A DNA stretch of 64,000 bases from assembly GCA_040879385.1 (NCBI GenBank), contig JBBDKM010000029.1, forward strand, positions 27,661 through 91,660. The letters run 5' to 3'. Shown in pieces: positions 1 through 64,000 of the stretch. Made by a program: the position numbers and the translations under genes. The notes below the pieces were generated by a model. The model was given only the letters and a program-made list of their open reading frames with translations. It was not told the origin of the DNA and did no database searches. Each line of letters opens with the position of its first letter. The first letter of the stretch is position 1. Source of the stretch: Thermoanaerobaculia bacterium. GTDB taxonomy: Bacteria; Acidobacteriota; Thermoanaerobaculia; UBA5066; Gp7-AA6.

Positions 1-625
1 CGGGGGATGCCTGCGCGGCCGGCGACGAGGGACGCGGGGGCCCGGGGCCGCGCTGCGGGGAGGGCGGACGCTGCGGTCCGGAGGGACGCGGAGCAGAGGT
101 GCCGCGAGGCGCGGGCTGCGGCCCGCCCCGCGCCGGCCCTCCGCGCGGGGACCCCGGTTGCTGCGCCCGCCGGGCGGGAGCGGGCCCTCCGCGCTCCGGG
201 CCCCGGCCGCCGCTCTTCCCGCCGCGGCGGCGGCGGCGCCCCTCGCGCCGGGGCTCGGGGGTGTCGACCCAGCCCTCCTCGAGGTGGCGGAACGTCACCA
301 CGATTTCGGGCCGGTTGGCGTTGCCCCGGATCAGCTCGACGATCTTGCCGCGCAGCGCGGCCGCGGGATCCCCGGTCAGCGTCGGGATGCGCTCCGCGTC
401 GTAGAGCACCATGCGTGTCCAGCAGATGCGCCTCCGGCTCCCGTCCGGCGCGCCGAAGTCCATGACGAAGAGGTCCCGTTCGTGGTCGAGGGAGTGCTCG
501 CGGAACTCGTGCTCGGGGAGCGCCTCGCGGCAGAGCTCGCGGAGAAGGGGCAGGTGCTTCTCGCCCCCTTCCAGGGTCTGTTCCATCGAGACCACCCGGT
601 CCCGGAACATGCGTGTCTGGCCCAT
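1..625 (-). CDS. hypothetical protein, 3' end runs off the window edge; compact N-terminal ~125 aa followed by an Arg/Gly/Pro-rich low-complexity tail
   Basis: Own translation of the minus strand: ATG at 625..623 (MGQTRMFRDRVVSMEQTLEGGEKHLPLLRELC...), no stop before position 1, G/C-rich third positions. Absent from the ORF track, presumably because it has no in-window stop. No family recognised. Confidence 0.4.
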   Translation of the reverse strand, partial: MGQTRMFRDRVVSMEQTLEGGEKHLPLLRELCREALPEHEFREHSLDHERDLFVMDFGAPDGSRRRICWTRMVLYDAERIPTLTGDPAAALRGKIVELIRGNANRPEIVVTFRHLEEGWVDTPEPRREGRRRRRGGKSGGRGPERGGPAPARRAQQPGSPRGGPARGGPQPAPRGTSAPRPSGPQRPPSPQRGPGPPRPSSPAAQASP

Positions 626-700
626 GTGCTTTCGTCCGTCCGTAGAGGCGCCCCTTGCGGCCGCCCGCGGGCAGGGACGAGCCCCGCCCCTACGCGACCC

Positions 701-1873
701 TCATCCGATCGCCAGTCCGCTGTCGCGAAAGATCTCGCGCGCGATGATGAGCCGGTGGATCTCGCTCGTGCCCTCGTAGATCTCGGTGATGCGCGCGTCG
801 CGGAAGTTGCGCTCCACCGAGTATTCCTTCGTGTAGCCGTAGCCGCCGTGGATCTGCAGCGCCTTGGTCGTCACGCGCTGCGCCATCTCGGCGGCGAAGA
901 GCTTGGCCACCGCGGCCTCCATCGAGAAGCGGCCGCCGGACGCCTTCGCCGCGTCCTTGGCCGCGGCCGCCTTGCGGGTCAGGAGGCGGGCGGCGTCGAT
1001 CTCCGTCGCCATGTCGGCGAGATAGAAGCGCAGAGCCTGGAAGTCGGCGATCGGCCTGCCAAAGGCGCGGCGCGACTTCGCGTAGGCGACCGCCGCCTCG
1101 AACGCCTCCTGCGAGATGCCGACCGCCTGGGCGGCGATGCCGATCCGGCCGCCGTCGAGGGTCGACATCGCGATCTTGAAACCGTCGCCTTCCTCGCCGA
1201 GCCGGTCGGCCGCGGACACCTGCACGTCGGTCAGGAAGATCTCGACAGTCCCGGAGGCGTTGACCCCGAGCTTGACCTGGTGGCGCGAACGGTCGAACCC
1301 CGGGGCCGCGGCGTCCACGAGAAAAGCCGAGATGCCCCGGAGCTTCTTCTCCGGGCTCGTCATGGCGAAGAGCAGGCTGACGTCCGCCTTCTCTCCACAC
1401 GTGATGAAGACCTTCTGGCCCGTGATGCGATAAACGTCGCCCTCGCGCACCGCCCGCGTTTTCTGGTTCCCCGCGTCCGAGCCCGCGTCCGGCTCGGTCA
1501 GGGCGAAGCAGCCGAGCTTCTCTCCCTTGGCCAGGGGCGTCAGGAACCGCTTCTTCTGGTCTTCGTTGCCGAACTTCTCGATCGGATCACAGACGAGCGA
1601 GTTGTTGACCGAGAGGATGACCCCCGTGTTGGCGCAGACCCGCGAGATCTCCTCGATCACGATGGCGTAGGACACGGTGTCCATCCCCGAGCCGCCATGC
1701 TCGGTCGGGACGGCCACGCCAGCCAGTCCCAGCTCTCCCGCCGCGGCGAAGAGGTCCCGCGGGAACTCGCCGCTCAAGTCGATGGCAGCGGCGCGCGGGC
1801 GCACGACGTCCTCGGCGAACTCGCGGACCGAGGCCTGGAGGAGCTGCTGCTCCTCCGTGAGGTCCAGGTTCAT
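701..1873 (-). CDS. acyl-CoA dehydrogenase (short/butyryl-chain type)
   Basis: 390-aa [15 protein letters not shown]...; full-length ACAD-like pattern ([52 protein letters not shown]). -10-like TATACT lies 9 nt upstream of the ATG. Confidence 0.95.
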
Positions 1874-1915
1874 GGGAGGCGGAGTATACCGGGACAGTCG
1901 GGAGTCGGGACCACG

Positions 1916-3046
1916 TCAGACGTCGACGGACCCAACGAACTCCATCACGGCGTCGGCGTATCGCGGCCAGGAGGCCGCCTCGGCTGAGGCCGCGAGGCCC
2001 GGCGCGTAGAAGGCGGCGCCGCGCGCGAGAACTTTCTTCGCCGCGGCGGCCAGGCCGGCGGCATCGCCGGGGGCAAAGAGCTCGCCGGTGACGCCCGGCA
2101 CGACGGCGTCCTTCAGTCCGCCGATCGCCGCGGCAGCGACGGGCCGGCCCGCGGCCAGGGCGCGCGCCGCGATGCCGCTGCCCGAGATCGCCCGATACGG
2201 AAGCACGACGGCGTCGCAGGCTGCGAGCCAGAGCGCCATCTCTTCCTCCGAGACGTACGCGTCGTTCCAGAGAATCCGGTCCCGCACCGGGCTCGAACGG
2301 GCGCGCCTGGCGAGGTCGGCCGCGTCCGGAAAAACCTCTCCCACGACCGCAATCGACGCGCCGGTCTCGCGCACGATCGCGGGCGCCGCGTCGAGGAGCA
2401 GATCCACGCCCTTGTAGCGCCGCACCAGGCCGAGAAAGAGCAGGAGCGGCTCCGCGCCGAGGCCCAGGCGCCGCCGCGCCTCCTCCCGTGCCGGCGCCGG
2501 CACCGTCAGGACCGGGTGCGGCCGAACGAGCACGGGCGCCCCGCTGCGGATGCGCCAGAGCCTCTCCCCGTCGCTGGCGGAGTGCACGATGAAGGCGTCC
2601 GCGGCGAGAAACGCCCCGAGAGCGAGAAAGCGGCGCGCGGCGCCGCCTTCGTGGTCTTCCACGTTGTGGCACAGCAGGACTCGCCGCGTCCGCGGCGCGA
2701 GAGTGTGGAGCCGCCGCATCACGGCGCGGTACGGCAGACCCCAGAACGCCGTCCACCACGGGAGGAGCAGCGCTTCCGGCTCTTCGGTCGCGATCGCCTC
2801 GGCCGTCCGCTTCCAGGAAAGCGGCGAGCGATAGTCGAGGAGGCGCACGGCCGCGGCGGGGGCGAGCCCCGGATCCTCGTCGAATCGCCGCGGGTCGAGC
2901 CACCGTGGATAGCGCCGCGCGTACGTGTACCAGGAGACCGCAGCGCGGCGGGAGAGCTCCGCCGCCAGCAGTGCGGTCTCGCGGGCGATGCCGCCGCGGT
3001 CCGGAGGCGCCGGCCCGAGAATCGCGAGGCGGCGCGCCGGGCTCAA
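1916..3046 (-). CDS. glycosyltransferase, GT-B fold (family 4 / group 1 type)
   Basis: 376-aa ORF; C-terminal half has the GT4-type layout (RYKGVDLLLDAAP..., EEMALWLAACDAVVLPY, SGSGIAARALAAGRPV). Apparent TTG start. Confidence 0.8.
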   Translation of the reverse strand: MSPARRLAILGPAPPDRGGIARETALLAAELSRRAAVSWYTYARRYPRWLDPRRFDEDPGLAPAAAVRLLDYRSPLSWKRTAEAIATEEPEALLLPWWTAFWGLPYRAVMRRLHTLAPRTRRVLLCHNVEDHEGGAARRFLALGAFLAADAFIVHSASDGERLWRIRSGAPVLVRPHPVLTVPAPAREEARRRLGLGAEPLLLFLGLVRRYKGVDLLLDAAPAIVRETGASIAVVGEVFPDAADLARRARSSPVRDRILWNDAYVSEEEMALWLAACDAVVLPYRAISGSGIAARALAAGRPVAAAAIGGLKDAVVPGVTGELFAPGDAAGLAAAAKKVLARGAAFYAPGLAASAEAASWPRYADAVMEFVGSVDV

Positions 3047-3071
3047 GGTCAGCGGGAGGGTCGCGTCGCCG

Positions 3072-4851
3072 TCACGGGCACTCGAACGCGGCCGTATCCT
3101 GGAGCGGAGGAAACGGCATTCCGAGCGGGTTCGTGTACGTCCGCGTGCTTCCGGCCACCCGGTCGTCCACCGTCAGCACGACGCCCACGTTGGTCAGCCC
3201 GCCCGCGAAGACCCAGAAGTTCCCCGGCGGGATCCCGCAGGCGTCGAGCACCTTCACGACGAGCTCGATGTTGGCGGCGTCGAAGAACCAGAAGTACCCG
3301 GAGTCCGCCGTCAGCGGCACGGCCATGCCGGGGCCGCTGCCTCCCCCCGACCGCGTCCAGGCGACCCGGACGCGGAAGCGCCCGCCGTTCAGGCACAGCG
3401 TCGTGGAGTCGGCCACGCACGGACCGGACGGGTCGAGCCAGCCCTCGACCGACGGAAACGTGAGGTGGAAGGAGCCGTCGAGCGTGGAGTTCTCGATGAC
3501 GTCGCAGTCGTCCTCGGTGTTGAAGCCGCAGGAGCCGAAACTCCTGACCCACGACCCTCAGGTCCTCCAGGTACACGGGCGAGCCCGAGCTGCCGAGTCC
3601 CGTGCCTCCGACGACGTCTTTGGAGTAGACGACGTCCCCTTGCGGGGCGTCGATGCAATCGACGGGCGTGGGGGTCGCGCTGACCGCGTGCCGCGTGTAG
3701 AACTGGGGGTCGCCGTCCGGATGGCTCAGGCGGTAGAGGATCGTTCCTCCCGCGTGGGAATAGTCGGTCGTAGTCCAGCCGAGGAAGACGCTCCCGTCGG
3801 GAGGATCCTGCCAGAGCTGGACGAAGGTGAAGTCGGTCGCCTCGCCGGTCGCGAGGAGTGTGGAGCCGAGCGTGCGCGGGAAAAGAGACGGGTTGGGAAA
3901 GGGGCCGTCGCAGGAGGCCGTCCGGTAGTTCCAGATCGCCTCGAGCGAGGTGGCCGCGGGCTGATTGGCGAAGCAGTGGTTGGCCGTCAGGAGGTAGGGC
4001 ACGAAGGAGGAGGTCGTCGTTTTCAGGAGCGCGCCCGTGCAGAGGAAGGCGCTGCCGTCGTCGACGAAGGTGAGCTGGGCGACCGCGCGAGACGCCTCTT
4101 CGAGGTTGGGAAACTCGGCCGGCGTCACGCAGCTCGCGTCGACAAAGCAGTCCTGGGACTTCGACCGGAGCGTCCCCGAGGCTCTCGCCGCGGCGCCCGG
4201 CGCGAAGGCGGGGTGCTCGAGGTGCATGAGCGCGTCGACGGCGAGGACCGCGGGGCCGCCCGAAACGGGCAGCTCGACCCGGAGAAAGACCTCCTCCGAG
4301 AAGACGGTGTTGGTCCAGAACCCCTCGGGCCGCGTGCCCCCGTCGAAGCCGTACGGGCCGTGGGCCTCGCCCGAGGCCGAGAAGACCCAGGCCCGGCCGC
4401 CCGCCGGCAGGCGCGGGTCGCGCAGGTGGAGGCGCAGGGCTCCCGCGCCCGGCGACGCGAACGCGGCGGTCCAGGTCAGGCGTCCGTCGACGGCCCGCTC
4501 GAGGAGACCGCCGCCGAAAGCCCGCGAGGCGCCGGGCGTCAGGTCCGCCGGCAGGGAGTCGAAGCCGATACCGCCGGGCAGGGCGCGCGAGAGGCCGACG
4601 CGGATGGCCGGAGCCTTGCGTCGGAGCTTCGAGGCCCGCGCGTCACGGGACTGCAGGACTGCCCGCTCGGCCGGCGAAAGCGGCGGCAGCACGTGCCGCG
4701 CCGACGCGGGCAGGGGGCGGGCCCGGGCCACGATCTCCGCGGCGGCCGCGGGGCGCGGCGCGGGGGCGCGAAACACCGCCGGGCCGGTCTCGACGACCGG
4801 CGCCGACGCGGCGAGGAGAAAAACCAGGGCGTGGAATCCCGGGACCGCCAT
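3072..4851 (-). CDS. secreted trypsin-like (S1) serine endopeptidase with conserved C-terminal beta-rich domain; reading frame broken by an apparent 1-nt frameshift near 3535..3550 (possible pseudogene or assembly error)
   Basis: Signal peptide MAVPGFHALVFLLAASAP. Catalytic His context LLTANHC and Ser context GGTGLGSSGSPVY. After ...LEDLRVVGQ the track frame turns into Arg-rich nonsense, while the adjacent frame reads SFGSCGFNTEDDCDVIENSTLDGSFHLTFPSVEGWLDPSGPCVADSTTLCLNGGRFRVRVAW...FECP and stops at 3072..3074. Confidence 0.7.
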
Positions 4852-4875
4852 CCGCAGCGAGTATAGATCCGGAGA

Positions 4876-6120
4876 CTACGGAGCCGACCGGCGGAGCCAG
4901 AACCCCTTCAGGTACTCCCCCTCCGGGCAGTCGAGCGAGACCGGATGATCCGGGCCGGCGCCCTGGCGGGCCGAAAGCGTGAACGGCGTGCGCGCGTCGA
5001 CACTCGCCGCGAAGACGATCTTCTGAAAGAGGTCCGCATCCACCAGGCCCGAGCAGGAACAGGACAGGAGCCAGCCTTCGGGCGCGGTGAGCGACATGGC
5101 GAGCCTGTTGATGTCCTTGTAACCGCGTGCCGCCCGATCGAGGTCCGCTTTCTTCTTCGCGAACGCCGGCGGGTCGCAGACCACGACGTCCCATCGCTCG
5201 CCGGCGGCGACGCGGCGCCGCAGATCCTCGAAGACGTCCGCCTGCACGAAGTCGGCGTCGTCGGCCGAGAAGCCATTGGCGCGGCGATGCTCCCGGGCGA
5301 GCTCGAGCGCGGCGGCCGAGGAGTCCACGTCGACCGCCCGGGCCGCGCCGGCCGTGAGGCCGGCGATCGAGAAGGCGCCCGAGTACGAGAAGAGGTTGAG
5401 CAGCGTCTTTCCCCTCGCCAGAGACCGCAGTCGCGCGCGGTTGTCCCGCTGATCCAGGAAAAAGCCGGTCTTCTGCCCGCCGGAGAGGTCGGCGAAGAAG
5501 TGAAGGCCGTTTTCGAGGAACGGGGCACGCCCCTCACCCCGACCCTCCCCCGCGGGGACAGGGAGCCCCGCATCGCGTGCCGAACCGGTCTTCCGAACAA
5601 CCAAACGAGGCGGGGCGAACACCTCGCGGACGACAGTTTCGAGGTCCTTGCGCCACTGCTCCGTGCCGCCGGTCAGCAGCTCCAGGACGGCGATCTCACC
5701 ATAGACATCGAGCAGCACACCGGGACAGAGGTCCCCCTCGGAGTTGATCGCGCGGTAACCCGTCGTCTCCGGTGGGAGAACCTCTTCGCGCAGACGTTTT
5801 GCGGCGGCGAAGCGTTCTCGGAAAAGCACCGCGTTGGGGGCGCGGCCGTCGAAGGTCCACAGACGCGCCACGATCTGAGAGTCCGGAGAATACGCCCCGC
5901 GCGCCAGCGGGCGTTCGTCCGCGGCGAAGACTTCTGCGTGACCGTCCGCGCCGTCTCCCTCGGCCACGGCGACCGCCCCGGAGAAGAGCCAGGGGTGCCG
6001 GCGGAGAACCGACGCCTCCCGGCCGGGCTTGAGTCGGAGGCGAATCACAAAAGGACGATAGCAGGCCCCAGAAACCCCCAAACGCGCGCGGGCCTGCCTC
6101 CGTAGAAGAGGCAGACACAC
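4876..6120 (-). CDS. rlmI: class I SAM-dependent 23S rRNA (cytosine-C5) methyltransferase, RlmI-like
   Basis: PUA-like N-terminus (RHPWLFSGAV), SAM-binding region (LLNLFSYSGAFSIAG) and VVCDPPAFAKKK motif. GTG start at 6120 preceded by AAGGAGG. Confidence 0.85.
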   Translation of the reverse strand: MCLPLLRRQARARLGVSGACYRPFVIRLRLKPGREASVLRRHPWLFSGAVAVAEGDGADGHAEVFAADERPLARGAYSPDSQIVARLWTFDGRAPNAVLFRERFAAAKRLREEVLPPETTGYRAINSEGDLCPGVLLDVYGEIAVLELLTGGTEQWRKDLETVVREVFAPPRLVVRKTGSARDAGLPVPAGEGRGEGRAPFLENGLHFFADLSGGQKTGFFLDQRDNRARLRSLARGKTLLNLFSYSGAFSIAGLTAGAARAVDVDSSAAALELAREHRRANGFSADDADFVQADVFEDLRRRVAAGERWDVVVCDPPAFAKKKADLDRAARGYKDINRLAMSLTAPEGWLLSCSCSGLVDADLFQKIVFAASVDARTPFTLSARQGAGPDHPVSLDCPEGEYLKGFWLRRSAP

Positions 6121-6137
6121 GCGATCTCCTCCTTCGG

Positions 6138-6164
6138 GCCCCTCGCGAGAGGGGCTTCTTTTTT
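6138..6164 (+). terminator. terminator-like hairpin oriented against the flanking minus-strand genes
   Basis: Plus strand reads GCCCCTC-gcga-GAGGGGC-TTCTTTTTT. It lies between the DUF547 stop (6182) and the rlmI RBS/start (6120). Confidence 0.4.
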
Positions 6165-6181
6165 GGGGGAGAAGGGCCCCG

Positions 6182-6910
6182 TTAGGGCTGGTTCAGGCCC
6201 CAGTCGTACTCGAGGAATTCGGGCGGTTTCGGGAACGTTGCAACCCAGCTCGCCGGGCCGGGCTCGTTCACGAACTTCGCGACGTATGCCTGGAGCGTGA
6301 CGCCGTCCCGCTCGAACTCCTTCCGGTTCCAGTCGAAGATCTTCGACAGCGCGAGGCGGACCCTCGCCCGGTCGATGACGTTCTTCGTCGGGTCGTTGAC
6401 GAACGCCCGGGCCTGCGCGTCGAGCGCGGCCGACAGACCCGCGGCCGTATACGCCTTTCCCGCCAGCGGCGGGCAGGACTTCGACGCGCAGACGATCGCG
6501 AAGTGGATGCGCGCGTCTCCGGTGTCGCGCAGGCGGTTCTCGATGTCGTCGAGGGTCAGCATCTCTTGACCGATCCTGCGGCGGATCGACTGGAATGCGC
6601 CGTCGATGTCGCGGATGCTCTTCACGGGGTACTTTTCGAGCACGATCGCAACCGCCATGGCGTTGTACGCGTTGATGGAGAAGGCCTTTCGCTCCTCGGC
6701 CGTCATGGCCTTCGGGTCGGCGTCGCCGAGGTTGGCGAGGTACGCGGCCAGCCTCTTGCGGTCCTGGCCCGTGGCGCCCCGGTAGTCGAAGCCGCCGCCG
6801 CGGGCCCGCTCCGCCAGGACGGCGTCGAAGGCCGCGGGGTCCGGCGGATTCGCCGCGAGAAGGGGGCCGGCGAGGGCTAAGGCGAGTGCAGCGGTAAAGG
6901 ACTTTTGCAT
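6182..6910 (-). CDS. DUF547 domain-containing protein (secreted)
   Basis: Real start at MQKSFTAALALALAGPLLAA (signal peptide). AFSINAYNAMAV..., IHFAIVCASKSCPPL and FDWNRKEF are typical DUF547 blocks. The upstream extension of the track ORF is Arg-rich junk overlapping pit. Confidence 0.85.
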   Translation of the reverse strand: MQKSFTAALALALAGPLLAANPPDPAAFDAVLAERARGGGFDYRGATGQDRKRLAAYLANLGDADPKAMTAEERKAFSINAYNAMAVAIVLEKYPVKSIRDIDGAFQSIRRRIGQEMLTLDDIENRLRDTGDARIHFAIVCASKSCPPLAGKAYTAAGLSAALDAQARAFVNDPTKNVIDRARVRLALSKIFDWNRKEFERDGVTLQAYVAKFVNEPGPASWVATFPKPPEFLEYDWGLNQP

Positions 6911-6924
6911 GGTTCCGCCCTTTC

Positions 6925-7956
6925 TCAGCGGCCAAGAGCCGCGAGGATGCCGTAGCTCAGCGCCCCGATCGCCGCCGCCATCGGAATCGTCAGGATCCAG
7001 GCGTAGACGATGCGCCCGGCCACTCCCCAACGGACGGCCGAGAAGCGCTGCGCGGAGCCCACGCCGATGATCGCGCCGGTGATCGTGTGCGTCGTCGAGA
7101 CCGGAATTCCCCAGACGGAGGCCGCGATCACGGTCGCCGCCGCTCCCGTCTCCGCGCAGAAGCCCGAGAAGGGCTTGAGCTTGGTGATGCGGCTCCCCAT
7201 CGTGCGCACGATCCGCCAGCCCCCCGTCAGGGTCCCCAGGCCGATGGCCGCGTGCGCCGACAGGATGATCCACCACGGCACGACTTTCAAATCCGGCATG
7301 TGCATCCAGTGAAACGTCGACGACGGGTCGGCGAACAGAGAGCGGTTCGCGACGAGCAGACCCCCGATGATTCCCATGGTCTTCTGGGCGTCGTTGGTGC
7401 CGTGGGACAGGGAGAACGCCGCGGCCGATCCGAGCTGCGCGCGGCGGAACCAGCGATCGACCGAGCCGTAGGGCGTCTTGTAAAAGATCCAGGACAGGCC
7501 GACCATCAGGCCCCAGCCGACGGTCATCCCGATCAGCGGCGAGAGGACGATGAAGGAGAGCGTCTTGACCCAGGCCATCCCGGGCACGATCGCCCCGATG
7601 CCGACCCGCGCCACCGCCGCGCCGGCGTACCCCCCGATGAGGGCGTGCGAAGAGGAGGACGGGATCCCGAAGTACCACGTGATCAGGTTCCAGGCGATGG
7701 CGCCGAGGAGACCGCCGAGCACGACGTCCGAGTTGACCACGGTGATGTCGATCAGCCCCGAGCCGATCGTCTTGGCCACCGCCGTGCCGAAGACGAAGGC
7801 AGCGACGAAGTTGAAGAAGGCCGCCCAGAAGACCGCCGCGAAGGGCGAGAGCACGCGCGTGGAGACGACCGTGGCGATCGAGTTCGCCGAGTCGTGCATC
7901 CCGTTGATGAAGTCGAAGACGAGCGCGACCGCGATGATGACGAGAACGTAGATCAT
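6925..7956 (-). CDS. pit: inorganic phosphate transporter, PiT family
   Basis: 343 aa, multi-TM. Duplicated PHO4 signature (FINGMHDSANSIATVV and LSHGTNDAQKTMG). Confidence 0.95.
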   Translation of the reverse strand: MIYVLVIIAVALVFDFINGMHDSANSIATVVSTRVLSPFAAVFWAAFFNFVAAFVFGTAVAKTIGSGLIDITVVNSDVVLGGLLGAIAWNLITWYFGIPSSSSHALIGGYAGAAVARVGIGAIVPGMAWVKTLSFIVLSPLIGMTVGWGLMVGLSWIFYKTPYGSVDRWFRRAQLGSAAAFSLSHGTNDAQKTMGIIGGLLVANRSLFADPSSTFHWMHMPDLKVVPWWIILSAHAAIGLGTLTGGWRIVRTMGSRITKLKPFSGFCAETGAAATVIAASVWGIPVSTTHTITGAIIGVGSAQRFSAVRWGVAGRIVYAWILTIPMAAAIGALSYGILAALGR

Positions 7957-7998
7957 CGGGGCGAGTGGTCAGTCAGCCGTCGACAGTCGACAGCCGGC

Positions 7999-8613
7999 TC
8001 ATGAGTGCTTGAGCACCACGCTCTCCAGCACATGCGCCACCGCCACGCACGAATCGATGCTGCGCTCCATGTTGTCGTAGACGTCCTTCCACTTGATGAC
8101 CTCGATCGCGGGGAGGTTGTCTCGGAACAGGGACGCGATCGCGTTGTGGTACACGACGTCGCCTTCGTTCTCGAGCTGCTTGATCTTGATGCAGTGCGCC
8201 ATGACGCCCTTCTGCTGGCGCAGCTGCGAGACGGCCTCCACGAGCTCGCTCGTGGTCTGCACGATGAGCCGGGCGAGCTGGGTCGAAACGGGAGTGGGCT
8301 TATCGATCTGGAAGAGGACGACGCGGCGCACGGTGCCGTCGATGAGGTCGATCACGTCGTCCAGCCGCACGGCGAGCCGATGGATGTCCTCGCGGTCGAT
8401 CGGAGTGACAAAGGTCCGGTCGATGCCGCGGAGGATCTCGTGGGAGATCTCGTCGCACTCGTGCTCGAGGCGCTTGACCTGATCCGCCACCGTCTTCACG
8501 TCCGCTTGACCCACGAAGTAACGCTCGAGGATCCGAGCTGCCTCGTGGATGCGCACGGCGAGCTCGGTGAAGCGCTCGAAGTACTTCTCGTCCCGCGGCA
8601 GGAAATTCAGCAT
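7999..8613 (-). CDS. DUF47 (PhoU-like) Pit accessory protein
   Basis: MLNFLPRDEKYFERFTELA... is the classic DUF47 N-terminus; the gene lies immediately upstream of pit. Alternative starts at 8640 (ATG) and 8658 (GTG). Confidence 0.88.
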   Translation of the reverse strand: MLNFLPRDEKYFERFTELAVRIHEAARILERYFVGQADVKTVADQVKRLEHECDEISHEILRGIDRTFVTPIDREDIHRLAVRLDDVIDLIDGTVRRVVLFQIDKPTPVSTQLARLIVQTTSELVEAVSQLRQQKGVMAHCIKIKQLENEGDVVYHNAIASLFRDNLPAIEVIKWKDVYDNMERSIDSCVAVAHVLESVVLKHS

Positions 8614-8653
8614 GCGCGTTTCCAGAGGAAACCGCGACATGCTATCCCACGGC

Positions 8654-8692
8654 TTCACGCCGTTTTCACACGGCGTTTTACGAAGACTTCAG
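8654..8692 (+). promoter_or_regulatory. Pho-box-like hexamer array in inverted orientation between phoR and the DUF47-pit operon; overlaps a hairpin
   Basis: Plus strand has TTCAC (8654), TTCAC (8665), TTTAC (8677) and TTCAG (8688) at spacings of 11/12/11 nt. These point opposite to the minus-strand genes. CGCCGT-tttcac-ACGGCG-TTTT (8658..8679) also forms a plus-oriented terminator-like hairpin. Confidence 0.45.
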
Positions 8693-10524
8693 GCGACCGC
8701 GGGGAAGCGCACGTGGAACGTGCTCCCCTTTCCGACCTCGCTTTCGACCTCCACGGCGGCCCCGTGGAGCTGCGCGATGTGCTTGACGATCGCCAGCCCC
8801 AGGCCCGTTCCCGGCCTCTGCTTGGAGCGCGAACGGTCGACCTGGTAGAAGCGCTGGAAGATGCGGTCCTGCTCCGATTTCGGGATGCCCGGCCCGAAGT
8901 CGGACACCGAGAAGCCGGGACGCCCCGCCTCGCGCGAGACCCGCACGGTGACGGGCGCCCCGGACGGGGAGAACTTGACGGCGTTGTCGAGCAGGTTGCG
9001 GGCGAGCTGCCCCAGGCGCCGCCGATCGCCGACGGCCGACAGAGCCGGGTCCCCCGACACGACGACGTCGACGGACTTTTCCCGCGCCGCGCCCCCGAGG
9101 TCCTCGGCCACCTCCGTCAGGAGCTCGCGCAGGGGCACGGCCTCGCGCTCGAGCGGAACCGCGCCGCTCTCGATCTGGGCCAGGTCCATGAGGTCGTCGA
9201 TCAACTCGCGCATCCGGTCCGCCTGGCGCCGGATGAGCCCGAGGAGCTCCGCCGTTTCCGTCCGATCCGGCTGCGCCTCGGCGAGCGTCTCCGCCGCCGC
9301 CGCGATCGAGGCGATCGGGGTCCGCAGCTCATGCGACACGTCGCCGACGAACGTGCGCCGCATCGATTCGGTCCGCTCGAGCCGCGTCACGTCGCGGACA
9401 ACGCCCACGGCCGCCGCGCGGTGGCCCTCCGGCAGCGCGGCCACCGAGATCTGCCAGACGCGCTCCTCCGGAAGATGAACCGTCCGTTCCGAGATCTCGC
9501 CCGATTTGACGGTTGCCTCGAAGCAGTCGTAGAGGGCCCGTTCCCGCAGGACCTCGTAGACGCCCCGGCCAGCGGGGGCCGCGACGCCCGTCATGGCGGA
9601 GAAACGCGCGTTGCACTCGAGCACGCGGAGCCTCGCGTCGACGACCACGAGGCCGTCCGGGAGAGTCTCGAAGACCATGGCCGCCAGCCGGCGCTCTGCC
9701 TCCGCCCGCTCGAGTGCCTGGTTCAGCGAATCCTTCATGCGCTGCACGGCACCCGAGAGCAGCCGCACCTCTTCTCCCCCGGAGCTCGGCAGGTCGCGGG
9801 CGAAGTCGCCTGCGGCCACGGCCGACGCCGCCCGCGTCAGCTCCTCGACGGGCCCGGAGAGACGCCGGGCGGCGACCGTACCGATGAGAAAGAGCAGAAC
9901 GCACGCCCCCACGACCGCCGCACGCATCGACCACAGCTGGGACTCCTCGATCCGGCGCACGTGGTCCGCGGAAACCGCGACCCGGAGCACCCGGCCGTCG
10001 GGCAAGAGCCGCGCCGAATAGATCATCGGCGTCCGTGTCGTCGCGGACAGTCTCCGCGCCGCGCCCCGCCCGCGCGCGCGCGCCGCGCCCACTTCCTCGC
10101 GGCCATTGTGGTTCTCGATGGCCGCCACGTCACTCCGAGAGAGACCCGTCTCGTGGAGCACGCGGCCGTCCGGCGCGATGACCGTGATACGCAGCGACAG
10201 CCGAGTCGCCGCGCCGCGCAGGACCGCATCGAGTTCGCCCTCGGTCAGCCCGCTCCAACGCGACGCGTCGTCGGCGAGGTGATCGCGCTCCTGGTCCAGG
10301 CGTTCGGTGACCCTTTCCTCGACCGCGCGCCGAACCGTCCCCTCCAGGAGAAGAACCAGCGCGACGGCCGCAGCCGCGGACAGGACGCCGAAGATCAAAA
10401 CGAAACGCGACGGAAGCTTCACGGGAGAATGGAACTGCGCGTTTCGAAGCTCGAGACCCTCATTTGGCGGCGGCCTCGCGATAGCGGTAGCCGAGGCCGA
10501 CGACGGTCTCGATCCTCTCATCAC
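8689..10524 (-). CDS. phoR: phosphate regulon sensor histidine kinase PhoR-like (TM-HAMP-PAS-HisKA-HATPase)
   Basis: H-box VSHELRTPIASI, PAS segment, N/G boxes (LLDNAVKFSP, GTGLGLAIVKHI). Lies directly after phoB. The ATG at 10524 overlaps phoB by 65 nt; an in-frame GTG at 10422 is an alternative start. Confidence 0.9.
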   Translation of the reverse strand: MMRGSRPSSASATAIARPPPNEGLELRNAQFHSPVKLPSRFVLIFGVLSAAAAVALVLLLEGTVRRAVEERVTERLDQERDHLADDASRWSGLTEGELDAVLRGAATRLSLRITVIAPDGRVLHETGLSRSDVAAIENHNGREEVGAARARGRGAARRLSATTRTPMIYSARLLPDGRVLRVAVSADHVRRIEESQLWSMRAAVVGACVLLFLIGTVAARRLSGPVEELTRAASAVAAGDFARDLPSSGGEEVRLLSGAVQRMKDSLNQALERAEAERRLAAMVFETLPDGLVVVDARLRVLECNARFSAMTGVAAPAGRGVYEVLRERALYDCFEATVKSGEISERTVHLPEERVWQISVAALPEGHRAAAVGVVRDVTRLERTESMRRTFVGDVSHELRTPIASIAAAAETLAEAQPDRTETAELLGLIRRQADRMRELIDDLMDLAQIESGAVPLEREAVPLRELLTEVAEDLGGAAREKSVDVVVSGDPALSAVGDRRRLGQLARNLLDNAVKFSPSGAPVTVRVSREAGRPGFSVSDFGPGIPKSEQDRIFQRFYQVDRSRSKQRPGTGLGLAIVKHIAQLHGAAVEVESEVGKGSTFHVRFPAVA

Positions 10525-11218
10525 CGAGCTTGCGGCGCAGGGCGCGGATGTGGACGTCCACGGTCCGCGTCTCCACGTCGGCGTCGTAGTCCCAGAGACG
10601 CGCCAGGATGGCGTCTCGCGTCACGACGCGGTTGCGGTTGCGGATGAGGAGCCACAGAAGGTCGAATTCCTTCTTCGTGAGGTGCACCCGCTCGCCCCGG
10701 AGCGTCACCTCGAACCGGGCGCGGTCGACGTGAAGCTCTCCGTCGCGAAAGACCTCTTCCTCGGAGGTCTCGAAGGAGGCGACGCGCCGCAGGTGGGCAT
10801 GGACGCGCGCGAGGAGCTCGCGCATCGAGAAGGGTTTGGTGATGTAGTCGTCGGCCCCGATCTCGAAGCCGAGCAGCTTGTCTCGTTCCTCGACCCGGGC
10901 CGTCAGCATGATGATCGGGATGCGCTTGGTCTCGTCGACGCGGCGCAGCTCGCGGCACAGCGCCAGGCCGTCGATATCCGGCAGGTTGAGGTCCAGGATC
11001 ACGAGGTCGAAGGGCTTCTCCTGGACAGCGGCGAGCGCCGCGATCCCCGAGACGTAGTGCTCGACCTGGTAGCGCTTCTCCTTGCGGAGATTCAGCCGGA
11101 TCGTGTACGCGATGTCGGCGTCGTCCTCGATCAGCGCGATCCGCTTCATCGCGACGGGCTGCGCCTCGCCGTGGGATCCCGTCGCTCCGTCGCGTCCCTT
11201 GCTTGCCACCGTCTTCAT
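10460..11218 (-). CDS. phoB: phosphate regulon response regulator PhoB (OmpR family)
   Basis: Receiver domain (DLVILDLNLPDIDG, ITKPF) plus winged-helix domain (LTKKEFDLLWLL, VDVHIRALRRKL, GLGYRY). The ATG at 11218 has the RBS GGAGAGAGAATA. An alternative ATG at 11159 gives the canonical MKRIALIEDD N-terminus. Confidence 0.9.
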   Translation of the reverse strand: MKTVASKGRDGATGSHGEAQPVAMKRIALIEDDADIAYTIRLNLRKEKRYQVEHYVSGIAALAAVQEKPFDLVILDLNLPDIDGLALCRELRRVDETKRIPIIMLTARVEERDKLLGFEIGADDYITKPFSMRELLARVHAHLRRVASFETSEEEVFRDGELHVDRARFEVTLRGERVHLTKKEFDLLWLLIRNRNRVVTRDAILARLWDYDADVETRTVDVHIRALRRKLGDERIETVVGLGYRYREAAAK

Positions 11219-11234
11219 TATTCTCTCTCCTGGC

Positions 11235-12116
11235 CTATCCGAACCGGCCGGTGATGTAGTCCTCGGTGATCTTCTGGCCAGGGTTGGTGAAGATCTTCTC
11301 GGTGCGGTCGTACTCCACCATCCGGCCCAGCATGAAAAACGCCGTCACCTCCGAGACGCGCGCCGCCTGCTGCATGTTGTGCGTCACGATGATGATCGTG
11401 AAGTCCTTCTTCAAGTCGTAGATGAGCTCCTCGACCTTGGACGTGGCGATCGGGTCCAGCGCCGAACAGGGCTCGTCCAGGAGAACGACCTCGGGCTTGA
11501 CCGCGATCGCACGCGCGATGCAGAGGCGCTGCATCTGGCCGCCGGACAGGGAAAGCCCGCTCTCCTGGAGGCGGTCCTTGACCTCGTCCCAGAGGGCCGC
11601 ATCGCGAAGCGACCGCTCGCAGGCCTCGTCGAGGGTCGCCTTGTCCCGCACGCCCTGGATCCGGAGGCCGTAGACGACATTCTCGTAAATCGACTTCGGA
11701 AACGGATTCGACTTCTGGAAGACCATGCCGAAACGCTTGCGCAGCTCGGTCACGTCGACCTTCGGGGCGTAAATGTCCTCACCGTCGAAGAGCACCTTCC
11801 CTTCGATACGGACGCCGTCGATGATGTCGTTCATGCGGTTCAAGCACCGCAGGAGCGTCGATTTTCCGCAGCCGGACGGGCCGATCAGCGCCGTGACCTT
11901 CTTCTCGTGGAACCCGATCGAGATGTCGTAGAGAGCCTGCTTCGCCCCGTAGAAGAGGTTGAGATTCTGGACGTCCAGCACGAGCCGGCCCTTCGAGACC
12001 GCCGCGCCGTCCGCGGCTCCGGGCTCGGAGTGGGCGGCTGCGCCCGTCTCGGGTCGGCGCGTCGCGAGAGTTTCTGGCGAAGCGGGAGCCATCGTTTCCA
12101 TGTCTTCGTTCTTCAT
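11235..12116 (-). CDS. pstB: phosphate ABC transporter ATP-binding protein PstB
   Basis: Walker [10 protein letters not shown], signature LSGGQMQRL, Walker B VVLLDEP. The ATG overlaps the pstA stop (ATGA-type junction at 12116). The longer track ORF upstream is artefact. Confidence 0.95.
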
Positions 12117-13762
12117 CAGAACGTCGCCGAGCGAAGCTTTCGCCTCAGGCGCTCCCGGACGAGGATGGCGGTCAGGTTGAGCGCGACGACAACGAACAGC
12201 AGCAGCAGGGTCGTCATGTACACCATCGGCTTCGCGGCCTCGACGTTGGGCGACTGGAAGCCGACGTCGTAGATGTGAAAGCCCAGGTGCATGAACTTGC
12301 GTTCCAGGTGGAAGAACGGGAAGTTGGCGTCCAGCGGAAGCTCCGGCGCGAGCTTGACGACGCCCGTGATCATCAACGGGGCGACCTCGCCGGCGCCGCG
12401 CGCCATCGCGAGGATCAGGCCCGTCAGAATCCCGGGCAGCGCGGCCGGGAGGACGACGCGGCGGATCGTCTGCCACTTGGTCGCCCCGAGCGCATACGAG
12501 CCCTCGCGGGCGCCGCGGGGAACGGCCGCCAGCGATTCCTCCGTAGCCACGATGACGACGGGCACCGTCAGGAGCGCCAGCGTCAGCGAGGCCCAGAGAA
12601 TGCCGCCGGTCTTGAAGGTCGGATCGGGAAGGCGCGCCGAGTAGAAGAGCTTGTCGATCGCGCCTCCGGTCAGGTAGACGAAGAACCCGAGGCCGAAGAC
12701 GCCGAAAACGATCGAAGGCACACCCGCGAGGTTGTTCACGGCGATGCGCACGGCGCGCACGAGCGGCCCCTGCCGGGCGTACTCCCGCAGGTACAGGGCC
12801 GCGATGACGCCGAACGGCATGACGGCCGCGCTCATCAGGATCACCATCATGACGGTTCCGAAGATCGCGGGGAAAACGCCGCCCTCCGTGTTCGACTCGC
12901 GGGGCTCGCCCGACACGAACTCCCACAGCCGGGACAGATAGACGCCGAGCTTCTGGAACAGGTTCAGGCCGTTGGGCCGGAAGAACCGAACGACGGCCGA
13001 AACCGGGATCGTCTTCTCGGTCCCGTTGGCGTCGGCGAAGGTGACTTTGTCCTTCTCGTTCTCCGCGATGAGCGCTTCGGCCTTCTCGCGCAGCGCCTTG
13101 TAGCTTTCCTGCAGCTCCTCGATCTGCCGCCCGAGCCCGGCGAGCTTGCCCTGCGTGGCCGGGCTCTTCTTCGGGTCCTCTCGCTCGAGCTCTTTGATGG
13201 CGATTCGCTTGCGCTCGAGCTCGTAGTTGACGCCGCCGATCTCTCTCTGTTCGATCCGTTGAATCTCCTTCACGCGGGCGCGTGCGGATTTCAGCAGCCC
13301 TTGAAGAATCGCGAAACGCGCCGGATCGGACGGGCCCACCGTCCTGCCGCTGGCCTCCGCGATCCGGACGAGGAACCCCTGGAACGGTCCGTACTCCTGC
13401 CGCTCCACGAGCACGGCGTCGGGCGCAACGCCGCGTGACGCGATCTCTGCCTGCGGGATCCACCGGAAGTCCAGGCCGTACAGATCCCGGTTGGCGAGAC
13501 GCACCTGCAGGCGCTCGCCGGGAGTGGGACTCTCCGTGGTCGCCGGGATCTCCTCGCGCGAGAGCTCTTCGACGACGTACTTCCTGCCGTCCTCGAGCGT
13601 CAGCTCCACGAGGGGGCGCGGCCAGAAGACGACGAGCCCGCGGGACGCGACGAGGAGCACGATCCCGACGATCATCAGGAGGCAGGCCGCGAGGGCCGCG
13701 CCCGTCAGCCAGATGAAGACCGCCCCCGATTCGCGCTGGCCCCCGCTCTCGGTGAAGCCCAT
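12116..13762 (-). CDS. pstA: phosphate ABC transporter permease PstA, long form (548 aa) with ~245-aa extracytoplasmic insert containing a coiled-coil segment
   Basis: Starts MGFTESGG... One TM helix, then an insert (…[32 protein letters not shown]…[27 protein letters not shown]…), then the canonical PstA core (…[26 protein letters not shown]…). Start overlaps the pstC stop at 13762. Confidence 0.9.
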
Positions 13763-16053
13763 CAGATGACCTCGTACTTCTTCCGAAGGCGCTGGCGAAC
13801 GATCTCCGCCGCCGTATTCACGAGAAACGTCATCGCGAAGAGAATCGCCGCCGCGAAGAACAGCACACGGTAGAGAGTTCCTCCGAAAGGCGCTTCCGGG
13901 ATCTCGACGGCGATGTTGGCCGAAAGCGTCCGCATGCCGTTGAAGATGGACCACTCCATGATGGGCGTGTTGCCGGTCGCCATGAGGACGATCATCGTCT
14001 CGCCCACCGCGCGCCCGAACCCGATCATCACCGCCGAGAAAACCCCGGGAGACGCCGTGGGCACGACGACCCGGGTCGCCGTCTGCCAGCGCGAGGCCCC
14101 GAGGGCGAGGCTCGCCGCCGAGAGGTGCGCGGGGACGTTGGAGAACGCATCCTCGCTGATCGTGAAGATGATCGGAATGACGGCGAACCCCATCGCGAAG
14201 CCGATGATGATCGAGTTGCGGGGGTCGTACCGGAGCTGCCAGTTCTGGAAGAGCCAGCTCTTGAAGTCGCCGCCGAAGGCCGTCTGCTCGAACCACGGCC
14301 CGATCCGGTAGGCGATCCAGGCCGCCAGGATGACGACTGCCACGAGGACGACCATCTCCCACAGCCGGCCGAAGCGCGTGCGGGCTGCCCGCGGAAGAGC
14401 CTGGAAGCCGATCGCCGCTGCAACCACGACGAGCGGCACGACGGGAAGAAGAAGGAGCGTGCCCACCGTCGTGCGCTCGACGAGGGGGGCGAGCCACAGG
14501 CCCGCCAGAAACCCGATCACGACCGAGGGGAGCGCCGCCATGATCTCCACGATCGGCTTGACGAATCGCCGAACGGCGGGCGCCGCGAAGACCGCCGCGT
14601 AGAGGGCCGCGCCCAGGGCGACCGGAATCGCGAAGAGCAGCGCGTAGACGGTCGCCTTGAGCGTTCCGAAGATCAGCGGCGTCAGCGAAAGTTTGGGCTC
14701 GAAGTCGTCCGTTCCCCCCGTCGACTGCCACGAGTATTGGGGCTCGTCGTACCCCTCGTACCAGACCTTGCCGAAAAGGGACTTCAGTGTCGTCTCGGGA
14801 TGAGGATTCGAGATCGCCCACGTGGACAGCACTCCGTTCCCCGAGACCGTGAAGAGACCGTCGCCCTGCCCCGTGATGCCGGCGTCGATCGCGGGCGCGC
14901 CCCGGCCCGGGAAGCGAAGCAGCGTTTCCTCCGTCGTGTTGTAACGCAGCCAGATGCCGCCCTTCGCGTCCGCCGTGACGAAGCACTTGTTCCGCGTCGA
15001 GATGCCGATCGCCGTCACCGCGGCCGGCATCGGGTCGAAGACGTGGATCTTCCGAAAGAGGCGGAGATTCGGGTTCTCGGGCGTTCGCACGCGAAACCAG
15101 GACGAGACGCGTCCCTTCTCGTCGCCGAACACGATCGACTGGCCGCCGAGCACGAAAGCCAGGGCGGTGACGGGCGCCGGATCTTCCGGCTCGACGACGA
15201 GGAGATCGGCAGGCGTCATCACGCCCTCGGCGTCGATGGACAGGGGGAGAAACGTCCCCACGGAGGTCGCCGCGACGGCTTCCTGCCCCGTGTCGCCGAC
15301 GGCGATGCCGGTGACCTTCGCGCCGTTGAGACGGCCGGACAGGTCCTCGAGCACGGGCTTCGAAGGCTCGGCCCCCGGCAGCGCGTCGCCTTCCTCGGAT
15401 TCCTCGGGCAACTTCGCGGCCGTCAGGTCGGAGGCGCCCGAGGAGCCGAGCAGCAGGTTGCCCCAGTCCTCGCGCGCCGCGGCAACGAAGCGGACCGGCG
15501 TGCCGGCCGGCAGGAGCTGGACCTCGGCCGTCTGGCGTACGTCGAAGTTCGAGGTGCGGCCCTGAGGCGCAAAATCCACGCGCAGTCGTGCCGAGAGGGC
15601 GACGGCGCGGCCATCCTCGAAGCCCACGGCCAGGTAGTCGCGGCTGGCGATGCGACCGACCGAGGTCACCCGTTTGCCTCCGGAGCCGGGGACGGGAATG
15701 GTGCGCCCGACCCTCGCCGTCTTGCGGTCCACCTGCTGGAAGACGCCCGAGGCGCGCAGTACCACGAAAATCTCGCGGTACGGATCGGCGATGACGGTCA
15801 GGATCGGATCGCTCGCCGCCGTGGCGAACTTCAGAGCGCTCTCCGGCTTCCCCTTCGCCCCCTCCCAGATGGGGACCGACTCGGCTCCGATGAGGATGAG
15901 AATGAGAAAGACCGCGAGGACGACCGCGATACCGCCGCCCACGATGACGGCGCGCGCGATCTTGTCGGCGCGCTTGACCCAGCGCCGCGTTTCCTGGAGC
16001 TTCCTCGCGGGCTCGGGCTCCGGCTCGACTTTCGGCTGGGGGGCAGGCGCCAC
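13762..16053 (-). CDS. pstC: phosphate ABC transporter permease PstC, long form (763 aa) with ~400-aa N-terminal extracytoplasmic domain
   Basis: GTG start at 16053 preceded by AGGAGG. One TM helix ([25 protein letters not shown]), a large soluble domain, then the canonical PstC core (…[28 protein letters not shown]…). Confidence 0.9.
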
Positions 16054-16080
16054 GGTCCCTCCTGAAGCGGTGAAATCAGG

Positions 16081-16107
16081 GCCGGCGGCCCGATGGAGGC
16101 CGCCGGC
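16081..16107 (-). other. intercistronic 10-bp GC stem-loop between pstS and pstC
   Basis: GCCGGCGGCC-cgatgga-GGCCGCCGGC, a perfect stem in the 71-nt pstS-pstC spacer. Confidence 0.55.
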
Positions 16108-16124
16108 TCGAACGGGAACCGCGA

Positions 16125-17114
16125 CTACTGGAGCTTGCGAAGTTCCTCAGCGGACACCTTGGCCGGGATCGGGAAGTAGCCGTCCTTGACGACGACCTCC
16201 TGCCCTTCCTTCGAGATCGCGAACTTCAGGAACTCGCGGGTCAGAGGCGAGATCCTGGCCTCGCCGGACTTGAACGGATCGATGGAAACGTAGACGTAGA
16301 GATACCGTGCGAGCGGGTACTTGCCGGACAGCACGTTCTCGTAGCTTTCGGCATAGAACGGCTCTCCCGCCTTCTTCGCGACCTTGATCGCCCTGACGTT
16401 GGAGGTCGTGTAGCCGATGCCCGAGTATCCGACCGCGTACTTGTCCTCGGAGACGCCCTGGACGACCGAGGCGGAGCCGGGCTGCTCTTTGACGGAATCC
16501 TTGTAGTCCCCCTTGAAAAGCGCGACTTCCTTGAAAAAGCCGTAGGTGCCGGACGCCGAGTTGCGGCCGTAGATCGAGATCGGCTTGTTGGCCCACTCCC
16601 CCGTCAACCCCACCTGGCCCCAGGTCGTGACGTCCTCTTTGTAGCCGCCCTTGCGGGTCTTCGAAAAGATCGCGTCGACCTGCTCGAGGGTCAGCTCGGT
16701 CAGCGGGTTGTCCTTGTTGACGTACACCGCGATCCCGTCCAGGGCCGTTCGGATTCCGGTCGGAGGAAAGCCGAATTTGGCCTCGAACTTGTCGATTTCC
16801 TCCTTCTTCATCTTGCGCGACATCGGGCCGAGCTGCGCCGTGCCTTCGATCAGGGCCGGGGGGGCCGTGGAGGATCCCTTGCCCTCGACCTGCACCTTCA
16901 CGTTGGGGTAGTACTTGCGGAAGCCCTCCGCCCACAGAGTCGCGAGGTTGTTCATCGTGTCGCTGCCGATGGAAGAGAGATTGCCCGAGACGCCGGCCGT
17001 TTTCTGATAGACGGTCAGCTTCGGATCCACTTGCAGAGCGCCCTCGGCGGCCAGCAGGACGCCGGCAGCGCCGACGGCGGCGGCGGCCAGACCCAGCTTG
17101 CGAAGTCCCTTCAT
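16125..17114 (-). CDS. pstS: phosphate ABC transporter substrate-binding protein PstS
   Basis: Starts MKGLRKLGLAAAAVGAAG (signal peptide) after the RBS AAGGAG. PBP-type blocks SIGSDTMNNL, GKGSSTAPPALIEG, SASGTYGFF, GYSGIGY. Confidence 0.95.
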   Translation of the reverse strand: MKGLRKLGLAAAAVGAAGVLLAAEGALQVDPKLTVYQKTAGVSGNLSSIGSDTMNNLATLWAEGFRKYYPNVKVQVEGKGSSTAPPALIEGTAQLGPMSRKMKKEEIDKFEAKFGFPPTGIRTALDGIAVYVNKDNPLTELTLEQVDAIFSKTRKGGYKEDVTTWGQVGLTGEWANKPISIYGRNSASGTYGFFKEVALFKGDYKDSVKEQPGSASVVQGVSEDKYAVGYSGIGYTTSNVRAIKVAKKAGEPFYAESYENVLSGKYPLARYLYVYVSIDPFKSGEARISPLTREFLKFAISKEGQEVVVKDGYFPIPAKVSAEELRKLQ

Positions 17115-17140
17115 GATTGGCTCCTTGTTCACGCGTTCAG

Positions 17141-17181
17141 TGTGAAGTTTTCGTGTAAGACACGTTTGAAGTTGGCGTAAA
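17141..17181 (-). promoter_or_regulatory. putative Pho box array upstream of pstS
   Basis: Coding strand reads TTTACG-ccaac-TTCAAA-cgtgtc-TTACAC-gaaaac-TTCACA, ending 26 nt before the ATG (the RBS AAGGAG lies in between). Confidence 0.55.
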
Positions 17182-17199
17182 GCTCCCTGGAAAAGTCGG

Positions 17200-18597
17200 C
17201 TAGAAAAGCAGCTGCGCCTGGACCCGCAATTCCTTGTCATTCTTTGGCTTCTCGCCGTTTGCGCCGTTGGCGTTCTGGTCCCTGATCTGGCCGTAGTCGG
17301 CCTGCAGCTTCCAGTTGTGCCTGTTCATGTACCAGGAAATGGCGCCCCGGATCTCCTTGCGCAGGTCATTATCCCGGTTGGTGTTCGGATCGATCTGCGC
17401 GTAACGCCCGGCGATCTCGAGCTTCTCCGGAATTACGAGGACGCCGGCCTGAGCCGTAAAACCGTTCGAGCGCGTTCGGGCGTTCGCAATATTCCGCACG
17501 GTCTGCGAGTAATACTCGCCGTAGACGAACAGAACTCGCGCCGCCTTGATCACCAGGCTCGCGCCGAGCTCCCTCTCCGTATCCGTTCCGGTCGGAGGAT
17601 CGGTCGTGAGCACCTTCCGGTTGTTGTTGTTGTACTCGACCGCGACCGCCATCCGGAAGTCGTAGCTCTCCAGGTTCGACTCCGAGTAACCCGGGCTTCC
17701 GAACGGGGAGAACGCCAGGCGGGCGACATACTCGTACTTGTCGTTGTCGTTGGCCGCGACGGTGCGGCCGTTGCCGTTGAAGATGGCAAAGCGCCAGTCG
17801 ATCATGTCGGCCACGCCGCCGGGGCCGATCTGGCCCCAGAGCTGCAGGCCGAGCTGCCGGCCCGGAACGAAGAATGCATCCGTGATCGACCGGTCGACGA
17901 ACTGCTGATTTCCGGAAGAGGTCAGCTGCTGCTGAGAGAAGGGCGCCTTGAACTGGCCGATCTTGAGCTGAAAGGCCTTCTTCCCGCCGGTGAAGTCGTA
18001 GTTGATGTTGGCGTCCTGCAGGATGTTCGTCCCGGTCGAGCTGACCTGAGCGACGTCGATCTGCAGCTCGTAGGTCAGCTCCTTGCTGTAGATCCAGCCG
18101 TCCCACTTCATCCGAAACCGGGGAATGCGGAACGAGCCCTTGTCGGACTGCGGGGCGTTGGTGTCCGGATCCTCGTACGTGTAACGGAACTGCGCGCGGT
18201 TGACCCAGTTCATCTCGAACTTCGGGAACGTCAGACGCAGACCCGGCATACGGTACTTGACGTCGAACGGCAGCTTGTAATCGACCGCCTTGACGTCGGT
18301 GGGCGGAGCGTCGGTCTTGCCGTACTTCTTGTTGAACGCGTCGACCGACGCCGGGCCGTCGAACACGACGGTCTCGCCGTTGAGCCCGTAGCCGGGCCGC
18401 GTGACTGTTCCGACCGCGAGCTCCTTCGACGCTTCCCAGGTCTTCTGGGCCTTCTCGGACGAGAACACGTAGATGCGCCCGTCGACCGTGACCTCACGGT
18501 AGTAGGAATCCTGGGCGAGTGCCGGAGCGGAGATCGCGGCAAATGCGATGGCGACAGCCACACACGCGACCCACGCCCTTCGAAATGGATGCTTCAT
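17200..18597 (-). CDS. phosphate-selective porin O/P family outer-membrane protein
   Basis: Starts MKHPFRRAWVACVAVAIAFAAISAPALA (signal peptide) after the RBS GAGGAGG. Beta-barrel-like alternating pattern, C-terminal ...RVQAQLLF. Pho-box array upstream. Confidence 0.88.
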   Translation of the reverse strand: MKHPFRRAWVACVAVAIAFAAISAPALAQDSYYREVTVDGRIYVFSSEKAQKTWEASKELAVGTVTRPGYGLNGETVVFDGPASVDAFNKKYGKTDAPPTDVKAVDYKLPFDVKYRMPGLRLTFPKFEMNWVNRAQFRYTYEDPDTNAPQSDKGSFRIPRFRMKWDGWIYSKELTYELQIDVAQVSSTGTNILQDANINYDFTGGKKAFQLKIGQFKAPFSQQQLTSSGNQQFVDRSITDAFFVPGRQLGLQLWGQIGPGGVADMIDWRFAIFNGNGRTVAANDNDKYEYVARLAFSPFGSPGYSESNLESYDFRMAVAVEYNNNNRKVLTTDPPTGTDTERELGASLVIKAARVLFVYGEYYSQTVRNIANARTRSNGFTAQAGVLVIPEKLEIAGRYAQIDPNTNRDNDLRKEIRGAISWYMNRHNWKLQADYGQIRDQNANGANGEKPKNDKELRVQAQLLF

Positions 18598-18641
18598 GAG
18601 AATCGTCCTCCTCTTTCGAAGGCAGAGTTTCCGTTGAGACG

Positions 18642-18680
18642 GGTCAAGGAGTATGGAAGGCCGCGTAAATTCCATTTGAA
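18642..18680 (-). promoter_or_regulatory. putative Pho box array upstream of the OprO/P porin gene (four hexamers, 11-bp periodicity)
   Basis: Coding strand reads TTCAAA-tggaa-TTTACG-cggcc-TTCCAT-actcc-TTGACC. Hexamers start at plus coordinates 18675, 18664, 18653 and 18642. Confidence 0.6.
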
Positions 18681-18729
18681 GTCGGAGCCCGCCGGTGCGC
18701 CGCACGTTAGTCTCGGGTAGCCGACCGAC

Positions 18730-18756
18730 AAAAAAAGGGCCCCGATTGCTCGGGGC
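18730..18756 (-). terminator. orphan intrinsic-terminator-like hairpin (minus orientation) upstream of the porin promoter
   Basis: Minus strand reads GCCCCG-agcaat-CGGGGC-CC-TTTTTTT. No minus-strand gene lies upstream of it. Confidence 0.5.
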
Positions 18757-18997
18757 GTTGGAAGGACCGTGCAACGCGTGGGGGCCAGATTCCGTCTTGA
18801 ACTTCACCGACTACGTGGAACCAACGGCGACGGATACCCCGACAACCCGGACGCCGACCGCAAGCTGATCATGAACTTCGGAGCCAGCTCCGATCACTAC
18901 GAGGACGGGGCATCGAGCACGACCCTGCTCGAGGACGCGGTCCCGGTCCTGCCCGATCGGGCGGGCGTCGGCGCAAACGGCGGTAGGATCGCCGACG

Positions 18998-19918
18998 ATG
19001 TCCACGAACCCCGCCGCGCCACGTCTGGTCAAGCGCCAACGTCGCCGCACGAGCGCGAACAAGCTTTCCATGCGGCGGGGAGTCCCCCTGAGGGAGGCGG
19101 TCCTCGGGGGCTTCACCCGCATCCTCGCCCACGCACGCTCGGCGGCTCGCCGAGCTTGTGCCGATCCGATCGAATCCGTCCACGACTTCCGCAAGTCGGT
19201 GCGCCGCGCGCGGGCCGTCGTGTCACTCCTGCGGCCGTCGCTCGGGAAGACCGCGGCTGCCGGCATCACGGGCGAGCTGCGGCGCGCCTTCGGCCCGACG
19301 GGAGAGTTGCGAGACACGCACATCCTCCTCGAAACGCTCCGGGAAGTACCGTCCGACGACCCCGCGCGCGATCCGGTCCTCCGCGCGCTCGAAGAGGAAC
19401 CCGGCGGCGACTCCGCGCCGGCCGGGGAGGCGCTCCGCGCCGGGAGCCGAATCCTTCAACCCCTGCCGGGCGTTCTCGGCGTGACGCTGCCCCGCGCGTA
19501 CTCGATGGAGGACCTCGCGCGCGGTATCGCCCGCGGCTGGCGGCGCACGCGCCGCGCGCTCGAGCGCGCCGCGTCGACGGGCCTCGACGCCGATTTTCAC
19601 GAGTGGCGCAAACGCGTCAAGGAGCTCCGCTACCAGGTCGAGCTGCTCGCGTCGACCGGCAGCGCCGAGCTCAAGCGCCAGGAAAAGGCCCTCTCCGCGC
19701 TGGCCGAGGAGCTCGGCCGGGTCACCGACCTGATCGTCCTGCGGTCTGCGCTCGCGTCGCGGCAGGAACGGGGATCCCTCCCGGCCGCACCGGGCTTGAT
19801 GGAGAGCATTCGGTCGGCAATCGGGGAGCGTTCGCGGGAGCTCCTCGCGCGCGGACGGGAGGCTTTCGCCGAGCCCCACAAAGAGTTCGCCCGCCGGGTC
19901 CTCGCGGAACGCGGCTGA
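18998..19918 (+). CDS. CHAD domain-containing protein
   Basis: Repeated conserved-histidine helices VHDFRKSVRRARAVVSLL and FHEWRKRVKELRYQVELL. Located directly upstream of ppk1. Confidence 0.85.
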   Translation: MSTNPAAPRLVKRQRRRTSANKLSMRRGVPLREAVLGGFTRILAHARSAARRACADPIESVHDFRKSVRRARAVVSLLRPSLGKTAAAGITGELRRAFGPTGELRDTHILLETLREVPSDDPARDPVLRALEEEPGGDSAPAGEALRAGSRILQPLPGVLGVTLPRAYSMEDLARGIARGWRRTRRALERAASTGLDADFHEWRKRVKELRYQVELLASTGSAELKRQEKALSALAEELGRVTDLIVLRSALASRQERGSLPAAPGLMESIRSAIGERSRELLARGREAFAEPHKEFARRVLAERG

Positions 19919-20028
19919 CGACCGGGTGGCTCCTCACCGCCGACGACAAGTCGTTTAGTCTTATCGACTTCGCAGCCGCGATGCCCGAGTCACGGATCTC
20001 GGTAGGGCCCTCCCTTTGGGTAGCCGAA

Positions 20029-20045
20029 CTTCACATGTCCTTCCG
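20029..20045 (+). promoter_or_regulatory. possible Pho box upstream of ppk1
   Basis: CTTCAC-atgtc-CTTCCG, 11-bp spacing, about 56 nt before the ppk1 ATG. Only two hexamers, and the second is degenerate. Confidence 0.35.
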
Positions 20046-20100
20046 GGCCCGGTGTTACCCTCCCGTCCTCATTGTCTTCCTTTCGAGGTGCGGTCATTCG

Positions 20101-22221
20101 ATGAGCGAAGTTCATTTCATCGGTGGGAAGGTCACTCCGGACGACCGTCTCGAGGACCACGCCCTCTATTTCAACCGCGAGATCTCATGGCTCGCTTTCA
20201 ACCGGCGGGTCCTCGAAGAGGCGCTCGACCCGGCGTGGCCGTTGTTCGAGCGCGTGAAGTTCCTGGCGATCTTCCACTCGAACCTCGACGAGTTCTTCAT
20301 GATCCGAGTCTCGGGCCTGCACGAGCAGCTCGAGGCGGCCGTGACCGAGCGCAGCGCCGACGGGCTCTCGGCCCCGGAGCAGCTGCGGATGATCCGCGAG
20401 ATCGTTCTCCAGGACGCCGGGCTCGCCATGAAGACGCTGACGGGAGATCTCCAGCCCCGGCTGGCGGACGCGGGCGTGCGCATCCTGCCGTGGGACGAGA
20501 TCGAGCCGGAGCGCCGCAAGGAGCTGGCGTCCTACTTCGACAGCGTCGTCTTCCCGGTCCTGACGCCTCTCGCGTTCGACCCCGCTCACCCGTTCCCGTT
20601 CGTGTCGAACCTCTCGCTCTCCCTCGCCGTGGAACTGTCGGAGAAAAAGGAAAAGCGCGCTGCCTTCGCCCGCGTCAAGGTGCCCCCCTCGCTCTCCCGC
20701 TTCGTTCCGATCCCCGGCGCGCCCGGCAAGACGCTCGAGTTCGTCCTTCTCGAGAATCTCGTGGAAGCGAACCTGGACCGGCTCTTCCCCGGCATGGAGA
20801 TCCTCGGCGCGTCCGCCTTCCGCGTCACGCGCGACGCCGACATCGAGATCCGGGAGGATGAGGCTGGCGATCTCCTCCGGAGCATGACGGACAACCTGCG
20901 GCGGCGGAGATTCGGCGCCGCGATCCGCCTCGAGGTCGAGGAGCGCTGCCCGGAGAACGTCCGGGAGCTCCTCCGCGGGCAGCTCGAGCTCGAGCCCGAC
21001 GACGTGTACGCCGTCGATGGGCCGCTCGGCGCGGCTGACCTGCTGTCCGTGATGAAGCTCGACCTCCCCAATCTGAAGGATGCGCCGTTTCTTCCGTCCG
21101 CTCGATCGATCTTCGACGCGCCCGCCGACCCGTTCGAGGCGATCCGGAAGGGCGACATCCTCATGCACCACCCCTACGACTCTTTCGACCCCGTCCTCCG
21201 GTTCCTCGAGGCGGCGGCGGAGGACAAGGACGTCCTCGCCATCAAGATGACGCTCTACCGGGTCGGCGCAGACTCCCCCATCGTCGTGGCCCTGGCTCGC
21301 GCCGCGGAGAACGGCACGCAGGTCGCGGTCTTAGTCGAGCTCAAAGCGCGCTTCGACGAGGAGAACAACATCCAGTGGGCGCGGTCGCTCGAGCGCGCCG
21401 GCGTGCACGTGGCGTATGGCGTCGGAGGTCTGAAGACCCACGCCAAGATCGCTCTCGTCGTGCGGCGCGAGGGCCAGGTGATGCGCCGCTACGTGCACGT
21501 CGGGACCGGCAACTACAACCGTCTCACCGCTCGCGTCTACACCGACATCGGCCTCTTCACGGCCCGCGCCGACTTCGGTCACGACGCCTCCGAGCTCTTC
21601 AACTTCCTGACCGGCTTCTCGAAGAAGACGAAGTACCGCCGCCTCGCGGTGGCGCCCTTCGCTCTCCACGACCGGGTCATCGCGCTGATCGATCACGAGG
21701 CCGAGAAGGCGCGGCAGGGGAAGCCCTCCGCCATCGTCGCGAAGATGAACGCCCTGGTGGACCCGTCCGTGATTCGGGCGCTTTACCGCGCCTCCCGGGT
21801 GGGCGTCTCCATCGACCTCGCCGTCCGCGGGATCTGCTGCCTGCGCCCCGGCGTGCCGGGTGTCTCCGAGGGGATCCGCGTCTCGAGCGTCGTCGGCCGA
21901 TTCCTCGAGCACAGCCGGGTGTTCTCGTTCGGCGTCGGAGACGAGGAGGAGATCTACATCTCCAGCGCCGACTGGATGCCCCGCAACTTCTACCGCCGCG
22001 TCGAGATCATGACCCCGATCCTCGACCAGAAGGCCCGCGAGAAGATTCGCCAGGAGGTCCTGGACCCCATCCGCGCCGACAACACGCGCGCATGGGACCT
22101 TCAGAGCGACGGGACCTACGTGCGGCGCCACCCCGCGCCGGGAGAGGCGCCCTTCGACACGCAACAGAACCTGCTCGATCGGCTGGCGAGACGGGGACTC
22201 AAGGCCGTTCCGGCGCTGTGA
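20101..22221 (+). CDS. ppk1: polyphosphate kinase 1
   Basis: MSEVHFIGG..., LYFNREISWLAFNRRVLEEA, FHSNLDEFFMIRV, and two PLD-like H-x-K regions (LKTHAKIALVVR, FLEHSRVFSF). The 5' extension of the track ORF (18769..20100) is not part of the gene. Confidence 0.97.
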   Translation: MSEVHFIGGKVTPDDRLEDHALYFNREISWLAFNRRVLEEALDPAWPLFERVKFLAIFHSNLDEFFMIRVSGLHEQLEAAVTERSADGLSAPEQLRMIREIVLQDAGLAMKTLTGDLQPRLADAGVRILPWDEIEPERRKELASYFDSVVFPVLTPLAFDPAHPFPFVSNLSLSLAVELSEKKEKRAAFARVKVPPSLSRFVPIPGAPGKTLEFVLLENLVEANLDRLFPGMEILGASAFRVTRDADIEIREDEAGDLLRSMTDNLRRRRFGAAIRLEVEERCPENVRELLRGQLELEPDDVYAVDGPLGAADLLSVMKLDLPNLKDAPFLPSARSIFDAPADPFEAIRKGDILMHHPYDSFDPVLRFLEAAAEDKDVLAIKMTLYRVGADSPIVVALARAAENGTQVAVLVELKARFDEENNIQWARSLERAGVHVAYGVGGLKTHAKIALVVRREGQVMRRYVHVGTGNYNRLTARVYTDIGLFTARADFGHDASELFNFLTGFSKKTKYRRLAVAPFALHDRVIALIDHEAEKARQGKPSAIVAKMNALVDPSVIRALYRASRVGVSIDLAVRGICCLRPGVPGVSEGIRVSSVVGRFLEHSRVFSFGVGDEEEIYISSADWMPRNFYRRVEIMTPILDQKAREKIRQEVLDPIRADNTRAWDLQSDGTYVRRHPAPGEAPFDTQQNLLDRLARRGLKAVPAL

Positions 22222-22255
22222 CCCGACCACCAGAGGCAGACCCCCGACAGTGGGG

Positions 22256-22276
22256 AACGCCGGTACTCCGGCGTTT
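22256..22276. terminator. hairpin between convergent ppk1 and GT21 genes
   Basis: AACGCCGG-tact-CCGGCGTT followed by T. Perfect 8-bp stem; the U-tract is weak in both directions. Confidence 0.45.
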
Positions 22277-22289
22277 ACCCACCGGCGGG

Positions 22290-23429
22290 CTACGCCGCCT
22301 TCCGCAGGATCCGCGTCTCCTTCCCGATTACAAGCGGCCTTCCCCGCCACGCGACGCCGCGTCCCAGAAGGCCCGCCCAGAACACGGCGGCGGCCCCCAG
22401 GTCCCGCAGCGGGAGGACGGCCGCGTCGCGCCACGACAGGGCCCCGGACCCGCGGGGCGCCGAGAAGAGCTCGATCCCCCAGCGCAGGGCGAGCAGGGCG
22501 CCCGCGGCGACCCGCGCTCCCGCAGAGGGCGCGGCCATCGCCGCCGCGAACCAGAGCAGCGGGCTCGCCAGGAGCTCGCCGGCGTAGAGAGGGCCCCCCA
22601 GCCGGCGGCGCATCATGGCCCAGCGGCGGTGCCTCTCCCACACCGGCCGGGCTCGCTTCCGCACTTCGGTCGTGTCCAGGTCGTCGGCCGACAGCGCCAC
22701 CCGATAGCCCGCGCGGCGCACGGCCCGGCCGAGCAGAAAATCCTCCGCGAGGTAATCGCGCAGGACCGCGATCCCGCCGGTCGCCTGGAGCGCGCGTTGC
22801 GAGACGAGAATCGACTTGCCCACGACGCACGGCAGGTCGAGCAGTCCCGCGACCAGGGCGGTCCCCGGCTGCAGGCACCCGTTCAGGTACGACGCCTCCA
22901 GCCGTGAGGCGAGGCTCACCGGTCCGGCCGCGCGGAAGAGGTGCGACACGAGCCCGACGGAGGGATCCGCGAAAAACGCCACGGCGCGTCCGAGAAAATC
23001 GGGCCGGACCCGGACGTTGCCGTCCGAGAACAACACCAGCCGGTGCCGCGCGAAACGCAGCGCCGCCGCGAGACGGTTGACCTTCGCGTTGCCGCCCGGC
23101 TCCCGGGCGTCGAAGACGAAGATCGACCGGACCCCTGGATGGCGGTCGGCGACCGCCCGCGCGACGCGGTATGCCGGATCGTCCCCGGAGGCGAAGGAGA
23201 AGATCACCTCGTACGCCTCGTAGTCCAGGCGGTAGAAGGACTCCAGGTTCTCCGCGAGCTCCTCGTCGATCCCGCACAGCGGTTTGACGATCGAGACCGG
23301 CGGGGCGAAGCCGGGGACGGCCGCGCGCGGGCCGGATCGGCGAAGCCGGGCGCGGGCTGCGACCGACAGCGCGTAGACCGCGGCCGACAGCGCGAGCCCG
23401 GCGAGCCCGATCGTCGCCACGGCGTTCAC
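22290..23429 (-). CDS. membrane glycosyltransferase, GT2/GT21 (ceramide glucosyltransferase / Pgt / HpnI-like)
   Basis: N-terminal TM, SIVKPLCGIDEELAENL, GGNAKVNRL, FSDGNVRV, and WERHRRWAMMRRR (Q/RxxRW-type motif) followed by C-terminal TM helices. The GTG start at 23429 overlaps the stop of the PHP gene (GTGA). Confidence 0.85.
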   Translation of the reverse strand: MNAVATIGLAGLALSAAVYALSVAARARLRRSGPRAAVPGFAPPVSIVKPLCGIDEELAENLESFYRLDYEAYEVIFSFASGDDPAYRVARAVADRHPGVRSIFVFDAREPGGNAKVNRLAAALRFARHRLVLFSDGNVRVRPDFLGRAVAFFADPSVGLVSHLFRAAGPVSLASRLEASYLNGCLQPGTALVAGLLDLPCVVGKSILVSQRALQATGGIAVLRDYLAEDFLLGRAVRRAGYRVALSADDLDTTEVRKRARPVWERHRRWAMMRRRLGGPLYAGELLASPLLWFAAAMAAPSAGARVAAGALLALRWGIELFSAPRGSGALSWRDAAVLPLRDLGAAAVFWAGLLGRGVAWRGRPLVIGKETRILRKAA

Positions 23430-24148
23430 GCCGTCGCCGCCGCCTGTCCCGGTGTGAGCCGCAGGACGCCGATCCCGGTGCCGCGCTTGAGCGCCGCCAG
23501 GACGGCCTCGTGCGTCTTGTCGGCGTTCAGAAGCGTCTTCCAGGCGTAGAGGTGCTCCGGGCGGTGGAAGTCGCTGTTGGCCATGTGCGGCAGGCTCTCG
23601 CGCGACACGACCGGAAAGAGCTCCCAGCGGCAGCCGACCTCCCAGAGGTGAACGAGGTCTCCGACAAACTTTCGTCGATTCCAGAGGTACCAGGTGTTCG
23701 CGTACCACTCGCTCATCTCGTGCGGGTGGCCGGCGACCGAGACGGCGCCCCGGACCTGGATCTCGCGCAGCATTTCGAGCGGGTCGCCGTCGGCCGAAAG
23801 GTATTCGTCGAGGCCGAGCGCGAGCGCGTGGACCGAGGTGTCCCGGTTGATCGTGTTGCGGGTCATCTCGGCTCCGGGGATGACGAGCATCCGATAGGCG
23901 TGCCAGGCGCGCTCCGCCTCGCGGTCGATCTCCTCGACGTAGCGCTTCCAGGTCTCGGGATTCAGGCTGTTACCGATCCGATGCGCGATCTTTCCCAGAG
24001 AGTTGTCCCGATTGACGATGTGATCGGTGATCGCGATGACGTCGTGGCCCGTCTGACCGAAGAGGTCCACGACTTTAGGAAGCGGCAGGACGCCGTCCGA
24101 GTAGGTCGTGTGGATGTGAAAGTCGCAGAGCAACATGTGCTTGGCCAT
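23426..24148 (-). CDS. PHP domain-containing metallo-phosphoesterase
   Basis: LLCDFHIHTTYSDG, VIAITDH, HALALG, VAGHPH. Alternative starts at 24175 (GTG) and 24136 (ATG). Pho-box-like hexamers upstream. Confidence 0.85.
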   Translation of the reverse strand: MAKHMLLCDFHIHTTYSDGVLPLPKVVDLFGQTGHDVIAITDHIVNRDNSLGKIAHRIGNSLNPETWKRYVEEIDREAERAWHAYRMLVIPGAEMTRNTINRDTSVHALALGLDEYLSADGDPLEMLREIQVRGAVSVAGHPHEMSEWYANTWYLWNRRKFVGDLVHLWEVGCRWELFPVVSRESLPHMANSDFHRPEHLYAWKTLLNADKTHEAVLAALKRGTGIGVLRLTPGQAAATA

Positions 24149-24194
24149 TCTCGGCGGCAAGCGCGAAGCGGGCACGAGGGCCGCGGGTAGGCCG

Positions 24195-24228
24195 CTGAAA
24201 GAACGTGTAAGAAGACTGTGAAGCGAAG
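24195..24228 (-). promoter_or_regulatory. putative Pho box upstream of the PHP-GT21 gene pair
   Basis: Coding strand reads CTTCGC-TTCACA-gtcttc-TTACAC-gttc-TTTCAG. It contains the same CTTCACA and CTTACAC heptamers as the pstS promoter. Confidence 0.5.
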
Positions 24229-24232
24229 GCCG

Positions 24233-24739
24233 TCAGGAGGCCGGGGCCAGGCCCGGCCGCTTCACGGGCGGCGGCAGGCGGCCCACGCGCGTCGGGACCA
24301 GAGGCGAGGATCCGCGGGACCGCGGCGCGCGCTGCCTCGTCCGCCACCAGGCGACCCAGAACCGCCGGGCCTGCGCGGGCGATTCGACGTTCTCGAGCCG
24401 GTACACCTTCAGGTCGGCCGACTTGACCTCGGCGGACTTCGCGGAGGGCGAATACACGATGTGGACAGGCAGCGGCACGTCGCCCCGCAACGGAAATGAG
24501 AACCGGAACCGCTCCGCGTCGGGCGCCTGGCGCAGGTCTCTCGAGAAGCCCGAAAGCGGGACCGACCGCTCCGGCTCCAGGTGCGCCACGGCGGTCCACC
24601 CGGCCTCGCGGAATTCGCAGTCGTGCCGGCGCCCGCATCGGCATCGCAGCTCGCGATGGGCGCCCGCGACACCCTCCTCGTTCAGGACGAGAGTCACGCC
24701 GCACTCGCAGCGGCCCGCGGCGTCGGTCCTCTCGGCCAT
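24233..24739 (-). CDS. hypothetical protein with N-terminal CxC...CxC zinc-ribbon-like motif and basic C-terminal tail (168 aa)
   Basis: MAERTDAAGRCECGVTLVLNEEGVAGAHRELRCRCGRRHDCEF... G/C-rich third positions throughout. Pho-box-like CTTCAC-N5-CTTCAT, then 10 nt, then TACGCT, then 7 nt, then ATG. No family recognised. Confidence 0.55.
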   Translation of the reverse strand: MAERTDAAGRCECGVTLVLNEEGVAGAHRELRCRCGRRHDCEFREAGWTAVAHLEPERSVPLSGFSRDLRQAPDAERFRFSFPLRGDVPLPVHIVYSPSAKSAEVKSADLKVYRLENVESPAQARRFWVAWWRTRQRAPRSRGSSPLVPTRVGRLPPPVKRPGLAPAS

Positions 24740-24762
24740 GACGCGGAGCGTAGGAGAGCCCC

Positions 24763-24779
24763 ATGAAGAGGGCGTGAAG
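24763..24779 (-). promoter_or_regulatory. putative Pho box upstream of the zinc-ribbon hypothetical gene
   Basis: Coding strand reads CTTCAC-gccct-CTTCAT (11-bp spacing), then 10 nt, then TACGCT (24747..24752), then 7 nt, then the ATG at 24739. Confidence 0.5.
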
Positions 24780-24827
24780 ATTCCGGAGGCTCGCTGGCCG
24801 CCGCGGCCGGAGCCCATAATCGTCGCC

Positions 24828-25646
24828 GTGAAGGGTCTGCCGGACTACCACGTGCACACGTTCCGGTGCGGACACGCCGGCGGGAGCTCGCGGGATTTCG
24901 TCCTCCGGGCGATCGACCGCGGCCTCGCGGAGATCGCCTTCACCGACCATATCCCGCTGTACTTCCTGCCCGAGGCCGACCGCGATCCGAAGCTCGCGAT
25001 GCGTGAGGACCAGTTCGAGGGCTACGTTCGGGAGGTCGAGGCCCTGGGTGAGGAGTTCGCCGGGCGGATCGCCGTGCGGCTGGGGATCGAGGCGGACTAC
25101 GCCGAGGGCCGCGAGGACGAGCTCGGCCGGTGGCTCTCCCGCGCGGACTGGGACCTCGTGCTCGGCTCGGTCCACTGGGTCGCGGGGGGTTGGATCGACG
25201 ATCCGGACAGCTCCCCGCGCCGCTTCGCGAGCGAGGGGACCGAGAGGCTCTACGACGAGTACTACCGGCTCCTCGCCCGCGCGGCCCGGACGGGCTATTT
25301 CGACGTCCTCACGCATTTCGATCTGCCCAAGAAGTTCGGCCACCGCCCGGAAGCGCCGCGGACGGGAGCGGAGCGCGGGGCGATCGCCGCTGCGAAGGAG
25401 GCCGGCTGCGCCGCCGAGATCTCCTCGGCCGGGCTGCGCAAGCCGGTCGCCGAAGCTTATCCGGAGCCGCGCCTGCTCCGGGAGATCGTGGCCGCCGGGA
25501 TTCCCGTTACGTTCGCTTCGGACGCCCACGCACCCGCCGAGGTCGGCTGGGGCTTCGAGCGGACGCTGGAGCTCGCGCGGGGCGCCGGGGCGGGCGAGTA
25601 CGTCACGTTCGCGAAGAGACGGAAAACGGCGCATCCGCTTCCCTGA
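24828..25646 (+). CDS. histidinol-phosphatase (HisJ) family PHP phosphoesterase
   Basis: VKGLPDYHVHTFRCGHA..., IAFTDHIPL, GIEADY, GSVHWV, THFDLPKKFG, ASDAH. GTG at 24828 lies 7 nt after CATAAT. An alternative in-frame GTG is at 24774. Confidence 0.85.
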   Translation: MKGLPDYHVHTFRCGHAGGSSRDFVLRAIDRGLAEIAFTDHIPLYFLPEADRDPKLAMREDQFEGYVREVEALGEEFAGRIAVRLGIEADYAEGREDELGRWLSRADWDLVLGSVHWVAGGWIDDPDSSPRRFASEGTERLYDEYYRLLARAARTGYFDVLTHFDLPKKFGHRPEAPRTGAERGAIAAAKEAGCAAEISSAGLRKPVAEAYPEPRLLREIVAAGIPVTFASDAHAPAEVGWGFERTLELARGAGAGEYVTFAKRRKTAHPLP

Positions 25647-25686
25647 GGAACCGCCTCCCGAGCTCGGCGACTACGCTCAACGAGGG

Positions 25687-26352
25687 CTAGGGCAGCTCCG
25701 ACGCGTGGTGCTTCACCCAGCGGGCCTCGGCCATGAAGATCGTGTCTTCGCAGATGTTGGTGGCGAGGTCCCCGACGCGCTCCAGGTTCTTCGAGATCGA
25801 GATGAGCTCGATGCAGTAGGTCGTCAGAGCCGGGTACTCCGCGATGTAGGTCAAGAGCTCCCGGATGATCGAGACGTTTTTCTCGTCGAGAATGTCGTCC
25901 TTCTTGATGACCTTGCGCGCCAGCTCGGCATCCCGGTTGACGAAGGCGTCGAGCGACTGCTTGAGCATCGACTCGGCGACCTCGGCCATGTACGGGATGT
26001 CGATGAACGGCTTGAACGGCCGCTGGCCCGCCAGTCGCTCGGCACCTTCCGCGATGTTTACGGCATGGTCGCCAATCCGCTCCAGATCGTTGTTGATCTT
26101 GAGAACGGCCACGAGGAGCCGGAGGTCCACGGCGACCGGCTGCTGGAGTGCGAGGAGCGCGATCGCGGAGTCCTCGATGCCCAACTCCATCCGGTCGATG
26201 TCCTCGTCGGCGGCGATCACCGAGCGCGCCTTCTCGGCGTCCATCTCGGTTAAGGCCTCGATCGAACGGTGGATCTGCCGCTCGACCTCGCCGCCCATGA
26301 GGATGAGCTGGCGGCGGAGATCTTCGAGTTGCTCGGAAAAGTGCTCTTTCAC
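25687..26352 (-). CDS. phoU: phosphate signalling complex protein PhoU
   Basis: Two PhoU repeats (NDLERIGDHAVNIA and KNLERVGDLATNI). GTG start 7 nt after the ppx stop, with GAGG in between. Confidence 0.95.
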   Translation of the reverse strand: MKEHFSEQLEDLRRQLILMGGEVERQIHRSIEALTEMDAEKARSVIAADEDIDRMELGIEDSAIALLALQQPVAVDLRLLVAVLKINNDLERIGDHAVNIAEGAERLAGQRPFKPFIDIPYMAEVAESMLKQSLDAFVNRDAELARKVIKKDDILDEKNVSIIRELLTYIAEYPALTTYCIELISISKNLERVGDLATNICEDTIFMAEARWVKHHASELP

Positions 26353-26359
26353 GCTCGCC

Positions 26360-27958
26360 TCAGCTCCACAGCGCCTCGGCCGAAAGGATCTCCAGGTCCT
26401 TCTGCAGGACCTCCTCGGCGCGCTCCGTGGGAACCGCGCGGAACGCCGCGGAGCGATCGAAGACGCGCTCGAAGAGGCCCGATTTCTTGCGCGCCGCCGA
26501 GAGCTCCGGCTCGCAGTCGGCCCGGGCGCTCGCCTCGAACTCGATCTTGCGCGACCGCACGCGGCAGGACACGCCCGTGACGACCTGGCGGTGGCTCCGG
26601 TCCAGACCGTCGGCGATCCGGAGGATCGCGGCGAGCTTCTCGACCGCGGCCTGCAGATACGGGTTGAGGCGGCGCCAGTTGTCGTGGGAGGCCCTGGGCC
26701 GCCCGCCCTTGTGATAGCGCGCGAGAGACGCCAGCACCTCGATCTCGTCGGCCGAGAAGCCCGTCAGGTCTCCGTGCGTGATCAGGTAATAGGAGTGCCT
26801 CTGGTGCTTCGAGTAGCCGATGTAGCAACCAATGTCGTGGAGCAGCGCCCCGTACTGGAGCCACTCCCGCTCGGCCGCCGTCAACTGGTGAAGCGCGTGC
26901 GTCTGGTCGAAGATCTCCAGCGCGAGGCGCGCGACGTGCGCCGCGTGGAGAACCTCGGCGTTGCCGCGCCGGAGCAACCGGTCGACACTGCGAGCCCGCA
27001 TGTCGCGGTTGACGGGGATGCGCGTCTCGCCGTGCCGCGCCACGTAGTCGAGCAGCAGGCCCTCCCGGAGGCCCCGCTCCCCGACGAGAATCGCGTCGGC
27101 TCCGGTGCGCTTGAGGACCCAGGCGAGCAGGATGCCGCCCGGGACGGCGATGTCGCGCCGCCGCGGATCGAGGCCGGGGACGCGGAGCTTCTCCTTCTCG
27201 GTCGTCTTGCGCAGAAGGCGGTTGACCTTCTTCAGGCCGGCGCGCGTGAGGGTGCGGTGGCCGGTGGGGCTCGGCTCCCGGCCGAGCACCGCGGCCTCGT
27301 GGACGAGCGAGAGCGATTGGATCGTGCCGGAGGAGCCCACGCAGGTCTTGAAGCCTTTCTTTCGCACGGCGTCGGCGGCGCGCCGGCCCACCCGCCGGAT
27401 CGCCTTCTTCATCGCCTTCCGGTCCTTGTCCGAAGGGGGATCGTTGCGGCCAAAGCGGTCGACGAGGCGAACGACGCCGAGGGGCAGGCTCTCGGTCGAG
27501 AGCACGCGCGAGCCGTCGGAGATGACGAGCTCGGTCGAGCCGCCGCCGATGTCCACGAGGAAGAGCGGGTCCTGCTGGGCGGGGAACTCGCTCCGGAGAG
27601 CGAGGTTGATCAGCCGCGCCTCCTCCTCTCCGGAGATGACGTCGACGCGCACGCCGGTGCGCTTCTTGACCGCCTGGACGAAGTCGTCCGCGTTGGCGGA
27701 CTCCCGCACGGCGCAGGTGGCCACGGCCCGGACAACCTCCGCGCCGGAGGACTCGGCGAGCTTGACCAGGTGCTCGACGGTCGACGCTCCCGCTTCGATG
27801 GCCTCGGGCGACAGGCGCCCCGTCCGGAGCGTCTCGCTGCCCAGGCGAACCATGGCCTTCTCGCGCGACAGGACCTCGAGGGTTCCGTCGTCCTCCACGT
27901 TGGCGACCAGCAGCTTGATGCTGTTGGTGCCGATGTCGATGGCGGCGAGGGTCCGCAT
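26360..27958 (-). CDS. ppx: exopolyphosphatase Ppx/GppA family with C-terminal HD domain
   Basis: Starts MRTLAAIDIGTNSIKLLV. Also DIGGGSTE, GSSGT and ALLHDIG. The upstream part of the track ORF is artefact. Confidence 0.95.
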   Translation of the reverse strand: MRTLAAIDIGTNSIKLLVANVEDDGTLEVLSREKAMVRLGSETLRTGRLSPEAIEAGASTVEHLVKLAESSGAEVVRAVATCAVRESANADDFVQAVKKRTGVRVDVISGEEEARLINLALRSEFPAQQDPLFLVDIGGGSTELVISDGSRVLSTESLPLGVVRLVDRFGRNDPPSDKDRKAMKKAIRRVGRRAADAVRKKGFKTCVGSSGTIQSLSLVHEAAVLGREPSPTGHRTLTRAGLKKVNRLLRKTTEKEKLRVPGLDPRRRDIAVPGGILLAWVLKRTGADAILVGERGLREGLLLDYVARHGETRIPVNRDMRARSVDRLLRRGNAEVLHAAHVARLALEIFDQTHALHQLTAAEREWLQYGALLHDIGCYIGYSKHQRHSYYLITHGDLTGFSADEIEVLASLARYHKGGRPRASHDNWRRLNPYLQAAVEKLAAILRIADGLDRSHRQVVTGVSCRVRSRKIEFEASARADCEPELSAARKKSGLFERVFDRSAAFRAVPTERAEEVLQKDLEILSAEALWS

Positions 27959-27994
27959 GGAGGCCTCATTCTCCCGGGGAGGCGGCGGGACACC

Positions 27995-28022
27995 GTGAAG
28001 ACGGTGTGAAGAGCGCGTGAAG
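27995..28022 (-). promoter_or_regulatory. putative Pho box array: three perfect CTTCAC hexamers at exact 11-bp spacing in the ppx / CHAD divergent promoter
   Basis: Plus strand reads GTGAAG at 27995, 28006 and 28017. On the ppx coding strand this is CTTCAC-N5-CTTCAC-N5-CTTCAC. Putative -10 GAGAAT (27968..27973) lies 9 nt before the ppx ATG. Confidence 0.65.
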
Positions 28023-28058
28023 CGGCTTTCCGGTTTCGTCTCACTATAATAGCGCCCC

Positions 28059-28868
28059 GTGCGCGAACCCGCCTCGCTCTGGAAGCTCCGCGCCGCGTCC
28101 CTGGAACGGGCGCGCAAGGCGCTCGAGCGCGGCGACCCCGAGGGCCTCCACGATCTGCGCGTCGCGCTCCGGCGGCTGAGTGCCACCGCGAGCGCGCTCG
28201 GAAAGAAGCGCCTCTCGCGCGAGGCCCGCGCGATGGCGCGCTCTCTGGCGCCGCAGCGTCAGCTCGAGGTCGACCGTCAGCTTCTCGCGCGGGTCGGACG
28301 TCTTGGTTTTCTCTCACCGGACGCCGTGACCGCGCTCGCGGCGCGCTGGGAGAAGCTGGCCGCCCGCGGCGACCGCCGCCTCGCGCGCGCCGGCGACGGG
28401 CGAGCGATCCACGGCCTCGTCCGGAGCGTCGGCCGCCTCGCGCACCGGAAGAGGAGTCCAGGCGCGGATCGCATCGCGCGCGCCCGCCGGCGCGCCGAAG
28501 AATCTCTCGGACGGTCGCTCGAGGGCCGGGACGACGCGGCGCTTCACCGTTATCGCCTCGCGGTCAAGAAGGCGCGCTACCTGGCCGAGGACCTCTACGC
28601 CATGGGCCTCGCCGAGTGGAAGACGCACGCGGCGCGCGAGAGGGCCCTGCAGGAGACCCTCGGCCGCTGGAACGACCTGAGAATGTTCTGCCGCCGCCTC
28701 GCCGAGAGTCGCGTGGAAGCCGAGGAGCGCGGCTCGATCGGGCTCGCCTCGGAGCTCGAGCACCTCCTCGCGGCTCTCGAGCCGGCGATCGCCTCGGTCC
28801 GAGGCAGCGCCGTCGAGGCGTCCCGCCAGACGGCCAGCGTCGTGCCGATCACGCTTCGGTCCGCCTAG
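28059..28868 (+). CDS. CHAD domain-containing protein (second copy)
   Basis: LHDLRVALRRLSATASAL and LHRYRLAVKKARYLAEDL conserved-His helices. The GTG start lies 8 nt after a perfect TATAAT. Confidence 0.8.
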   Translation: MREPASLWKLRAASLERARKALERGDPEGLHDLRVALRRLSATASALGKKRLSREARAMARSLAPQRQLEVDRQLLARVGRLGFLSPDAVTALAARWEKLAARGDRRLARAGDGRAIHGLVRSVGRLAHRKRSPGADRIARARRRAEESLGRSLEGRDDAALHRYRLAVKKARYLAEDLYAMGLAEWKTHAARERALQETLGRWNDLRMFCRRLAESRVEAEERGSIGLASELEHLLAALEPAIASVRGSAVEASRQTASVVPITLRSA

Positions 28869-28968
28869 ACCGGCCCCGGCCCGTCCCGCCCGCCGGCAGG
28901 CACGCACCGAAAGAGAGAAAGAGGCAACTCCGGGTACAATAGAGAGCCTCTCCAGCAAAAGTTTTAAC

Positions 28969-30765
28969 ATGAGCTTCCCGACCGACAGCGGCGGAAAAGA
29001 GCGGCCGGACGACGCGCGCACAGACGACACTCAGTCCACGCGCGCCCGGGTCAGCACGGGGCCCTTCTCCGACCCGGAGTTTCGCCGTTTGATCGGACAG
29101 TCGCCGGTCGGAACCTACGTGATCCAGGACGAGCGGTACCGCTACGCCAACCCGAAGCTCACCGCCCTTCTCGGCTACTCGGAGCAGGACCTCCTCGGCT
29201 TTTCCTCCATCACCTCTCTCGTGGCCCCCGAAGACCGGGCCGCGGTCCTCGCGCGGATCCAGCGAGCCCTCGCCGGCGTACCGTCCGACGGCCCGTACGG
29301 CTTCGGGATGATCCGGCGGGACGGGGAGCGGATCGAGGTGGAGGTCTACGAGTCCGCGGCGGAATCGGCGGGGCGGACCGCGATCGTCGGGACGCTCCTC
29401 GATGTCACCGAGCGCCGGCGTGCCGAGGCGCACAACGTGGACCGGGCGTTCGTCGACCCGCTGACGAAGCTCCCCAATCGGGTCCGCTTCATGGAAAGAC
29501 TGGAGCTCGAGCTGGCGCAGGCGCGGCGGCACGAGCGCCGGCTCGCGATCGTCTCGCTGAACCTCGACCGGTTCAAGTTCATCAACGATCACTTCGGACA
29601 TTCCGTGGCGGACCATCTGCTGCAGTCTCTGGCCCTGCGCCTCAAACGGGGAGTCCGGGAAGTGGACGTGGTCGCGCGCGTCGCCGGGGACGAGTTCCTC
29701 GTCCTGGTTCCCGACCTGCGCCGGAGCGCGGACATGGGCCGGTTCGCCCAGAAGCTGCTCTCGCTGACCGCCCGACCGTTCGAGTTCAACGGCCGCACGA
29801 TCGAGGTCACGTCCTCGATCGGCGTGGCGACGTACCCCGACGACGGCCAGGACGCCGACACGCTCCTGCGCAGCGCCGACGCCGCGATGGACCGGGCCAA
29901 GGAGCTCGGCAGCAACAACTTTCAGCTCTGCACGCCCGAGCTGACCGCCATGGCCTTCGAGCGGCTGGACCTGCAGAACGGCCTGCGGCTCGCCCTGGAC
30001 CGCGAGGAGCTCGTTCTGCACTACCAGCCGCTCGTGAGCCTGCACACGGGGAGGATCGTGGGTCTCGAGGCCCTCGTCCGCTGGCAGCACCCGCAGCGCG
30101 GGCTCGTCATGCCCGGAGCGTTCATTCCGGCGGCCGAAGAAACCGGGCTCATCCTGCCGCTCGGGGAGTGGGTCCTCGCCACCGCCTGCAAGCAGCTGAA
30201 GGCCTGGGACGAGACGGGGCTGGGCCTGCGGATGGCCGTCAACTTCTCGGCCCGCCAGTTCCGGGAGCGCGGCCTCGTCCAGACCGTGGAAAGAGCGGTT
30301 TCGGAGGCGGGGCTCGAGCCCCGGAACCTGGAGATCGAGATCACCGAGTCGATCGCGATGGAGGGCGCCGAGATCGTCGTCACGAACCTGAATCAGCTGC
30401 GCGCCATGGGCGTCGGGATCGCGATCGACGACTTCGGCACGGGCTACTCGTCGCTGAGCTACCTCAAGCGCTACCCGATCACCTCGCTGAAGATCGACCG
30501 CTCGTTCGTGTCGGATCTCCCGACCAATCCGGCGGACGCCGGCATCGTGCGGGCGATCGTGGCGCTGGCCCACGGTTCCAACCTGAGCGTCATCGGGGAA
30601 GGGGTGGAGACGAAGGAGCAGTTCCTCCGACTGCAGGAGTACGGCTGCGACGAGATGCAGGGCTACTGGGTCAGCCGGCCCCTGCCGGAGGAGGGCGTCA
30701 CGCAGCGCCTGACCGACGAGATCGCACTCTGGAAGCAGGGAGACCCGCGCACCCCTACGCCGTAG
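28969..30765 (+). CDS. PAS-GGDEF-EAL cyclic-di-GMP signalling protein
   Basis: PAS region, then the GGDEF domain (RVAGDEFLVL), then the EAL domain (EALVRWQHP, DDFGTGYSSLSYL, EGVET). Confidence 0.95.
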   Translation: MSFPTDSGGKERPDDARTDDTQSTRARVSTGPFSDPEFRRLIGQSPVGTYVIQDERYRYANPKLTALLGYSEQDLLGFSSITSLVAPEDRAAVLARIQRALAGVPSDGPYGFGMIRRDGERIEVEVYESAAESAGRTAIVGTLLDVTERRRAEAHNVDRAFVDPLTKLPNRVRFMERLELELAQARRHERRLAIVSLNLDRFKFINDHFGHSVADHLLQSLALRLKRGVREVDVVARVAGDEFLVLVPDLRRSADMGRFAQKLLSLTARPFEFNGRTIEVTSSIGVATYPDDGQDADTLLRSADAAMDRAKELGSNNFQLCTPELTAMAFERLDLQNGLRLALDREELVLHYQPLVSLHTGRIVGLEALVRWQHPQRGLVMPGAFIPAAEETGLILPLGEWVLATACKQLKAWDETGLGLRMAVNFSARQFRERGLVQTVERAVSEAGLEPRNLEIEITESIAMEGAEIVVTNLNQLRAMGVGIAIDDFGTGYSSLSYLKRYPITSLKIDRSFVSDLPTNPADAGIVRAIVALAHGSNLSVIGEGVETKEQFLRLQEYGCDEMQGYWVSRPLPEEGVTQRLTDEIALWKQGDPRTPTP

Positions 30766-31873
30766 CGAGCCCCGCCTTCAGGTCGGACGCGAGCAGCCGG
30801 TGGAACAGGTGCTCGCCCCCCTCGCGGCGCACCGAGAGCCGCCCCGCTCGGTAGGCGCGCGACCCGAGGCCCCGCTGGACCGAATCGCAAATCGCCAGGT
30901 CCTCGTCCTGCACCCGGTTGCCGACATCGATCGAGGCTTTGTTCTTCGCGATCGCCTCGGGTGTCGAGACGTCGGTGAAGTAGAAGTCGAAAATGACCTC
31001 GGCCTTGCCCGCGCCGAGCGGGCGGACGAGGTTGGTGTCCATGACCCCCTCGTACCAGTTGATCATGAAGTTCGGGTAGAGCCAGTAGTAGAGCGCCCGG
31101 TCGCCGCCGCGCACCGCCGCGACGTCGCCGTCGGCGTTCGAGTGGTCGATGGGGCTCCACTGCAGACACCAGTTCTGGCCGGTCTCGATCATGTACTGGC
31201 TGTAGTCGAGGACGGAGGAGAGGCTCTTGTGGAGATGCGGCACGTGATACCCGCCGTCGAGGTAGTTGTCGACGAACACCTTCCAGTTGCACTCGAAGGT
31301 CCAGCGCCGCCGCTCCACGAAGTGGAAACGGGCGAGGTCGAGCTTCGCAAACTGGCCGACGAGGGGCCCGAGCGACTCTTCGAGCGGCGGGCCGCCCGGC
31401 TCGAGCCGGACGAAGACGAACTTCTCCCAGCTCGCCGTCTCGACCGGCATCAATCCGCTCTTCGCCTTGTCGAAGCCGCACACGCCGGCGAAATCCGGCG
31501 TGCCCTTGAGCTCCCCGGCGAGCGAATACGTCCAGCCGTGGTAGGGGCAGCGCAGCATCGGGGCCTTCCCCTCCTCCTCCGTCATCACGGCCGCCGCGTG
31601 GTGCCGGCACACGTTGAAGAAGCCGCGCAGCGTCCCGTCCTCGCCGCGCACGACGACGATCGGCTCGCCGGCGAGGACAGTCGTGATGTACTGGCCGGGC
31701 TTCTCGAGCTGGTCGAGACGGCCGACCATCTGCCAGGTCCGCGAGAAGACGGTCCGACGCTCGAGCTGTGCGATCCGGTCGTCGACGTACCAGGGCGCCG
31801 GGATCGTCCAGGCCTCCTCGAGCGGGGCCCGCGAGTCGTAGGCGCCCAGGATCTCTTCGACCGACGGTTCCAT
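30755..31873 (-). CDS. Rieske [2Fe-2S] non-haem iron oxygenase alpha subunit (choline monooxygenase / GbcA / CntA-like class)
   Basis: Rieske motif CRHHAAAV...RCPYHGWTY. Mononuclear-iron region FVDNYLDGGYHVPHLH. RBS GGGAGG. No reductase or ferredoxin partner in the window. Confidence 0.9.
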   Translation of the reverse strand: MEPSVEEILGAYDSRAPLEEAWTIPAPWYVDDRIAQLERRTVFSRTWQMVGRLDQLEKPGQYITTVLAGEPIVVVRGEDGTLRGFFNVCRHHAAAVMTEEEGKAPMLRCPYHGWTYSLAGELKGTPDFAGVCGFDKAKSGLMPVETASWEKFVFVRLEPGGPPLEESLGPLVGQFAKLDLARFHFVERRRWTFECNWKVFVDNYLDGGYHVPHLHKSLSSVLDYSQYMIETGQNWCLQWSPIDHSNADGDVAAVRGGDRALYYWLYPNFMINWYEGVMDTNLVRPLGAGKAEVIFDFYFTDVSTPEAIAKNKASIDVGNRVQDEDLAICDSVQRGLGSRAYRAGRLSVRREGGEHLFHRLLASDLKAGLATA

Positions 31874-31904
31874 GAGTCCTCCCGATCGGGTTTCAGCGCG
31901 GCTG

Positions 31905-33110
31905 TCAGCGCACGGGCGTTGCGGTCTTCCTCGGAGGATTGAAGAACGGCAGCTTCACGACGGTCGCCGGAACGCGGTGGCGCACGGCTTCGACCGTGAC
32001 CTCCATCTCGAGGCGAGTCCCGACGGCGTTGGAGCCGCGGGCGACGGTCGCGAGCGCGATCATCTTCTTCAGCGTCGGAGACCAGGTCGTCGACGTCGCC
32101 TTCCCGACCTGCTCGCCCTCGCGGTAGACGGGCACGGAGACGCGGGAGGCCGCCGCCGGGATCTGCGGGGCCAGGTTCAGCCGTTCGTAGATCGCCTCGA
32201 CGGCGTTCCAGTCGAGCTCGAGGCCCACGATCTCGCGAGCCGGCCCCGTCTTCGCCTCCGCGCGGAGCGCGCCCTGGCCCACGAAGCGGCCCTTGTCCAG
32301 CGCGACGAGCCTCGCAAGCCCCATCTCGAAGGGCGTGTACTTCTGCGGCCCGATCAGGGCTTTCTTGGAGCTGTTGAAGTCCACGTCGATCAGGAGGAGG
32401 CCAGCCTCGATGCGCGAGACGTCGAGCGCCAGCATGCCGGCCGCGTGAACGTCGAAAGCCTTGCCCTTGCTCCAGAGCTCGTCCCACACCCTCACGGCGT
32501 CCTTCCACGGGATCCAGATCTCGTAGCCGAGGTCGCCCGTGTAGCCGGTCCGCGAGATGTCGACGGGGACCCCGGCGATCTTTCCGGAGGTCACCTTGAA
32601 GTACTTGAGGTTCTCGATGTCGGCCTCGGCGATCGCCTTCAGCATCCGCCCGGACGTCGGCCCCTGGAGGGCGACCGCCGCGACCTCCTCGGAGATCTCC
32701 GTGATCGCGACATCGAGGCCGAGCGCGTTCTGTTTGAACCAGCGCAGGCTCGGATCGGCCGCGGTCCAGCGGTACGTGTTCTCCGCCAGGCGTGCCACCG
32801 TGCCGTCGTCGATCACCTTGCCGTGCCCGTCGCACCAGGGCGTGTAGATGACCGATCCGACCGAGACCTTCCGGAGATCGCGCGTCACGATGCGGTCGAC
32901 CAGGCGCGTCGCGTCCTTGCCCGAGATCCGGTACTTGAAGAGCGGCGAGATGTCGATCAGCGCCGCGGCGTTGCGGATGGCATTGTACTCGTGCTCGTGG
33001 TGCGCCTCGTAGGCGGAGACCGCGTAGTAGCCCGACCACTCGCGAAAGTTCAGGCTCTCGCAGAGCGGAAACGTTCTCTCGTGTAAGGCGGTCCCGATCG
33101 GCACAGGCAA
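31905..33110 (-). CDS. aminomethyltransferase (GcvT) family protein, folate-dependent demethylase-like
   Basis: 401 aa: ...HEYNAIRNAAALIDISPLFKYRISGKDA..., GYTGDLGYEIWIP. TTG at 33110; an in-frame GTG at 33104 has better spacing to GAGG. Confidence 0.9.
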   Translation of the reverse strand: MPVPIGTALHERTFPLCESLNFREWSGYYAVSAYEAHHEHEYNAIRNAAALIDISPLFKYRISGKDATRLVDRIVTRDLRKVSVGSVIYTPWCDGHGKVIDDGTVARLAENTYRWTAADPSLRWFKQNALGLDVAITEISEEVAAVALQGPTSGRMLKAIAEADIENLKYFKVTSGKIAGVPVDISRTGYTGDLGYEIWIPWKDAVRVWDELWSKGKAFDVHAAGMLALDVSRIEAGLLLIDVDFNSSKKALIGPQKYTPFEMGLARLVALDKGRFVGQGALRAEAKTGPAREIVGLELDWNAVEAIYERLNLAPQIPAAASRVSVPVYREGEQVGKATSTTWSPTLKKMIALATVARGSNAVGTRLEMEVTVEAVRHRVPATVVKLPFFNPPRKTATPVR

Positions 33111-33172
33111 CCTCGCAGCTCGTATCCGGTCCGCGCGGCCCGCCGGAACGCGGAGTCACGTGGACCTTGTCG

Positions 33173-33204
33173 GAGCGCGCGATTATAAGTATGCTCGCGC
33201 GCTC
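33173..33204. promoter_or_regulatory. 10-bp perfect inverted repeat flanking an AT-rich core in the divergent promoter between the GcvT-like/Rieske operon and the PYROXD2-like genes (candidate operator)
   Basis: GAGCGCGCGA-ttataagtatgc-TCGCGCGCTC. The core reads TATAAT on the minus strand and TATAAG on the plus strand. Confidence 0.5.
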
Positions 33205-33258
33205 GCGGCAAGCGGGCGGCACGAAACCACGGGTCACAAACGAGGCGAACCGAGGCGA

Positions 33259-34851
33259 ATGAGCGCGAAGTACGACGTCGTCGTGATCGGAGGCGGGCAC
33301 AACGGCCTCATCCACGCCGCTTACCTCCAGAAGGCGGGCAAGAAAGTGCTCGTTCTCGAACGTCGCCACGTCCTAGGCGGCGCCGCGGTGACCGAAGAGG
33401 TCTTCCCCGGCTTCAAGTTCTCCGTCTGCTCGTACGTCGTCTCGCTCCTGCGGCCGGAGATCATCCGGGACCTGGAGCTCCCGCGGCACGGGCTGGAGAT
33501 CCTGCCGCTCGACGGCACCTTCACGCCGATGCTCAACGGCGACCACCTCTGGCGCGTCAACGACCACGCGAAGACGCGGCGCGAGATCGCGCGCCACTCG
33601 AAGCTCGACGCGGAGGCGTACGACGAGTACGGCAAGGCGATGGCGGACATGGGCCGCTTCGTCAAGCCGATCCTCTCCATGACGCCTCCCGACCCGACGA
33701 AGCTCGACTGGAAGGGCCTCCAGGACCTGCTCTTCCTCGGCAAGCGCTTCCGCGGCCTCTCGGGCGAGGACAAGTACAACCAGATTCAGCTCATGACGAT
33801 GTCGGCGGTCGACTTCCTCGACCAGTGGTTCGAGACCGACGTCCTCAAGGCCACGATGTCGGCCTCGGGCATCATCGGCACGTTTCTCGGCGTGCGCTCG
33901 CCGGGAACTGCCTACGTGCTCCTCCACCACTACATGGGCGAGATCGACGGCGCCTTCCGCTCCTGGGGCTTCGCCCGCGGCGGCACGGGCGCCATCTCCA
34001 ACGCCATCGCCGACGCGGCCCGCGAGGCGGGTGTCGAGATCCGGACGCAGACGCCGATCGCCCGCATCCAGGTCAAGGGCGGCAAGGCCGCGGGCGTCGT
34101 CCTCGAGAACGGCGAGGAGATCGACGCGCGGGTCGTCTCGTCGAGTGTGGACCCGCGGCTGACTTTCATGAAGATGGTCGGCGAGAAGGAGCTGCCCGGC
34201 GACTTCGTCGACGACATCAAGCGCTACAAGTTCCGCGGCTCCTCGGGAAAGGTGAATCTCGCGCTCGACGCGCTGCCGGACTTCAAGTCGATCCCGGGCG
34301 CCGGCGCGCACCTGCGGGGCGCGATCTCCATCTCGCCCTCGGTCGAGTACATGGAGCGCGCCTACGACGACGCCAAGTACGGCCGCTTCTCCCGCCGCCC
34401 CTACATCGACATCGTGATCCCGACCCTGACGGACCCGTCGCTCGCTCCGCCGGGCAAGCACGTCATGTCCTGCTTCGTGCAGTACGCGCCGTACAACCTG
34501 AAAGAGAGCGACTGGGACAAGGAGAAGGAGAACTTCGGCGACACCGTCGTCGACACGATCGCGGAGCATGCGCCGAACTTCAAGAGCATCATCAAGCACC
34601 GCCAGGTCGTCACCCCGCTCGACCTCGAGCGCGAGTGGGGGCTCTCCGAGGGGAATATCTTTCAGGGCGAGCTGACCCTCGAGCAGCTCTTCTTCCTGCG
34701 CCCGGCGCCGGGCTGGGCGCAGTACCGCACGCCGATCCGGAACCTCTACATGTGCGGCTCGGCCACCCACCCGGGCGGCGGCATCATGGGCGCCAACGGC
34801 AAGAACGCCGCCTTCAAGCTCCTCGAAGACTGGAAGCGCGGGAAGGTCTAG
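33259..34851 (+). CDS. FAD-dependent oxidoreductase, phytoene-desaturase (CrtI) superfamily, PYROXD2-like
   Basis: MSAKYDVVVIGGGHNGLIHAAYLQKAGKKVLVLERRHVLGGAAVTEE... (dinucleotide-binding fold); C-terminal LYMCGSATHPGGGIMG; 530 aa. Confidence 0.9.
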   Translation: MSAKYDVVVIGGGHNGLIHAAYLQKAGKKVLVLERRHVLGGAAVTEEVFPGFKFSVCSYVVSLLRPEIIRDLELPRHGLEILPLDGTFTPMLNGDHLWRVNDHAKTRREIARHSKLDAEAYDEYGKAMADMGRFVKPILSMTPPDPTKLDWKGLQDLLFLGKRFRGLSGEDKYNQIQLMTMSAVDFLDQWFETDVLKATMSASGIIGTFLGVRSPGTAYVLLHHYMGEIDGAFRSWGFARGGTGAISNAIADAAREAGVEIRTQTPIARIQVKGGKAAGVVLENGEEIDARVVSSSVDPRLTFMKMVGEKELPGDFVDDIKRYKFRGSSGKVNLALDALPDFKSIPGAGAHLRGAISISPSVEYMERAYDDAKYGRFSRRPYIDIVIPTLTDPSLAPPGKHVMSCFVQYAPYNLKESDWDKEKENFGDTVVDTIAEHAPNFKSIIKHRQVVTPLDLEREWGLSEGNIFQGELTLEQLFFLRPAPGWAQYRTPIRNLYMCGSATHPGGGIMGANGKNAAFKLLEDWKRGKV

Positions 34852-34858
34852 ACCTCGT

Positions 34859-36451
34859 ATGGCAGAGAAGCGCGACGTCGTCGTCATCGGCGCCGGCCCC
34901 AACGGCCTGACCGCGGCCGCCTACCTCGCCAAGGCGGGCTTCAGGCCGGTCGTCCTCGAGCGGCGCGACGTGGTCGGCGGGCTCGCCGTGACCGAAGAGT
35001 TCGCGCCGGGCTTCCGGGTCTCTTCGGTTCTCCACGCGGCCGGACCGTTCCTCCCCGCGATCGCGCGGGACCTGGACCTTACCCGGCACGGGCTCTCCCT
35101 CCTCCAGCCGGACGTGCGGGTCTTTGCGCCCGCGCCGGATGGACGGGCCATCCTGCTGTACGGCGACGCGGCGAAGACCGCCCGCGAGCTCGAGAAGACT
35201 TCTCCCCACGACGCGAAGGGCTACATCGCCTTTCACGAGAGCCTCGGCCGGATCGGCAAGGTGCTCCAGCCCCTCGTGACGATGACGCCGCCCTCGATCG
35301 ACGATCCTGGCCTGGGCGCGATCTGGGACCTCCTCGGGGTCGGCCGCCGGTTCCGGGCGCTCCCGCGCCGCGACGCCTTCCGGCTGCTGCGCTGGGGCCC
35401 CATGGCCGTCGCCGACCTCGTGGCCGAGTTCTTCGAGACGGAGCTGCTCCGGGCGGTCGTCGCCGCGCGCGGCATCTTCGGAGCTTTCGCGGGCCCCTGG
35501 TCCGCCGGCACGAGCCTCGGCGTGATCCTCCAGGCGGCGACCGACTCGAACGCCGCCGGACCGGCCACGTTCGTGCGGGGCGGAATGGGCGCGCTCACAC
35601 AGGCGCTCGCCACGGCGGCGCGGGGCTTCGGCGCGGAAATCCGCACGGGCGTAACCGTCGCGCGGATCGCTACCAAAGACGGCGCGGCCACGGGCGTCGT
35701 TCTCTCGACCGGCGAGGAAATCCCGGCGCGCGCCGTCGTCTCGAACGCCGACCCCAAGCGCACGCTCCTCGGCCTCGTCGATCCGATCGATCTCGATCCG
35801 GACTTCATCCAGAAGATCCGGAACTTCCGCGCGATGGGGGCCGTCGCCAAGGTGAACCTGGCCCTCTCGGGCCTCCCGGAGTTTCCGGCGGCGAAGGCGG
35901 TCGGCGCCGACGCGAAGAACGTCCTGTCGGGGCGCATCCACATCGGCCCGGACATCGACTACCTCGAGCGCGCCTACGACGCTGCCAAGTACGGCGACTT
36001 CTCGCCGCACCCCTACTGCGACGTCACGATCCCGACGATCACGGACCCCTCGCTCGCCCCCGCCGGCAAGCACGTCCTGTCGGTCGTCGCCCAGTTCGCT
36101 CCTTACAAGTTGAAGGGCGACTGGAAGGGCAGGCGGGAGGCTCTCGGCGACGCCGTCGTGGATGCCATAGCCGCCTACTCCCCGGGCCTCAAAGGACTCG
36201 TCACCGGCCGTCAGGTCCTGACGCCTCTCGATCTCGAGGAGACGTACGGCGCGACCGGCGGCCACATCTTCCACGGCGAGCCTGCCCTCGACCAGCTCTT
36301 CACGATGCGCCCGCTCCTCAACTGGGCCCAGTACCGCACCCCCGTCCGCGGCCTCTACCTCTGCGGCTCGGGCACGCACCCGGGCGGCGGGGTCACCGGC
36401 GCGCCGGGGTTCAACGCGAGCCGGGAGATCGCAAAGGACCTGAAACGCTGA
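34859..36451 (+). CDS. FAD-dependent oxidoreductase, phytoene-desaturase (CrtI) superfamily, paralogue of the preceding gene
   Basis: MAEKRDVVVIGAGPNGLTAAAYLAKAGFRPVVLERRDVVGGLAVTEE...; C-terminal LYLCGSGTHPGGGVTG. Also 530 aa and collinear with 33259..34851. Confidence 0.9.
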   Translation: MAEKRDVVVIGAGPNGLTAAAYLAKAGFRPVVLERRDVVGGLAVTEEFAPGFRVSSVLHAAGPFLPAIARDLDLTRHGLSLLQPDVRVFAPAPDGRAILLYGDAAKTARELEKTSPHDAKGYIAFHESLGRIGKVLQPLVTMTPPSIDDPGLGAIWDLLGVGRRFRALPRRDAFRLLRWGPMAVADLVAEFFETELLRAVVAARGIFGAFAGPWSAGTSLGVILQAATDSNAAGPATFVRGGMGALTQALATAARGFGAEIRTGVTVARIATKDGAATGVVLSTGEEIPARAVVSNADPKRTLLGLVDPIDLDPDFIQKIRNFRAMGAVAKVNLALSGLPEFPAAKAVGADAKNVLSGRIHIGPDIDYLERAYDAAKYGDFSPHPYCDVTIPTITDPSLAPAGKHVLSVVAQFAPYKLKGDWKGRREALGDAVVDAIAAYSPGLKGLVTGRQVLTPLDLEETYGATGGHIFHGEPALDQLFTMRPLLNWAQYRTPVRGLYLCGSGTHPGGGVTGAPGFNASREIAKDLKR

Positions 36452-36487
36452 TCGTCCGTAGCCCTATCGGATTCGCTTCAGGAACCC

Positions 36488-38056
36488 TTACGGCGCGGCG
36501 ACGGTCCTCCAGTTTCCGCTGGCCTGGAGCTCGAGCCGCTTCTTCGCGCGCGCGTCGGCGATGAGCAGGTCGCGGAGTCTGCCCGTCTCGCGGAGGCGCT
36601 CGGCGCGCTTCCACATCCCGTACCCGCCTCCGCCGCCGGCGCGGTAGGAGTTCAGCGCGACCGTGAAGGTGTCCGTGTCGGCAATCGCGCGGCCGCCTCG
36701 GGACAGCGACACCACCCGCTGTCCCCTTTGCCGCCGCGGGTCGATCGTGTACTCGGCCCCCTCGAGCGTGTCGCAGCTGCGCAGGCGCTCGGTCGGGTCG
36801 GCAATGCATTCGGCCGAGCGTTCGAGGGCCGCGCGGACTTCCCGCCCGGTGGCCTTCAGGGTGACGAGGCTGTTCTCGTAGGGGTAGAACTGCCAGATCT
36901 GCCGGACCGTCAGCGGACCGGCCGGCCAGTCGGTGAACTGGACCGGCAGGAGCGTGCAGAACGAGAGCTCGGCGGCCCCTTCGCGAAGCTGCACGGCGTG
37001 GAGCCAGTCGAGGAGCGCCGAGTCTTCGAATCGAACGCGGCGCGCCGAGACCGGAGAGGCCAGGTCGGCGACTTTCTCGGCCAGAACGCGCATCGCCGCC
37101 CCGTGCTCGACGGCGACGGAGGCCACGATCTCCGGATCCGGCAGGATCCTCTTCATCGGGAGGTTCCGGCCCCGAACGTCGGCCAGCTTCCACGCCTCGC
37201 CGTTCTTGACGAGACTGAGGTCGTAGCGCGTCAGCGTGTTTCCCCAGCGGCCGGGTTGCGAGACCCACGCGCCTCCGAGCCGCTGCGGGTTGACGATCGT
37301 GTGCGCGTGACCGGTCAACAGCAGGTCGATCCCGGGGACCTGGGTCGCCAGGGCATAGGCGCGGTTCTCTCCGGCGCCGCCCGAGTCCTTACCGGTCGCC
37401 GGGTCGCGCTCGAACCCCTGGTGCGTGATGACGACGACCAGGTCGCACCGCTCCTGTTCGCGCAGGACCGGCACCCAGCGGCGCGCGATCGCCACGGGCT
37501 CGGTGAAGCGCAGTTTCTCGAGCAGCGCCGGGCTGATCCAGTTTCCGACCTGGTTCGTGACGAGACCGAGGATGCCGACCCGCAGGCCGGCGATCTCGCG
37601 CACCACGTAGGGCGGAAACGGCGGGTCGCCGCTCGGGCCGAGCGTATTGGCGGAAAGCCAGGCGAACTTCGCCGCCTTCCGCGATTCCTCGAGGCGCCTT
37701 TTCCCGAAGTCGAACTCGTGATTCCCGATCGCCATCGCGTCGTAGCCGACGAGGTTCATCGCGCGCACGATCGGATCGCTGCCGTCCCCGGCGCGGCCCT
37801 CCAAAGCCAGGGTCTGTTCCGGCGCTCCCTGGATGGTGTCGCCCGAATCGAGCAGGAGTACGGCGTTGCCTTCGGCGCGAATCGCCTTCACGGCCGCCGC
37901 CACCCGCGCCAGCCCCTCGCCGAGGTCCCGATCGGCCAGCGCGTCGTGGGGATGGACGCGGCCGTGCAGGTCGGAGGTGTGGAGGATCGTCAGGGTGACG
38001 CCGGAGGCGAAATGCGCGCCCGCGACGAGAAGGAACGCGATGGCGAGGCGCCGCAT
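36488..38056 (-). CDS. bifunctional metallophosphatase/5'-nucleotidase (UshA-like), secreted
   Basis: Starts MRRLAIAFLLVAGAHFASG. Metallophosphatase motifs ILHTSDLHG, DSGDTIQG, GNHEFDFG, ITHQG, GHAH, followed by the 5'-nucleotidase C-terminal domain. Confidence 0.9.
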   Translation of the reverse strand: MRRLAIAFLLVAGAHFASGVTLTILHTSDLHGRVHPHDALADRDLGEGLARVAAAVKAIRAEGNAVLLLDSGDTIQGAPEQTLALEGRAGDGSDPIVRAMNLVGYDAMAIGNHEFDFGKRRLEESRKAAKFAWLSANTLGPSGDPPFPPYVVREIAGLRVGILGLVTNQVGNWISPALLEKLRFTEPVAIARRWVPVLREQERCDLVVVITHQGFERDPATGKDSGGAGENRAYALATQVPGIDLLLTGHAHTIVNPQRLGGAWVSQPGRWGNTLTRYDLSLVKNGEAWKLADVRGRNLPMKRILPDPEIVASVAVEHGAAMRVLAEKVADLASPVSARRVRFEDSALLDWLHAVQLREGAAELSFCTLLPVQFTDWPAGPLTVRQIWQFYPYENSLVTLKATGREVRAALERSAECIADPTERLRSCDTLEGAEYTIDPRRQRGQRVVSLSRGGRAIADTDTFTVALNSYRAGGGGGYGMWKRAERLRETGRLRDLLIADARAKKRLELQASGNWRTVAAP

Positions 38057-38063
38057 GAACCTG

Positions 38064-38079
38064 ATCCTACACATAGAAT
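38064..38079. promoter_or_regulatory. back-to-back -10 hexamers for divergent leaderless transcripts (5'-nucleotidase and nth)
   Basis: The intergenic region is 31 nt. TAGGAT (minus, 38069..38064) lies 7 nt from the ATG at 38056. TAGAAT (plus, 38074..38079) lies 8 nt from the ATG at 38088. Neither gene has a Shine-Dalgarno sequence. Confidence 0.45.
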
Positions 38080-38087
38080 GCCGGGCG

Positions 38088-38756
38088 ATGGCGAGGAGGC
38101 CGAAGGAGACCTTCGAGGACAAGAAGCGCCGGGCCACCGCCGTCTTCCGACGCTTGAAGGCGGCCTACCCCGACGCAAAATGCGCGCTCGACCACAGGAG
38201 CCCCCTCGAGCTCCTGGTCGCCACGATCCTCTCGGCGCAGTGCACCGACGTGCGGGTCAACATGGTCACGCCGTCCCTCTTCGCGAAGTACCGCACGGCG
38301 GCCGACTACGCGCGCTCGCCGCGGGGGGAGCTCGAGCGGGAGGTCCGCTCGACGGGATTCTTCAATTCCAAGGCGAAGAGCCTTCGGGCGGCGGGCGCCG
38401 CCATCGCGGCCGGGCACGGCGGGCAGGTACCGGACACGATGGAAGAGCTCGTCGCGCTCCCGGGGGTCGGGCGCAAGACCGCCAACGTGGTCCTCGGCAA
38501 CGCGTTCGGGAAGGACGAGGGCTTCGTCGTGGACACGCACGTGGGACGCCTGGCGCGGCGCCTCGGCTTGACGCGCGAGGTCGATCCCGTGAAAATCGAG
38601 CGGGACTTGAACGCCCTGGTCAAGAGGGGACGCCGCACGCTCGGCGCCCACCTGCTGATCGCGCACGGCCGGCAGATCTGTGTCGCCCGAAAGCCCCAGT
38701 GCTGGGAGTGCCCGGTCGAGAGGCTCTGCCCCAAAGTCGGCGTGCAGATCCCGTGA
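38088..38756 (+). CDS. nth: endonuclease III
   Basis: HhH-GPD (LVALPGVGRKTANVVLG, D at VVDTHV) and FeS cluster loop CVARKPQCWECPVERLC. The ATG lies 8 nt after TAGAAT. Confidence 0.95.
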   Translation: MARRPKETFEDKKRRATAVFRRLKAAYPDAKCALDHRSPLELLVATILSAQCTDVRVNMVTPSLFAKYRTAADYARSPRGELEREVRSTGFFNSKAKSLRAAGAAIAAGHGGQVPDTMEELVALPGVGRKTANVVLGNAFGKDEGFVVDTHVGRLARRLGLTREVDPVKIERDLNALVKRGRRTLGAHLLIAHGRQICVARKPQCWECPVERLCPKVGVQIP

Positions 38757-39061
38757 AAATACACGCCGGCGTTGCGGAAATCAGTTTTCCAGAGAGCCGG
38801 CGGAAAAGCCTGTCGATATCCCTGTGGAAAAGGGCCAAAAAACGCGGATACGGCGTTTTCGAAGCGAATTGCACCATCCGTTGTGCGACTGAATAAAGCT
38901 TTCTCTTTGAGTCACTTAGTGTGGATGCCCAAGGAGGTGTGCAGAGCGCGAAAGTCGCGAAAGCGCCGGCGGGCCTTTTTCCACACGTGCAACCGACTCA
39001 GACAACGAAACTTAACTGGCGCTGAAGACGGGTTTTACGCTTCCACGGCCGGCCGGCTCAC

Positions 39062-40630
39062 TCAGTTTCCGGGCCGATATTCGCCGTAAACCGCCTTCAG
39101 GGCCGTGACGATCTCGCCGAGCGTGGCGCGCTTCGAGACCGCCTCGATGAGCGCCGGCATGAGGTTGCGATCCTCGCGTGCGGCGCGCTCCACCGCCTCC
39201 AGCGCCTCGCGGCTTTCCCCGGCGTTGCGCGAGGCCCGAAACGCGCGCAGGCGCTCGACCTGCTCCGCTTCGAGGGCCGGATCGACCGACAGGATGGGCG
39301 GCGCCGCTTCCTGCTCCTCGCGGTAGGCATTCACGCCGACGATCCGCCGCTTGCCGTCCTCGACCTCGCGCTGGGCCGTGTAGGCGGCGTCCTCGATCTC
39401 CCGCTGGAAGAACCCCTGCTCGATGGCCGCGACCGCGCCGCCGAGCGCGTCGACCTTCTGGATCAGCGCGCGAGCCCGCTCCCGGATCTCCGCCGTCCAC
39501 GCTTCGACCAGGTGCGAGCCGCCGAGGGGATCGGCGACGTCCGCGACTCCGGTCTCGCTGGCGATGACCTGCTGGGTCCGCAGGGCGAGCCGCGCGGACT
39601 CTTCCGTCGGCAGGGCCAGGGCCTCGTCCCGCGCGTTGGTGTGGAGCGACTGGGTGCCTCCGAGGACCGCCGACAGCGCCTGCAGGGCGACGCGCACCAC
39701 GTTGACATCCGGCTGCTGCGCCGTGAGCGTCGAGCCGGCCGTCTGCGTGTGGAACCGCAGGCGCCAGGAGCGCGGGTCCCGCGCCCCGTATCGGTCGCGC
39801 GCGATCTCGGCCCAGAGGGCGCGGGCGGCGCGGAACTTGGCGACCTCCTCGAAGAAGTTCGCGTGCGCGTTGAAGAAGAACGACAGGCGCGGCGCGAAAT
39901 CGTCGATGGCGAGGCCGCGGGACAGGGCCGCCTCCACGTAGGCGATCGCGTTCGAGAGCGTGAAGGCGACCTCCTGCACGGCCGTCGAGCCGGCTTCGCG
40001 GATGTGGTAGCCGGAGATGGAGATCGTGTTCCAGCGGGGTACCTCGGCCGCGCAGAACGCAACGATGTCGATTGTGATCTTCAGCGACGGCCGGGGCGGG
40101 AAGACGTAGGTCCCGCGCGCGATGTACTCCTTGAGCAGGTCGTTCTGGACCGTCCCCGACAGCGCGCTCCAGGCGATCCCCCGCTCGCGAGCGACGGCGA
40201 GAAGAAGCGCGAGCAGGATCGAAGCCGTGGAGTTGATGGTCATCGACATCGAAACGCGCTCGAGCGGCAGGGACTCGGTCAGGGTCCGCATGTCGTCGAG
40301 CGTCGCGATCGCGACCCCCACCTTCCCGACTTCCCCGCGGGCCGCCGGGTCGTCCGAGTCGTAGCCCATCTGGGTCGGGAGGTCGAAGGCCACCGAAAGC
40401 CCCGTCTGCCCCTGCTCGAGGAGATACCGGTAGCGAATATTCGAGTCGCGCGCCGATCCGTACCCCGCGTACTGCCGCATGGTCCAGTAGCGGCTGCGGT
40501 ACATCTCCGGCGAGATACCCCGCAGAAACGGGAACTCGCCGGGAGGCGGGGCGCCGTAGAAGGACTCGATCGGGATTCCGGAAGAGGTCGTTTCGGGGAG
40601 GTTGGGGCGCTTTTCCTTCGATTCCTTCAC
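39062..40630 (-). CDS. methylmalonyl-CoA mutase family, catalytic (large/N-terminal) subunit without B12-binding domain
   Basis: [50 protein letters not shown]; 522 aa ending before any B12-binding module. GTG start. Confidence 0.93.
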
Positions 40631-40693
40631 GCCAGGATTCTTTCACGGGTCCCGGAGGCACCCGGGGCCGGATGCTAAAATCGGCGCGCGTCC

Positions 40694-42112
40694 ATGACCG
40701 ACCACTTCCGCGGAAGACTCGAGGTCTTCGGCCTTGCGGACCTTCTCCAATGGATGGAGCTGAACCGCCGGTCGGGGCGGTTGACCGTGACGCGCGGCCA
40801 CGACCGGCGGACCCTGGACTGGAAGGACGGCGAGATCGTCTACGTCTCGGGATCGCTGCCCCGCCACCGCCTCGGCGTCCACCTGCTCCGCAGCGGCGCC
40901 CTTTCCGCCGCGACCCTGTACGAGCTGCTCGCCCGCAACATGACGACCCAGGAGAACCTGACGCGGCTGATCCTCGAGATGGGGCACGACACGCTCGACG
41001 GCCTGTCGCTGCGCGTCGAGGAGCTGGCGCGCAAGCTTCTCTTCGAGATCTTCGAGTGGCGGGAGGCCAACTTCGAGTACGACCCGACGTACCGGGTGAC
41101 GCCGATCCTCCGCATCGGGTTGATGCTGCGCGGACAGGCGCTCGCATTTCAGGGAGTCAAGCAGCTCGACGACACGCACCGCCTCTCCCGCCGCGAGCGC
41201 CGCGAAACTTGGGAGGCGGCCGACGCCTGGGTCCTCCCCTTCCTTCCGGAGGGGATCGAGGAGCACTTCTGGGAAGCCCTCGAAAAGATCGAGGCGCCGC
41301 TCGACCCGCCCGAGGGGCGCGGCCACGCCATGCGGTTTCACGAGTTCGCGCGGCGCCTGCGCGAGCGCCTGATCAAGAACTACCTGATGCGGCCGGTGCA
41401 TCACGACACGGCCGCGCTTCTGGTGGAGCTTCTCAAGAAGACCCCGCTGGACCCACAGTCGATCGTCCCGGTGGCGGCCCTGGACCAATACCTGACGCTC
41501 GACCTGCTGATCCTCGCCAACTCGCTTTCCGTCGACCGCGAGAACTCCGTCGGCACCGCCCCGGAGGCCCTCGACCGCATCGGGCCGCGGGCCGCGACGG
41601 TCCTGATCGACCGGCTCTCGTCCGCCGATTTCCCCGCCCTGCCGCGCAACGACCCGGCCCCGCGCGCCGTGCGTCGGGCGAGCCTCGCCGCGGCGATCGC
41701 CGCCGGACGCTTCGCCGAGCGCTACGGGATCTCTCGCGAGCGCGGGTACACGCTGGGCCTCCTCCACTGCATCGGCTACTCGGATCTCTTCGAGATCGTG
41801 CGCGAGATGAACCTGCCCTCCGGGCCTTTCCGCGGCGCGGTTCTGGAGACCTACCGGCCGGCCGTAGGCCGTTCCCGCGCCGAGATCTGGGGACTCCCGC
41901 GGGACTTCGAGGCGGTCCTCTCCGACGACGGGACCGACCCGAGCGCGGCGGCCGCGGTCGTCCGCAAGGCGCGCTCGGCGATCCCCGCGTGCGCGATCGG
42001 GAGCCTGCCGGTCGAGGGAGCCGACGACTTGGAGTCCGACGAGCTGACGGGCGAGCTGAACATGCTTTTCGAGTACCTCGGCCTCCAGCCGGTCGGCGCC
42101 GCACGGGAATAA
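40694..42112 (+). CDS. DUF4388 (PATAN-like) domain protein with C-terminal HDOD-like domain
   Basis: N-terminus GRLEVFGLADLLQWMELNRRSGRLTV is the DUF4388 signature. The C-terminal half has an HDOD-like layout (…LGLLHCIGY…). Confidence 0.75.
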   Translation: MTDHFRGRLEVFGLADLLQWMELNRRSGRLTVTRGHDRRTLDWKDGEIVYVSGSLPRHRLGVHLLRSGALSAATLYELLARNMTTQENLTRLILEMGHDTLDGLSLRVEELARKLLFEIFEWREANFEYDPTYRVTPILRIGLMLRGQALAFQGVKQLDDTHRLSRRERRETWEAADAWVLPFLPEGIEEHFWEALEKIEAPLDPPEGRGHAMRFHEFARRLRERLIKNYLMRPVHHDTAALLVELLKKTPLDPQSIVPVAALDQYLTLDLLILANSLSVDRENSVGTAPEALDRIGPRAATVLIDRLSSADFPALPRNDPAPRAVRRASLAAAIAAGRFAERYGISRERGYTLGLLHCIGYSDLFEIVREMNLPSGPFRGAVLETYRPAVGRSRAEIWGLPRDFEAVLSDDGTDPSAAAAVVRKARSAIPACAIGSLPVEGADDLESDELTGELNMLFEYLGLQPVGAARE

Positions 42113-42245
42113 GACCCCGGCACACCCGCCTTCCTAACGATTTCCTCAGAAAGGGACGGTGCGGAATCCCGGCCCGCCCGGGCGCGTTCTCCGTGCCGTA
42201 CCGGGACCGGAAGCCCTGGACTCCGGCCCCCAGAAAGGACGAACG

Positions 42246-43877
42246 ATGCGATCGACGCGACTGGCGACCCTCCTGATTCTCGGCGCCGCGGCGGCGCTCG
42301 CCCAGGAGCCGGCCCCTTCCCTCCCGAGTTTCTCCGAGCGGGTCGAAGTCCGGGTCCTCGACCTGGACGTCGACGTCACCGACTCGAAAGGCCAGCCGGT
42401 CACGGACTTGAAGCGCGAGGACTTCAAGGTGAAGATCGGCAAGAAAACGGTCCCGATCGACTATTTCGCCCGGGTCGACCAGGGCACCATCCACGCGCCG
42501 GATCTCTCCTCCGCCTCGCCGGACCAGGTGCTGGCCACCTACCGGAAAGGCGACGAGGTCTTCGTGCCGCGCAACTTCATTCTGTACGTCGACCTCGGAT
42601 TCCTTTCCCCCGGCGTTCGCAACCGCAGCCTCGAGGCGCTCCGCGACTTCGTCACGCGGCTCGGCCCCGACGACGCGGCGCGCGTCGTCGTCTTCGACCG
42701 CTCCCCGAAGGTCCTGGCCGACTGGACGACGAGCAAGGAAACGGTGCTCTCCGCTCTCTCCTCCATCGAGTCGAAAGGCGTCGGCATGTCGCGGCTGCAG
42801 GCCGAGCGGCAGGCGCTGTCGCTGATCGATTCGAGCCCCCGGGGCCGCCGGGGGGGCACGCGCACGCAGATCGCCCGTCAGTACGGGGAGGAAGTCGGCC
42901 AGGAGATCGAGCGAATGCTCGCAAGTATGGAGCAGGAGCTCGTCACGCTCACGCCCCTGAACGGAAAGCGATCCTTCCTGTTCCTGTCGGGCGGCTTCGA
43001 GTATCAGCCCGGTTTCGTCATGTCCCAATACGCCGGCGGGGGCGCGGCTTCGCTGATCGCCTTCAACATCCGGAACGTCTCGGGCGCGGTCGGCGCTCTC
43101 ATCAAGCGCGCCAACGCGGACGAGATCACCTTCTACACGGTCGACGCGCTGGGCCTGACCGGCGAAGGCGGCAGCGCCTCCAACGACGATCCCCTGGGCA
43201 ACCGGCCCCTCGTCGGATTCCAGGCCCGCCAGGACAGGCAGAGCGGGCTGCAGGAGCTCGCCGTCGAGACGGGCGGGCTGGCGCTTCTGAACACGAACGA
43301 CTTCGACCGGGGCCTCTCCAGGGTCTACCAGGCCGTGTCGACCTACTACACGCTCGGCATGACTCTCGCCAAGCTCGACTCGACGTCCTACGAGGACGTG
43401 CGGGTGGCCGTGAACCGACCCGGCGCGGTCGTGCGGGCGCGGCGGGGATTCCAGGCGCGGCCCGAGGCCGACCTCGTGCGCGACCGGGCGCTGGCGACTA
43501 TGGAGACCGACCTGTCGTACAGGGCGATCCCGGTGACGCTCCAGATGGCGCCGCCGACTCCAGACAAGAAGCTATACAGCCTCCCGATCACCGTGACCAT
43601 CCCGGCTTCGGCCCTCACGTTCACCCCTGAGGGCGAGCGCGCGTCCGCGCGTGCGGACATCTTCATCGGCTCGGTCGACGACAAGGGCCGGCGGAGCGAC
43701 ATCACCCGCCAGGAAGCGACCTTCCAGCTCCCAGCGGACGAGGCCGCGGGCAACGCGCCGCTCCAGTTCAACGCCAGGCTGATGACGAAGAAGGGCAACT
43801 ACCGGATCGTGGTCAACGTGCGCGACAGCGCCACGGGCAAGATGGGAACGGCACGCGCGAACGTCCGGGTCGAATAG
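42246..43877 (+). CDS. VWA domain-containing secreted protein (VWFA-related acidobacterial-type)
   Basis: Starts MRSTRLATLLILGAAAALA (signal peptide). FSERVEVRVLDLDVDVTDSKGQPVTDLKREDFKV is the typical N-terminal block of that family as I remember it. RBS AAAGGA. Confidence 0.82.
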   Translation: MRSTRLATLLILGAAAALAQEPAPSLPSFSERVEVRVLDLDVDVTDSKGQPVTDLKREDFKVKIGKKTVPIDYFARVDQGTIHAPDLSSASPDQVLATYRKGDEVFVPRNFILYVDLGFLSPGVRNRSLEALRDFVTRLGPDDAARVVVFDRSPKVLADWTTSKETVLSALSSIESKGVGMSRLQAERQALSLIDSSPRGRRGGTRTQIARQYGEEVGQEIERMLASMEQELVTLTPLNGKRSFLFLSGGFEYQPGFVMSQYAGGGAASLIAFNIRNVSGAVGALIKRANADEITFYTVDALGLTGEGGSASNDDPLGNRPLVGFQARQDRQSGLQELAVETGGLALLNTNDFDRGLSRVYQAVSTYYTLGMTLAKLDSTSYEDVRVAVNRPGAVVRARRGFQARPEADLVRDRALATMETDLSYRAIPVTLQMAPPTPDKKLYSLPITVTIPASALTFTPEGERASARADIFIGSVDDKGRRSDITRQEATFQLPADEAAGNAPLQFNARLMTKKGNYRIVVNVRDSATGKMGTARANVRVE

Positions 43878-43995
43878 CTCGGGCTACGCAGGACTTGCAA
43901 GCCGAGCGGAGCGAGTTAAGCTGCGGCTGCCTGCGAGTCAGGTCTTTCGCCTCGCGGCACCCAGGCCGCCGACAGCTTCAACTCGCGGAGCCGTC

Positions 43996-45717
43996 CTAAG
44001 GCTTCTTGGGCGTGGGCTTGGGGGCGGCGGCCTTAGGAGCCGACTTCGGCGGCAGCGTCCCGTCCGGCATGAGAACGACGAAGTCCTCCTTGCGCTCGAT
44101 GCCCTTGTTGGCGGCCGAGCCGCGGGGGGCGTTCAGGTCGCGCACCGAGATGCGGAAGGTGTAGTAGCCCGGCTCGAACGAGGCGAGCGGGATCTCCGTT
44201 CCCGTTCCGTAGTAACGGCTGCCGATCGGCAGCAGGTCGGCCGGCCCCGTGAAGGGCGCGAAGGCGTCCTGGCCGTCCTTCTGCACGTTGATTCGGGTCA
44301 TGACGCGCGGCTTGGAAGCGTCCGGCGCGGCCGGCGGCGTGGCGGGCGCGCCCGCGCCCGGCGTGGCGCTCGGCGCCGGAGCCGCGGCTTCGGCGGGGAC
44401 CCCCGGGTTCGAGACGGTGTAGAAGTACCAGAGGCTGTCCTGCTTCGAGAAGAGGTGGTCCCCCTTGGGCTCGACCTTGATCGGCTTCTCGGTCCCGAAG
44501 ACGAACGGATCGGCGGGGCCCGGACGCTTGGCCAGCGGCACGAGGCCGCTCGAGAGAATCAGGGGCGAGACGGCAAATTCCTCGGACTTGGGATCGATCT
44601 TGAAGGACACCGTAGAGGAGGAGACGGGGGGCTGGCCCTCGGCGGGGAAGAGACCGAAGACTCCTTTGTAGCTGCCGGGCGGCAGCACGACGGAGCGGTC
44701 CAGCGCCCGGTCCTTGCGTCCGGCCTCGGCGATCTCCGAGAACGCGGCGTCCTCCCAGAAAGACTCGACTTCTTTCCCCGACTCGTCATGGATCAGTCCT
44801 CCGAACTTGAGCGGGGCCCCCGACGCGAAAGCGGGCTTGTTCGACGGCAGGTAGTACTGGAGCGCGAGGAACGAGTCTCCGGAGGAGGACCGGAACGTCC
44901 CCGACCAGAAGGACGCGTCGCCCTCGTTCTTTCCGGCGGCGGCCTCGAGCGCCGACTTGACGGCCGCCGGCAGCGGCATCGTGGGAACGGAGGCCGCCGG
45001 CGCGGCAGCGGCCGGAGCGGCGCCTGTCGCGGCCGGCGCACCCATGGCCGGCGGTACGGCGGCGGGCCGCGGCGCACTCGCCGCGGGGGCTCCAGCGGCC
45101 GGCGGGGTACCGACGGTCGCGTTGGGATTCACGATCGATTTGTCGGCGATCGTGGCCATCGCCTTGTCGGCGGCCGAGGCGTTCTGAAACTCGTCGTTGC
45201 CGCGCTGGGGATCCAGCGCGACCCGTACGCGCAGGTCGCCCAGCCCCCAGGAGGGGTCGAACTTGTCCTCGTCGTAGATCCAGGTCTGCACGGTCGTCAC
45301 GCCCCCGGCGACCGATTCCACGCCGGGGTCCCGAAGACCCGTGTCCGGGGTCGCCTGGCCGTCCATGGGCCCTCCGAGACCGGACTGCAGGACCCGGCTG
45401 GGGTTTCCGAGCACGATGAAGAGGCGCCCGCGCGCCGACTCGGACCCCTTCTGACGGCGGCCCTTGAACTGCTCGTCGGCCGCCGCGATCCGCCGCCGCA
45501 TCCCGTCGCGGAACGGCTCGCCCCCGCGCCTGGCGAAGTAGAGGGCGATGAACTTATCGGCCCCCTCGTCGGTCGAGACGTTCTTCCACTCGGCGCGCTC
45601 GGCCGGAGTCAGGAAGTAGGCCTCCGGTGTCTTGTCCCAGTCCTTGTATTTCGACAGCTGCGCCAGCGCGGCCGCGGTGATGACGAGGCCGGCGAGAGCA
45701 AAATAGATCTTTTTCAC
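43996..45717 (-). CDS. GWxTD-like domain-containing secreted protein with Ala/Pro-rich linkers
   Basis: KDWDKTPEAYFLTPAERAEWKNVSTDEGADKFIALYFARRG...GSESARGRLFIVLGNP resembles the GWxTD domain. The GTG at 45717 has the RBS GGGAGGA; an ATG at 45738 is the alternative start. Confidence 0.7.
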   Translation of the reverse strand: MKKIYFALAGLVITAAALAQLSKYKDWDKTPEAYFLTPAERAEWKNVSTDEGADKFIALYFARRGGEPFRDGMRRRIAAADEQFKGRRQKGSESARGRLFIVLGNPSRVLQSGLGGPMDGQATPDTGLRDPGVESVAGGVTTVQTWIYDEDKFDPSWGLGDLRVRVALDPQRGNDEFQNASAADKAMATIADKSIVNPNATVGTPPAAGAPAASAPRPAAVPPAMGAPAATGAAPAAAAPAASVPTMPLPAAVKSALEAAAGKNEGDASFWSGTFRSSSGDSFLALQYYLPSNKPAFASGAPLKFGGLIHDESGKEVESFWEDAAFSEIAEAGRKDRALDRSVVLPPGSYKGVFGLFPAEGQPPVSSSTVSFKIDPKSEEFAVSPLILSSGLVPLAKRPGPADPFVFGTEKPIKVEPKGDHLFSKQDSLWYFYTVSNPGVPAEAAAPAPSATPGAGAPATPPAAPDASKPRVMTRINVQKDGQDAFAPFTGPADLLPIGSRYYGTGTEIPLASFEPGYYTFRISVRDLNAPRGSAANKGIERKEDFVVLMPDGTLPPKSAPKAAAPKPTPKKP

Positions 45718-45770
45718 AAATCCTCCCAAAGGGTTCATCAGAAGGGGCAGATTCTATAGCGGAAGCGCGG

Positions 45771-45800
45771 AGAAAGCAGGCGGCCCGGGGGCCGGGCCGC
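45771..45800 (-). terminator. probable terminator of the dnaK-hsp20-hspR unit
   Basis: Minus strand reads GCGGCCC-ggccccc-GGGCCGC followed by CTGCTTTCT, 18 nt after the hspR stop. Confidence 0.45.
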
Positions 45801-45817
45801 GAAGAGGAAGCGACTGC

Positions 45818-46210
45818 CTAGCGGCGTTCCGTCTTGACCACGGAGTACCCCCGGCCCGGGATCTTGGCCAGGGCGAGGGTCTGGGACCCGCCTTTCCGTG
45901 TTCCCAGCTCCTCCCGCAGCACCCCGAGAATCTTCTGGACCTCGCCGTGCATCGTCTCCATCCGCTGTTTCATGTGCAGGATGACCTCGACGCCGGCGAG
46001 GTTGACGCCCAGGTGCCGGGTCAACGTCAGGATGATCTCCAGTCGCTCGATCGTGTCGGTGTCGTAAAGACGCGTATTTCCCCCGGTCCGGGCCGGCCGG
46101 AGGAGCCCTTCGCGCTCGTACATGCGGAGGGTCTGGGGGTGGATCCCGTAGCGCTCCGCGATCGCGCCAATCCGGAAAACCCCGGACCGCTCCCTCTCCC
46201 GGCTCTTCAT
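45818..46210 (-). CDS. hspR: MerR-family heat-shock transcriptional repressor HspR-like
   Basis: HTH FRIGAIAERYGIHPQTLRMYEREGLLRP. Last gene of the dnaK-hsp20 cluster. Start overlaps the hsp20 stop (ATGA). Confidence 0.85.
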   Translation of the reverse strand: MKSRERERSGVFRIGAIAERYGIHPQTLRMYEREGLLRPARTGGNTRLYDTDTIERLEIILTLTRHLGVNLAGVEVILHMKQRMETMHGEVQKILGVLREELGTRKGGSQTLALAKIPGRGYSVVKTERR

Positions 46211-46659
46211 CGAGCCTTCCTCGGCTCGACTGAGATCGGCTGGGCGCGGTCCGACTTGGGGGCCACGACTCGAAGCACTCCAGCGCGCAGCGTCGCCTTG
46301 ATCAACGCCGCATCGAGCGAGGCCGGGATCGGAAACTCCCGTGAGAAGGAGCCGTAGATCCGCTCCATCCGCACGAAGTGCCGCGGCTCCGCTCCGGTCC
46401 AGGCCTTGCGGAGCCCGGCGATCCGCAGCTTACCGTCGAGGGCCTCGAGCCGCACGTCGTCGAGCCGCACCCCGGGGAGCTCGATGTTCAGGATGATCTC
46501 CTCGGGCGTCTCGTACACGTCCGCCGCCGGAGACCAGAGGGCCGCGTCCAGACCCTCGTCGGGAAACTCGGTGCGGTGGATCGTCTCTTCGAACAGGCGA
46601 TTGACCTTTTCCTGGATGGCGAAAAGGTCCTGAAGCGAATTCCAGCGAAAGACGGTCAT
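46207..46659 (-). CDS. Hsp20/alpha-crystallin family small heat-shock protein
   Basis: Alpha-crystallin domain ([19 protein letters not shown]..., GVLRVVAPK). Confidence 0.95.
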
Positions 46660-46731
46660 GGAGATGCCGTCAACAGTCTACAGTTGGGCGCCCCTTTTTT
46701 TTTACCGAAGCGCCGAAACCGCCGCCGCCGC

Positions 46732-46756
46732 GCTGTCAACTGCTGGCTGTCAACTG
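46732..46756. repeat. direct repeat GCTGTCAACTG x2 (14-nt period) immediately after the dnaK stop
   Basis: GCTGTCAACTG-ctg-GCTGTCAACTG. On the minus strand each copy reads CAGTTGACAGC. A related AGTTGACAGT contains the dnaK -35 at 48734..48743. Confidence 0.8.
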
Positions 46757-46761
46757 TCGAC

Positions 46762-48675
<1,914 letters not shown>

Positions 48676-48713
48676 GTTCGATTGCTCCTCTAAACCTCTA
48701 TTTGAGAGTCGCG

Positions 48714-48742
48714 ACTATAGAACATGAGTCAAGTACTGTCAA
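48714..48742 (-). promoter_or_regulatory. sigma70-type dnaK promoter: TTGACA-N17-TATAGT
   Basis: Minus strand has TTGACA (48742..48737), a 17-nt spacer, then TATAGT (48719..48714). The 10-bp perfect palindrome AGTCGCGACT (48707..48716) overlaps the -10/+1 region. The leader of about 30 nt carries GAGGAG. Confidence 0.6.
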
Positions 48743-48787
48743 CTAACTTGGCCGGAAGCTTAAGCCATTAAGACTCATATCTTGAGC

Positions 48788-50056
48788 CTACTCGACGACC
48801 AGAACACTCGGCCGGTCGGGTAGCTGCACCGGCCGTGAGGTTGCCGGACGGAGCTCTGAAACGGGCGCGAGACTCCGCTCGAGCGACAGATCCAGGTCGA
48901 TCTGGCCGCGGGCGTTGCGCCCGTAGAGGCCGAATTTGCCGTCCTCCGCCCGCAGAATGTAGCGGTAGAAGCGTCCGTACGGGTCCCGCAGCGCATCCTC
49001 CTCGAGGATACCCGCCACCACCAGGTCTTCGAGGCTCTGCGGATAACGCCCGCTCGAGTCGTAGAAGACGCGCACGGCCCGCTCGATCGCCACCGCACGG
49101 TTCAAGGAGATCGCCTTGCGGAACTCGGCGATCTCGAGAACCTCGCCGGGCGGCCGAAGGAGGAGATTGGCGGGATTGCGCGGGATCACGTAGATCGAGA
49201 CCGCGGCCAGCACGAGGAGCGCCGCCCAGAGCCCGAGCGCGCGTCCCGGCGGGGCGTGCGGAGCGGCGGGAGCGAGAGCCCGCGGCCCCGGACCGGGAGG
49301 CTCCTCCTCGATTCGACCGGGCTCGATCAGGTGCCGCCCGATCAGGTCCGCGGTGCCCTTCAGGACTTCGAAGTCGGAGAGGAAGGCGCGTTCCATGATG
49401 TCGCCGACGGAGCGCTTCCCGTCGATCCACCGCCACGTCTCGGCTTCGGACTTGGTGACCGACAGCGTCCCCTCGGGCGGGTTTTTCTCGCCGACGGTGA
49501 GGTTCAGGGTCTCGACACCGGGCGCTCGGCGGTAGACCGTCTCGAGCGATCCGACCTTCTTCTCGAAGAGTGGCCACTCGTCGACCATCTGCGCGGCTTC
49601 CATCAGGATGGTTTCGGTGGAAACGGGGGCCATGTGGTCCGCGTCGTAGTCGACCATGCCCTCCTGGCTGAACCGGAATCGGCCGTCCGGCCAGCGAAAC
49701 GCCGAGTAAACGATCCGCGCGATCTGCAGGCGCAGGGCCTGGTGCAGCTCCTGCGGATCGACCAGCCGCTCCCGCACGAGGAGGAATCCCATGCGCTGCT
49801 GGGTCTCCTTCTGGGTCGCCAGGATGCCGTCGAGCTGCTCCTGCGTCACGTAGCCCGCCCGGATCAAGAGGTTGCCCAGCCGATTCTCCAGCCGGCGCTC
49901 GGCCGACTCGGCGGCGATGACTTTGCCGCCGAGGAAGGAGATCGTCACGGTGTCGTCCTCGCCCTCGACGATGAGGACACCCGTTTTCCGCTGAAGCCCG
50001 AGCATCTGGAAGATGTCGGTCAGCGAGAAGACCTTGAGGGTTCCTTCAAGACCCAC
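48788..50056 (-). CDS. DUF4388 domain protein with central TM helix and C-terminal GspG/pseudopilin-like globular domain
   Basis: N-terminus GLEGTLKVFSLTDIFQMLGLQRKTGVLIV (DUF4388). TM helix ALGLWAALLVLAAVSIYVI. The C-terminal FYDSSGRYPQSLEDLVVAGILEEDALRDPYGRFYRY resembles the T2SS protein G core. GTG start. Confidence 0.75.
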   Translation of the reverse strand: MGLEGTLKVFSLTDIFQMLGLQRKTGVLIVEGEDDTVTISFLGGKVIAAESAERRLENRLGNLLIRAGYVTQEQLDGILATQKETQQRMGFLLVRERLVDPQELHQALRLQIARIVYSAFRWPDGRFRFSQEGMVDYDADHMAPVSTETILMEAAQMVDEWPLFEKKVGSLETVYRRAPGVETLNLTVGEKNPPEGTLSVTKSEAETWRWIDGKRSVGDIMERAFLSDFEVLKGTADLIGRHLIEPGRIEEEPPGPGPRALAPAAPHAPPGRALGLWAALLVLAAVSIYVIPRNPANLLLRPPGEVLEIAEFRKAISLNRAVAIERAVRVFYDSSGRYPQSLEDLVVAGILEEDALRDPYGRFYRYILRAEDGKFGLYGRNARGQIDLDLSLERSLAPVSELRPATSRPVQLPDRPSVLVVE

Positions 50057-51974
50057 CGGAGGACCTCCTCGCCGCGAGCTGTGCCCGCAACCAGACCGCC
50101 GCCGCCAGGATCGCGCCGGCGACGACCGTGAGCCGGATAGGCCCCGACGCCGGGAGCGTGAGCGGGTCGAAAAGGCGCAGACCTACGAGCGCGGCCGCTA
50201 GGCCGAAGAAAAACACGAAAGCCGCCACGGCGCCCGCCGCGGGGCGCTCGACCCCGAACGCGACCGCACCGGGCGCCAGGAGCGACACGATCCGCCTGGC
50301 GCGATGCCGCCAGGTCAGGCGGTGCTCCAGGGCCCTCGCCTCCGCCGCCTGCTCACCGATGTCGACACTCTCCTTGCGCAAAGCGAGGCGCGCGCACGCG
50401 GAGCAGTAAAGCTTCGGATCTCCGTAGCGCCGGCAGCGGTTGCAGAAGGCGCGGCCGCAGCGCTGGCATTCGGCGGCGAGGCCGCGGCGGCGCAGACGCT
50501 CGAGGAGGGCCCCGAGGGCGAGCGCGGCGAGCGGCGGCAGCGACCAGACCGAGACCAGCCCGCGCCAGCCGTGCGCCGCCCCGTGCCCGGGAAGCCGGCG
50601 GCTCTTGGGCTGCGCGTTCCACTCCGCGATCCGGCTGTGGGCCCGGGCCACGGAGTAACCGGCCGGCACGACTCGGAAGAGGGTCGGCGCATCGGCCCAT
50701 CCGTTGACCCGAGACGGCGAGATCTCCCGCGCGCGCGCCATGTCCCGGGCCTGCCCGTCGAAGTCGTATGCTTCGCCGCGCGCGAGCGACAGGTTGTAGA
50801 AGACCTCCGCGGCGTCGGGGGCACGGATGGACGCCTCGAAGTAGTCGCGGATGGCCTCGCCGTAGTCGCCCTCGGTGAAACGCACGTTCCCGCGATTCAG
50901 GATCGGCCGGTAGTCGTTGGGGTCCGCGTGCATTGCCCGGCCGTAGTCGGATTGCGCCCGCTCGTAGTCGCCGGCCCGTTCCGCGTAGACGCCGAGCAGG
51001 AACCAGACGTCGGAGTCTTCCGGGAAAACGGCCGACGCCTGGCGCAGGCCGTCCTCGGCGCTCGCGTCCTCGCGGCGTTCGGCCAGATCCACCGCCGACA
51101 CCAGGAGCGGCGACCGCTGCTCGATGTTCTCGCGGGTCAGCCACGAGACCAGGGGCGGCACCAGGGCGAGCAGGAAGAACCCCGCGACGAGAACGGCGCG
51201 CTCTCGCTTCTCCGCGTAGGGATAGAGCAGCGCCCCCCAGTACAGGATCAGCCAGAGGGGCCCGAACCCGAGGAAGAGCGGCAAGCCCAGGATGGCCAGC
51301 GCCAGCGGGAGCGCGGCGCTCCTTCCGAAGAGGCGGTTGGCCGTTTCCCGAATGTCGTGAGCGGCCCGGGGAAAGTGGCGCAGGCCGAGGGCGAGAATCG
51401 TGACCATCAGCATGCCGCCGATCGCGCACGCGGCCCAGAGCCCGATCGAGGAGAAGATCGCCACGCGCGACTCGTGCGTCGAGAAGAGCGCGACGGCGGC
51501 CGCGGGAAGCGAGCCGAGCGCCTCGAGAGTCCGGCCCTGGCGCACCTGGAACGACAGCCGGGCCAGAATGGCGTCCGGGTTGGCGCCGTCGAGCCGGAGC
51601 GCCGCTTCGTAGGCCCGGAAGGCCCGCTCCTCCGCCTGTCCGAGCTCTTCGGCGCGCCGGCCCAGGTACACGGCGGTCCGGGAAAAGTCCGACAGATGGT
51701 GCACGCCGACCTTGCGCGCGGCTCGCACCATGCCGTCGAGCGCCCGGGCCGCGGCCGCGGAGTCGTTCTCGGAGAAGGCGGAGAGAAACTCGAACCACTG
51801 CGAACGATAGAGGCTGCGCGTGACGGGCGGAGGCAGGGGCGAGAGCGAGTCCTGCGCGCGCGCGGGCGGCGCAGAAAGGACGAGGGCCGCCGCGAGGACG
51901 GCGAGGACGCAGGAATTGGCAGCCGTGAGGCAGGCGAACCTGGCCGACGGCCCTCCGCCGCGTCGAGAGAACAT
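50046..51974 (-). CDS. TPR-repeat polytopic membrane protein with cytoplasmic Cys-rich zinc-ribbon segment
   Basis: Real start MFSRRGGGPSARFACLTAANSCVLAVLAAALVLSAPPARA. TPR-like repeats (…AERAGDYERAQSDYGRAMHADPNDY…GDYGEAIRDYFEA…). CQRCGRAFCNRCRRYGDPKLYCSAC. Several TM helices. The upstream part of the track ORF is artefact. Confidence 0.75.
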   Translation of the reverse strand: MFSRRGGGPSARFACLTAANSCVLAVLAAALVLSAPPARAQDSLSPLPPPVTRSLYRSQWFEFLSAFSENDSAAAARALDGMVRAARKVGVHHLSDFSRTAVYLGRRAEELGQAEERAFRAYEAALRLDGANPDAILARLSFQVRQGRTLEALGSLPAAAVALFSTHESRVAIFSSIGLWAACAIGGMLMVTILALGLRHFPRAAHDIRETANRLFGRSAALPLALAILGLPLFLGFGPLWLILYWGALLYPYAEKRERAVLVAGFFLLALVPPLVSWLTRENIEQRSPLLVSAVDLAERREDASAEDGLRQASAVFPEDSDVWFLLGVYAERAGDYERAQSDYGRAMHADPNDYRPILNRGNVRFTEGDYGEAIRDYFEASIRAPDAAEVFYNLSLARGEAYDFDGQARDMARAREISPSRVNGWADAPTLFRVVPAGYSVARAHSRIAEWNAQPKSRRLPGHGAAHGWRGLVSVWSLPPLAALALGALLERLRRRGLAAECQRCGRAFCNRCRRYGDPKLYCSACARLALRKESVDIGEQAAEARALEHRLTWRHRARRIVSLLAPGAVAFGVERPAAGAVAAFVFFFGLAAALVGLRLFDPLTLPASGPIRLTVVAGAILAAAVWLRAQLAARRSSGGS

Positions 51975-51985
51975 CCTTCCGCGGC

Positions 51986-52438
51986 CTATCGCGGCGGCTC
52001 CCGGCCCGGCGGGCGCACCACCTCGACGTAGGCCAGGCGCAGCTCGTAGAGGACCTTCGCGAGCAGGTCCGACTCCTCGAAAGCGAGATTTCCGCGCGTC
52101 TTCTCCTCGAGGACCCCGAGCCAGTCGATCATCTGCCTCGCGGCCGCCGGCTCCGGGCGCGGGAGGCGCTCCCCCGTCATCGGATCGATGCCGAGCGCCG
52201 CGTAGACGTTGGAGGCGAGAAAGCTGACGAGCCCGATGAACGCCTGCGACGCGACGCGGTCGGTCCCGGGGTCCGGCGCCGGGGCGCTCCCCTCCATTCC
52301 GGCCGGCGGGCGGGATGGGGCCTCCGGAGCCTGCGGCGGCTCGGGCTTCTCTTCCGCCTCGAAATCCGGACGCAGCTGCCCGTCGGACGTGAACATCCGG
52401 CGATCGACGACCCGGATGGGTTTTTCCTCTTCGGCCAT
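51986..52438 (-). CDS. DUF1844 domain-containing protein
   Basis: FIGLVSFLASNVYAALG...ARQMIDWLGVLEEKTRGNLAFEESDLLAKVLYELRLAYVE matches the DUF1844 pattern. A GTG at 52444 is the alternative start. Confidence 0.78.
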   Translation of the reverse strand: MAEEEKPIRVVDRRMFTSDGQLRPDFEAEEKPEPPQAPEAPSRPPAGMEGSAPAPDPGTDRVASQAFIGLVSFLASNVYAALGIDPMTGERLPRPEPAAARQMIDWLGVLEEKTRGNLAFEESDLLAKVLYELRLAYVEVVRPPGREPPR

Positions 52439-52529
52439 CGCCACCGTCCTTCGACTGGGAAAGAGGAATCTTAACCCGTCGGCGCGCCGCGCGCCTCGGC
52501 CGGGCCGGAGCGGCGGGTATGATCCGCTC

Positions 52530-53297
52530 GTGTCCGACGACCTCGACCGCCTCGCCGCGCTGGTCGCCCGTCTGCGCCGGGAGTGCCCCTGGGACCGGGA
52601 ACAGTCCTTCGAGACCCTGAAGACCTATCTTCTGGAGGAAACCTACGAGACCCTGGCCGCCCTCGACACGGGTGAGCCGGAGCCCCTCCGCGACGAGCTC
52701 GGCGATCTGCTCTTTCAGGTCTTCTTCCTGGCGCGGCTGTCCGAGGAGAAGGGCCGCTTCGGCATCGACGAGGTCGCGCGCGCCGTCACCGCGAAGATGA
52801 TCGAGCGCCATCCGCATGTCTTCGGCGAGACGCCCGCGGGCAGCGCCGAGGAAGTCAAGAGCACCTGGGAACGGCGCAAGCGCCGGCAGCCCGACGTTGA
52901 GGACGACCCTCTCGGGAGCCTCCCCGCCGCCCTTCCGGCGCTCGCGACCGCCTACCGGCAGACCCAGCGCGCGGCGGACCTGGGCTTCGACTGGGAGCGG
53001 GACGCCGACATGGCCGCCAAGATCGAGGAGGAGCTCGCCGAGTGGCGGGCGGCCGAGAAGGCGCAGGATGCCGCCGGCGAGACGCACGAGATCGGGGACC
53101 TCCTCCTCTCGGTCGTCAACCTCGCGCGGCGCCGGAAGATCGACCCCGAGAGCGCCCTGCGCCGGTCCAACCGGCGGTTCCGCGAGCGTTTCGCGGCCGT
53201 GGCGCGCAAGGCGCGCGCGGGCGGACGGGATGTGTCGGAAACGCCGATGGCCGAGCTCGACGCGTACTGGGAGGAAGCGAAGAAAGCCGGAGCGTGA
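52530..53297 (+). CDS. mazG: nucleoside triphosphate pyrophosphohydrolase MazG
   Basis: LRRECPWDREQSFETLKTYLLEETYE..., ELGDLLFQVFF, HPHVF, and a second MazG repeat (EELAEW..., IGDLLLSVVNLAR). The GTG lies 6 nt after TATGAT. Confidence 0.9.
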   Translation: MSDDLDRLAALVARLRRECPWDREQSFETLKTYLLEETYETLAALDTGEPEPLRDELGDLLFQVFFLARLSEEKGRFGIDEVARAVTAKMIERHPHVFGETPAGSAEEVKSTWERRKRRQPDVEDDPLGSLPAALPALATAYRQTQRAADLGFDWERDADMAAKIEEELAEWRAAEKAQDAAGETHEIGDLLLSVVNLARRRKIDPESALRRSNRRFRERFAAVARKARAGGRDVSETPMAELDAYWEEAKKAGA

Positions 53298-53303
53298 GCG
53301 CCC

Positions 53304-54203
53304 CTACTTCACCAGCTCCGTCACTCTCACCACGCGGACACCCTCTTTCACCAACCCCGGCAAGTCGCGCTCCAGTACCGCGAGTGTCGCCGGATATGGG
53401 TGCCCGATCGCGATCGCGCTGCCCTCTTTGCGCGCACGCCGCACGAGCTCGGCCAGCTGCGCCCGCACGGCGGCCTCGGTCGAGACGTCGTCGAGGAAGA
53501 CGCGACGGCGGGCGGCAGGCACCCAAGACTCCTCCGCGACACGCTCGGCGACGGTCGCATCCGTCGTCCGGCTGTCCAGGAAGAAGAGGCCGCGCCCCGA
53601 GAGCACGCGCGCCACCGTCCGCATGACGCGGGGATCCGCTGTGGCGGCCGAGCCCATGTGGTTGTTGACCCCCACGGCGCCCGGAACCGAGTCGAGGTCC
53701 TCCTCGAGGATCCGGACGATCTCCGGGTCGGACTGCGTCCGCAGGATCACGCCCGGGCCGGGGCGCACGTTCGGATAGCCCGCGGGCTCCATCGGAAGGT
53801 GAAGCAGCACTTCCTTGCCTCCGCGGGAAAGCGTCCGGGCCGATGCCGCGCTGAAGCGCAACCCCGGCAGCACGGCGCCGGCGACAGGGTCCCGCCAGCC
53901 CGCGATGCGCTCGGCCGGGCCGAGCTCGTTGCCCAGATCGTCGATGACGATGGCCACCCGCACCGGCGCCCGGGCGGAGCTTCGAGCGCGATCGGGGGCG
54001 CGGGTCGGCCGTGGCGCGGGTTCCGGAGGCACGGGGGAACGGCGAGGTCGCATCGGTCGAGCCGCAGGGCGCGGCGGCGCCGGAGGTTTGGCTTGGGGAC
54101 GCCCCGAAGGGCAGGCCTTCCACAAGAGCGCGGCCCCCAGGACGAGGGAAAGAAGAGCGAAGAAGACCGTCGTCCGGGAAATGCGGCGCGGGCGGCGGCT
54201 CAA
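53304..54203 (-). CDS. divergent polysaccharide deacetylase family protein (YibQ-like)
   Basis: N-terminal TM, then VAIVIDDLG, LLHLPMEP, GVNNHMGS, FFLDSRTT, IAIGHPYP. Start codon uncertain (TTG at 54203). Confidence 0.85.
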   Translation of the reverse strand: MSRRPRRISRTTVFFALLSLVLGAALLWKACPSGRPQAKPPAPPRPAARPMRPRRSPVPPEPAPRPTRAPDRARSSARAPVRVAIVIDDLGNELGPAERIAGWRDPVAGAVLPGLRFSAASARTLSRGGKEVLLHLPMEPAGYPNVRPGPGVILRTQSDPEIVRILEEDLDSVPGAVGVNNHMGSAATADPRVMRTVARVLSGRGLFFLDSRTTDATVAERVAEESWVPAARRRVFLDDVSTEAAVRAQLAELVRRARKEGSAIAIGHPYPATLAVLERDLPGLVKEGVRVVRVTELVK

Positions 54204-54216
54204 CGGGTCCGGGGCT

Positions 54217-55380
54217 TTACGCCGCCTGGCGTGACGCGTCGGCGGACCGAATGACCTCCAGGCCCCGTTCCAGGATCAGATCGCGCTCGCCGGTCTCGCC
54301 CGGGAATACGATGACCCGCTCGTCGGGGGAAAGACCCTTGCCGCCGAGCACCTGCCCCGAGGGAGAGACGTAGCGGCCGATGGTCATGAACAGCGTGCCG
54401 CCCTCCTGCGTCGGCACGGCCCGCTGGAGGATGGCCATGCCGACCGTGGTTTCTCCGACCGTCGTCGCCTTCGCGCGATCGTGCAGCGCGGCCGCGAACA
54501 CCTCGGCCGGACCGGCCGTGGAATCGTCGGTCAGGATCACGGTCCGGCCCTTCCACACCGAATCGCCGGGCGCCTCGAGGAGCTGACCCGCCGCCTTGCG
54601 GGAGCGCACGGTCGCGATCGGGCCCTTGTCGAGAAACAGCGAGGCAACCGGAGCAGCGGCGGCCGGCTCGCCGCCGATCGAGCCGCGCAGATCCAGCACC
54701 ACCTTCGAGATCGACCGGCGCGCCGCCTCGTCGAGCTCCTTGCGGACGGCCGCGGCCGTGGAGGACGTAAACGAGGGGATCCGGATGATCGCGACGTCCC
54801 GCTCCCATTTCGTCGACGGCGCCGGAGGCTCGAAGCTCGACCGGGTCACCGGGATCGTCAGCTTCTTCTCGTCGCCGCCGCGGAAGAGTCCCAGCTCGGC
54901 GGAAGAGCCCTCCGGGCCCTCGAGCGCCGCCTTGACCTTCCAGAACGGAGCGTTGCGCAGGGGCTTTCCGTCCACCGAGTCGAGGAGATCCCCGGCCTTG
55001 ATCCCGGCCTTTTCGGCCGGCGAGCCGGGCAGGGGACCGACGACGTACGGGTATCCGCCGCGCCGCGCGAAGACGATTCCGGGACTGGCGGCGCCGGCGC
55101 TCTGCTGCGCCCTGTAGGCGGGCATCGCGGAGGCCGGCACGTAGTAGGAAAAGGGGTCGAGGGCGTCGGACATGGCGTCGTAGGCGCCTTCGAGCAGGGC
55201 CCGCGAGTCCGCCGGCTCCACGTAGTTGGACCGGGTCAGGGAGAAAACTTCGGAGAAGATCGAGAGCGCCCGCGTGGCGGGGTCCCGTCCCGCGCCCTCG
55301 GGCCCGGCCACGGCCCGCAGAGACGCCAGGGCCCCCAGGGAAACCACGACGAAGGCGATGCGCGAGCGGTTGGATCTCAT
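54217..55380 (-). CDS. S41 family C-terminal processing peptidase with PDZ domain
   Basis: Signal peptide MRSNRSRIAFVVVSLGALASLRAVAG, PDZ (GSPAEKAGIKAGDLLDSVDG), S41 core (VLDLRGSIGG, LTDDSTAGPAEVFAAAL). An ATG at 55416 is the alternative start. Confidence 0.88.
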   Translation of the reverse strand: MRSNRSRIAFVVVSLGALASLRAVAGPEGAGRDPATRALSIFSEVFSLTRSNYVEPADSRALLEGAYDAMSDALDPFSYYVPASAMPAYRAQQSAGAASPGIVFARRGGYPYVVGPLPGSPAEKAGIKAGDLLDSVDGKPLRNAPFWKVKAALEGPEGSSAELGLFRGGDEKKLTIPVTRSSFEPPAPSTKWERDVAIIRIPSFTSSTAAAVRKELDEAARRSISKVVLDLRGSIGGEPAAAAPVASLFLDKGPIATVRSRKAAGQLLEAPGDSVWKGRTVILTDDSTAGPAEVFAAALHDRAKATTVGETTVGMAILQRAVPTQEGGTLFMTIGRYVSPSGQVLGGKGLSPDERVIVFPGETGERDLILERGLEVIRSADASRQAA

Positions 55381-55437
55381 CGGCAGGATGGTAACACCGG
55401 GCTGCGGCAGCCCCATTTCGTCAATCGCGCGCGGACA

Positions 55438-56586
55438 CTAGCGGAGCCAGGCCACCGGGTCGCTGGCCTTCTGACGGTCCCGCACCTCAAAGTACAGGCC
55501 CGGCTCATCGCGCCCCGGCCCGAATCCGGCCAGGCCGATCTCCGTGCCCACGGACACGGGCACTCCCGGCCGGACTGCGACGCCCTGAAGCCAGGCATAG
55601 AGCGTCAGCATCCCGTCTCCGTGATCCAGGATCACGAGGTTTCCGTACTCGGCCAGCCACTGCGCGTAGATCGTCTTTCCCGCGTAGACGGCGCGCACGG
55701 GCGTTCCCAGCGGGACCGCCACCGCGACACCGTTGGAGACGGTCCAGGTGTCGAACTTCGGGTGGCGGTGACGGCCGAAGGTCTCGACGATCGTGCCGCG
55801 GGCGGGCCAGTCGAGCACGCCCTTCCAGGGACGGATCCCGCCGGCCGCCGCCGGCTCGTCCCCCGCCGACTGGCGCGAGAGAGTCTCGAGCAGCCTCTCC
55901 AGGCGCGAGGCCTTGTCGGTCAACCGCGAGACCTCGCGCCGCCGCGACGCGGCTTCCCGGCGCTCGAGCGAGAGCAGCTTCTCGCGCTCGGTCTTGAGCG
56001 AGGCGACCCGCTGCTCCTCCTGGCGGCTCACGAGATAGAGCCTGTCGATCTCGGCCTTGAGCGCCTGCTCGCGGGCGAGGTCCCGCTGGAGGCGCGCCTC
56101 CGCCTCGCGGTAGCCCCGCAGCAGCTTCCCGTCCCGCCGCGCCAGGCTGTCGAGGCGTTCGATCGAGTCGAGGAAGGCCGGCAGATCCCTCGCCTCGAGC
56201 AGGATCCGGAAGTAGCCGAACCGCCCGAAGCGATGGAGCAGCCGCGCCCGCGCCGAGAGGGCCTGCCGGAAGCGCGCGGCCGCCGCCGAGGCCGCGGCGC
56301 GCTCCTCCGACACGGCGGCGAGCCGCCGCCCGAACTCCTCGCGCGTCGCGGAGACGAGCTCGCCCTCGCGCGTGGCGAGCTCGAGCCGCAGGTCGAGGCG
56401 CTGCAGCTCCTCGGCGAGTGTGGCTTCCTTCTTTTCGCTCTCCGCGAGCTTCGTCTTCAGAGAGGCGATGCGGCTCTTCAGGCGATCCAGGTCCGCCTGG
56501 CGGTCCGAGTCGCCGGGAGGGACCGGGTCCTGACCGAGAAGCGGAAGAGCGAAAAGAAGGACCACCGCAGCACGCCGCAGCCTCAC
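55438..56586 (-). CDS. M23/LytM-domain murein hydrolase activator (EnvC-like) with N-terminal coiled coil
   Basis: VRLRRAAVVLLFALPLLG signal, long coiled coil, C-terminal LytM domain (GVAVAVPLGTPVRAVYAGKTIYAQWLAEYGNLVILDHGDGMLTLYAWL). GTG start overlaps the upstream stop (GTGA). Confidence 0.85.
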   Translation of the reverse strand: MRLRRAAVVLLFALPLLGQDPVPPGDSDRQADLDRLKSRIASLKTKLAESEKKEATLAEELQRLDLRLELATREGELVSATREEFGRRLAAVSEERAAASAAAARFRQALSARARLLHRFGRFGYFRILLEARDLPAFLDSIERLDSLARRDGKLLRGYREAEARLQRDLAREQALKAEIDRLYLVSRQEEQRVASLKTEREKLLSLERREAASRRREVSRLTDKASRLERLLETLSRQSAGDEPAAAGGIRPWKGVLDWPARGTIVETFGRHRHPKFDTWTVSNGVAVAVPLGTPVRAVYAGKTIYAQWLAEYGNLVILDHGDGMLTLYAWLQGVAVRPGVPVSVGTEIGLAGFGPGRDEPGLYFEVRDRQKASDPVAWLR

Positions 56587-58688
56587 CAGAGCGCCTTCCC
56601 CGCCGCGTCCTCGACCACCGGCCCGCCGTAGAGCGCCCGCACCGACGCCGTCACGTCCGCGATCCCGGGAACCGGATCGGCCCGGAAGGGCTTCGAGGCG
56701 AAGAGCACGCCGCGCACGAGGTCCGGGTCGAGCGAGCAGTGGTCGCCGCTCCACACGTCCCGGTTGTCCTCGAACACGGTCGCGGTCGGCACGCCGAGCG
56801 AGGACTGCCACGAGACGCGATAGCCCGGACGGTTGGTGACGATCAGGTCGGGGATCAGGCGCGGGTCGAAGCGGCGGTAGACCTCCTCCCGCTTGAAGAC
56901 CCGCGAGACCGCCTTCTCGTTGGTCTTCGGATCCGTCAGCGCGGTCAGGCGCTCGGAAAGCTCGGCGCGCAGCGCCTCGTATTCGGCGCCCGGCGCGACG
57001 ATCCCTCCCTGCTCGCGGCCCTGGAGGTTGACGTAGATGTCGCCGAGGCCCATCGCGTAGGCCTTCGATTTCGACCAGTCGACGGCCTCCCAGAACTGGC
57101 CGCGCGAGAAGAGGGCCTCGAGGTTCTGCCGCCTGGCGTCGCCCTCGAGGACGAGGTAGCCGTTCTCGACGAGCCAGGAGTTGTAGTTGACGGACCGGCG
57201 CCAGGTGGCGAAGCCGTGATCCGACAGGACGATCAAGACGTCCTCGGGCTTCAGCGCCTTCGCCGTCTCGCCGACGATCTCGTCCATCGTGGCGTAGGAC
57301 TTCTCGACCGCGTCGCCATACGTCCCGGCGAGCCGGGCGTCGTAGGCCGGGTGCTCCGGATCCCGAAAGCGCCAGAACACGTGTCCGACACGATCCGGAA
57401 ACTCGAAGTAGTTAAACAGCAGCCGCTCTTTGCCGCCGAGGAGCCCGCGCAGCATTTTTCGTTCCTGGTCGCTCGTGTGGCGGACGTCCTCCAGGAACGC
57501 CTCCTCGGACAGCGTGCCGGACTGAATCGACCAGGTGTCGATCGCCCAACCCATGGTCTTGTAGCGGCCGAACCGCTCGACGAGCTCTCCCGCGAAGCCC
57601 GCGGGCGAGGAGATCGCGAACCCCGGAGGGAGACGCTCGGGGTCGAACTGGATCGGCGAGAGGTACAGGCCGATCTCTGGCTGGACCGTCGCCAGGCGCA
57701 TCCGCGCGTAGCCGCGCACGGCAACGAGCGGATTGACGCGGAAGGAGAGGGAAATCCAGTCGCTCCACTCCCCCGGCTTCAGCTCCTCCCGCCCCCCGGA
57801 GGTTTCGATGACGAGACGGTCGCGCGCGTCGGGAACCGTCAACGTCAGGAGCGCGTCGATCGTCCCCTCGCGGCCGAACGCGCGGCCGGGCGGACCGGCG
57901 ATCCTCGTCGCCTGGCGGCCCACGTTCGACTCGAGCCGCACGATGTCGACCGAGAAGTCGTTTCCCTCGCGGAGGGCGAAGAAGGGGTCGGACGTGTAGT
58001 ACGCCGGCTTGCCGATGCGGCCCGAGAGGTCCGGCACGCCGAGCCCGGAGAGCATGCGCCCGTCGGCGAAGGGCTCGGGCGGAAACGTCACGGGCATGCG
58101 GACCACGATCGAAGGCCGCGCCCCGGCCTCGCTCCAGAACACCGGCCCCCGCCGGTTGTTCCGAACGGAGGGCCGCGTCTCGGGCAGCCACGACCTCGCC
58201 GTCAAAAACGCGCCGGCGGCCGCGCCCGCCGCCAGAACCGCCAGCACCGCGCCGGCGGCGCGCCGCTGCCGGAACAGAAGGAGCGCCGGCAGAAGAAAGA
58301 TCGCCGCCCCGGCCGCGGCCAGAACCGCCGGGGTCTTCTTCCCGAAGAGAAACGGGACCGAGGTTTCCTCCGCGACCGCAAAGGTCGGGATGCGATTGGC
58401 CGGGTCGCGCTTGAGGAAGTCGAAGATCTCGTGGCCGCCCGGATCGAGGCCCGTCGAGAAGGTCGCCCACGAGACGGGTGTCTGCGCCGGGATCGTCGGG
58501 GTCAGCGGCGAGTACCCGCCGCGCCGCGCGAGCTCGGCGAGGTTCGGAAGCTCTCCCCTGCCAAGCATCTCCTCGACGATCTTCGCGTCCACGCCGTCGA
58601 ACCCCAGGATCACGATGCGGCCGGGAGCTGCGGCCGAGAGCGGCGCCGCGAGGAGGAGGACCGAGAGCGCGGCGCCGGTCAGCTTCAT
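56583..58688 (-). CDS. alkaline phosphatase / nucleotide pyrophosphatase-phosphodiesterase (NPP) family protein with an internal two-helix hydrophobic insert
   Basis: Signal MKLTGAALSVLLLAAPLSAA. NPP blocks ILGFDGVD, TIPAQTPVSWATFSTG, VLSDHGF. Hydrophobic segments TPAVLAAAGAAIFLLPALLLF and AAGAVLAVLAAGAAAGAFLTA lie inside the catalytic domain. Confidence 0.82.
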   Translation of the reverse strand: MKLTGAALSVLLLAAPLSAAAPGRIVILGFDGVDAKIVEEMLGRGELPNLAELARRGGYSPLTPTIPAQTPVSWATFSTGLDPGGHEIFDFLKRDPANRIPTFAVAEETSVPFLFGKKTPAVLAAAGAAIFLLPALLLFRQRRAAGAVLAVLAAGAAAGAFLTARSWLPETRPSVRNNRRGPVFWSEAGARPSIVVRMPVTFPPEPFADGRMLSGLGVPDLSGRIGKPAYYTSDPFFALREGNDFSVDIVRLESNVGRQATRIAGPPGRAFGREGTIDALLTLTVPDARDRLVIETSGGREELKPGEWSDWISLSFRVNPLVAVRGYARMRLATVQPEIGLYLSPIQFDPERLPPGFAISSPAGFAGELVERFGRYKTMGWAIDTWSIQSGTLSEEAFLEDVRHTSDQERKMLRGLLGGKERLLFNYFEFPDRVGHVFWRFRDPEHPAYDARLAGTYGDAVEKSYATMDEIVGETAKALKPEDVLIVLSDHGFATWRRSVNYNSWLVENGYLVLEGDARRQNLEALFSRGQFWEAVDWSKSKAYAMGLGDIYVNLQGREQGGIVAPGAEYEALRAELSERLTALTDPKTNEKAVSRVFKREEVYRRFDPRLIPDLIVTNRPGYRVSWQSSLGVPTATVFEDNRDVWSGDHCSLDPDLVRGVLFASKPFRADPVPGIADVTASVRALYGGPVVEDAAGKALW

Positions 58689-58756
58689 GCGGAGGCCTCA
58701 GTTTAGCAGTCTGCGGACGAATGGATGCGGACCCGGGCCGGCACTACAATCCGGGC

Positions 58757-59941
58757 GTGGCGACGCGGACCGAGGATCTGGAGACGCTACTCGCACGGAT
58801 CCCGGATCGCGCGGTCCGCTCCCTCTTCTCCCCCGAGTTCATCCTGTGCGCGGAGCACTTCGACCGCTTCACGATCGATTTCGTGCTGCGGCTCTGCCGG
58901 GAGCTCGGCTTCGAGGACGATCTCGCCCGCGGCGTTTCTTCCCGCGCCGTCGTGTCGGCACGGGGCTTCGCGCCTCGCGCCGAGATTCCCATCCGGTGGT
59001 TCTTCCGCAAGCTCGAGGCCGCCGGCTACCTGGACGTCTCGGGCGAGGGCGCCGAGGCGGTCTATCGAACGCGCGGCCCGCTCCCGCCCGGGGACCCCGA
59101 CCGCGCCGAGGCGCAGGCCCGCGCCATCGATCCTCGTTCCCTGCCGGCCTTCGCGGTCGTGCGGACGATGGTGGAGCACGTCCCGGAGTTCCTGCGGGGC
59201 GAGAAAACCGGGGAAGAGATCCTCTTCGCGCCCGCCCGCCTGCCTCTGTGGTTCGACTACTTCTCCAACGACAACCTCCTCTACCAGATCAACAACCGCC
59301 TCGGGGCGGAAGCGTTGGCGCGGGTCCTGCCCTCCACGCGCCCGGCCGTCGTCGTGGAGATCGGCGGAGGCTCGGGGTCGGCGGCGCTGGCGGTCGCCGA
59401 GAGGCTCGCGCGGGAGGCGGCGCTTCCGCGCATCGAGCGCTACCTCTTCACCGAAATCGTCCCGACGTTCCTGCGGCGGGCCGAGCGCGCGATCCGGTCG
59501 CGCTTTCCGAGCCTGCCGGCCGAGTTCGTTCGGCTCGACATGGACCGCGACTTCGCCGCGCAGGGCGTGCCGGCCGGAATCGCCGACGTCGTGTATGCGG
59601 TCAACACCGTGCACATCGCGCGCGACCTCGCGTCGACCCTCGCGCGCATCCGCGAGGTCCTGAAGCCCGGCGGAGCCGCGGTCTTTTCCGAGTGCGTGCG
59701 TCCCTTCCCCGCCCAGCCGATCTACGTGGAGTTCGTCTTTAACTTCCTGGAGAACTTCACGGGCGTGGCGACCGATGCCGCGACGCGGCCCAATCACGGA
59801 TTCCTGACGCCGCAGAACTGGCGCGCGGCCTTCCGCGCGGCCGGCTTCGAGCACCCCGGCATCCTCCCGGACGTCGAGGAGCTCGCCCGCCACTACGACG
59901 CCTTCTTCGTGGCGGCGGTGTGGGCCCGGCGTCCGGCGTAG
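58757..59941 (+). CDS. class I SAM-dependent methyltransferase with N-terminal dimerisation/winged-helix-like domain
   Basis: SAM motif I VVEIGGGSGSAAL; post-I/II region ADVVYAVNTVH...LKPGG. The GTG at 58757 lies 6 nt after TACAAT; an in-frame ATG at 58721 is the alternative start. Confidence 0.75.
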   Translation: MATRTEDLETLLARIPDRAVRSLFSPEFILCAEHFDRFTIDFVLRLCRELGFEDDLARGVSSRAVVSARGFAPRAEIPIRWFFRKLEAAGYLDVSGEGAEAVYRTRGPLPPGDPDRAEAQARAIDPRSLPAFAVVRTMVEHVPEFLRGEKTGEEILFAPARLPLWFDYFSNDNLLYQINNRLGAEALARVLPSTRPAVVVEIGGGSGSAALAVAERLAREAALPRIERYLFTEIVPTFLRRAERAIRSRFPSLPAEFVRLDMDRDFAAQGVPAGIADVVYAVNTVHIARDLASTLARIREVLKPGGAAVFSECVRPFPAQPIYVEFVFNFLENFTGVATDAATRPNHGFLTPQNWRAAFRAAGFEHPGILPDVEELARHYDAFFVAAVWARRPA

Positions 59942-59947
59942 TCGGGA

Positions 59948-60874
59948 TCATTTCTTTCGCGACGGATCGTCCCAGAACGGATAGAAGCAGTACCACTGCT
60001 CCGGATACTCCCGGACGTAGCGCTCGAGGATCGCGACGTAGCGCTCCAGGTTCTTCCGGAAGGCCGCGTCGCGGTCGCCGCCGGTCTCGATCTCGAGCGG
60101 CTCCTCGACGACGGCCCGGTAGCGGCCGTCGGGCACACGCACGATGAAGGCGGGCAGGGCGACCGCCCCCGAAGCCATCGCGACGCGCAGGGGACCGCGG
60201 GGGAAGTAAGCCTCCCGCCCGAAGAAGGGCGCGGGAACTCCGGTATTGTCGAAGTCGCGGTCGCCCTGCATGGCGACGATGCCGTTGCGCTCGAGGACGC
60301 GCAGGACCGCGAGGGTCGGGACGATGCTCCTGTCGACGCGGATCTCCGTCACGCCGCAACGGGCGTGCAGGCGCCGCCGCTCCCGTTCCACTCCCGGGAA
60401 GATGTCGGGCACCAGGACGACGTGGATCGGCTGCTTGACCTCGGCCAGCATGAGGCCGCCGACCTCCCAGTTGCCCAGGTGCGCCGTCAGCAGGACGACG
60501 CCCTTTCCGCGCCGGCGCCCCTCGACGATCCGCGAATAGCCCTCGACGCTCTCGATCAGGCGGCGAGACTCCTCCGGCGGCCGCGTCGCGAAGTGCAGGA
60601 AGTCCACCCAGGCGTCGAAGTGCGAGCACACCATCGCGAAGGCCTTCTCGCGGACTTCCGGCGCTTGCGCGCTCTGCCCGAGGATGATCGACAGATTCGC
60701 GCGGGCCGCCTGGAGGTACTTGGGACGGAGCCGGTAGTAGACGCTCGCCAGCCTCCGGCCGCCGCGGTGCATGGACCAGCGCGGAAGGCGCCGGGCGAAG
60801 GCGAGGGTCGCGGGAAACCAGAGGCGCGACGTCGCCGACGCGACCGCGCGGGCGATCGGATTGCGCGTGGCCAT
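59948..60874 (-). CDS. lysophospholipid/lipid A biosynthesis acyltransferase family protein (LpxL/HtrB-like)
   Basis: Starts MATRNPIARAV... Also LLTAHLGNWE (H-x4-E/D type motif), GIVAMQGDRD, FPRGP. The upstream part of the track ORF is artefact. Confidence 0.85.
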   Translation of the reverse strand: MATRNPIARAVASATSRLWFPATLAFARRLPRWSMHRGGRRLASVYYRLRPKYLQAARANLSIILGQSAQAPEVREKAFAMVCSHFDAWVDFLHFATRPPEESRRLIESVEGYSRIVEGRRRGKGVVLLTAHLGNWEVGGLMLAEVKQPIHVVLVPDIFPGVERERRRLHARCGVTEIRVDRSIVPTLAVLRVLERNGIVAMQGDRDFDNTGVPAPFFGREAYFPRGPLRVAMASGAVALPAFIVRVPDGRYRAVVEEPLEIETGGDRDAAFRKNLERYVAILERYVREYPEQWYCFYPFWDDPSRKK

Positions 60875-60903
60875 CTTTTCCTGCACGGGAGGTATCCTAA
60901 GAG

Positions 60904-60946
60904 AGTCGGGAGTCGGAAGTCGGAAGTCGGAATCGGAAGTCAGGAG
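60904..60946. repeat. heptanucleotide tandem repeat (AGTCGGA-type, about 6 units, some degenerate)
   Basis: Units read agtcggg agtcgga agtcgga agtcgga atcgga agtcagga. Located in the divergent region between the acyltransferase start (60874) and the GT-C membrane protein start (about 60956). Confidence 0.85.
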
Positions 60947-60955
60947 AAATCGGCA

Positions 60956-62719
60956 CTGAAGACGCGGATTCCGGCGGCGCTCCCGTACCTCGTCTTCGCC
61001 CTGCTGGCCGCGGTGTCCTGGAATCGCTGGATCGAGCCCTACGTCGACACCGGGCGAGAGCTCATGACGCCGTGGCGGCTTTCGCAGGGCGAGAACCTCT
61101 ATCGGGACATCCACTTCCCTCACGGGCCGCTCGGGCCGTATCTGGCCGCGCTCGCCGACGGGATCTTCGGACGCTCGCTCTACGCGCGCACCGCGCTTGC
61201 GGCCCTGATCGCGCTCCTGCACCTGGCCGCGCTCGACCGGCTGGCCCGGCGGCTTCTTCCGCCGTGGCGCGCGGCGCTGGCGGCTTCCGCCGCCGTTGGC
61301 GCCGCGATGTTCCTTCGCCCCGGCGGATGGCTCTTCCCGTTCAGCCTCGACACGGCGATCGCGGTCGCGGCGCTGACGTGGGCCCTCGTCTTTCAGGACC
61401 GCGGGGAGGCGCCCGGAGCCGGCGGGCGGACGGGCCTGTGCCTGGCGGCGGCCCTGCTGGCGCGGCCGGAAATGGGATTGGCCGGCGTGGCCGTGTTCGC
61501 CCTCGCCGCGCGCCGCGAGCCGCTGCGTTTGCTTGCCCTCGCCGCTTTTCCCCTGGCGGCGGCCGCCGCCGCATACGGCGCGTTCTCCGTGGGCGTTTCG
61601 CGGGAGCTTCTCGCCGCCGATGGCTGGCTGCGCTTTCTCGATCCGCCCGAGGCGTACCGAAACGTGTACCGGTCGTACGCGGGCCTCGACCGCGTCGGCC
61701 TGCGCCTGTCGGAGCTCTCGCTGGTGGCCGTCGTCCTCGCGCTCGCTGCCGCGCTGGTCACGGCCGCGGCCTTCTTCGCCTCCCGAGTGGCCGGGAAGTC
61801 CCGGAGGGGGGCCGCCCTGCTCGAGATTCTCCCGATCGCGCTTCTGGCCGCCGCGGCGGCCGCGCGGTTTCATCCCCCGGAATTTCTCGCGGGCGAGCTC
61901 GAGCTCTTCCCGCCGCTCGTGCGCGTGATTCCTCCGAGCCTGGTGCTCGCCGCGGGGCTGCGTCTCCTCTCGCGTCTGCGCAATCGGGAGCCGCGGGGGC
62001 CGCTTCGCGCGGTCCCGGACCCGTTTCTCTGGATCGGCGGCTTCTTCTCGCTGCGTCTCCTGCTGGCGGCCGGGTACGTCGGACCGTATGCCGCCTTCTT
62101 CCTTCCGCTGCCGATCGTCGTGGCGCTCTACGGCCTCTTCGCGATCGCGGACCGCGCCGCCCCGGCGGTCGGCGCCGCGCTGCCGCGCCTGACGGCTGCG
62201 GCCCTCACCCTCTTTCTGGTCTTCCGTCTGGCGAGCATGGCGCGGCTCTACCGCGGCCAGACCTGGTCACGCGTGGACACGCCGGTGGGAAGCCTCCGGC
62301 TCACCGAGCCGGTCGCCGCCGCCACGCGGGCGGTTTTGGACGATCTTTCCCGCCGGCTGCCCGCCGGGGCAACGCTCGCGGGCTTTCCCGAGACGGGATT
62401 CTTCAACTACGCGCTCGGCCGGCGGAGCTCCTTCTGGCTCGATCAGTTCTTCCCGGGCCACCTCGACGAGGCCGGGGAGGCGCGCGCGATTGCCGTTCTC
62501 GCCAGCCGCCCCCCCGACGCGCTCCTCTATGCCAACGTGCTCGCGGTCGGAGAGAACGCCCGGGTTTTCGGCCGCGACTACTACACCCGGCTCGACGCGG
62601 CGGCCCGCGCGCGCTTTCGGCCCTCGGCCGTCTACGGCCCTGGGGCGAAGCCGGATCCGCGGATCGGGGACCCGGGCTTCTTCGTCGAAGTGCTCGTCCC
62701 CCGGGAGACCGGCCCTTGA
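60956..62719 (+). CDS. polytopic GT-C-type membrane glycosyltransferase (family 39/83, ArnT/PMT-like)
   Basis: First TM helix IPAALPYLVFALLAAVSW followed by an acidic loop and GENLYRDIHFPHGPLGPYL, then ~10 more TM helices and a C-terminal soluble domain. No in-frame ATG/GTG/TTG precedes TM1. A CTG at 60956 lies 9 nt after AGGAG; the first ATG (61066) would delete TM1. Confidence 0.7.
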   Translation: MKTRIPAALPYLVFALLAAVSWNRWIEPYVDTGRELMTPWRLSQGENLYRDIHFPHGPLGPYLAALADGIFGRSLYARTALAALIALLHLAALDRLARRLLPPWRAALAASAAVGAAMFLRPGGWLFPFSLDTAIAVAALTWALVFQDRGEAPGAGGRTGLCLAAALLARPEMGLAGVAVFALAARREPLRLLALAAFPLAAAAAAYGAFSVGVSRELLAADGWLRFLDPPEAYRNVYRSYAGLDRVGLRLSELSLVAVVLALAAALVTAAAFFASRVAGKSRRGAALLEILPIALLAAAAAARFHPPEFLAGELELFPPLVRVIPPSLVLAAGLRLLSRLRNREPRGPLRAVPDPFLWIGGFFSLRLLLAAGYVGPYAAFFLPLPIVVALYGLFAIADRAAPAVGAALPRLTAAALTLFLVFRLASMARLYRGQTWSRVDTPVGSLRLTEPVAAATRAVLDDLSRRLPAGATLAGFPETGFFNYALGRRSSFWLDQFFPGHLDEAGEARAIAVLASRPPDALLYANVLAVGENARVFGRDYYTRLDAAARARFRPSAVYGPGAKPDPRIGDPGFFVEVLVPRETGP

Positions 62720-63648
62720 GGCTCGATCTCGCGGTCTCGACCCGCTTCGGGTTGTCGCGGCGCGCGGCCCGCGAAGCCGTCCGTTCCGGCCGGATCGAGG
62801 TCGACGGAACGGTCTCAGACGAGCCCGGCGCCGCCGTCGCTTCCGAAGCCCGCCTCCAGTTTCACCCGGACCGTCCGCTGCGGCGCCGCGTGCGGACCCG
62901 CCTCTCGGTTCTCCACGAGGACGGCGCCGTGCTCGTCGTGGACAAGCCGGCCGGGCTCCTGACAGTCCCGACCGAGGCGCGCGAGAAGGACACGCTCTGG
63001 AGCCGCGCGCTGCACTATCTCCAGCACCGCTATGGCGGCCGGCCGTACGCCGGGATCGTCCACCGCCTCGACAAGGACACGTCCGGGGCGCTCGTCTTCG
63101 CGCGCAGCCGCTCGGCGCTCCACGCGCTCCAGGCGCGCTTTCGCGAGCACGCCATCGACCGCGAGTACGTGACCCTCGTCGAGGGCACGCCGCCCGAGAC
63201 GGGCACTCTCGACGCCGACCTCGTCCGGGAACCGGGGCTTCGCCGCGCGATCGCCCGGCCCGGCCAGGAGGGGCGCCACGCTGTCACGCGCTACCGAACG
63301 CTCGAGCGGTTCGCGGCCGCGTCCCTCGTCTCCGTGCGCCCCGAGACCGGGCGGACCCACCAGATCCGCGTGCATCTCTCGGCGGCAGGCCACCCGGTCC
63401 TCGGCGACCGCGTCTACGGCAGGGAGCCGGTCGGGAAGGGCGCCGCGCCCGCGGCCCCCCGGCAGATGCTGCATGCCCGGAAGCTCGCCTTCCCGCACCC
63501 GGAGACCGGGCGGCCCGTGTCGGTCGAAGCGCCCCTGCCGGAAGATTTCGAGAAGGTGCTGGCCGCCCTGCGCGCCCGCAAAAAAAACGGCCCGGCAAAG
63601 CCGGGCCGCGAATCGACCCCGAAGGGATCCGCTACGCGAGGACGATGA
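62716..63648 (+). CDS. RluA family pseudouridine synthase with N-terminal S4-like domain
   Basis: LSRRAAREAVRSGRIEVDG (S4-like), HRLDKDTSGALVFA (catalytic Asp motif), GRTHQIRVHL. TTG start overlaps the upstream stop. Confidence 0.9.
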   Translation: MRLDLAVSTRFGLSRRAAREAVRSGRIEVDGTVSDEPGAAVASEARLQFHPDRPLRRRVRTRLSVLHEDGAVLVVDKPAGLLTVPTEAREKDTLWSRALHYLQHRYGGRPYAGIVHRLDKDTSGALVFARSRSALHALQARFREHAIDREYVTLVEGTPPETGTLDADLVREPGLRRAIARPGQEGRHAVTRYRTLERFAAASLVSVRPETGRTHQIRVHLSAAGHPVLGDRVYGREPVGKGAAPAAPRQMLHARKLAFPHPETGRPVSVEAPLPEDFEKVLAALRARKKNGPAKPGRESTPKGSATRGR

Positions 63649-64000
63649 CGACCACGCGGCGGTTCTTGGAGCGGCCTTCCCGGGTCTTGTTGGATTCGAC
63701 CGGCTCGGCCTTTCCGTAGGAAATCGTGGACATACGGTTGAGCGCCACGCCCTGTTTGTTCAGGTAGCGCCGCACCGTCTCGGCCCGAGCCTCACCCAGC
63801 CGGAGGTTCAGGGCGTCGGGCCCCGTCGCGTCGGTGTGTCCCTGGATCTCCAGGTACACGTTCTTGTTCTCCACCTTGAGCCGTTCGGCGAAGGCGTCGA
63901 GCTGCTCGCGGGCCTCGGCCGAGAGCTCGTGCTTGTTGACCGGAAACTTGACCGCGTCGTCCGAGAGCACCAGCGAGAAGATGAACTTGCCCTCGGCCAG
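63632..64000 (-). CDS. OmpA/MotB C-terminal domain protein (5' end outside the window)
   Basis: …KFPVNKHELSAEAREQLDAFAERL…EIQGHTDATGPDALNLRLGEARAETVRRYL…RRVVVIVLA. The frame stays open to position 64000. Confidence 0.85.
   Translation of the reverse strand: MAEGKFIFSLVLSDDAVKFPVNKHELSAEAREQLDAFAERLKVENKNVYLEIQGHTDATGPDALNLRLGEARAETVRRYLNKQGVALNRMSTISYGKAEPVESNKTREGRSKNRRVVVIVLA

Follow-up and report, generated by a model that had tools for sequence, protein, structure and literature searches.

The locus and its genes

A Pho/polyphosphate locus of about 22 kb in a Thermoanaerobaculia MAG houses a pair of genes, PHP1 and GT21, for a predicted PHP-domain phosphoesterase and a predicted glycosyltransferase. 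The window, by which we mean the whole 64-kb stretch of DNA that was analysed, has the following features around them.

20101-22221, plus strand: ppk1, convergent with the GT21 gene
22243-22289, minus strand: strong stem-loop in the spacer that separates GT21 from the convergent ppk1, a candidate bidirectional terminator
22290-23429, minus strand: GT21 glycosyltransferase gene, 379 aa
23426-23429, minus strand: GTGA, containing the PHP1 stop and the GT21 start (translational coupling)
23426-24148, minus strand: PHP1, 240 aa from the ATG at 24148 or 236 aa from the ATG at 24136
24147-24152, minus strand: candidate -10-like hexamer GAGAAT (family consensus GCCGAnAAT)
24162-24223, minus strand: Pho-box-like operator of PHP1-GT21, direct repeats with 11-12 bp phasing
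24233-24739, minus strand: ORF168, upstream of PHP1
24774-25646, plus strand: PHP2, a HisJ-family histidinol-phosphatase-like PHP protein, upstream of PHP1
25687-26352: phoU, upstream of PHP1
26360-27958: ppx, upstream of PHP1

Both minus-strand open reading frames, PHP1 and GT21, have coding-type GC3 values (0.88 and 0.91), and the GTGA stop/start overlap described in an earlier note on this DNA is borne out. That note had placed the pair between ppk1 and ppx-phoU, which is right as to position but left the intervening ORF168 and PHP2 unmentioned; the HisJ-type PHP2, like the GH1 partner described below, had escaped it. PHP2 matches NCBIfam NF005596 with 304 bits (cut-off 202), keeps its place next to the pair in the close clade and might, speculatively, be a head-group phosphoalcohol phosphatase. 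A longer, 407-aa version of PHP2 (24423-25646) was rejected because the extra N-terminal residues come from reading ORF168 in antisense, and homologues of ORF168 are also found apart from PHP2. The spacer of about 68-71 nt between GT21 and ppk1 has a folding energy of -39.3 kcal/mol (z = -2.6); its stem-loop has no T tract and was not flagged by the terminator scan.

A shared operator motif

The PHP1 reading frame can be opened at two ATGs. Homologues begin at MLLCDFH, and the -10-like hexamer, a block conserved 12-20 nt before the MLLCDFH ATG in an alignment of 49 promoters, overlaps the annotated ATG at 24148. For both reasons the true start is probably the ATG at 24136, giving a protein of 236 aa. 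The promoter scan found no sigma-70 -35/-10 pair in the operon region, as would be expected if the promoter depends on an activator.

Upstream of this start lies a run of repeats comprising CTTCACA (24217-24223), CTTACAC (24205-24211), CTTTCAG (24195-24201), two degenerate units and CTTCGCG (24162-24168). The earlier note had pointed out that the first two heptamers recur in the pstS promoter. They do, at 17141-17147 and 17153-17159 respectively, and at both places they belong to an array phased at 11-12 bp. Similar arrays occur elsewhere in the window.

17141-17181, minus strand: Pho-box-like array of the pstS promoter, the reference site for the motif
18638-18681, minus strand: Pho-box-like array upstream of an OprO/P-type phosphate porin gene, five 11-bp phased units (scan match 18665-18680)
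24763-24778, minus strand: Pho-box-like pair within the 34 bp that separate ORF168 from the divergent, HisJ-type PHP2
27995-28021, minus strand: Pho-box-like array upstream of ppx-phoU, three TTCAC units

Taken singly, the heptamers are not significant (4 occurrences against 2.2 expected and 3 against 0.9). The paired pattern CTTMMAM-N5-CTTMMAM has four matches against 0.13 expected, three of them at pstS (two overlapping) and PHP1. A scan of the 64 kb for phased units returned six arrays, with 0.67 expected, and all six lie upstream of Pho-related genes: pstS, the porin gene, ppx-phoU, PhoU_div-PHO4, ORF168/PHP2 and PHP1-GT21. In relatives, the blocks CTTCAc/cTTAC/TTTtC/CTTTTC/CCTCG/CTTCGCG are kept upstream of the PHP gene across the 49 aligned Thermoanaerobaculia promoters, and in distant clades analogous TTnAC/GTAAC repeats precede both PHP and pstS. 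A strict half-site regular expression applied upstream of PHP at 78 loci gives a moderate signal (arrays of at least two units in 23% versus 2.8% in controls); we judge the alignment of the 49 promoters to be more informative. The arrays that the pair has in common with pstS, the porin gene and ppx-phoU thus lend in silico support to the proposal that it belongs to the Pho regulon. The motifs suggest regulation by a PhoB-type protein, and we predict that the operon is switched on under phosphate starvation. A PhoB-like regulator is encoded in the window itself, at 10460-11218.

The two proteins

The PHP domain claimed for PHP1 was recovered by profile search, with Pfam PF02811 matching the N-terminal part at 26.5 bits, just above the gathering score of 26.4 and marginal if taken alone. 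A much stronger match is PDB entry 2ANU, a structural-genomics structure of TM0559 from Thermotoga maritima, which phmmer aligns to residues 5-231 with an E-value of 2.7e-46 and 37% identity. The AF2 model of PHP1 (pLDDT 83.9, pTM 0.85) has the distorted (beta/alpha)7-barrel of the PHP superfamily, and Foldseek returns 2ANU as its best hit (TM 0.83-0.91), with other PHP structures next. Residues corresponding to the PHP metal-ligand pattern (HxH, D, DH, E, H, HPH, D-x-H), namely H11, H13, D18, D42, H43, E94, H107, H141, D193 and H195, are invariant in an alignment of relatives and TM0559. No transmembrane segment is predicted in PHP1. We predict that it is a TM0559-type, metal-dependent PHP phosphoesterase, soluble or peripheral.

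The motifs SIVKPLCG, FSDGNV and WERHRRW are all present in the translation of GT21. Its assignment as a GT21-type enzyme holds, as Glyco_transf_21 (PF13506) matches over the whole model (4.3e-39, positions 1-173 of 174). The [QR]xxRW motif is RHRRW at residue 266, and the protein has an N-terminal transmembrane segment (1-27) and a hydrophobic C-terminal third. It is predicted to be a GT21 membrane glycosyltransferase with a fold like that of ceramide glucosyltransferase or Pgt, and to act as a lipid beta-glycosyltransferase.

Conservation of the pair

Of 80 genome loci in Acidobacteriota and Nitrospirota, 78 have PHP and then GT21 on a common strand; identities fall as low as 45% (PHP) and 30% (GT) in Nitrospirota. 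The 4-nt start/stop overlap is found in 49 of 79 related loci. The tight coupling that the earlier note had described and the conserved neighbourhood that it had proposed as a check are both seen, and in other phyla the pair adjoins phoBR, pst, phoU and porin genes. About 72 of the 80 loci have a third partner, a GH1 glycosidase, which is absent from the 64-kb window. The GH1-PHP-GT21 trio is also present on one Deltaproteobacteria contig, beside genes for a Pi porin, an OlsB-like acyltransferase, a DAG-kinase-like protein, GDPD and PhoU_div. GH1 and the PHP-GT21 pair are likewise carried by an isolate, Thermodesulfovibrio sp. N1. In the close clade the recurrent neighbours are polyphosphate and Pho genes; among 27 distant loci they are GH1, PhoR/PhoB-like, Pst, PhoU and GGDEF/EAL genes.

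Two candidates were set aside. A YfcE-type metallophosphoesterase, encoded directly behind the GT in Thermodesulfovibrio, might have been a PlcP-like partner of general occurrence, but it is present in only two of the 80 loci. A 493-aa PHP-GT21 "fusion" (P0251), known from one 3-kb contig, is missing the last third of PHP and the N-terminal transmembrane segment of the GT; it is probably a deletion or an assembly artefact and is not used as evidence.

Fusions with a second glycosyltransferase

Representatives of about 640-680 aa in the same PHP family are fusions of an MGDG_synth/GT28 domain with PHP, and they recur on many Verrucomicrobiota contigs. The N-terminal domain matches a processive diacylglycerol beta-glucosyltransferase (9wde, 8.6e-29) and MGD1 (4wyi, 6e-28), which makes it by homology a putative GT28 diacylglycerol glycosyltransferase of the UgtP/MGD1 type. 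GT21 has a GT-A fold and GT28 a GT-B fold, and the two families are not related; they have in common a UDP-sugar donor and a diacylglycerol acceptor. That two unrelated glycolipid synthase folds recruited the same PHP clade therefore points to a shared substrate, most likely diacylglycerol released from phosphatidate or phospholipid. These fusions provide strong new in silico support for the glycolipid role suggested earlier for PHP. The two kinds of enzyme also share the by-product UDP, and therefore the fusions alone cannot separate supply of the acceptor from removal of the product.

A neighbour-joining tree divides the PHP family into three clades: GT21-operon, GT28-fusion and stand-alone. 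Stand-alone members have a charged loop behind the DH metal ligand; in both GT-linked clades this loop is amphipathic to hydrophobic and has a shared LG[KR] motif. Its median best 11-aa hydropathy is -0.2 in the stand-alone clade and 0.37 and 1.26 in the two GT-linked ones.

Proposed function and its alternatives

Gene order and fusions over five bacterial phyla suggest that this PHP family supplies a phosphate-free lipid backbone for glycolipid synthesis. We envisage the following scheme. A PhoB-type regulator would bind the phased array and turn on the two-gene operon under phosphate starvation. PHP1, as a trinuclear-metal phosphoesterase, would cut the phosphate-bearing head off a phospholipid or phosphatidate. 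Diacylglycerol would be freed, and inorganic phosphate would follow by a direct or an indirect route; the enzyme could as well be a phosphatidate phosphatase as a phospholipase C. GT21, coupled to PHP1 by translation, would then glycosylate that diacylglycerol, taking a hexose from a UDP-sugar, and the resulting phosphorus-free beta-glycosyl glycerolipid would substitute for phospholipid. In most relatives a cytoplasmic GH1 enzyme would complete the module, perhaps by building oligoglycosyl lipids through transglycosylation in the manner of plant SFR2, or else by dismantling the glycolipid once phosphate returns. We regard this scheme as a whole as the best explanation and would give it an even chance. 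A broader proposal is that TM0559-type PHP proteins are a new class of lipid phosphate phosphohydrolases, either phosphatidate phosphatases or phospholipases C, recruited independently by GT21 (through an operon, in Acidobacteriota, Nitrospirota and Deltaproteobacteria) and by GT28 (through fusion, in Verrucomicrobiota); this we advance tentatively, as falling somewhat short of even.

What is known of PHP proteins counts partly against a lipid substrate. The TM0559 family has no member with a known substrate. In the literature TM0559 receives incidental mentions only, and our search for work tying PHP to phospholipase, diacylglycerol or phosphatidate phosphatase returned nothing relevant. The nearest characterised folds found by Foldseek (TM only about 0.45-0.5) are RNase AM, pAp phosphatase and histidinol phosphate enzymes, which act on nucleotides/RNA or histidinol phosphate. 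Most of the wider family, archaeal members included, are stand-alone genes, and at seven of these (Thermotoga, Aquifex, archaea and others) there are no lipid or GT neighbours. The neighbourhoods in T. maritima, Aquifex, Methermicoccus, Desulfobacterales, Latescibacteria and Freyarchaeum are uninformative. A WOR-3 member has methylglyoxal synthase as its neighbour and lies in a pst operon that lacks a GT. Such members fit a general Pi-scavenging hydrolase.

It is thus conceivable, though on balance unlikely, that PHP1 is a phosphohydrolase for a soluble substrate, merely co-regulated or co-localised with the GT. The nucleotide or amino-alcohol phosphate substrates of characterised PHP enzymes and the WOR-3 operon would agree with this. 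It could hydrolyse UDP or another nucleotide, relieving product inhibition of the GT and recovering Pi; both GT21 and GT28 release UDP. We know of no precedent, however, for a nucleotide phosphatase fused or translationally coupled to a bacterial GT, and a soluble substrate would not need the hydrophobic or amphipathic loop that the GT-linked clades gained beside a metal ligand. Alternatively, PHP1 could dephosphorylate head-group phosphoalcohols (phosphoethanolamine, glycerol-3-phosphate) made by a separate phospholipase. According to PMC3972451, the phosphatases that handle these compounds once PlcP has acted are yet to be identified, and in Thermodesulfovibrio the YfcE-type enzyme could be the lipid cleaver, but its rarity among the 80 loci speaks against this, and the neighbouring PHP2 is a better candidate for such a phosphatase.

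The acceptor of GT21 could be ceramide or another lipid instead of diacylglycerol. We consider it improbable that the acceptor is a hopanoid (as for HpnI), ceramide or a polyprenol and that PHP1 processes a phosphorylated intermediate of that pathway. The HpnI model (TIGR03472) is the best NCBIfam match of the GT, ceramide glucosyltransferase is its best match among solved structures in the PDB (4e-31), and Pgt takes ceramide in vitro (PMC3972451). Yet the HpnI scores, 239 bits for the GT of the window and 231 bits for that of Thermodesulfovibrio, fall below the equivalog cut-off of 310; neither hopanoid nor sphingolipid genes are among the recurrent neighbours at the 27 clustered distant loci, and in the close clade no hopanoid genes recur either. 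Moreover, the independent fusion partner of this PHP clade is a homologue of diacylglycerol glycosyltransferases. The HpnI identity, which the earlier note had kept as an alternative, is therefore disfavoured.

Very improbable, finally, is a role in polyphosphate or exopolysaccharide metabolism in place of membrane-lipid renovation, with PHP1 for example as a polyphosphate- or granule-associated phosphatase and the GT as a processive beta-glucan synthase under the neighbouring GGDEF/EAL protein: in its favour are the position of the pair in the close clade, with ppk1/CHAD on one side and ppx/CHAD on the other, the repeated occurrence of a GGDEF/EAL gene close by in two phyla, and the ability that GH1 might have to trim a beta-glucan, but all distant clades lose the polyphosphate genes from the neighbourhood while keeping PHP, GT21 and GH1 together, the GT is of a small GT21 type with neither the multi-TM channel nor the PilZ features of glucan synthases, and the GT28 domain in the fusions is homologous to glycolipid synthases.

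Implications

When phosphorus is scarce, a major response of bacteria is to put glycolipids in the place of phospholipids. The machinery known for this, PlcP with Agt or Pgt, has been described mostly in Proteobacteria. The present locus points to a non-homologous version of lipid renovation, a new variation on the PlcP-Agt/Pgt theme, in abundant lineages of soil, sediment and wastewater (Thermoanaerobaculia, Nitrospira, Thermodesulfovibrio, Verrucomicrobiota). It also allows a testable function to be proposed for a widespread orphan family. For one of its proteins the PDB has listed a crystal structure (2ANU) since 2005, and no function is given there. Should PHP turn out to produce diacylglycerol, it would represent a new class of enzymes that supply this lipid to glycolipid synthesis, a step of which there is only a poor picture in many bacteria and in archaea. 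On the broader proposal made above, the stand-alone proteins of Thermotoga, Aquifex and archaea might fill the place of a missing phosphatase that provides diacylglycerol or archaeol for glycolipids. GH1-PHP-GT21 together with the GT28-PHP fusion would also serve as a marker set for phosphorus-stress lipid renovation in metagenomes.

Comparison with known systems

Systems are known in which a phosphoesterase acts together with a glycosyltransferase. In the plcP-agt operons of SAR11, roseobacters, Sinorhizobium and Pseudomonas, phospholipid is converted under phosphorus stress to diacylglycerol and then to glycosyl-diacylglycerol (PMC8231724, PMC4796936). As there, a predicted metal-dependent phosphoesterase and a predicted glycosyltransferase share one operon here, with Pho control that in our case is predicted. 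The components, however, are non-homologous: a PHP (beta/alpha)7-barrel stands in place of the calcineurin-like metallophosphoesterase PlcP, and a GT21 (GT-A) enzyme in place of the GT4 (GT-B) Agt, with GH1 as an extra conserved partner. The operon is therefore an analogue of PlcP-Agt and not a member of that system.

Pgt of Agrobacterium tumefaciens and Mesorhizobium loti is a processive GT21 enzyme with a predicted Pho box that makes beta-hexosyl-diacylglycerols under phosphate deprivation (PMC3972451, PMC8231724) and prefers diacylglycerol over ceramide (PMC8231724, PMC3972451). Our GT is likewise in family GT21 and has a predicted Pho box, but it is coupled to a PHP gene; Pgt is not described so, and its diacylglycerol is attributed to PlcP. 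HpnI, the bacteriohopanetetrol glucosamine glycosyltransferase, has in common with our GT a broad GT2/GT21-like architecture, whereas our GT sits among Pho genes and, in relatives, GH1, not among hopanoid genes.

TM0559 belongs to the same subfamily as PHP1 and shares all its metal ligands. Unlike PHP1, TM0559 and its nearest relatives are stand-alone, with no GT or Pho neighbours, and the stand-alone members of this type have a charged loop after DH in place of the amphipathic one.

The last parallel is with plants. SFR2 is a GH1 galactolipid transglycosidase and provides a precedent for a GH1 enzyme acting on glycolipids; for the bacterial GH1, as compared with SFR2, we purely infer such a role. 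The scheme proposed here would share its logic with the galactolipid pathway that plants use during phosphate starvation (NPC/PAH with MGD/DGD synthases), in which a lipid is dephosphorylated to diacylglycerol, which is then glycosylated. The phosphohydrolases differ, being LPP, HAD and NPC proteins in plants and PHP here, while the fusion partner in Verrucomicrobiota is a homologue of the plant enzyme MGD1.

Gene order of the locus

The contig, from a Thermoanaerobaculia (Acidobacteriota) MAG, has a GC content of 67-72%. Its gene order over about 6.9-28.9 kb is as follows.

Genes of the locus, from Pfam and NCBIfam scans unless another basis is given
6925-7956, minus: PHO4 transporter
7999-8658, minus: PhoU_div
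8689-10524, minus: PhoR-like kinase
10460-11218, minus: PhoB-like regulator
12116-13765, minus: pstA
13762-16053, minus: pstC
16123-17112, minus: pstS (start taken from the source MAG's gene calls; mechanical ORF 16125-17240)
17200-18807, minus: OprO/P porin
18998-19918, plus: CHAD
20101-22221, plus: ppk1
22290-23429, minus: GT21 glycosyltransferase (ORF with coding-type GC3)
23426-24148, minus: PHP1, TM0559-type PHP phosphoesterase (ORF with coding-type GC3)
24233-24739, minus: ORF168 (no Pfam or NCBIfam match)
24774-25646, plus: PHP2, HisJ-family, histidinol-phosphatase-like (NF005596, 304 bits; cut-off 202)
25687-26352, minus: phoU
26360-27958, minus: ppx
28059-28868, plus: CHAD
28969-30765, plus: GGDEF/EAL protein

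The earlier note correctly placed the PHP-GT21 pair between ppk1 and ppx-phoU, omitting ORF168 and PHP2. GT21 and ppk1 are convergent, and the spacer separating them is occupied by a strong stem-loop (z = -2.6). PHP2 is divergent from ORF168, stays beside PHP1 in the close clade and has a Pho-box-like pair upstream, in the 34-bp gap; it may act as a phosphoalcohol phosphatase in Pi starvation and not as a histidine-pathway enzyme. ORF168 is a conserved small protein (39 related loci, 40-63% identity). A 407-aa reading of PHP2, from 24423, was rejected: because ORF168 is conserved and its homologues sit apart from PHP2 in some relatives, the extension is an antisense shadow of ORF168.

Of the two CHAD genes flanking the locus, the first lies immediately upstream of ppk1 and the second is divergent from ppx; this arrangement suggests that polyphosphate-granule proteins are co-regulated with Pho genes. 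The permease ORFs at 12116-16053, PstC-like (763 aa) and PstA-like (549 aa), are much longer than usual, and in each the BPD_transp_1 domain is limited to the C-terminal part. About 4 kb separate the Pho locus from a GT4-type glycosyltransferase (Glycos_transf_1; 1916-3046, minus); Agt glycolipid synthases belong to GT4.

The PHP1 and GT21 proteins

The proposed GTGA overlap is present at 23426-23429. Profile searches uphold the PHP and GT21 assignments of the earlier note, the former marginally, and not its HpnI-like alternative. PHP1 barely passes Pfam PHP (26.5 bits; cut-off 26.4) and matches TM0559, a structural genomics target (PDB 2ANU), over its whole length at 2.7e-46. Superposed on 2ANU, its AlphaFold model (pLDDT 84) reaches a TM score of 0.83-0.91; further structural matches have far lower TM and are PHP proteins that are either uncharacterised or nucleotide-directed. 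In the alignment every canonical metal ligand is invariant. The true start is probably 24136, since homologues begin with MLLCDFH and the annotated ATG at 24148 falls within a conserved GCCGAnAAT block. The GT covers the entire Glyco_transf_21 model (4.3e-39), matches a solved ceramide glucosyltransferase at 4e-31 and has RHRRW, an N-terminal TM segment and a hydrophobic C-terminus; the HpnI equivalog model gives it 239 bits, below the 310-bit cut-off.

Pho-box-like arrays

The heptamers CTTCACA and CTTACAC do occur upstream of PHP1 and again in the pstS promoter, as had been claimed. Counted singly, neither stands out in the window; the spaced pair, by contrast, has four matches against 0.13 expected. 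They are units of a direct-repeat array with 11-12 bp phasing. A scan of the 64 kb for at least two phased units of TTCA[CAT], CTTAC or TTTAC found six arrays (0.67 expected), all in Pho-related promoter regions: PhoU_div-PHO4, pstS, porin, PHP1-GT21, ORF168/PHP2 and ppx-phoU. The three-unit array (8654-8681) of the PHO4/PitA-type transporter and PhoU_div (DUF47) pair (6925-8681) is on the strand opposite to its genes, unlike the other five.

Aligned PHP1 promoters from 49 Thermoanaerobaculia share the blocks CTTCAc, cTTAC, TTTtC, CTTTTC, CCTCG and CTTCGCG in steps of about 11 bp, followed by GCCGAnAAT 12-20 nt ahead of the start codon. Analogous TTnAC or GTAAC repeats precede the PHP gene and pstS in more distant Thermoanaerobaculia and in Nitrospirota. 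A promoter scan of the operon region found no sigma-70 -35/-10 pair. Judged from sequence, the architecture is that expected of a site at which a PhoB/PhoP-type activator would bind.

Conservation of the pair

In 78 of 80 fetched genome loci with a PHP alignment, GT21 comes directly after PHP and on its strand; the exceptions are a contig end and a locus without a detected GT. The 4-nt overlap is kept in 49/79. In Thermodesulfovibrio, Nitrospira and Dissulfurispiraceae the pairing persists at identities as low as 45-48% for PHP and 30-36% for the GT. It also occurs in one Deltaproteobacteria contig, which carries in addition a phosphate porin, an OlsB-like acyltransferase, a DAG-kinase-like gene, a glycerophosphodiesterase and PhoU_div. 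In the distant clades the pair recurs with PhoR/PnpS-like and PhoB-like genes, pstSCAB, phoU, a GGDEF/EAL protein and a GH1 glycosidase; the ppk1/ppx/CHAD/PHP2 setting is restricted to the close clade.

In about 72 of the 80 loci, in several phyla, the GH1 gene (Pfam 7e-86, with both catalytic Glu motifs) is no more than 10 kb away from the PHP gene; in the close clade its place is between phoU and PHP2. The 64-kb window, where none was found, is one of few exceptions. The enzyme is cytoplasmic (e.g. L003 7385-8665, L077 6160-7443 and L090 5552-6943, all fetched loci).

Near the module, the GGDEF/EAL (c-di-GMP) protein is a recurrent neighbour in Thermoanaerobaculia (window 28969-30765). Its Nitrospirota counterpart is a CBS-GGDEF-EAL protein (L076 6802-8643; L077 8076-9837), which Thermodesulfovibrio sp. 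N1 has as two separate ORFs. A YfcE-family metallophosphoesterase directly follows GT21 in two Thermodesulfovibrio loci only (L077 11877-12593; L074 3537-4247).

Relatives of PHP1

An exhaustive search gave 863 relatives (50%-identity representatives). Many have 480-680 aa, with the PHP domain C-terminal to an MGDG_synth/GT28 glycosyltransferase homologous to processive diacylglycerol beta-glucosyltransferase (9wde, 8.6e-29) and Arabidopsis MGD1 (4wyi, 6e-28); JGI labels some 'processive 1,2-diacylglycerol beta-glucosyltransferase'. These fusions are full length and appear on numerous independent contigs from Verrucomicrobiota and Methylacidiphilales. One verrucomicrobial fusion (L088 1114-5274) is preceded by phosphatidylethanolamine-binding-protein (PF01161) and lipase-maturation-factor (LMF1) genes.

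A neighbour-joining tree has three clades: GT21-operon, GT28-fusion and stand-alone TM0559-proper. They differ in the stretch that follows the DH metal ligand (median best 11-aa hydropathy): highly charged in the stand-alone clade (-0.2), amphipathic with an LG[KR] motif in the GT21-operon clade (0.37), and hydrophobic with the same motif in the GT28-fusion clade (1.26). The gene neighbours of stand-alone members were uninformative in T. maritima, Aquifex, Methermicoccus, Desulfobacterales, Latescibacteria and Freyarchaeum. Another stand-alone member lies in a WOR-3 pst operon (L091 4648-12438), ordered pstS, methylglyoxal synthase (MGS), PHP, pstC, pstA, pstB, phoU, RR, HK; this phosphate-transport operon thus embeds two putative Pi-liberating enzymes. 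In the library protein P0300 (646 aa), a TM0559-like PHP domain is N-terminal to a receiver and histidine kinase (PHP-REC-HisKA-HATPase).

Possible function

GT21 (GT-A fold) and GT28 (GT-B fold) are unrelated glycosyltransferases, and each is physically tied to one and the same PHP clade; they have in common a UDP-sugar donor and a diacylglycerol acceptor. Characterised members of both families make glycosyl-diacylglycerols (PMC8231724, PMC3972451). The Pho-box context, the plcP-agt operon precedent and the hydrophobic loop of the GT-linked clades make a diacylglycerol-producing role the likeliest, and we give it an even chance: PHP would convert phosphatidate or phospholipid to diacylglycerol, which the GT would then glycosylate. 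As a phosphatidate phosphatase PHP would release Pi directly, in agreement with the monoesterase chemistry common among small PHP enzymes. If it were a phospholipase C, another phosphatase would be required; the adjacent PHP2 is a speculative candidate for that step. GH1 is a retaining beta-glycosidase family and GT21 is inverting; GH1 fits a beta-glycolipid made by GT21, which it would hydrolyse or transglycosylate.

The main rival is a hydrolase of soluble substrates (UDP or a head-group phosphoalcohol), favoured by the operon found in WOR-3 and by the substrates that known PHP enzymes accept; we consider it possible, at roughly half the chance of the diacylglycerol-producing role. Less likely is a GT acceptor other than diacylglycerol, either ceramide, favoured by the solved-structure match, or a hopanoid, against which the HpnI score speaks. 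A role in polyphosphate or glucan metabolism is also less likely, the polyphosphate surroundings being confined to the close clade.

Relation to known systems

Full-text literature searches found no report tying the PHP family to diacylglycerol, to phospholipase or to the synthesis of glycolipids, and only incidental mentions of TM0559. The module gives this orphan, structurally solved family a testable functional hypothesis. It is predicted to work like PlcP-Agt/Pgt, as phosphate-stress lipid renovation, but it is not a member of that family, since its two enzymes differ in fold or family. The best place for it is with phosphate-stress lipid renovation, as a variant of predicted enzymology and regulation.

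Follow-up and report, generated by a model that had tools for sequence, protein, structure and literature searches.

Four genes lie at positions 30755-36451 of the window, by which we mean the whole 64-kb stretch of DNA that was analysed. A Rieske oxygenase and a GcvT-like protein are encoded on the minus strand, and two collinear 530-aa flavoproteins, Fl1 and Fl2, are encoded divergently on the plus strand, just where a first-pass annotation had placed them. The genes and control features are as follows:

30755-31873, minus strand: Rieske oxygenase alpha subunit, 372 aa, with Pfam domains Rieske (PF00355) and Ring_hydroxyl_A (PF00848)
31905-33110, minus strand: GcvT-like protein, 401 aa from a TTG start (399 aa in the public annotation, which starts at 33104), with Pfam domains GCV_T (PF01571) and GCV_T_C (PF08669)
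33111-33258, no strand: divergent control region, a 148-bp spacer with promoter-like sites and a palindrome
33167-33172 (TTGTCG) and 33190-33195 (TATGCT), plus strand: promoter-like site with a 17-nt spacer
33211-33206 (TTGCCG) and 33187-33182 (TATAAT), minus strand: promoter-like site
33173-33204: imperfect palindrome with 15-nt arms, 87% complementary
33259-34851, plus strand: Fl1 (the 'A' subunit), 530 aa, predicted PYROXD2-family FAD flavoprotein; the frame is open from 33160, and the start is taken as the ATG at 33259, following the public record
34859-36451, plus strand: Fl2 (the 'B' subunit), 530 aa, predicted paralogous PYROXD2-family flavoprotein, starting 7 nt past the Fl1 stop codon

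G+C at third codon positions is 92-94% in all four open reading frames, the coding signature of a 69% G+C genome. When essentially all coding frames of the 64 kb were scanned with Pfam, neither a ferredoxin nor an FNR-type reductase turned up; this bears out the earlier remark that the window holds no reductase partner, and crt, gcvH and gcvP genes are also absent from it. In the spacer, the core TTGTC[AG]-N17-TATGCT / ATTATAAG is kept in loci of Thermoanaerobaculia and Pyrinomonadaceae, from two acidobacterial classes, and the G+C-rich palindrome arms are retained in the closest relatives only. This refines the "shared palindromic promoter" described earlier: an imperfect palindrome is present, but the conserved element, read from its sequence, is mainly two overlapping divergent sigma-70-like promoters (TATGCT on the plus strand, TATAAT on the minus).

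Sequence comparison identifies Fl1 and Fl2 as members of the PYROXD2 family. Fl1 is 43% identical to mouse PYROXD2 over its full length (432 bits), Fl2 is 38% identical to it, and the two paralogues share 47% identity. Both carry dinucleotide-binding motifs; Fl1 matches Pfam Amino_oxidase and NAD_binding_8, and Fl2 retains both FAD-binding motifs. N-terminal and C-terminal signatures are common to the pair and PYROXD2, and the N-terminal motif quoted in the first-pass annotation does fit real PYROXD2 sequences. In trees, with 98% support for the Fl1 clade, Fl1, Fl2 and PYROXD2 form one family far from CrtI. The earlier placement in the PYROXD2 subfamily holds for the family and not for the orthologue clade; the bacterial sister of eukaryotic PYROXD2 is a different, single-copy clade (87% bootstrap), in which a Rieske gene, but not GcvT, is a frequent neighbour. 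PYROXD2 is a single gene, whereas the bacterial module carries an A/B pair, of which Fl1 is exceptionally conserved (80-92% amino-acid identity between classes of Acidobacteriota).

The flavoproteins do not group with genuine carotenoid desaturases. CrtI is a distant outgroup, separated from them in every bootstrap replicate, and gives partial matches only, at 24-28% identity. The best NCBIfam profile, that of the CrtO ketolase, covers their full length yet scores 310 and 286 against a curated cut-off of 1000, while crtI_fam scores 136 and 146 against 238; PYROXD2 is sub-threshold against carotenoid profiles in the same pattern. The likeness to CrtI, CrtD and CrtO lies in the FAD-binding motifs and overall fold of Fl1, and the differences lie in these wide profile margins and in a locus free of carotenoid genes.

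The GcvT-like protein, a putative stand-alone tetrahydrofolate (THF)-binding protein, is the proposed acceptor of a one-carbon unit. Of the characterised proteins, the one nearest to it is the TMAO demethylase Tdm of Paracoccus and Methylocella, through the C-terminal THF domain (9q5a; 179 bits). Three of the four named THF-contact residues of Tdm are kept, and the fourth, F672, is Arg. Unlike Tdm, the window protein has no N-terminal DUF1989 metal-dependent demethylase domain, and the proposed formaldehyde source here is the flavoprotein pair. Bona fide T-proteins (1woo, 1yx2) match at 153-154 bits, and the GcvT equivalog profiles are missed (167 against a cut-off of 236, and 228 against 300). 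After these, among characterised relatives, come the folate modules that belong to flavin N-demethylases, matched over full length: DMGO at 113, SoxA at 99 and DMGDH at 88 bits.

These folate-coupled enzymes, namely dimethylglycine oxidase/dehydrogenase, heterotetrameric sarcosine oxidase SoxBDAG and N-methylglutamate dehydrogenase, follow the logic predicted here, in which an N-methyl-oxidising flavoprotein is encoded with a GcvT-fold folate module that captures the carbon as methylene-THF. The homologous domains of dimethylglycine oxidase/dehydrogenase and sarcosine oxidase trap the one-carbon unit as 5,10-methylene-THF. The Tdm domain has been shown to turn released formaldehyde into methylene-THF (PMC13619132). 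Unlike the flavin N-demethylases, the window has PYROXD2/CrtI-fold flavoproteins (Pfam Amino_oxidase) rather than DAO-family ones, two flavoprotein paralogues, and a folate module encoded as a 400-aa polypeptide of its own instead of being fused.

Its sequence marks the Rieske protein as a group V (quaternary-ammonium) type, the class to which it had first been assigned. Among solved structures, carnitine monooxygenase CntA is the nearest (6y8j; 157 bits, full length, about 30-32% identity); among curated profiles GbcA comes out best, with 125 where the cut-off is 670. Like the group V enzymes compared (CntA/YeaW for carnitine, choline monooxygenase, OxyBAC, GbcA/BmoA and Stc2), it has the CXH...CXXH motif, the 2-His iron site and Tyr204. 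Motif alignment puts Tyr204 at the pi-cation position of CntA Tyr203, where a tyrosine is the signature of Rieske subgroup Va (PMC7948474). Alignment also indicates His210 and His215 as iron ligands and Asp206 as the bridging carboxylate, which in CntA is Glu205; the cysteine at CntA position 206 is absent. Unlike group V systems, the window Rieske has no partner reductase nearby and no close characterised orthologue.

The cluster recurs in at least three bacterial phyla, and its neighbourhood, checked across genomes, is strongly conserved. In Acidobacteriota, whose loci are not phylogenetically independent, Fl1-Fl2 and the GcvT-like gene occur together in 48 of 53 loci with at least 6 kb on either side; overall, Fl1 has the GcvT-like gene beside it in 69 of 80 loci and Fl2 lies immediately 3' of Fl1 in 74 of 80, the others being broken by contig ends or frameshifts. 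Outer flanking genes vary between acidobacterial classes while the core stays. The triad is also found in Actinomycetota, and of about 30 informative loci from metagenomes (GC 35 to 72%) 24 have it, with GcvT and A/B as the only genes that recur. Four alphaproteobacterial replicons have it rearranged in the order A-B-GcvT, with overlapping stop and start codons that suggest a complex, and in Fuscovulum a single operon reads aminotransferase-A-B-GcvT-Rieske-Rieske-polyamine-type ABC transporter. The module's gene content, family membership, operon structure and cross-phylum synteny are read directly from the genomes.

Within this neighbourhood, the GcvT-like gene is the tightest partner of the flavoproteins, and when plasmids are searched with the window GcvT-like protein, the top matches prove to be precisely those copies that adjoin A-B pairs. 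Rieske genes, of group V, play an accessory part and are present at about half of Fl1-Fl2-GcvT loci; they also adjoin some members of the bacterial sister clade of eukaryotic PYROXD2, which supports the demethylation reading given below. At 29 of 80 acidobacterial loci the adjacent Rieske gene is an orthologue of the window one (61-88% identity), and a second group V type stands in for it in Vicinamibacterales and Terriglobia. PurU lies directly downstream of the module in 15 Terriglobia loci, an association also seen in sox and dmg clusters, and no Fl locus examined has an MTHFR-like gene; this fits a methylene-THF rather than a methyl-THF product. Further neighbours include APC permeases or polyamine-type ABC transporters and class III aminotransferases.

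With moderate confidence, we read the four genes as a module for the oxidative, folate-coupled N-demethylation of a methylated amine. The module would be catabolic, stripping methyl groups from the amine and sending their carbon to folate one-carbon metabolism. The Rieske enzyme would first attack a quaternary ammonium compound, a substrate that flavins are unable to oxidise; judging from its family, it would hydroxylate the carbon next to the nitrogen, with electrons from a reductase encoded elsewhere, and yield a tertiary amine via aldehyde release as in CntA or a related oxidation. Fl1 and Fl2 are probably paired in an A/B complex, whose main catalytic subunit would be the highly conserved Fl1. 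With FAD they would attack the N-methyl C-N bond in the tertiary amine, the secondary amine or both, oxidising it to an iminium or carbinolamine at the formaldehyde oxidation level. The GcvT-like protein would bind tetrahydrofolate and, on the pattern of its nearest characterised homologues, trap the one-carbon unit as 5,10-methylene-THF. FolD and PurU would oxidise the carbon downstream, and a permease would import the substrate. Two features of the loci speak against this reading: roughly half of them lack the Rieske gene, and a reductase is not encoded close by.

Evidence from eukaryotes bears on the flavoprotein step. PYROXD2 is a human mitochondrial protein and a metabolite QTL for trimethylamine, dimethylamine and dimethyllysine derivatives, and biallelic variants occur in an infantile mitochondrial disorder. 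The methylamine link that the first-pass annotation drew from human genetics is correct: lower PYROXD2 expression goes with higher trimethylamine and dimethylamine (PMC3169529). The locus is also associated with N2-acetyl,N6,N6-dimethyllysine (PMC13352909). In addition, one eukaryotic PYROXD2 orthologue, a single sequence 47% identical to the mouse protein, is fused in one uninterrupted reading frame to a glutathione-dependent formaldehyde-activating (GFA) domain, which points to formaldehyde.

An alternative that we consider unlikely is that Fl1 and Fl2 desaturate, saturate, isomerise or ketolate a non-carotenoid by CrtI-type C-C chemistry, the substrate being, for instance, an acyl-CoA, an omega-amino acid or the side chain of an amino acid. 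The GcvT-like protein would then be an independent DmdA/LigM-type methyl transferase to THF, and the genes would share a pathway without a coupled reaction. The AF2 model of Fl1 (pTM 0.82) has a predicted CrtD/CrtI/amine-oxidase fold, one common to CrtI and flavin amine oxidases and to that extent in keeping with N-demethylation, and its top structural neighbours in Foldseek are the carotenoid C-C desaturases CrtD (TM 0.74) and CrtI. Amine oxidases reach TM 0.52-0.59, which means that C-N oxidation is not favoured by the fold. The full-length CrtO match agrees with this chemistry, as do related single-copy members in operons with CoA ligase, enoyl-CoA hydratase and 3-hydroxyacyl-CoA dehydrogenase. 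Moreover, outside the module the nearest GcvT-like protein carried by a plasmid, that of S. meliloti pSymA, adjoins an MTHFR-like gene and no flavoprotein. Such a context marks a demethylase that transfers the methyl group directly and forms methyl-THF, and it counts against folate-coupled N-demethylation. The Fl loci themselves, however, have PurU and no MTHFR-like gene, and the window GcvT-like protein is nearer to Tdm and DMGO than to DmdA (90 bits) or LigM (46 bits). The overlapping A, B and GcvT genes, the GFA fusion and the human associations with N-methylated amines also speak against it.

Far less probable is a role for Fl1 and Fl2 as the electron-transfer partner of the Rieske enzyme, drawing on NAD(P)H or on oxidation of the next intermediate. 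No classical reductase or ferredoxin gene is present in the window or recurrent in related loci, both paralogues have dinucleotide-binding motifs, and PYROXD2-like genes of two separate clades adjoin group V Rieske genes, the second clade being the bacterial sister of eukaryotic PYROXD2, in some of its members. Against such a role, GcvT is the more constant partner and a Rieske gene is absent altogether from roughly half of the A-B-GcvT loci; Pfam detects no iron-sulphur or ferredoxin-like domain in Fl1 or Fl2, and no protein of the CrtI fold is known to us to serve as reductase to an oxygenase. That the neighbours simply have their ordinary annotated functions is hardly credible and already contradicted: the public names "phytoene dehydrogenase-like protein" and "aminomethyltransferase" and the top-ranking CrtO profile suggest it, but the CrtO, crtI_fam and GcvT scores fall far under their cut-offs, CrtI is an outgroup, crt, gcvH and gcvP are missing from the window, and a triad kept across phyla and gene orders cannot be chance.

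The folate-coupled N-demethylation proposed for this module need not extend to every relative. Most single-copy PYROXD2-like subfamilies have no GcvT-like neighbour and are set among acyl-CoA or amine-catabolic genes, so the PYROXD2-like family may hold several chemistries. The literature searched contained no paper describing this gene module and no biochemical characterisation of PYROXD2, in line with the earlier remark. The interest of the module is that it makes PYROXD2 function testable, offering the concrete guess that the family removes N-methyl groups.

Two divergent transcription units make up the cluster at 30755-36451, and four open reading frames fill the interval just as the first-pass annotation had described them:

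30755-31873, minus strand, Rieske oxygenase, 372 aa
31905-33110, minus strand, GcvT-like protein, 401 aa
33259-34851, plus strand, Fl1 flavoprotein, 530 aa
34859-36451, plus strand, Fl2 flavoprotein, 530 aa

The window has a GC content of about 69%, and GC of 92-94% at third codon positions marks its real genes. A public MAG contig (GCA_964520415.1) encodes an identical Fl1, and its gene calls agree with ours, except that the GcvT-like start lies two codons later. The nearest relatives of the locus are Thermoanaerobaculia MAGs. Unrelated genes flank the cluster: on one side a PAS-GGDEF-EAL gene (28969-30765, plus strand) converges on the minus-strand Rieske gene with an 11-nt 3' overlap, an arrangement common only to the closest relatives (loci L001, L002 and L022), and on the other lies a 5'-nucleotidase gene.

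Genome scanning shows that the module itself is widely conserved. Among species representatives, 80 related loci were recovered, all from Acidobacteriota (Thermoanaerobaculia, Blastocatellia/Pyrinomonadaceae, Vicinamibacterales, Terriglobia and Polarisedimenticolia). Fl2 directly follows Fl1 in 74 of these 80, the others being broken by contig ends or frameshifts. Within the well-flanked subset of 53 loci, which have at least 6 kb on each side, 48 carry the GcvT-like gene, usually divergent and within 400 bp, and 28 carry a group V Rieske gene, either of the window type (18) or of a second type with the motif NYSECLHCP (10). An APC-family permease gene is present in about half of the acidobacterial loci, PurU follows Fl2 in 15 Terriglobia loci, and a threonine-aldolase-like gene adjoins the module in 19 loci, mostly from Pyrinomonadaceae. 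The outer flanks (GGDEF-EAL, 5'-nucleotidase) are common to the closest relatives only, and the conserved unit is the module, not the surrounding region.

The same set of genes occurs in other phyla, where the flavoprotein pair is referred to as subunits A and B. The best matches in the plasmid collection are alphaproteobacterial (Rhizobium sp. SL42, Shinella zoogloeoides ATCC 19623, Fuscovulum ytuae and Parasedimentitalea marina). All four replicons carry a TetR gene followed by A, B and a gene for an "aminomethyltransferase family protein" with overlapping stop and start codons. Each also encodes an ABC transporter of the polyamine type, a class III aminotransferase and either one Rieske alpha subunit or two; in Fuscovulum, the A-B-aminomethyltransferase, transporter, aminotransferase and Rieske genes all lie within one operon. 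In an Actinomycetota MAG, GcvT and A-B genes adjoin those of an ABC transporter and a phosphodiesterase. Seeding a metagenome scan with PYROXD2 sequences from eukaryotes added 36 A-clade loci from lineages of 35-72% GC; GcvT is adjacent in 24 of about 30 informative loci, several of which are co-directional GcvT-A-B operons, and no other gene recurs among these A-clade loci. Because the A/B pair and GcvT are kept together in varied orders and orientations across phyla, the set is read as a functional unit. Of the co-localisation from which a methylated-amine catabolic cluster had been proposed, the pairing of flavoproteins with a GcvT-like gene is conserved in the acidobacterial loci, the alphaproteobacterial operons, Actinomycetota and the metagenome loci alike.

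Naming a substrate from the neighbours was attempted and abandoned, since the APC permeases, polyamine-type ABC transporters, class III aminotransferases, threonine-aldolase-like proteins of Pyrinomonadaceae and phosphodiesterases of Actinomycetota are too varied, though consistent with an amine or amino-acid-like compound. In two actinobacterial-type loci (L096:1272-8776 and L097:5028-8925), the GcvT-like gene is flanked by one for a type I phosphodiesterase of 635-649 aa, and L096 also has an SBP_bac_1/8-type ABC transporter; speculatively, the substrate there might be released from a phosphodiester, for example a phosphocholine-type head group. A plasmid of Shinella sumterensis (L089:4032-13170) carries a single-copy PYROXD2-like gene, its product 44% identical to Fl1, in the operon enoyl-CoA hydratase - acyl-CoA ligase - 3-hydroxyacyl-CoA dehydrogenase - PYROXD2-like - gcvT, with a 3-keto-5-aminohexanoate-cleavage (BKACE) gene nearby, a set that resembles carnitine or gamma-butyrobetaine-type catabolism. 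An 821-aa apparent Fl1-Fl2 fusion (P0391, L098:9001-11466) was set aside as evidence for a complex: it shares its ENA assembly series with L097, where the genes for the GcvT-like protein and Fl2 are broken up, and is probably a frameshift artefact.

Other features of the window were recorded alongside the module. Just upstream, a phosphate/polyphosphate block (6925-28868) encodes a PHO4-type transporter, PstB/A/C/S-like proteins and a phosphate-selective porin O/P; a PhoU_div protein, a PhoR-like kinase, a PhoB-like regulator and PhoU; and polyphosphate kinase Ppk1, a PHP-domain protein, Ppx/GppA and a CHAD protein. Downstream lie the 5'-nucleotidase gene (36488-38137) and a type I phosphodiesterase gene (56583-58688). 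An N-terminal DUF4388 (PatA_N) domain occurs in the products of two genes, 40694-42112, which also has an HDOD domain, and 48788-50056, both near a DnaK-Hsp20-MerR heat-shock block (45818-48675).

The 148-bp spacer between the transcription units carries an imperfect palindrome (33173-33204), and had been described as a shared palindromic promoter. Comparison across 22 related loci qualifies that description: the palindrome is present, but its G+C-rich arms are lineage-specific, retained only in the nearest relatives, and conservation is limited to overlapping divergent promoters. A plus-strand TTGTC[AG]-N17-TATGCT, kept from Thermoanaerobaculia to Pyrinomonadaceae, overlaps a minus-strand TATAAT box; on the simplest reading, the spacer would hold two back-to-back promoters with interlocking -10 boxes. 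The palindrome was rejected as a conserved operator, its only conserved part being the A+T-rich centre that coincides with the two overlapping -10 boxes. An operator function is possible, and conservation gives it no support.

The two flavoproteins belong to the PYROXD2 family rather than to the carotenoid enzymes. A human PYROXD2 sequence served only as bait for database entries, and every comparison uses the retrieved mouse protein (P0224). Fl1 aligns with it from end to end (43% identity, 432 bits, E 1e-150) and Fl2 at 38% identity (318 bits), against 24-28% identity, about 90 bits and roughly half the length for genuine CrtI from Pantoea and Thermus. The family numbers 3134 representatives at E < 1e-30. 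Both proteins have the Pfam Amino_oxidase domain with Rossmann FAD motifs, and both keep GxGxxG and the C-terminal GSGxHPGGG. Fl1 matches the two family signatures, the N-terminal GxGHNGL...ERRHVxGGAAVTEE..PGFKFS and the C-terminal CGSGxHPGGGVMGA; in Fl2 they are degenerate (GAGPNGL, RRDVVGGLAVTEEFAPGFRVS, CGSGTHPGGGVTGA). Against the curated NCBIfam cut-offs of 238 for crtI_fam and 1000 for the CrtO equivalog, Fl1 scores 136 and 310, and Fl2 146 and 286. The CrtO ketolase model is the best curated profile for both, at less than a third of its cut-off, and mouse PYROXD2 is equally sub-threshold (crtI_fam 117, CrtO 276). No crtB, crtE or crtY Pfam family occurs in the 64-kb window or among the recurrent neighbours of related loci.

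Structural comparison allows more than one chemistry. The best PDB match by sequence is CrtI (77 bits), and no solved structure was found for any PYROXD2-family member. An AF2 model of Fl1 (pLDDT 77.5, pTM 0.82) retrieves with Foldseek both CrtD/CrtI and the flavin amine oxidases NicA2, MAO and putrescine oxidase; the modelled fold is compatible with either C-N or C-C chemistry, and Foldseek is not decisive. Across five Acidobacteriota classes (loci L001-L080), Fl1 is 80-92% identical at the protein level, and its partners are less conserved (Fl2 53-81%, GcvT-like 67-88%, Rieske 61-88%). Catabolic enzymes are not usually so constrained, and Fl1 is among the most conserved proteins encountered in Acidobacteriota.

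Phylogenetic analysis refines the PYROXD2 assignment. In distance-based neighbour-joining trees with bootstrap, where distances to the outgroup were undefined for some replicates, CrtI is the distant outgroup in all bootstrap replicates, and Fl1 and Fl2 stand apart from the carotenoid desaturases, with which grouping would have told against the proposal. Acidobacterial Fl1 falls with actinobacterial relatives and the leading gene of each alphaproteobacterial pair in an "A" clade (98%); the Fl2 proteins of Acidobacteriota and the "B" subunits of alphaproteobacteria branch separately, in more divergent clades. The eukaryotic PYROXD2 clade has 98% support, and PYROXD2 clusters with the A side, Fl2 excluded, at 94-98%. 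Since the sister of eukaryotic PYROXD2 is a single-copy bacterial clade (87%) and not Fl1, the PYROXD2-subfamily label of the first-pass annotation holds for the family, by homology and signatures, but not for orthology: Fl1 and Fl2 lie outside the PYROXD2 orthologue clade. Curated cut-offs, identity, trees and gene context together effectively rule out a carotenoid function for the pair.

The GcvT-like protein contains both T-protein domains (GCV_T, GCV_T_C), yet falls under the GcvT cut-offs (TIGR00528, 166.6 against 235.85; NF001567, 227.5 against 300), and no gcvH or gcvP lies in the 64-kb window. Among characterised proteins, it comes closest to the C-terminal domain of the trimethylamine N-oxide demethylase Tdm (179 bits). 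The 401-aa protein covers Tdm residues 411-783 alone and lacks Tdm's fused N-terminal DUF1989 catalytic domain, and it scores 289 with the NCBIfam Tdm model (cut-off 1100). A 2026 cryo-EM study shows that the Tdm C-terminal domain binds THF and turns the formaldehyde released by demethylation into methylene-THF (PMC13619132). Three of the four named THF contacts of Tdm are conserved in kind (R480, F582 and K782), and the fourth, F672, is replaced by Arg. In the plasmid collection, the best matches are the copies beside the four alphaproteobacterial A-B pairs, and the highest-scoring match (278 bits) is from the 1.21 Mb region of Sinorhizobium meliloti 1021 pSymA (L090:11986-20669). This unannotated stretch holds MTHFR-like, PurU, class V aminotransferase, 2-hydroxyacid dehydrogenase, SHMT and VanA-like oxygenase genes, without a PYROXD2-like gene, and looks like a separate cluster for THF-dependent demethylation and the serine cycle.

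The Rieske protein has both the Rieske and the catalytic domain. Its closest solved structure is the carnitine monooxygenase CntA (157 bits, full length), and aromatic ring dioxygenases match its Rieske half only. The Rieske motif CRH...CPYH conforms to CXH...CXXH and aligns with CntA, as does the HX4H motif of the mononuclear iron (His210/His215); the Asp ligand of this iron is predicted only from the aligned ED motif. Group V, defined in the CntA structure paper, comprises the Rieske oxygenases of quaternary ammonium compounds, and its subgroup Va (CntA, choline monooxygenase and OxyBAC) has an aromatic residue at position 203 that makes a pi-cation contact to the ammonium (PMC7948474). Tyr204 in VDNY204LD206GGYH aligns with CntA Tyr203 and supplies this aromatic residue, whereas the bridging carboxylate is Asp206 instead of the Glu of CntA. 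By these motifs the protein is of the group V type, and it is predicted to oxidise a quaternary ammonium substrate. It shares only about 30-32% identity with YeaW and further enzymes of group V and stays below the curated cut-offs, GbcA, the sole matching equivalog, giving 125 bits against 670. A cognate CntB/GbcB-type reductase gene beside the oxygenase, typical of group V though not strictly defining, is absent here. Pfam families of ferredoxin or FNR-type reductases were not found anywhere in the 64-kb window, in agreement with the earlier reading that no reductase partner is present, and no reductase gene recurs in related loci. The best non-acidobacterial match, a Gemmatirosa plasmid Rieske protein (40% identity), was discarded as a relative of the module, having no Fl or GcvT neighbour.

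These features slightly favour a reading of the four genes as a folate-coupled oxidative N-demethylation module, all of whose catalytic steps we infer. The Rieske oxygenase would open a quaternary ammonium compound, and the flavoprotein pair would then oxidise N-methyl groups of the tertiary or secondary amine so formed. The carbon would be captured as methylene-THF by the GcvT-like protein. Transporters, plus an aminotransferase in alphaproteobacteria, would complete the pathway. As in the folate-coupled flavin N-demethylases, a flavoprotein and a GcvT-fold folate module are co-encoded and co-inherited. Dimethylglycine oxidase/dehydrogenase, sarcosine oxidase and Tdm follow the same logic, but the window module differs from them in its flavoprotein family, its A/B pair and its free-standing folate protein.

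Another reading, on which Fl1 and Fl2 perform CrtI-like C-C chemistry and the GcvT-like protein is an independent methyltransferase of the DmdA/LigM type, is unlikely. It gains from pSymA, where the nearest stand-alone GcvT-like gene has the MTHFR-like, PurU, SHMT and serine-cycle genes for company but lacks a flavoprotein, and from single-copy PYROXD2-family members embedded in acyl-CoA operons. That Fl1 and Fl2 serve as electron donor to the Rieske protein is highly improbable: the missing reductase gene would suit such a role, but many loci have no Rieske gene at all. Plain carotenoid or glycine-cleavage functions are effectively excluded.

For the N-demethylation reading, several observations hint at N-methyl oxidation at the formaldehyde level that would yield 5,10-methylene-THF: the Tdm-like module, PurU without MTHFR, and a domain fusion in a eukaryote. 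PurU occurs as a neighbour and no MTHFR-like gene does so in the Fl loci, which fits a methylene-THF product. The fusion is a eukaryotic PYROXD2 orthologue (P0305, L099:1437-3887, from Logan SRR23031613), one uninterrupted reading frame with an N-terminal glutathione-dependent formaldehyde-activating (GFA) domain (62 bits) and a PYROXD2 part 47% identical to the mouse protein (501 bits), on a contig that also bears the eukaryote-type genes VMP1 and RNA cyclase. P0305 forms a singleton cluster, the metagenome scan gave no relatives, and a flatworm "PYROXD2" model of 1632 aa carries no additional Pfam domain; as a single sequence, the fusion is a hint only. In the bacterial sister clade of eukaryotic PYROXD2, the genes are single-copy and have no GcvT-like neighbour, and their products share 44-55% identity with the mouse protein. 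Among 31 mostly short contigs of this clade, a group V Rieske gene with the motif NYSECYHC lies directly beside the PYROXD2-like gene in five and 4 kb away in a sixth (for example L101:3169-4194, L103:201-1268 and L108:1941-2999, from metagenome loci L100-L123 and others).

Human genetics provides a further pointer. A robust metabolite QTL for trimethylamine and dimethylamine has been known at PYROXD2 since 2011. Mutations of the gene occur in a severe mitochondrial disorder of infancy, and the searchable literature still labels its product a disulphide reductase. Lower PYROXD2 expression accompanies higher urinary trimethylamine and plasma dimethylamine (PMC3169529), and the locus controls N2-acetyl,N6,N6-dimethyllysine (PMC13352909). 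No paper on this operon, or assigning an activity to PYROXD2, was found in the literature searched, which omits most subscription journals. A wider proposal, which we offer tentatively, is that all members of the PYROXD2 family, the human mitochondrial protein included, are FAD-dependent oxidases or dehydrogenases that act on tertiary and secondary N-methyl amines, removing methyl groups with release of formaldehyde, and that they have lineage-specific partners. In bacteria the partner would be the stand-alone GcvT-like folate protein and in the protist the fused formaldehyde-activating domain, while a group V Rieske oxygenase would supply the tertiary amine from a quaternary one.

If true, this proposal would account for the human trimethylamine, dimethylamine and dimethyllysine metabolite QTLs. 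The family would also represent a third, hitherto unrecognised class of folate-coupled N-demethylases beside the DAO-family enzymes and Tdm, and thousands of "phytoene dehydrogenase-like" annotations would be corrected. Methylated-amine and one-carbon cycling, in soils as in oceans, would gain a new enzyme family. The main interest lies in PYROXD2 itself, an orphan human disease and metabolite-QTL gene whose function becomes directly testable, because the bacterial context offers it a specific reaction class, a set of substrates to try, a probable protein partner and several test organisms in culture.

Follow-up and report, generated by a model that had tools for sequence, protein, structure and literature searches.

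PatA-type regulators with a PATAN domain are represented by PixE, PixG and LsiR of Synechocystis, PatA of Anabaena and SgnC (MXAN_6627) of M. xanthus. The characterised members are localised at the inner membrane, where PATAN is the output domain and binds the N-terminal domains of PilB and PilC (bioRxiv 10.1101/2021.06.11.447907), and in cyanobacteria the PATAN regulator PixG, like PilB, is a binding partner of DnaK1 (PMC13710413). The MshEN/GSPII-B receptors of c-di-GMP, among them V. cholerae MshE, PilB and T. thermophilus PilF, carry a site defined as a pair of 24-residue motifs on either side of a 5-residue spacer (PMC5013675). We analysed a 64,000-nucleotide stretch of a Thermoanaerobaculia bacterium contig (the window), in which three minus-strand genes, termed A, B and C, fill positions 48788-52438. 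The genes and their neighbours are:

51986-52438, minus strand: gene A, DUF1844 protein of 150 aa
50046-51974, minus strand: gene B, predicted polytopic inner-membrane scaffold of 642 aa
48788-50056, minus strand: gene C, predicted bitopic inner-membrane protein of 422 aa
48714..48742, minus strand: sigma-70-type promoter of dnaK (TTGACA-17-TATAGT), within the 112 nt that separate C from dnaK
46762..48675, minus strand: dnaK paralogue, adjoining C in many Acidobacteriota
46207-46659: hsp20, after the dnaK paralogue
45818-46210: MerR/HspR-like gene, after dnaK-hsp20
52530..53297, plus strand: mazG, divergent from A-B-C (Pfam MazG, 3.2e-31; start codon approximate)

A and B are separated by an 11-nt gap and B and C overlap by 11 nt, so that the tight packing reported in a preliminary description of this DNA is confirmed by the coordinates. 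Judged by their homologues, A, B and C are real genes and not chance open reading frames, because homologues of C are abundant (hundreds, with 75-89% identity) and both B and C were found in 26 of 26 high-quality related genomes.

From its N-terminus, C consists of a DUF4388/PATAN domain with an MshEN insert, a winged-helix-like domain, one TM helix and a GspG-like head:

49547..50056, minus strand: residues 1-170, PATAN (DUF4388; PF14332), cytoplasmic
49724..49882, minus strand: residues 59-111, MshEN-type insert (NF053729), predicted c-di-GMP-binding
49319..49474, minus strand: residues ~195-246, winged-helix-like domain with acidic third helix SDFEVLKGTADLIG
49184..49240, minus strand: residues 273-291, single TM helix by hydropathy
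48857..49144, minus strand: residues 305-400, pseudopilin head of GspG type, periplasmic

The cytoplasmic PATAN-like domain, already recognised in the preliminary description, was recovered by Pfam in two stretches (PF14332, 8.5e-32). Its 'alpha-clip' insert reads RLGNLLIRAGYVTQEQLDGILATQ - KETQQ - RMGFLLVRERLVDPQELHQALRLQ, which matches exactly the MshEN layout of two 24-residue motifs around a 5-residue spacer, and scored 49 bits against NCBIfam NF053729 (cut-off 38). Profile searches against the PDB led from the insert to the N-domains of PilF, MshE and PilB (E 4e-17 to 6e-11), and Foldseek placed it on the c-di-GMP-bound GSPII-B domain of PilF (8pdk_B) with an rmsd of 1.0 Å. Each of the contact residues G61, L64, L75, L79, Q82, G90, L93 and Q111 is retained by at least 79 of 81 C orthologues from four phyla; in the window protein the second motif has Arg at position 10 in place of the turn Gly, which is present in 38 of the 81. 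The insert is thus predicted to form a complete MshEN c-di-GMP site and C to act as a membrane c-di-GMP receptor. This motif, absent from the preliminary description, is the most informative feature of the locus.

Elements of the winged-helix-like domain are visible in the model of C (E197-200, H202-210, H217-223, H228-240, E244-246). In each of the 81 orthologues, hydropathy peaks at the TM helix, which is their one ordinary hydrophobic helix and usually has basic residues N-terminal of it. Hydropathy and the positive-inside rule predict C to be bitopic, with its N-terminus in and its C-terminus out. Next come the conserved (R/K)NPxN motif and a break rich in Pro, and helix 272-293 is separate from helix 307-335 in the model. 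None of the 81 orthologues contained a prepilin G|F(T/S)LIE motif. The head comprises an alpha1-C-like helix, the motif G-x-x-P...L...L...DP(W/Y)G..Y.Y, a beta-sheet and a G..G..D.D.L loop, with G336 kept in 74, P339 in 80, D358 in 59, P359 in 73, Y364 in 65 and Y366 in 67 of the 81 sequences. Pfam T2SSG matched the window protein below threshold (17.1 bits, cut-off 21, E 0.0057) and matched 9 of 20 diverse orthologues (best E 1.3e-8). Used by itself as a profile, the C-terminal domain retrieved only GspG/EpsG/PulG/XcpT chains from the PDB (E 6e-7 to 9e-5), and the AlphaFold model (pLDDT 81.6) was superposed on PulG (1t92_A) with a probability of 1.00, a TM-score of 0.66 on target and an rmsd of 2.3 Å. 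The pseudopilin-like head on an ordinary TM anchor without prepilin leader, as originally proposed, is borne out by the PDB profile, the PulG superposition and the 81 orthologues, and the T2SSG profile and the superposition agree on a pseudopilin fold. The head is shortened to a helix and two strands in Myxococcota, and some families of Acidobacteriota match the C profile only to about position 300.

B has about seven TM helices, two helical/TPR domains that are probably periplasmic and a putatively cytoplasmic six-Cys zinc ribbon:

51465..51974, minus strand: residues 1-170, signal-peptide-like segment and ~130-aa helical domain
51132..51464, minus strand: residues 171-281, block of four TM helices (hydropathy and model helices)
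50562..51131, minus strand: residues 282-471, TPR domain (TPR_17, TPR_2 and TPR_11 matches over 305-400)
50394..50468, minus strand: residues 503-527, zinc ribbon CxxCGxxxCxxC-x9-CxxC
50070..50246, minus strand: residues 577-635, two C-terminal TM helices by hydropathy

Pfam found only TPR families on B (7e-9 to 3e-7, residues 305-400) and Foldseek only generic TPR proteins; the TPR domain in the AlphaFold model (pLDDT 89.2, pTM 0.86) reached TM-scores of 0.8-0.87 on target against consensus TPR structures. Hydropathy and loop-charge analysis identified the signal-peptide-like segment at residues 11-40, ending ARA|QD, and the following ~130-aa domain, with helices 54-165 in the model, would be periplasmic; the risky call of a periplasm-facing N-terminal region is thereby supported. 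The hydropathy segments 171-201, 215-251 and 258-281 are separated by short K/R-rich loops. Because residues 215-251 are read as a two-helix hairpin, the TPR domain is likewise placed in the periplasm, as suggested by an even number of TM helices together with the positive-inside rule, and B would present about 320 residues of helical repeat there. The zinc ribbon CQRCGRAFCNRCRRYGDPKLYCSAC lies in an 84-residue loop with 19 K/R versus 8 D/E and, given this K/R-rich host loop, is presumably cytoplasmic. C503, C506, G507, C511, C514, C524 and C527 are invariant among 36 orthologues; in a set of 73, the six-Cys ribbon occurs in 62, a four-Cys form in 7 more, and the ribbon is absent from 3-4. The C-terminal helices span 578-597 and 615-640 in the model. 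Pfam, the CQRCGRAFCNRCRRYGDPKLYCSAC motif and hydropathy together uphold the earlier reading of B as a polytopic protein with TPR repeats and a CxxC-rich zinc ribbon.

A is a small acidic protein (150 aa, pI 4.7) that matches Pfam DUF1844 (PF08899, 1.4e-19), as first described. The N-terminal motif IRVVDRRMFTSDGQLR, conserved in the family alignment, is followed by a variable, Pro/Ala/Glu-rich disordered linker and the C-terminal helical DUF1844 domain; no solved homologue was found.

What is conserved, in at least four bacterial phyla, is the pairing of B with C. In 80 of 80 loci, drawn from Acidobacteriota, Myxococcota, Nitrospirota and Bdellovibrionota, C is immediately preceded by a B-like gene, and the gap between the two has a median of 2 nt (≤30 nt in 70/73); of 41 relatives, 39 have the pair, and adjacency persists across phyla with C identity <30%. 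Synteny of the proposed three-gene operon was found for all three genes, but its core is B-C, and A is linked to the pair essentially only in Acidobacteriota, which contribute nearly all of the 50 of 80 loci that include it. DUF1844 is widespread without B-C; in Myxococcota it is encoded once per genome, at a separate locus. The counterpart in M. xanthus is probably MXAN_4740/MXAN_4739, for which a transcript-mapping study gives one operon and a single transcription start site (PMC8844925 supplement); we found no papers discussing either gene. The position upstream of dnaK, part of the preliminary description, holds in Acidobacteriota but is limited to that phylum, and dnaK has its own near-consensus promoter (11/12 consensus positions; 0.2 such sites in shuffled sequence). 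Another contig carries a second DnaK, 56% identical, within an hrcA-grpE-dnaK-dnaJ-like region. Outside Acidobacteriota, the gene after B-C is phoH and not a chaperone gene; the divergent mazG arrangement is conserved in Acidobacteriota and Myxococcota.

The suggested co-occurrence with type IV pilus (T4P) or T2SS genes proved non-discriminating: the PilC/GspF platform family (T2SSF) is present in 121 of 121 sampled Acidobacteriota genomes, including the 40 without a C-family profile match at E ≤ 1e-25, which argues against C as a core T4P/T2SS part. No pil or gsp genes were beside the cluster in the loci examined. The source genome encodes seven T2SSE-family ATPases and PilC/GspF platform proteins, and no canonical T2SSG pseudopilin was detected in it at E ≤ 1e-8.

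Our best explanation, held tentatively, is a complex of B and C in the inner membrane through which cytoplasmic c-di-GMP is linked to the periplasm, i.e., a c-di-GMP-responsive adaptor, with T4P/T2SS-like machinery and Hsp70 as leading candidate targets. The signalling or polarity role put forward in the preliminary description is likewise a hypothesis. Gene coupling is what suggests the contacts between B and C and between A and B. c-di-GMP would bind the MshEN/PATAN module of C and switch its cytoplasmic partners, for which PilB/PilC-type motor parts, possibly with Hsp70, are candidates by analogy with cyanobacterial PATAN proteins. As C lacks a prepilin-peptidase site and Glu5 and its TM and head helices are split by the NPxN break, it would be non-polymerising, neither processed nor assembled like a pilin. 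Its head may rest against the periplasmic TPR surface of B and serve there as a stationary dock or mimic for pilin-like or T4P/T2SS-type components of the periplasm. The DUF1844 protein, acidic and cytosolic, would be an accessory added in Acidobacteriota and translationally coupled, perhaps bound to the basic zinc-ribbon loop of B.

Alternatively, though we consider it unlikely, the locus could be a membrane proteostasis module that brings Hsp70 (and ClpB) to the inner membrane or regulates them there, or signals envelope stress to them, with no pilus or secretion role. In many Acidobacteriota of several classes, down to ~32% C identity, a dnaK-hsp20-hspR-like unit lies directly downstream of C; the adjoining dnaK is a second paralogue and has neither grpE nor dnaJ as a neighbour; among the proteins of the source genome is a DUF4388(PATAN)-J-domain-TPR fusion; DUF1844 lies ≤8 kb from clpB in 9 of 24 Myxococcota loci; and the cyanobacterial DnaK1 interaction involves a PATAN regulator (PMC13710413). 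However, the dnaK promoter is strong and the region upstream of A has no common operator, phoH takes the place of a chaperone gene outside Acidobacteriota, and the pseudopilin head and c-di-GMP site would be left without a role. This reading is compatible with the adaptor explanation.

It is improbable that C is a ToxR-like membrane-tethered transcription factor for which the periplasmic domain and B are sensor and co-sensor and c-di-GMP a co-signal. The winged-helix-like domain does lie immediately ahead of the TM helix, the divergent mazG conserved in two phyla offers an example target in its promoter, and DNA binding was once predicted for PatA-type proteins, per Han et al.; but the Pfam winged-helix matches (TrmB, POLR3C_WHD) are weak and confined to 2 of 20 orthologues, the helix at the recognition position is acidic or hydrophobic (consensus GEFETCKxLxxLL) and ill-suited to DNA contact, and PATAN regulators are unlikely DNA binders, again per Han et al. 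We also give little credence to independent genes in a merely inherited order, with the GspG-like domain a decayed relic serving as a generic periplasmic domain. The occurrence of DUF1844 without B-C, the reduced Myxococcota head and the C profile ending near position 300 would fit such a history, which is countered by the near-zero spacing in 80/80 loci across phyla with C identity <30% and by strong conservation of G..P..L..L...DPWG..Y.Y. That C is a true pseudopilin subunit, cleaved and assembled into a pilus-like fibre, is hardly conceivable and effectively refuted by its sequence: the head is homologous to that of GspG, but a class III signal peptide, G-1 and Glu5 are missing from every orthologue, the TM helix comes after ~270 folded cytoplasmic residues and is discontinuous with the alpha1-C helix, and assembly genes are absent from the locus.

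Compared with known systems, the components of the putative c-di-GMP-responsive adaptor each resemble a described family in part. B resembles the TPR pilus-biogenesis proteins PilF/PilW and Tgl functionally only, in that TPR repeats would be presented in the periplasm, but it has ~7 TM helices and a zinc ribbon and is not an outer-membrane lipoprotein. Its best NCBIfam TPR match was type_IV_pilW (E 2.3e-10); at 40 bits, far under the family cut-off of 154, membership was rejected as generic TPR similarity. C shares with PatA-type regulators an N-terminal PATAN domain with a two-repeat alpha-clip insert; those proteins are soluble and usually REC-fused, whereas C has no REC, is a predicted integral membrane protein that includes a periplasmic domain, and has a dedicated polytopic partner encoded next to it. 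It shares with MshEN receptors the 53-residue tandem motif RLGxx(L/V/I)(L/V/I)xxG(L/V/I)(L/V/I)xxxxLxxxLxxQ with its 5-residue spacer, but the motif lies inside PATAN and not at the N-terminus of a secretion ATPase, there is no ATPase domain, the second motif of the window protein has Arg for the turn Gly, and c-di-GMP binding by C is a prediction. With T2SS GspG/PulG/EpsG/XcpT (T2SSG), C has in common the head fold, the alpha1-C helix and the G.YP..L..L and DPWG..Y.Y motifs, and its terminal G..G..D.D loop aligns with the GspG C-terminal G..DG...D.DI; unlike GspG, it has no prepilin leader, Glu5 or continuous alpha1-N polymerisation helix, carries an unrelated TM helix after ~270 cytoplasmic residues and is encoded outside a gsp/pil operon. 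We found no described system with the B-C architecture in the literature, and existing labels for C are automatic only, e.g. 'DUF4388/T2SS protein G', in agreement with the preliminary view that it falls outside any described system. The individual domains are known and their architecture is new and directly testable in M. xanthus.

The preliminary description had placed three tightly packed minus-strand genes at 48788–52438, with an 11-nt gap between A (a small acidic DUF1844 protein) and B (a polytopic TPR/zinc-ribbon membrane protein) and an 11-nt overlap between B and C (a DUF4388/PATAN protein with a GspG-like head), and our re-reading of the coordinates agreed throughout. Near-identical database proteins carry names that assign the window (G+C content ~69%) to Thermoanaerobaculia, phylum Acidobacteriota. 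In Pfam searches of the window, A is preceded by a divergent mazG, with an M23/S41/YibQ-like cell-wall cluster beyond it, and C is followed by dnaK, hsp20, and a MerR/HspR-like gene.

Genes and promoter around A, B, and C in the window.
55438–56811, minus strand: M23 peptidase with coiled coil, EnvC-like
54217–55416, minus strand: S41 C-terminal processing peptidase with PDZ domain
53304–54203, minus strand: YibQ-like divergent polysaccharide deacetylase
51986–52438, minus strand: A, 150 aa
50046–51974, minus strand: B, 642 aa, start MFSRRGGG
48788–50056, minus strand: C, 422 aa, GTG start with AGGAGG ahead of the start codon
48714–48742, minus strand: near-consensus sigma-70 promoter (TTGACA-17-TATAGT) inside the 112-nt C–dnaK gap
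46762–48675: dnaK, beside C
46207–46659: hsp20, next to dnaK
45818–46210: MerR/HspR-like gene

Judged from its sequence, the near-consensus promoter is dnaK's own. A scan of the C–dnaK gap found no palindrome, and a comparison of the region upstream of A with this gap and its dnaK promoter found neither a shared operator nor a common k-mer of at least 8 nt. The M23/S41/YibQ-like cluster (53304–56811) adjoins mazG in conserved gene order, and the mazG–A intergenic region contains the GC-only palindrome GGCGCGCGGCGCGCC (about 52470–52485) in a host with a G+C content of 69%. Downstream of the hspR-like gene, a minus-strand gene kept in close relatives (43996–45738) encodes a 580-aa protein that starts with a signal-peptide-like segment, contains long stretches rich in Pro/Ala, and had no Pfam match.

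B and C are a real and ancient gene pair. C was found in 41/41 related genomes and A and B were each matched in 39/41; in close relatives, A and B adjoin C in the same order wherever coordinates were listed. A scan of GTDB species genomes yielded a cross-phylum sample of 80 loci from Acidobacteriota (Thermoanaerobaculia, Holophagae, Vicinamibacteria, and others), Myxococcota (Myxococcus sp. Y35, Archangium), Nitrospirota (including Thermodesulfovibrionia), and Bdellovibrionales. When the search was extended with a Myxococcus B query, C had a B-like gene directly upstream in 80/80 loci, at a median distance of 2 nt from B stop to C start (≤30 nt in 70/73). The three-gene operon proposed from the window alone therefore stands for the order B–C, but A lies beside B in 50/80 loci, almost all from Acidobacteriota, frequently with a 4-nt overlap. 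A position upstream of dnaK had also been described; this holds for the window and for many Acidobacteriota of several classes, but dnaK, which has its own promoter, never follows C outside the phylum in the loci examined. A divergent mazG is upstream in Acidobacteriota and in Myxococcota. C is followed by phoH in Myxococcus sp. Y35 (B, 3733–5994; C, 6001–7119), and on the basis of this locus we take a conserved gene downstream of C in 13–15 of the 22 non-Acidobacteriota loci to be phoH as well. ORF clustering for additional neighbours was noisy because of high-GC shadow ORFs, and only this downstream (phoH-like) gene emerged as a conserved extra neighbour in Myxococcota. Among 121 high-quality Acidobacteriota genomes, relatives of C (E ≤ 1e-25) were present in 81, of which about 47 were full length, and 40 genomes had none; in some families the match to the C profile ends at about profile position 300.

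The cytoplasmic part of C begins with a DUF4388/PATAN domain (PF14332, 110.2 bits vs. a gathering cut-off of 25, E 8.5e-32), in line with the preliminary description, and PF14332 matched 20/20 diverse C orthologues. The AlphaFold model of C (pLDDT 81.6) includes an insertion of two repeats of two helices each (56–66, 72–85, 89–95, 101–119). The insert at residues 59–111 is the PATAN alpha-clip, an element common to the N1 domain of secretion ATPases (Han et al., bioRxiv 10.1101/2021.06.11.447907), and it matches an MshE-related c-di-GMP-binding domain (NCBIfam NF053729, 49 bits vs. a curated cut-off of 38) that had gone unnoticed previously. Read directly, it consists of RLGNLLIRAGYVTQEQLDGILATQ, KETQQ, and RMGFLLVRERLVDPQELHQALRLQ, i.e., two tandem 24-residue motifs (R59–Q82 and R88–Q111) around a 5-residue spacer, which fit the published 24-residue MshEN motif RLGxx(L/V/I)(L/V/I)xxG(L/V/I)(L/V/I)xxxxLxxxLxxQ and its 5-residue spacer (PMC5013675). 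Motif 1 has all contact/turn residues (R, L, G, L, G, L, L, Q per motif). In motif 2 of the window protein, M89 replaces L and R97 replaces the turn G, a position that is Gly in 38/81 orthologues; the remaining contact/turn positions are kept in at least 65/81, and G61, L64, L75, L79, Q82, G90, L93, and Q111 are each conserved in at least 79/81. A profile built from the 20 diverse orthologues retrieved the N-domains of PilF, MshE, and PilB from the PDB (E 4e-17 to 6e-11), and the C model superposed on the c-di-GMP-bound GSPII-B domain of PilF at 1.0 Å. C carries a conserved, apparently intact c-di-GMP motif and is predicted to bind the nucleotide.

PATAN is followed by a winged-helix-like domain (residues about 195–246; weak TrmB and POLR3C_WHD matches in 2/20 orthologues), a Pro-rich disordered linker, and a hydrophobic helix (273–291) that is the top hydropathy window in all 81 orthologues and usually has a basic N-terminal side. 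None of the three paralogous DUF4388 proteins in the same genome has a comparable hydrophobic segment. By sequence profile and structure model, the C-terminal domain is a homologue of the T2SS major pseudopilin head. The Pfam T2SSG match (PF08334) of the window protein itself is sub-threshold (17.1 bits vs. a gathering cut-off of 21, E 0.0057), and T2SSG was found in 9/20 orthologues (best E 1.3e-8) and is precomputed for many database orthologues. Because T2SSG matches were obtained in only three of nine genomes searched, a profile of the C-terminal domain alone was compared with the PDB instead of a profile–profile comparison; its only significant matches were eight GspG/EpsG/PulG/XcpT structures (E 6e-7 to 9e-5). 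Foldseek aligned the C model with PulG (1t92_A) with a probability of 1.00, a TM-score of 0.66 on the target, and an rmsd of 2.3 Å, and the head signature G336, P339, L342, L345, D358-P359-(W/Y)360-G361, Y364, and Y366 is strongly conserved across the 81 orthologues. No canonical T2SSG (PF08334) pseudopilin was detected in the genome at E ≤ 1e-8, despite seven T2SSE-family ATPases.

The pilin head has none of the features of assembly. None of the 81 orthologues has a class III signal peptide (basic leader, G-1 site, N-methylated F/M+1, Glu5), and neither a short leader nor a G↓F(T/S)LIE motif nor Glu5 was found near the TM helix, which is preceded by ~270 folded residues in C. In the AlphaFold model, alpha1 is not continuous: helix 272–293 is separated by a break at NPANLLLRPPGEV from an alpha1-C-like helix (307–335), and the break is Pro-rich with a conserved (R/K)NPxN. 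In topology, C thus resembles an unprocessed pilin, its N-terminus in and its head out, and the lack of a leader and Glu5 together with the broken alpha1 excludes C as a genuine pseudopilin. As predicted from sequence and model, C cannot be cleaved or polymerised like a pilin. In the loci examined, C is accompanied by mazG, DUF1844, B, and dnaK or phoH and not by gsp/pil assembly genes, and the T2SSE ATPases of this genome are encoded on contigs other than that of C. Both the pseudopilin-like fold and the missing prepilin leader had been read correctly from the sequence of the window.

B has the following predicted layout.

Layout of B, from hydropathy and charge unless stated otherwise.
Residues 11–40: signal-peptide-like segment ending ARA↓QD
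N-terminal: helical domain of ~130 residues
Residues 171–281: four TM helices, with 215–251 read as a hairpin
After the four-TM block: TPR domain of 190 residues (Pfam TPR over residues 305–400)
After the TPR domain: TM5
Basic loop of 84 residues (19 K/R vs. 8 D/E): holds the zinc ribbon
After the zinc-ribbon loop: last two TM helices

With 215–251 as a hairpin, the helix count places the N-terminal and TPR domains in the periplasm and the zinc ribbon in the cytoplasm, a side that suits a Cys-rich metal site. Three TPR families exceeded their gathering scores (TPR_17, 35.7 vs. 24.4; TPR_2, 35.3 vs. 27; TPR_11, 30.6 vs. 26.8). The AlphaFold model of B (pLDDT 89.2, pTM 0.86) matched consensus TPR structures in Foldseek, which returned only generic TPR proteins as solved relatives of whole B. 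The six Cys of CxxCGxxxCxxC-x9-15-CxxC are invariant in a 36-sequence cross-phylum alignment. The six-Cys pattern is present in 62/73 B orthologues, seven more have the outer four Cys only, and three to four have no ribbon, such that at least four Cys are kept in 69/73. Paired CxxC knuckles and short strands in the model (501–502, 509–510) point to a zinc ribbon with predicted metal binding. These data bear out the polytopic topology with a periplasm-facing N-terminal region, the TPR repeats, and the CxxC-rich zinc ribbon of the preliminary description. Presence of the ribbon showed no clean correlation with presence of DUF1844.

A is the small acidic DUF1844 protein it was said to be (PF08899, 70.5 bits vs. 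a gathering cut-off of 27, E 1.4e-19; pI 4.7) and consists of a conserved N-terminal motif, (I/L)KVxD(R/K)RxFTx(D/E)G, a linker that is rich in Pro/Ala/Glu and varies in length, and a helical DUF1844 domain of ~75 residues. No solved relative of DUF1844 was found, the best match being a non-significant UvrB C-terminal hairpin (E 0.14), and the literature found mentions the family only in passing, with nothing on its function. In Myxococcota, DUF1844 is single-copy and away from B–C in 52/61 genomes, and clpB is within 8 kb in 9/24 loci examined, which hints at a chaperone-related role of DUF1844 independent of B–C. DUF1844 also occurs in Deinococcus and Thermotoga control genomes, and no universal neighbour was found outside Acidobacteriota.

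A probable Myxococcus xanthus counterpart can be named. MXAN_4739 (5937026–5938141, 1116 nt) is listed as an MshEN protein and assigned, as an internal gene, to 'Operon 25', which also contains MXAN_4740 (5938148–5940388) and has a single transcription start site at 60 nt ahead of MXAN_4740; expression of MXAN_4739 is up by 1.5–2.0 log2 units in development (PMC8844925 supplement). Lengths, spacing, and order agree with B–C of Myxococcus sp. Y35, and on these grounds, rather than by sequence comparison, MXAN_4740/4739 are very probably the M. xanthus B–C. In the literature found, neither gene is mentioned in the text.

Beyond the domain anatomy, the strict coupling of B to C, the conserved c-di-GMP motif, and the absence of assembly features from the pilin head, we infer that B and C would form an inner-membrane complex in which c-di-GMP may bind the cytoplasmic module of C and in which the fixed pilin head of C and the periplasmic TPR surfaces of B would constitute the periplasmic face. 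Cyanobacterial PATAN domains are output modules that are found at the inner membrane and interact with the N-domains of PilB and PilC (bioRxiv 10.1101/2021.06.11.447907), and by analogy a type IV pilus or T2SS-type machinery is one candidate target of B–C. This genome encodes seven T2SSE-family ATPases and PilC/GspF platforms. Co-occurrence of B–C with T4P/T2SS, a check suggested in the preliminary description, is uninformative because T2SSF is present in 121/121 Acidobacteriota genomes sampled, with or without a C-profile match. Clearly, C does not belong to the core components of such machinery. C might also be read as a ToxR-like membrane transcription factor, which is unlikely because the third helix of its winged-helix-like domain, in the recognition position, is acidic.

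Hsp70 is the other candidate target, as a rival or a complement to the pilus/secretion reading. The dnaK beside C is a second paralogue with adjacent hsp20 and HspR-like genes and without grpE or dnaJ, and the other DnaK (contig C22, 36770–38560), 56% identical, is encoded in an hrcA-grpE-dnaK-dnaJ-like region, as read from ORF N-termini. Outside the window, the same genome encodes a 544-aa fusion (contig C13, about 18666–20300, plus strand) of DUF4388/PATAN (7.5e-21), a DnaJ J-domain containing HPD (2.3e-14), and TPR repeats, which is a domain-fusion link of PATAN proteins to Hsp70. Cyanobacterial DnaK1 has both PilB and a PATAN regulator among its binding partners (PMC13710413), and the tendency of DUF1844 toward the clpB vicinity in Myxococcota points the same way. 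Across the genus, PATAN matches occur at a place comparable to that of the 544-aa fusion, in open frames of ~540–750 aa. On either side of the hrcA-grpE-dnaK-dnaJ-like region lie a PilT-like ATPase (C22, 31656–32867) and an ORF for an MglA-like GTPase (C22, 41265–42497).

With considerable doubt, we propose that B–C may represent an unrecognised class of trans-envelope c-di-GMP effector common to Acidobacteriota, Myxococcota, Nitrospirota, and Bdellovibrionota, in which a captured, non-polymerising pilin head would serve as a fixed periplasmic output or mimic, with one TM helix connecting it to a PATAN/MshEN receptor. Through such an effector, encoded apart from the canonical pil/gsp operons, c-di-GMP, possibly with a dedicated Hsp70 paralogue, would gate pilus-like or secretion machinery in its assembly or polarity. 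The proposal is specific and testable in mechanism; conservation of B–C in four phyla, with a probable counterpart in the genetically tractable M. xanthus, makes it testable now, and a core gene pair found in a large part of the Acidobacteriota, which are poorly studied, would gain an annotation.

The domains of B–C are all known already, and some orthologues of C are automatically labelled 'DUF4388/T2SS protein G'. The architecture of C had been considered unplaceable in any described system, and we found no description in the literature of a PATAN/MshEN–winged helix–TM helix–GspG head protein, of its obligate polytopic TPR/zinc-ribbon partner, or of the wide conservation of the pair, and literature on DUF4388 with pseudopilins yielded nothing on function. 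Known c-di-GMP receptors are outnumbered by the numerous cyclases and phosphodiesterases, and M. xanthus alone has 17–22 MshEN proteins, most without known function. The GspG head without polymerisation apparatus indicates that pilin heads can be stand-alone interaction modules. Among MshEN/PATAN proteins, the C family is unusual in being integral to the membrane with a periplasmic domain, which suggests a route by which c-di-GMP status may reach the periplasm, or by which the periplasmic state may modulate a c-di-GMP receptor.
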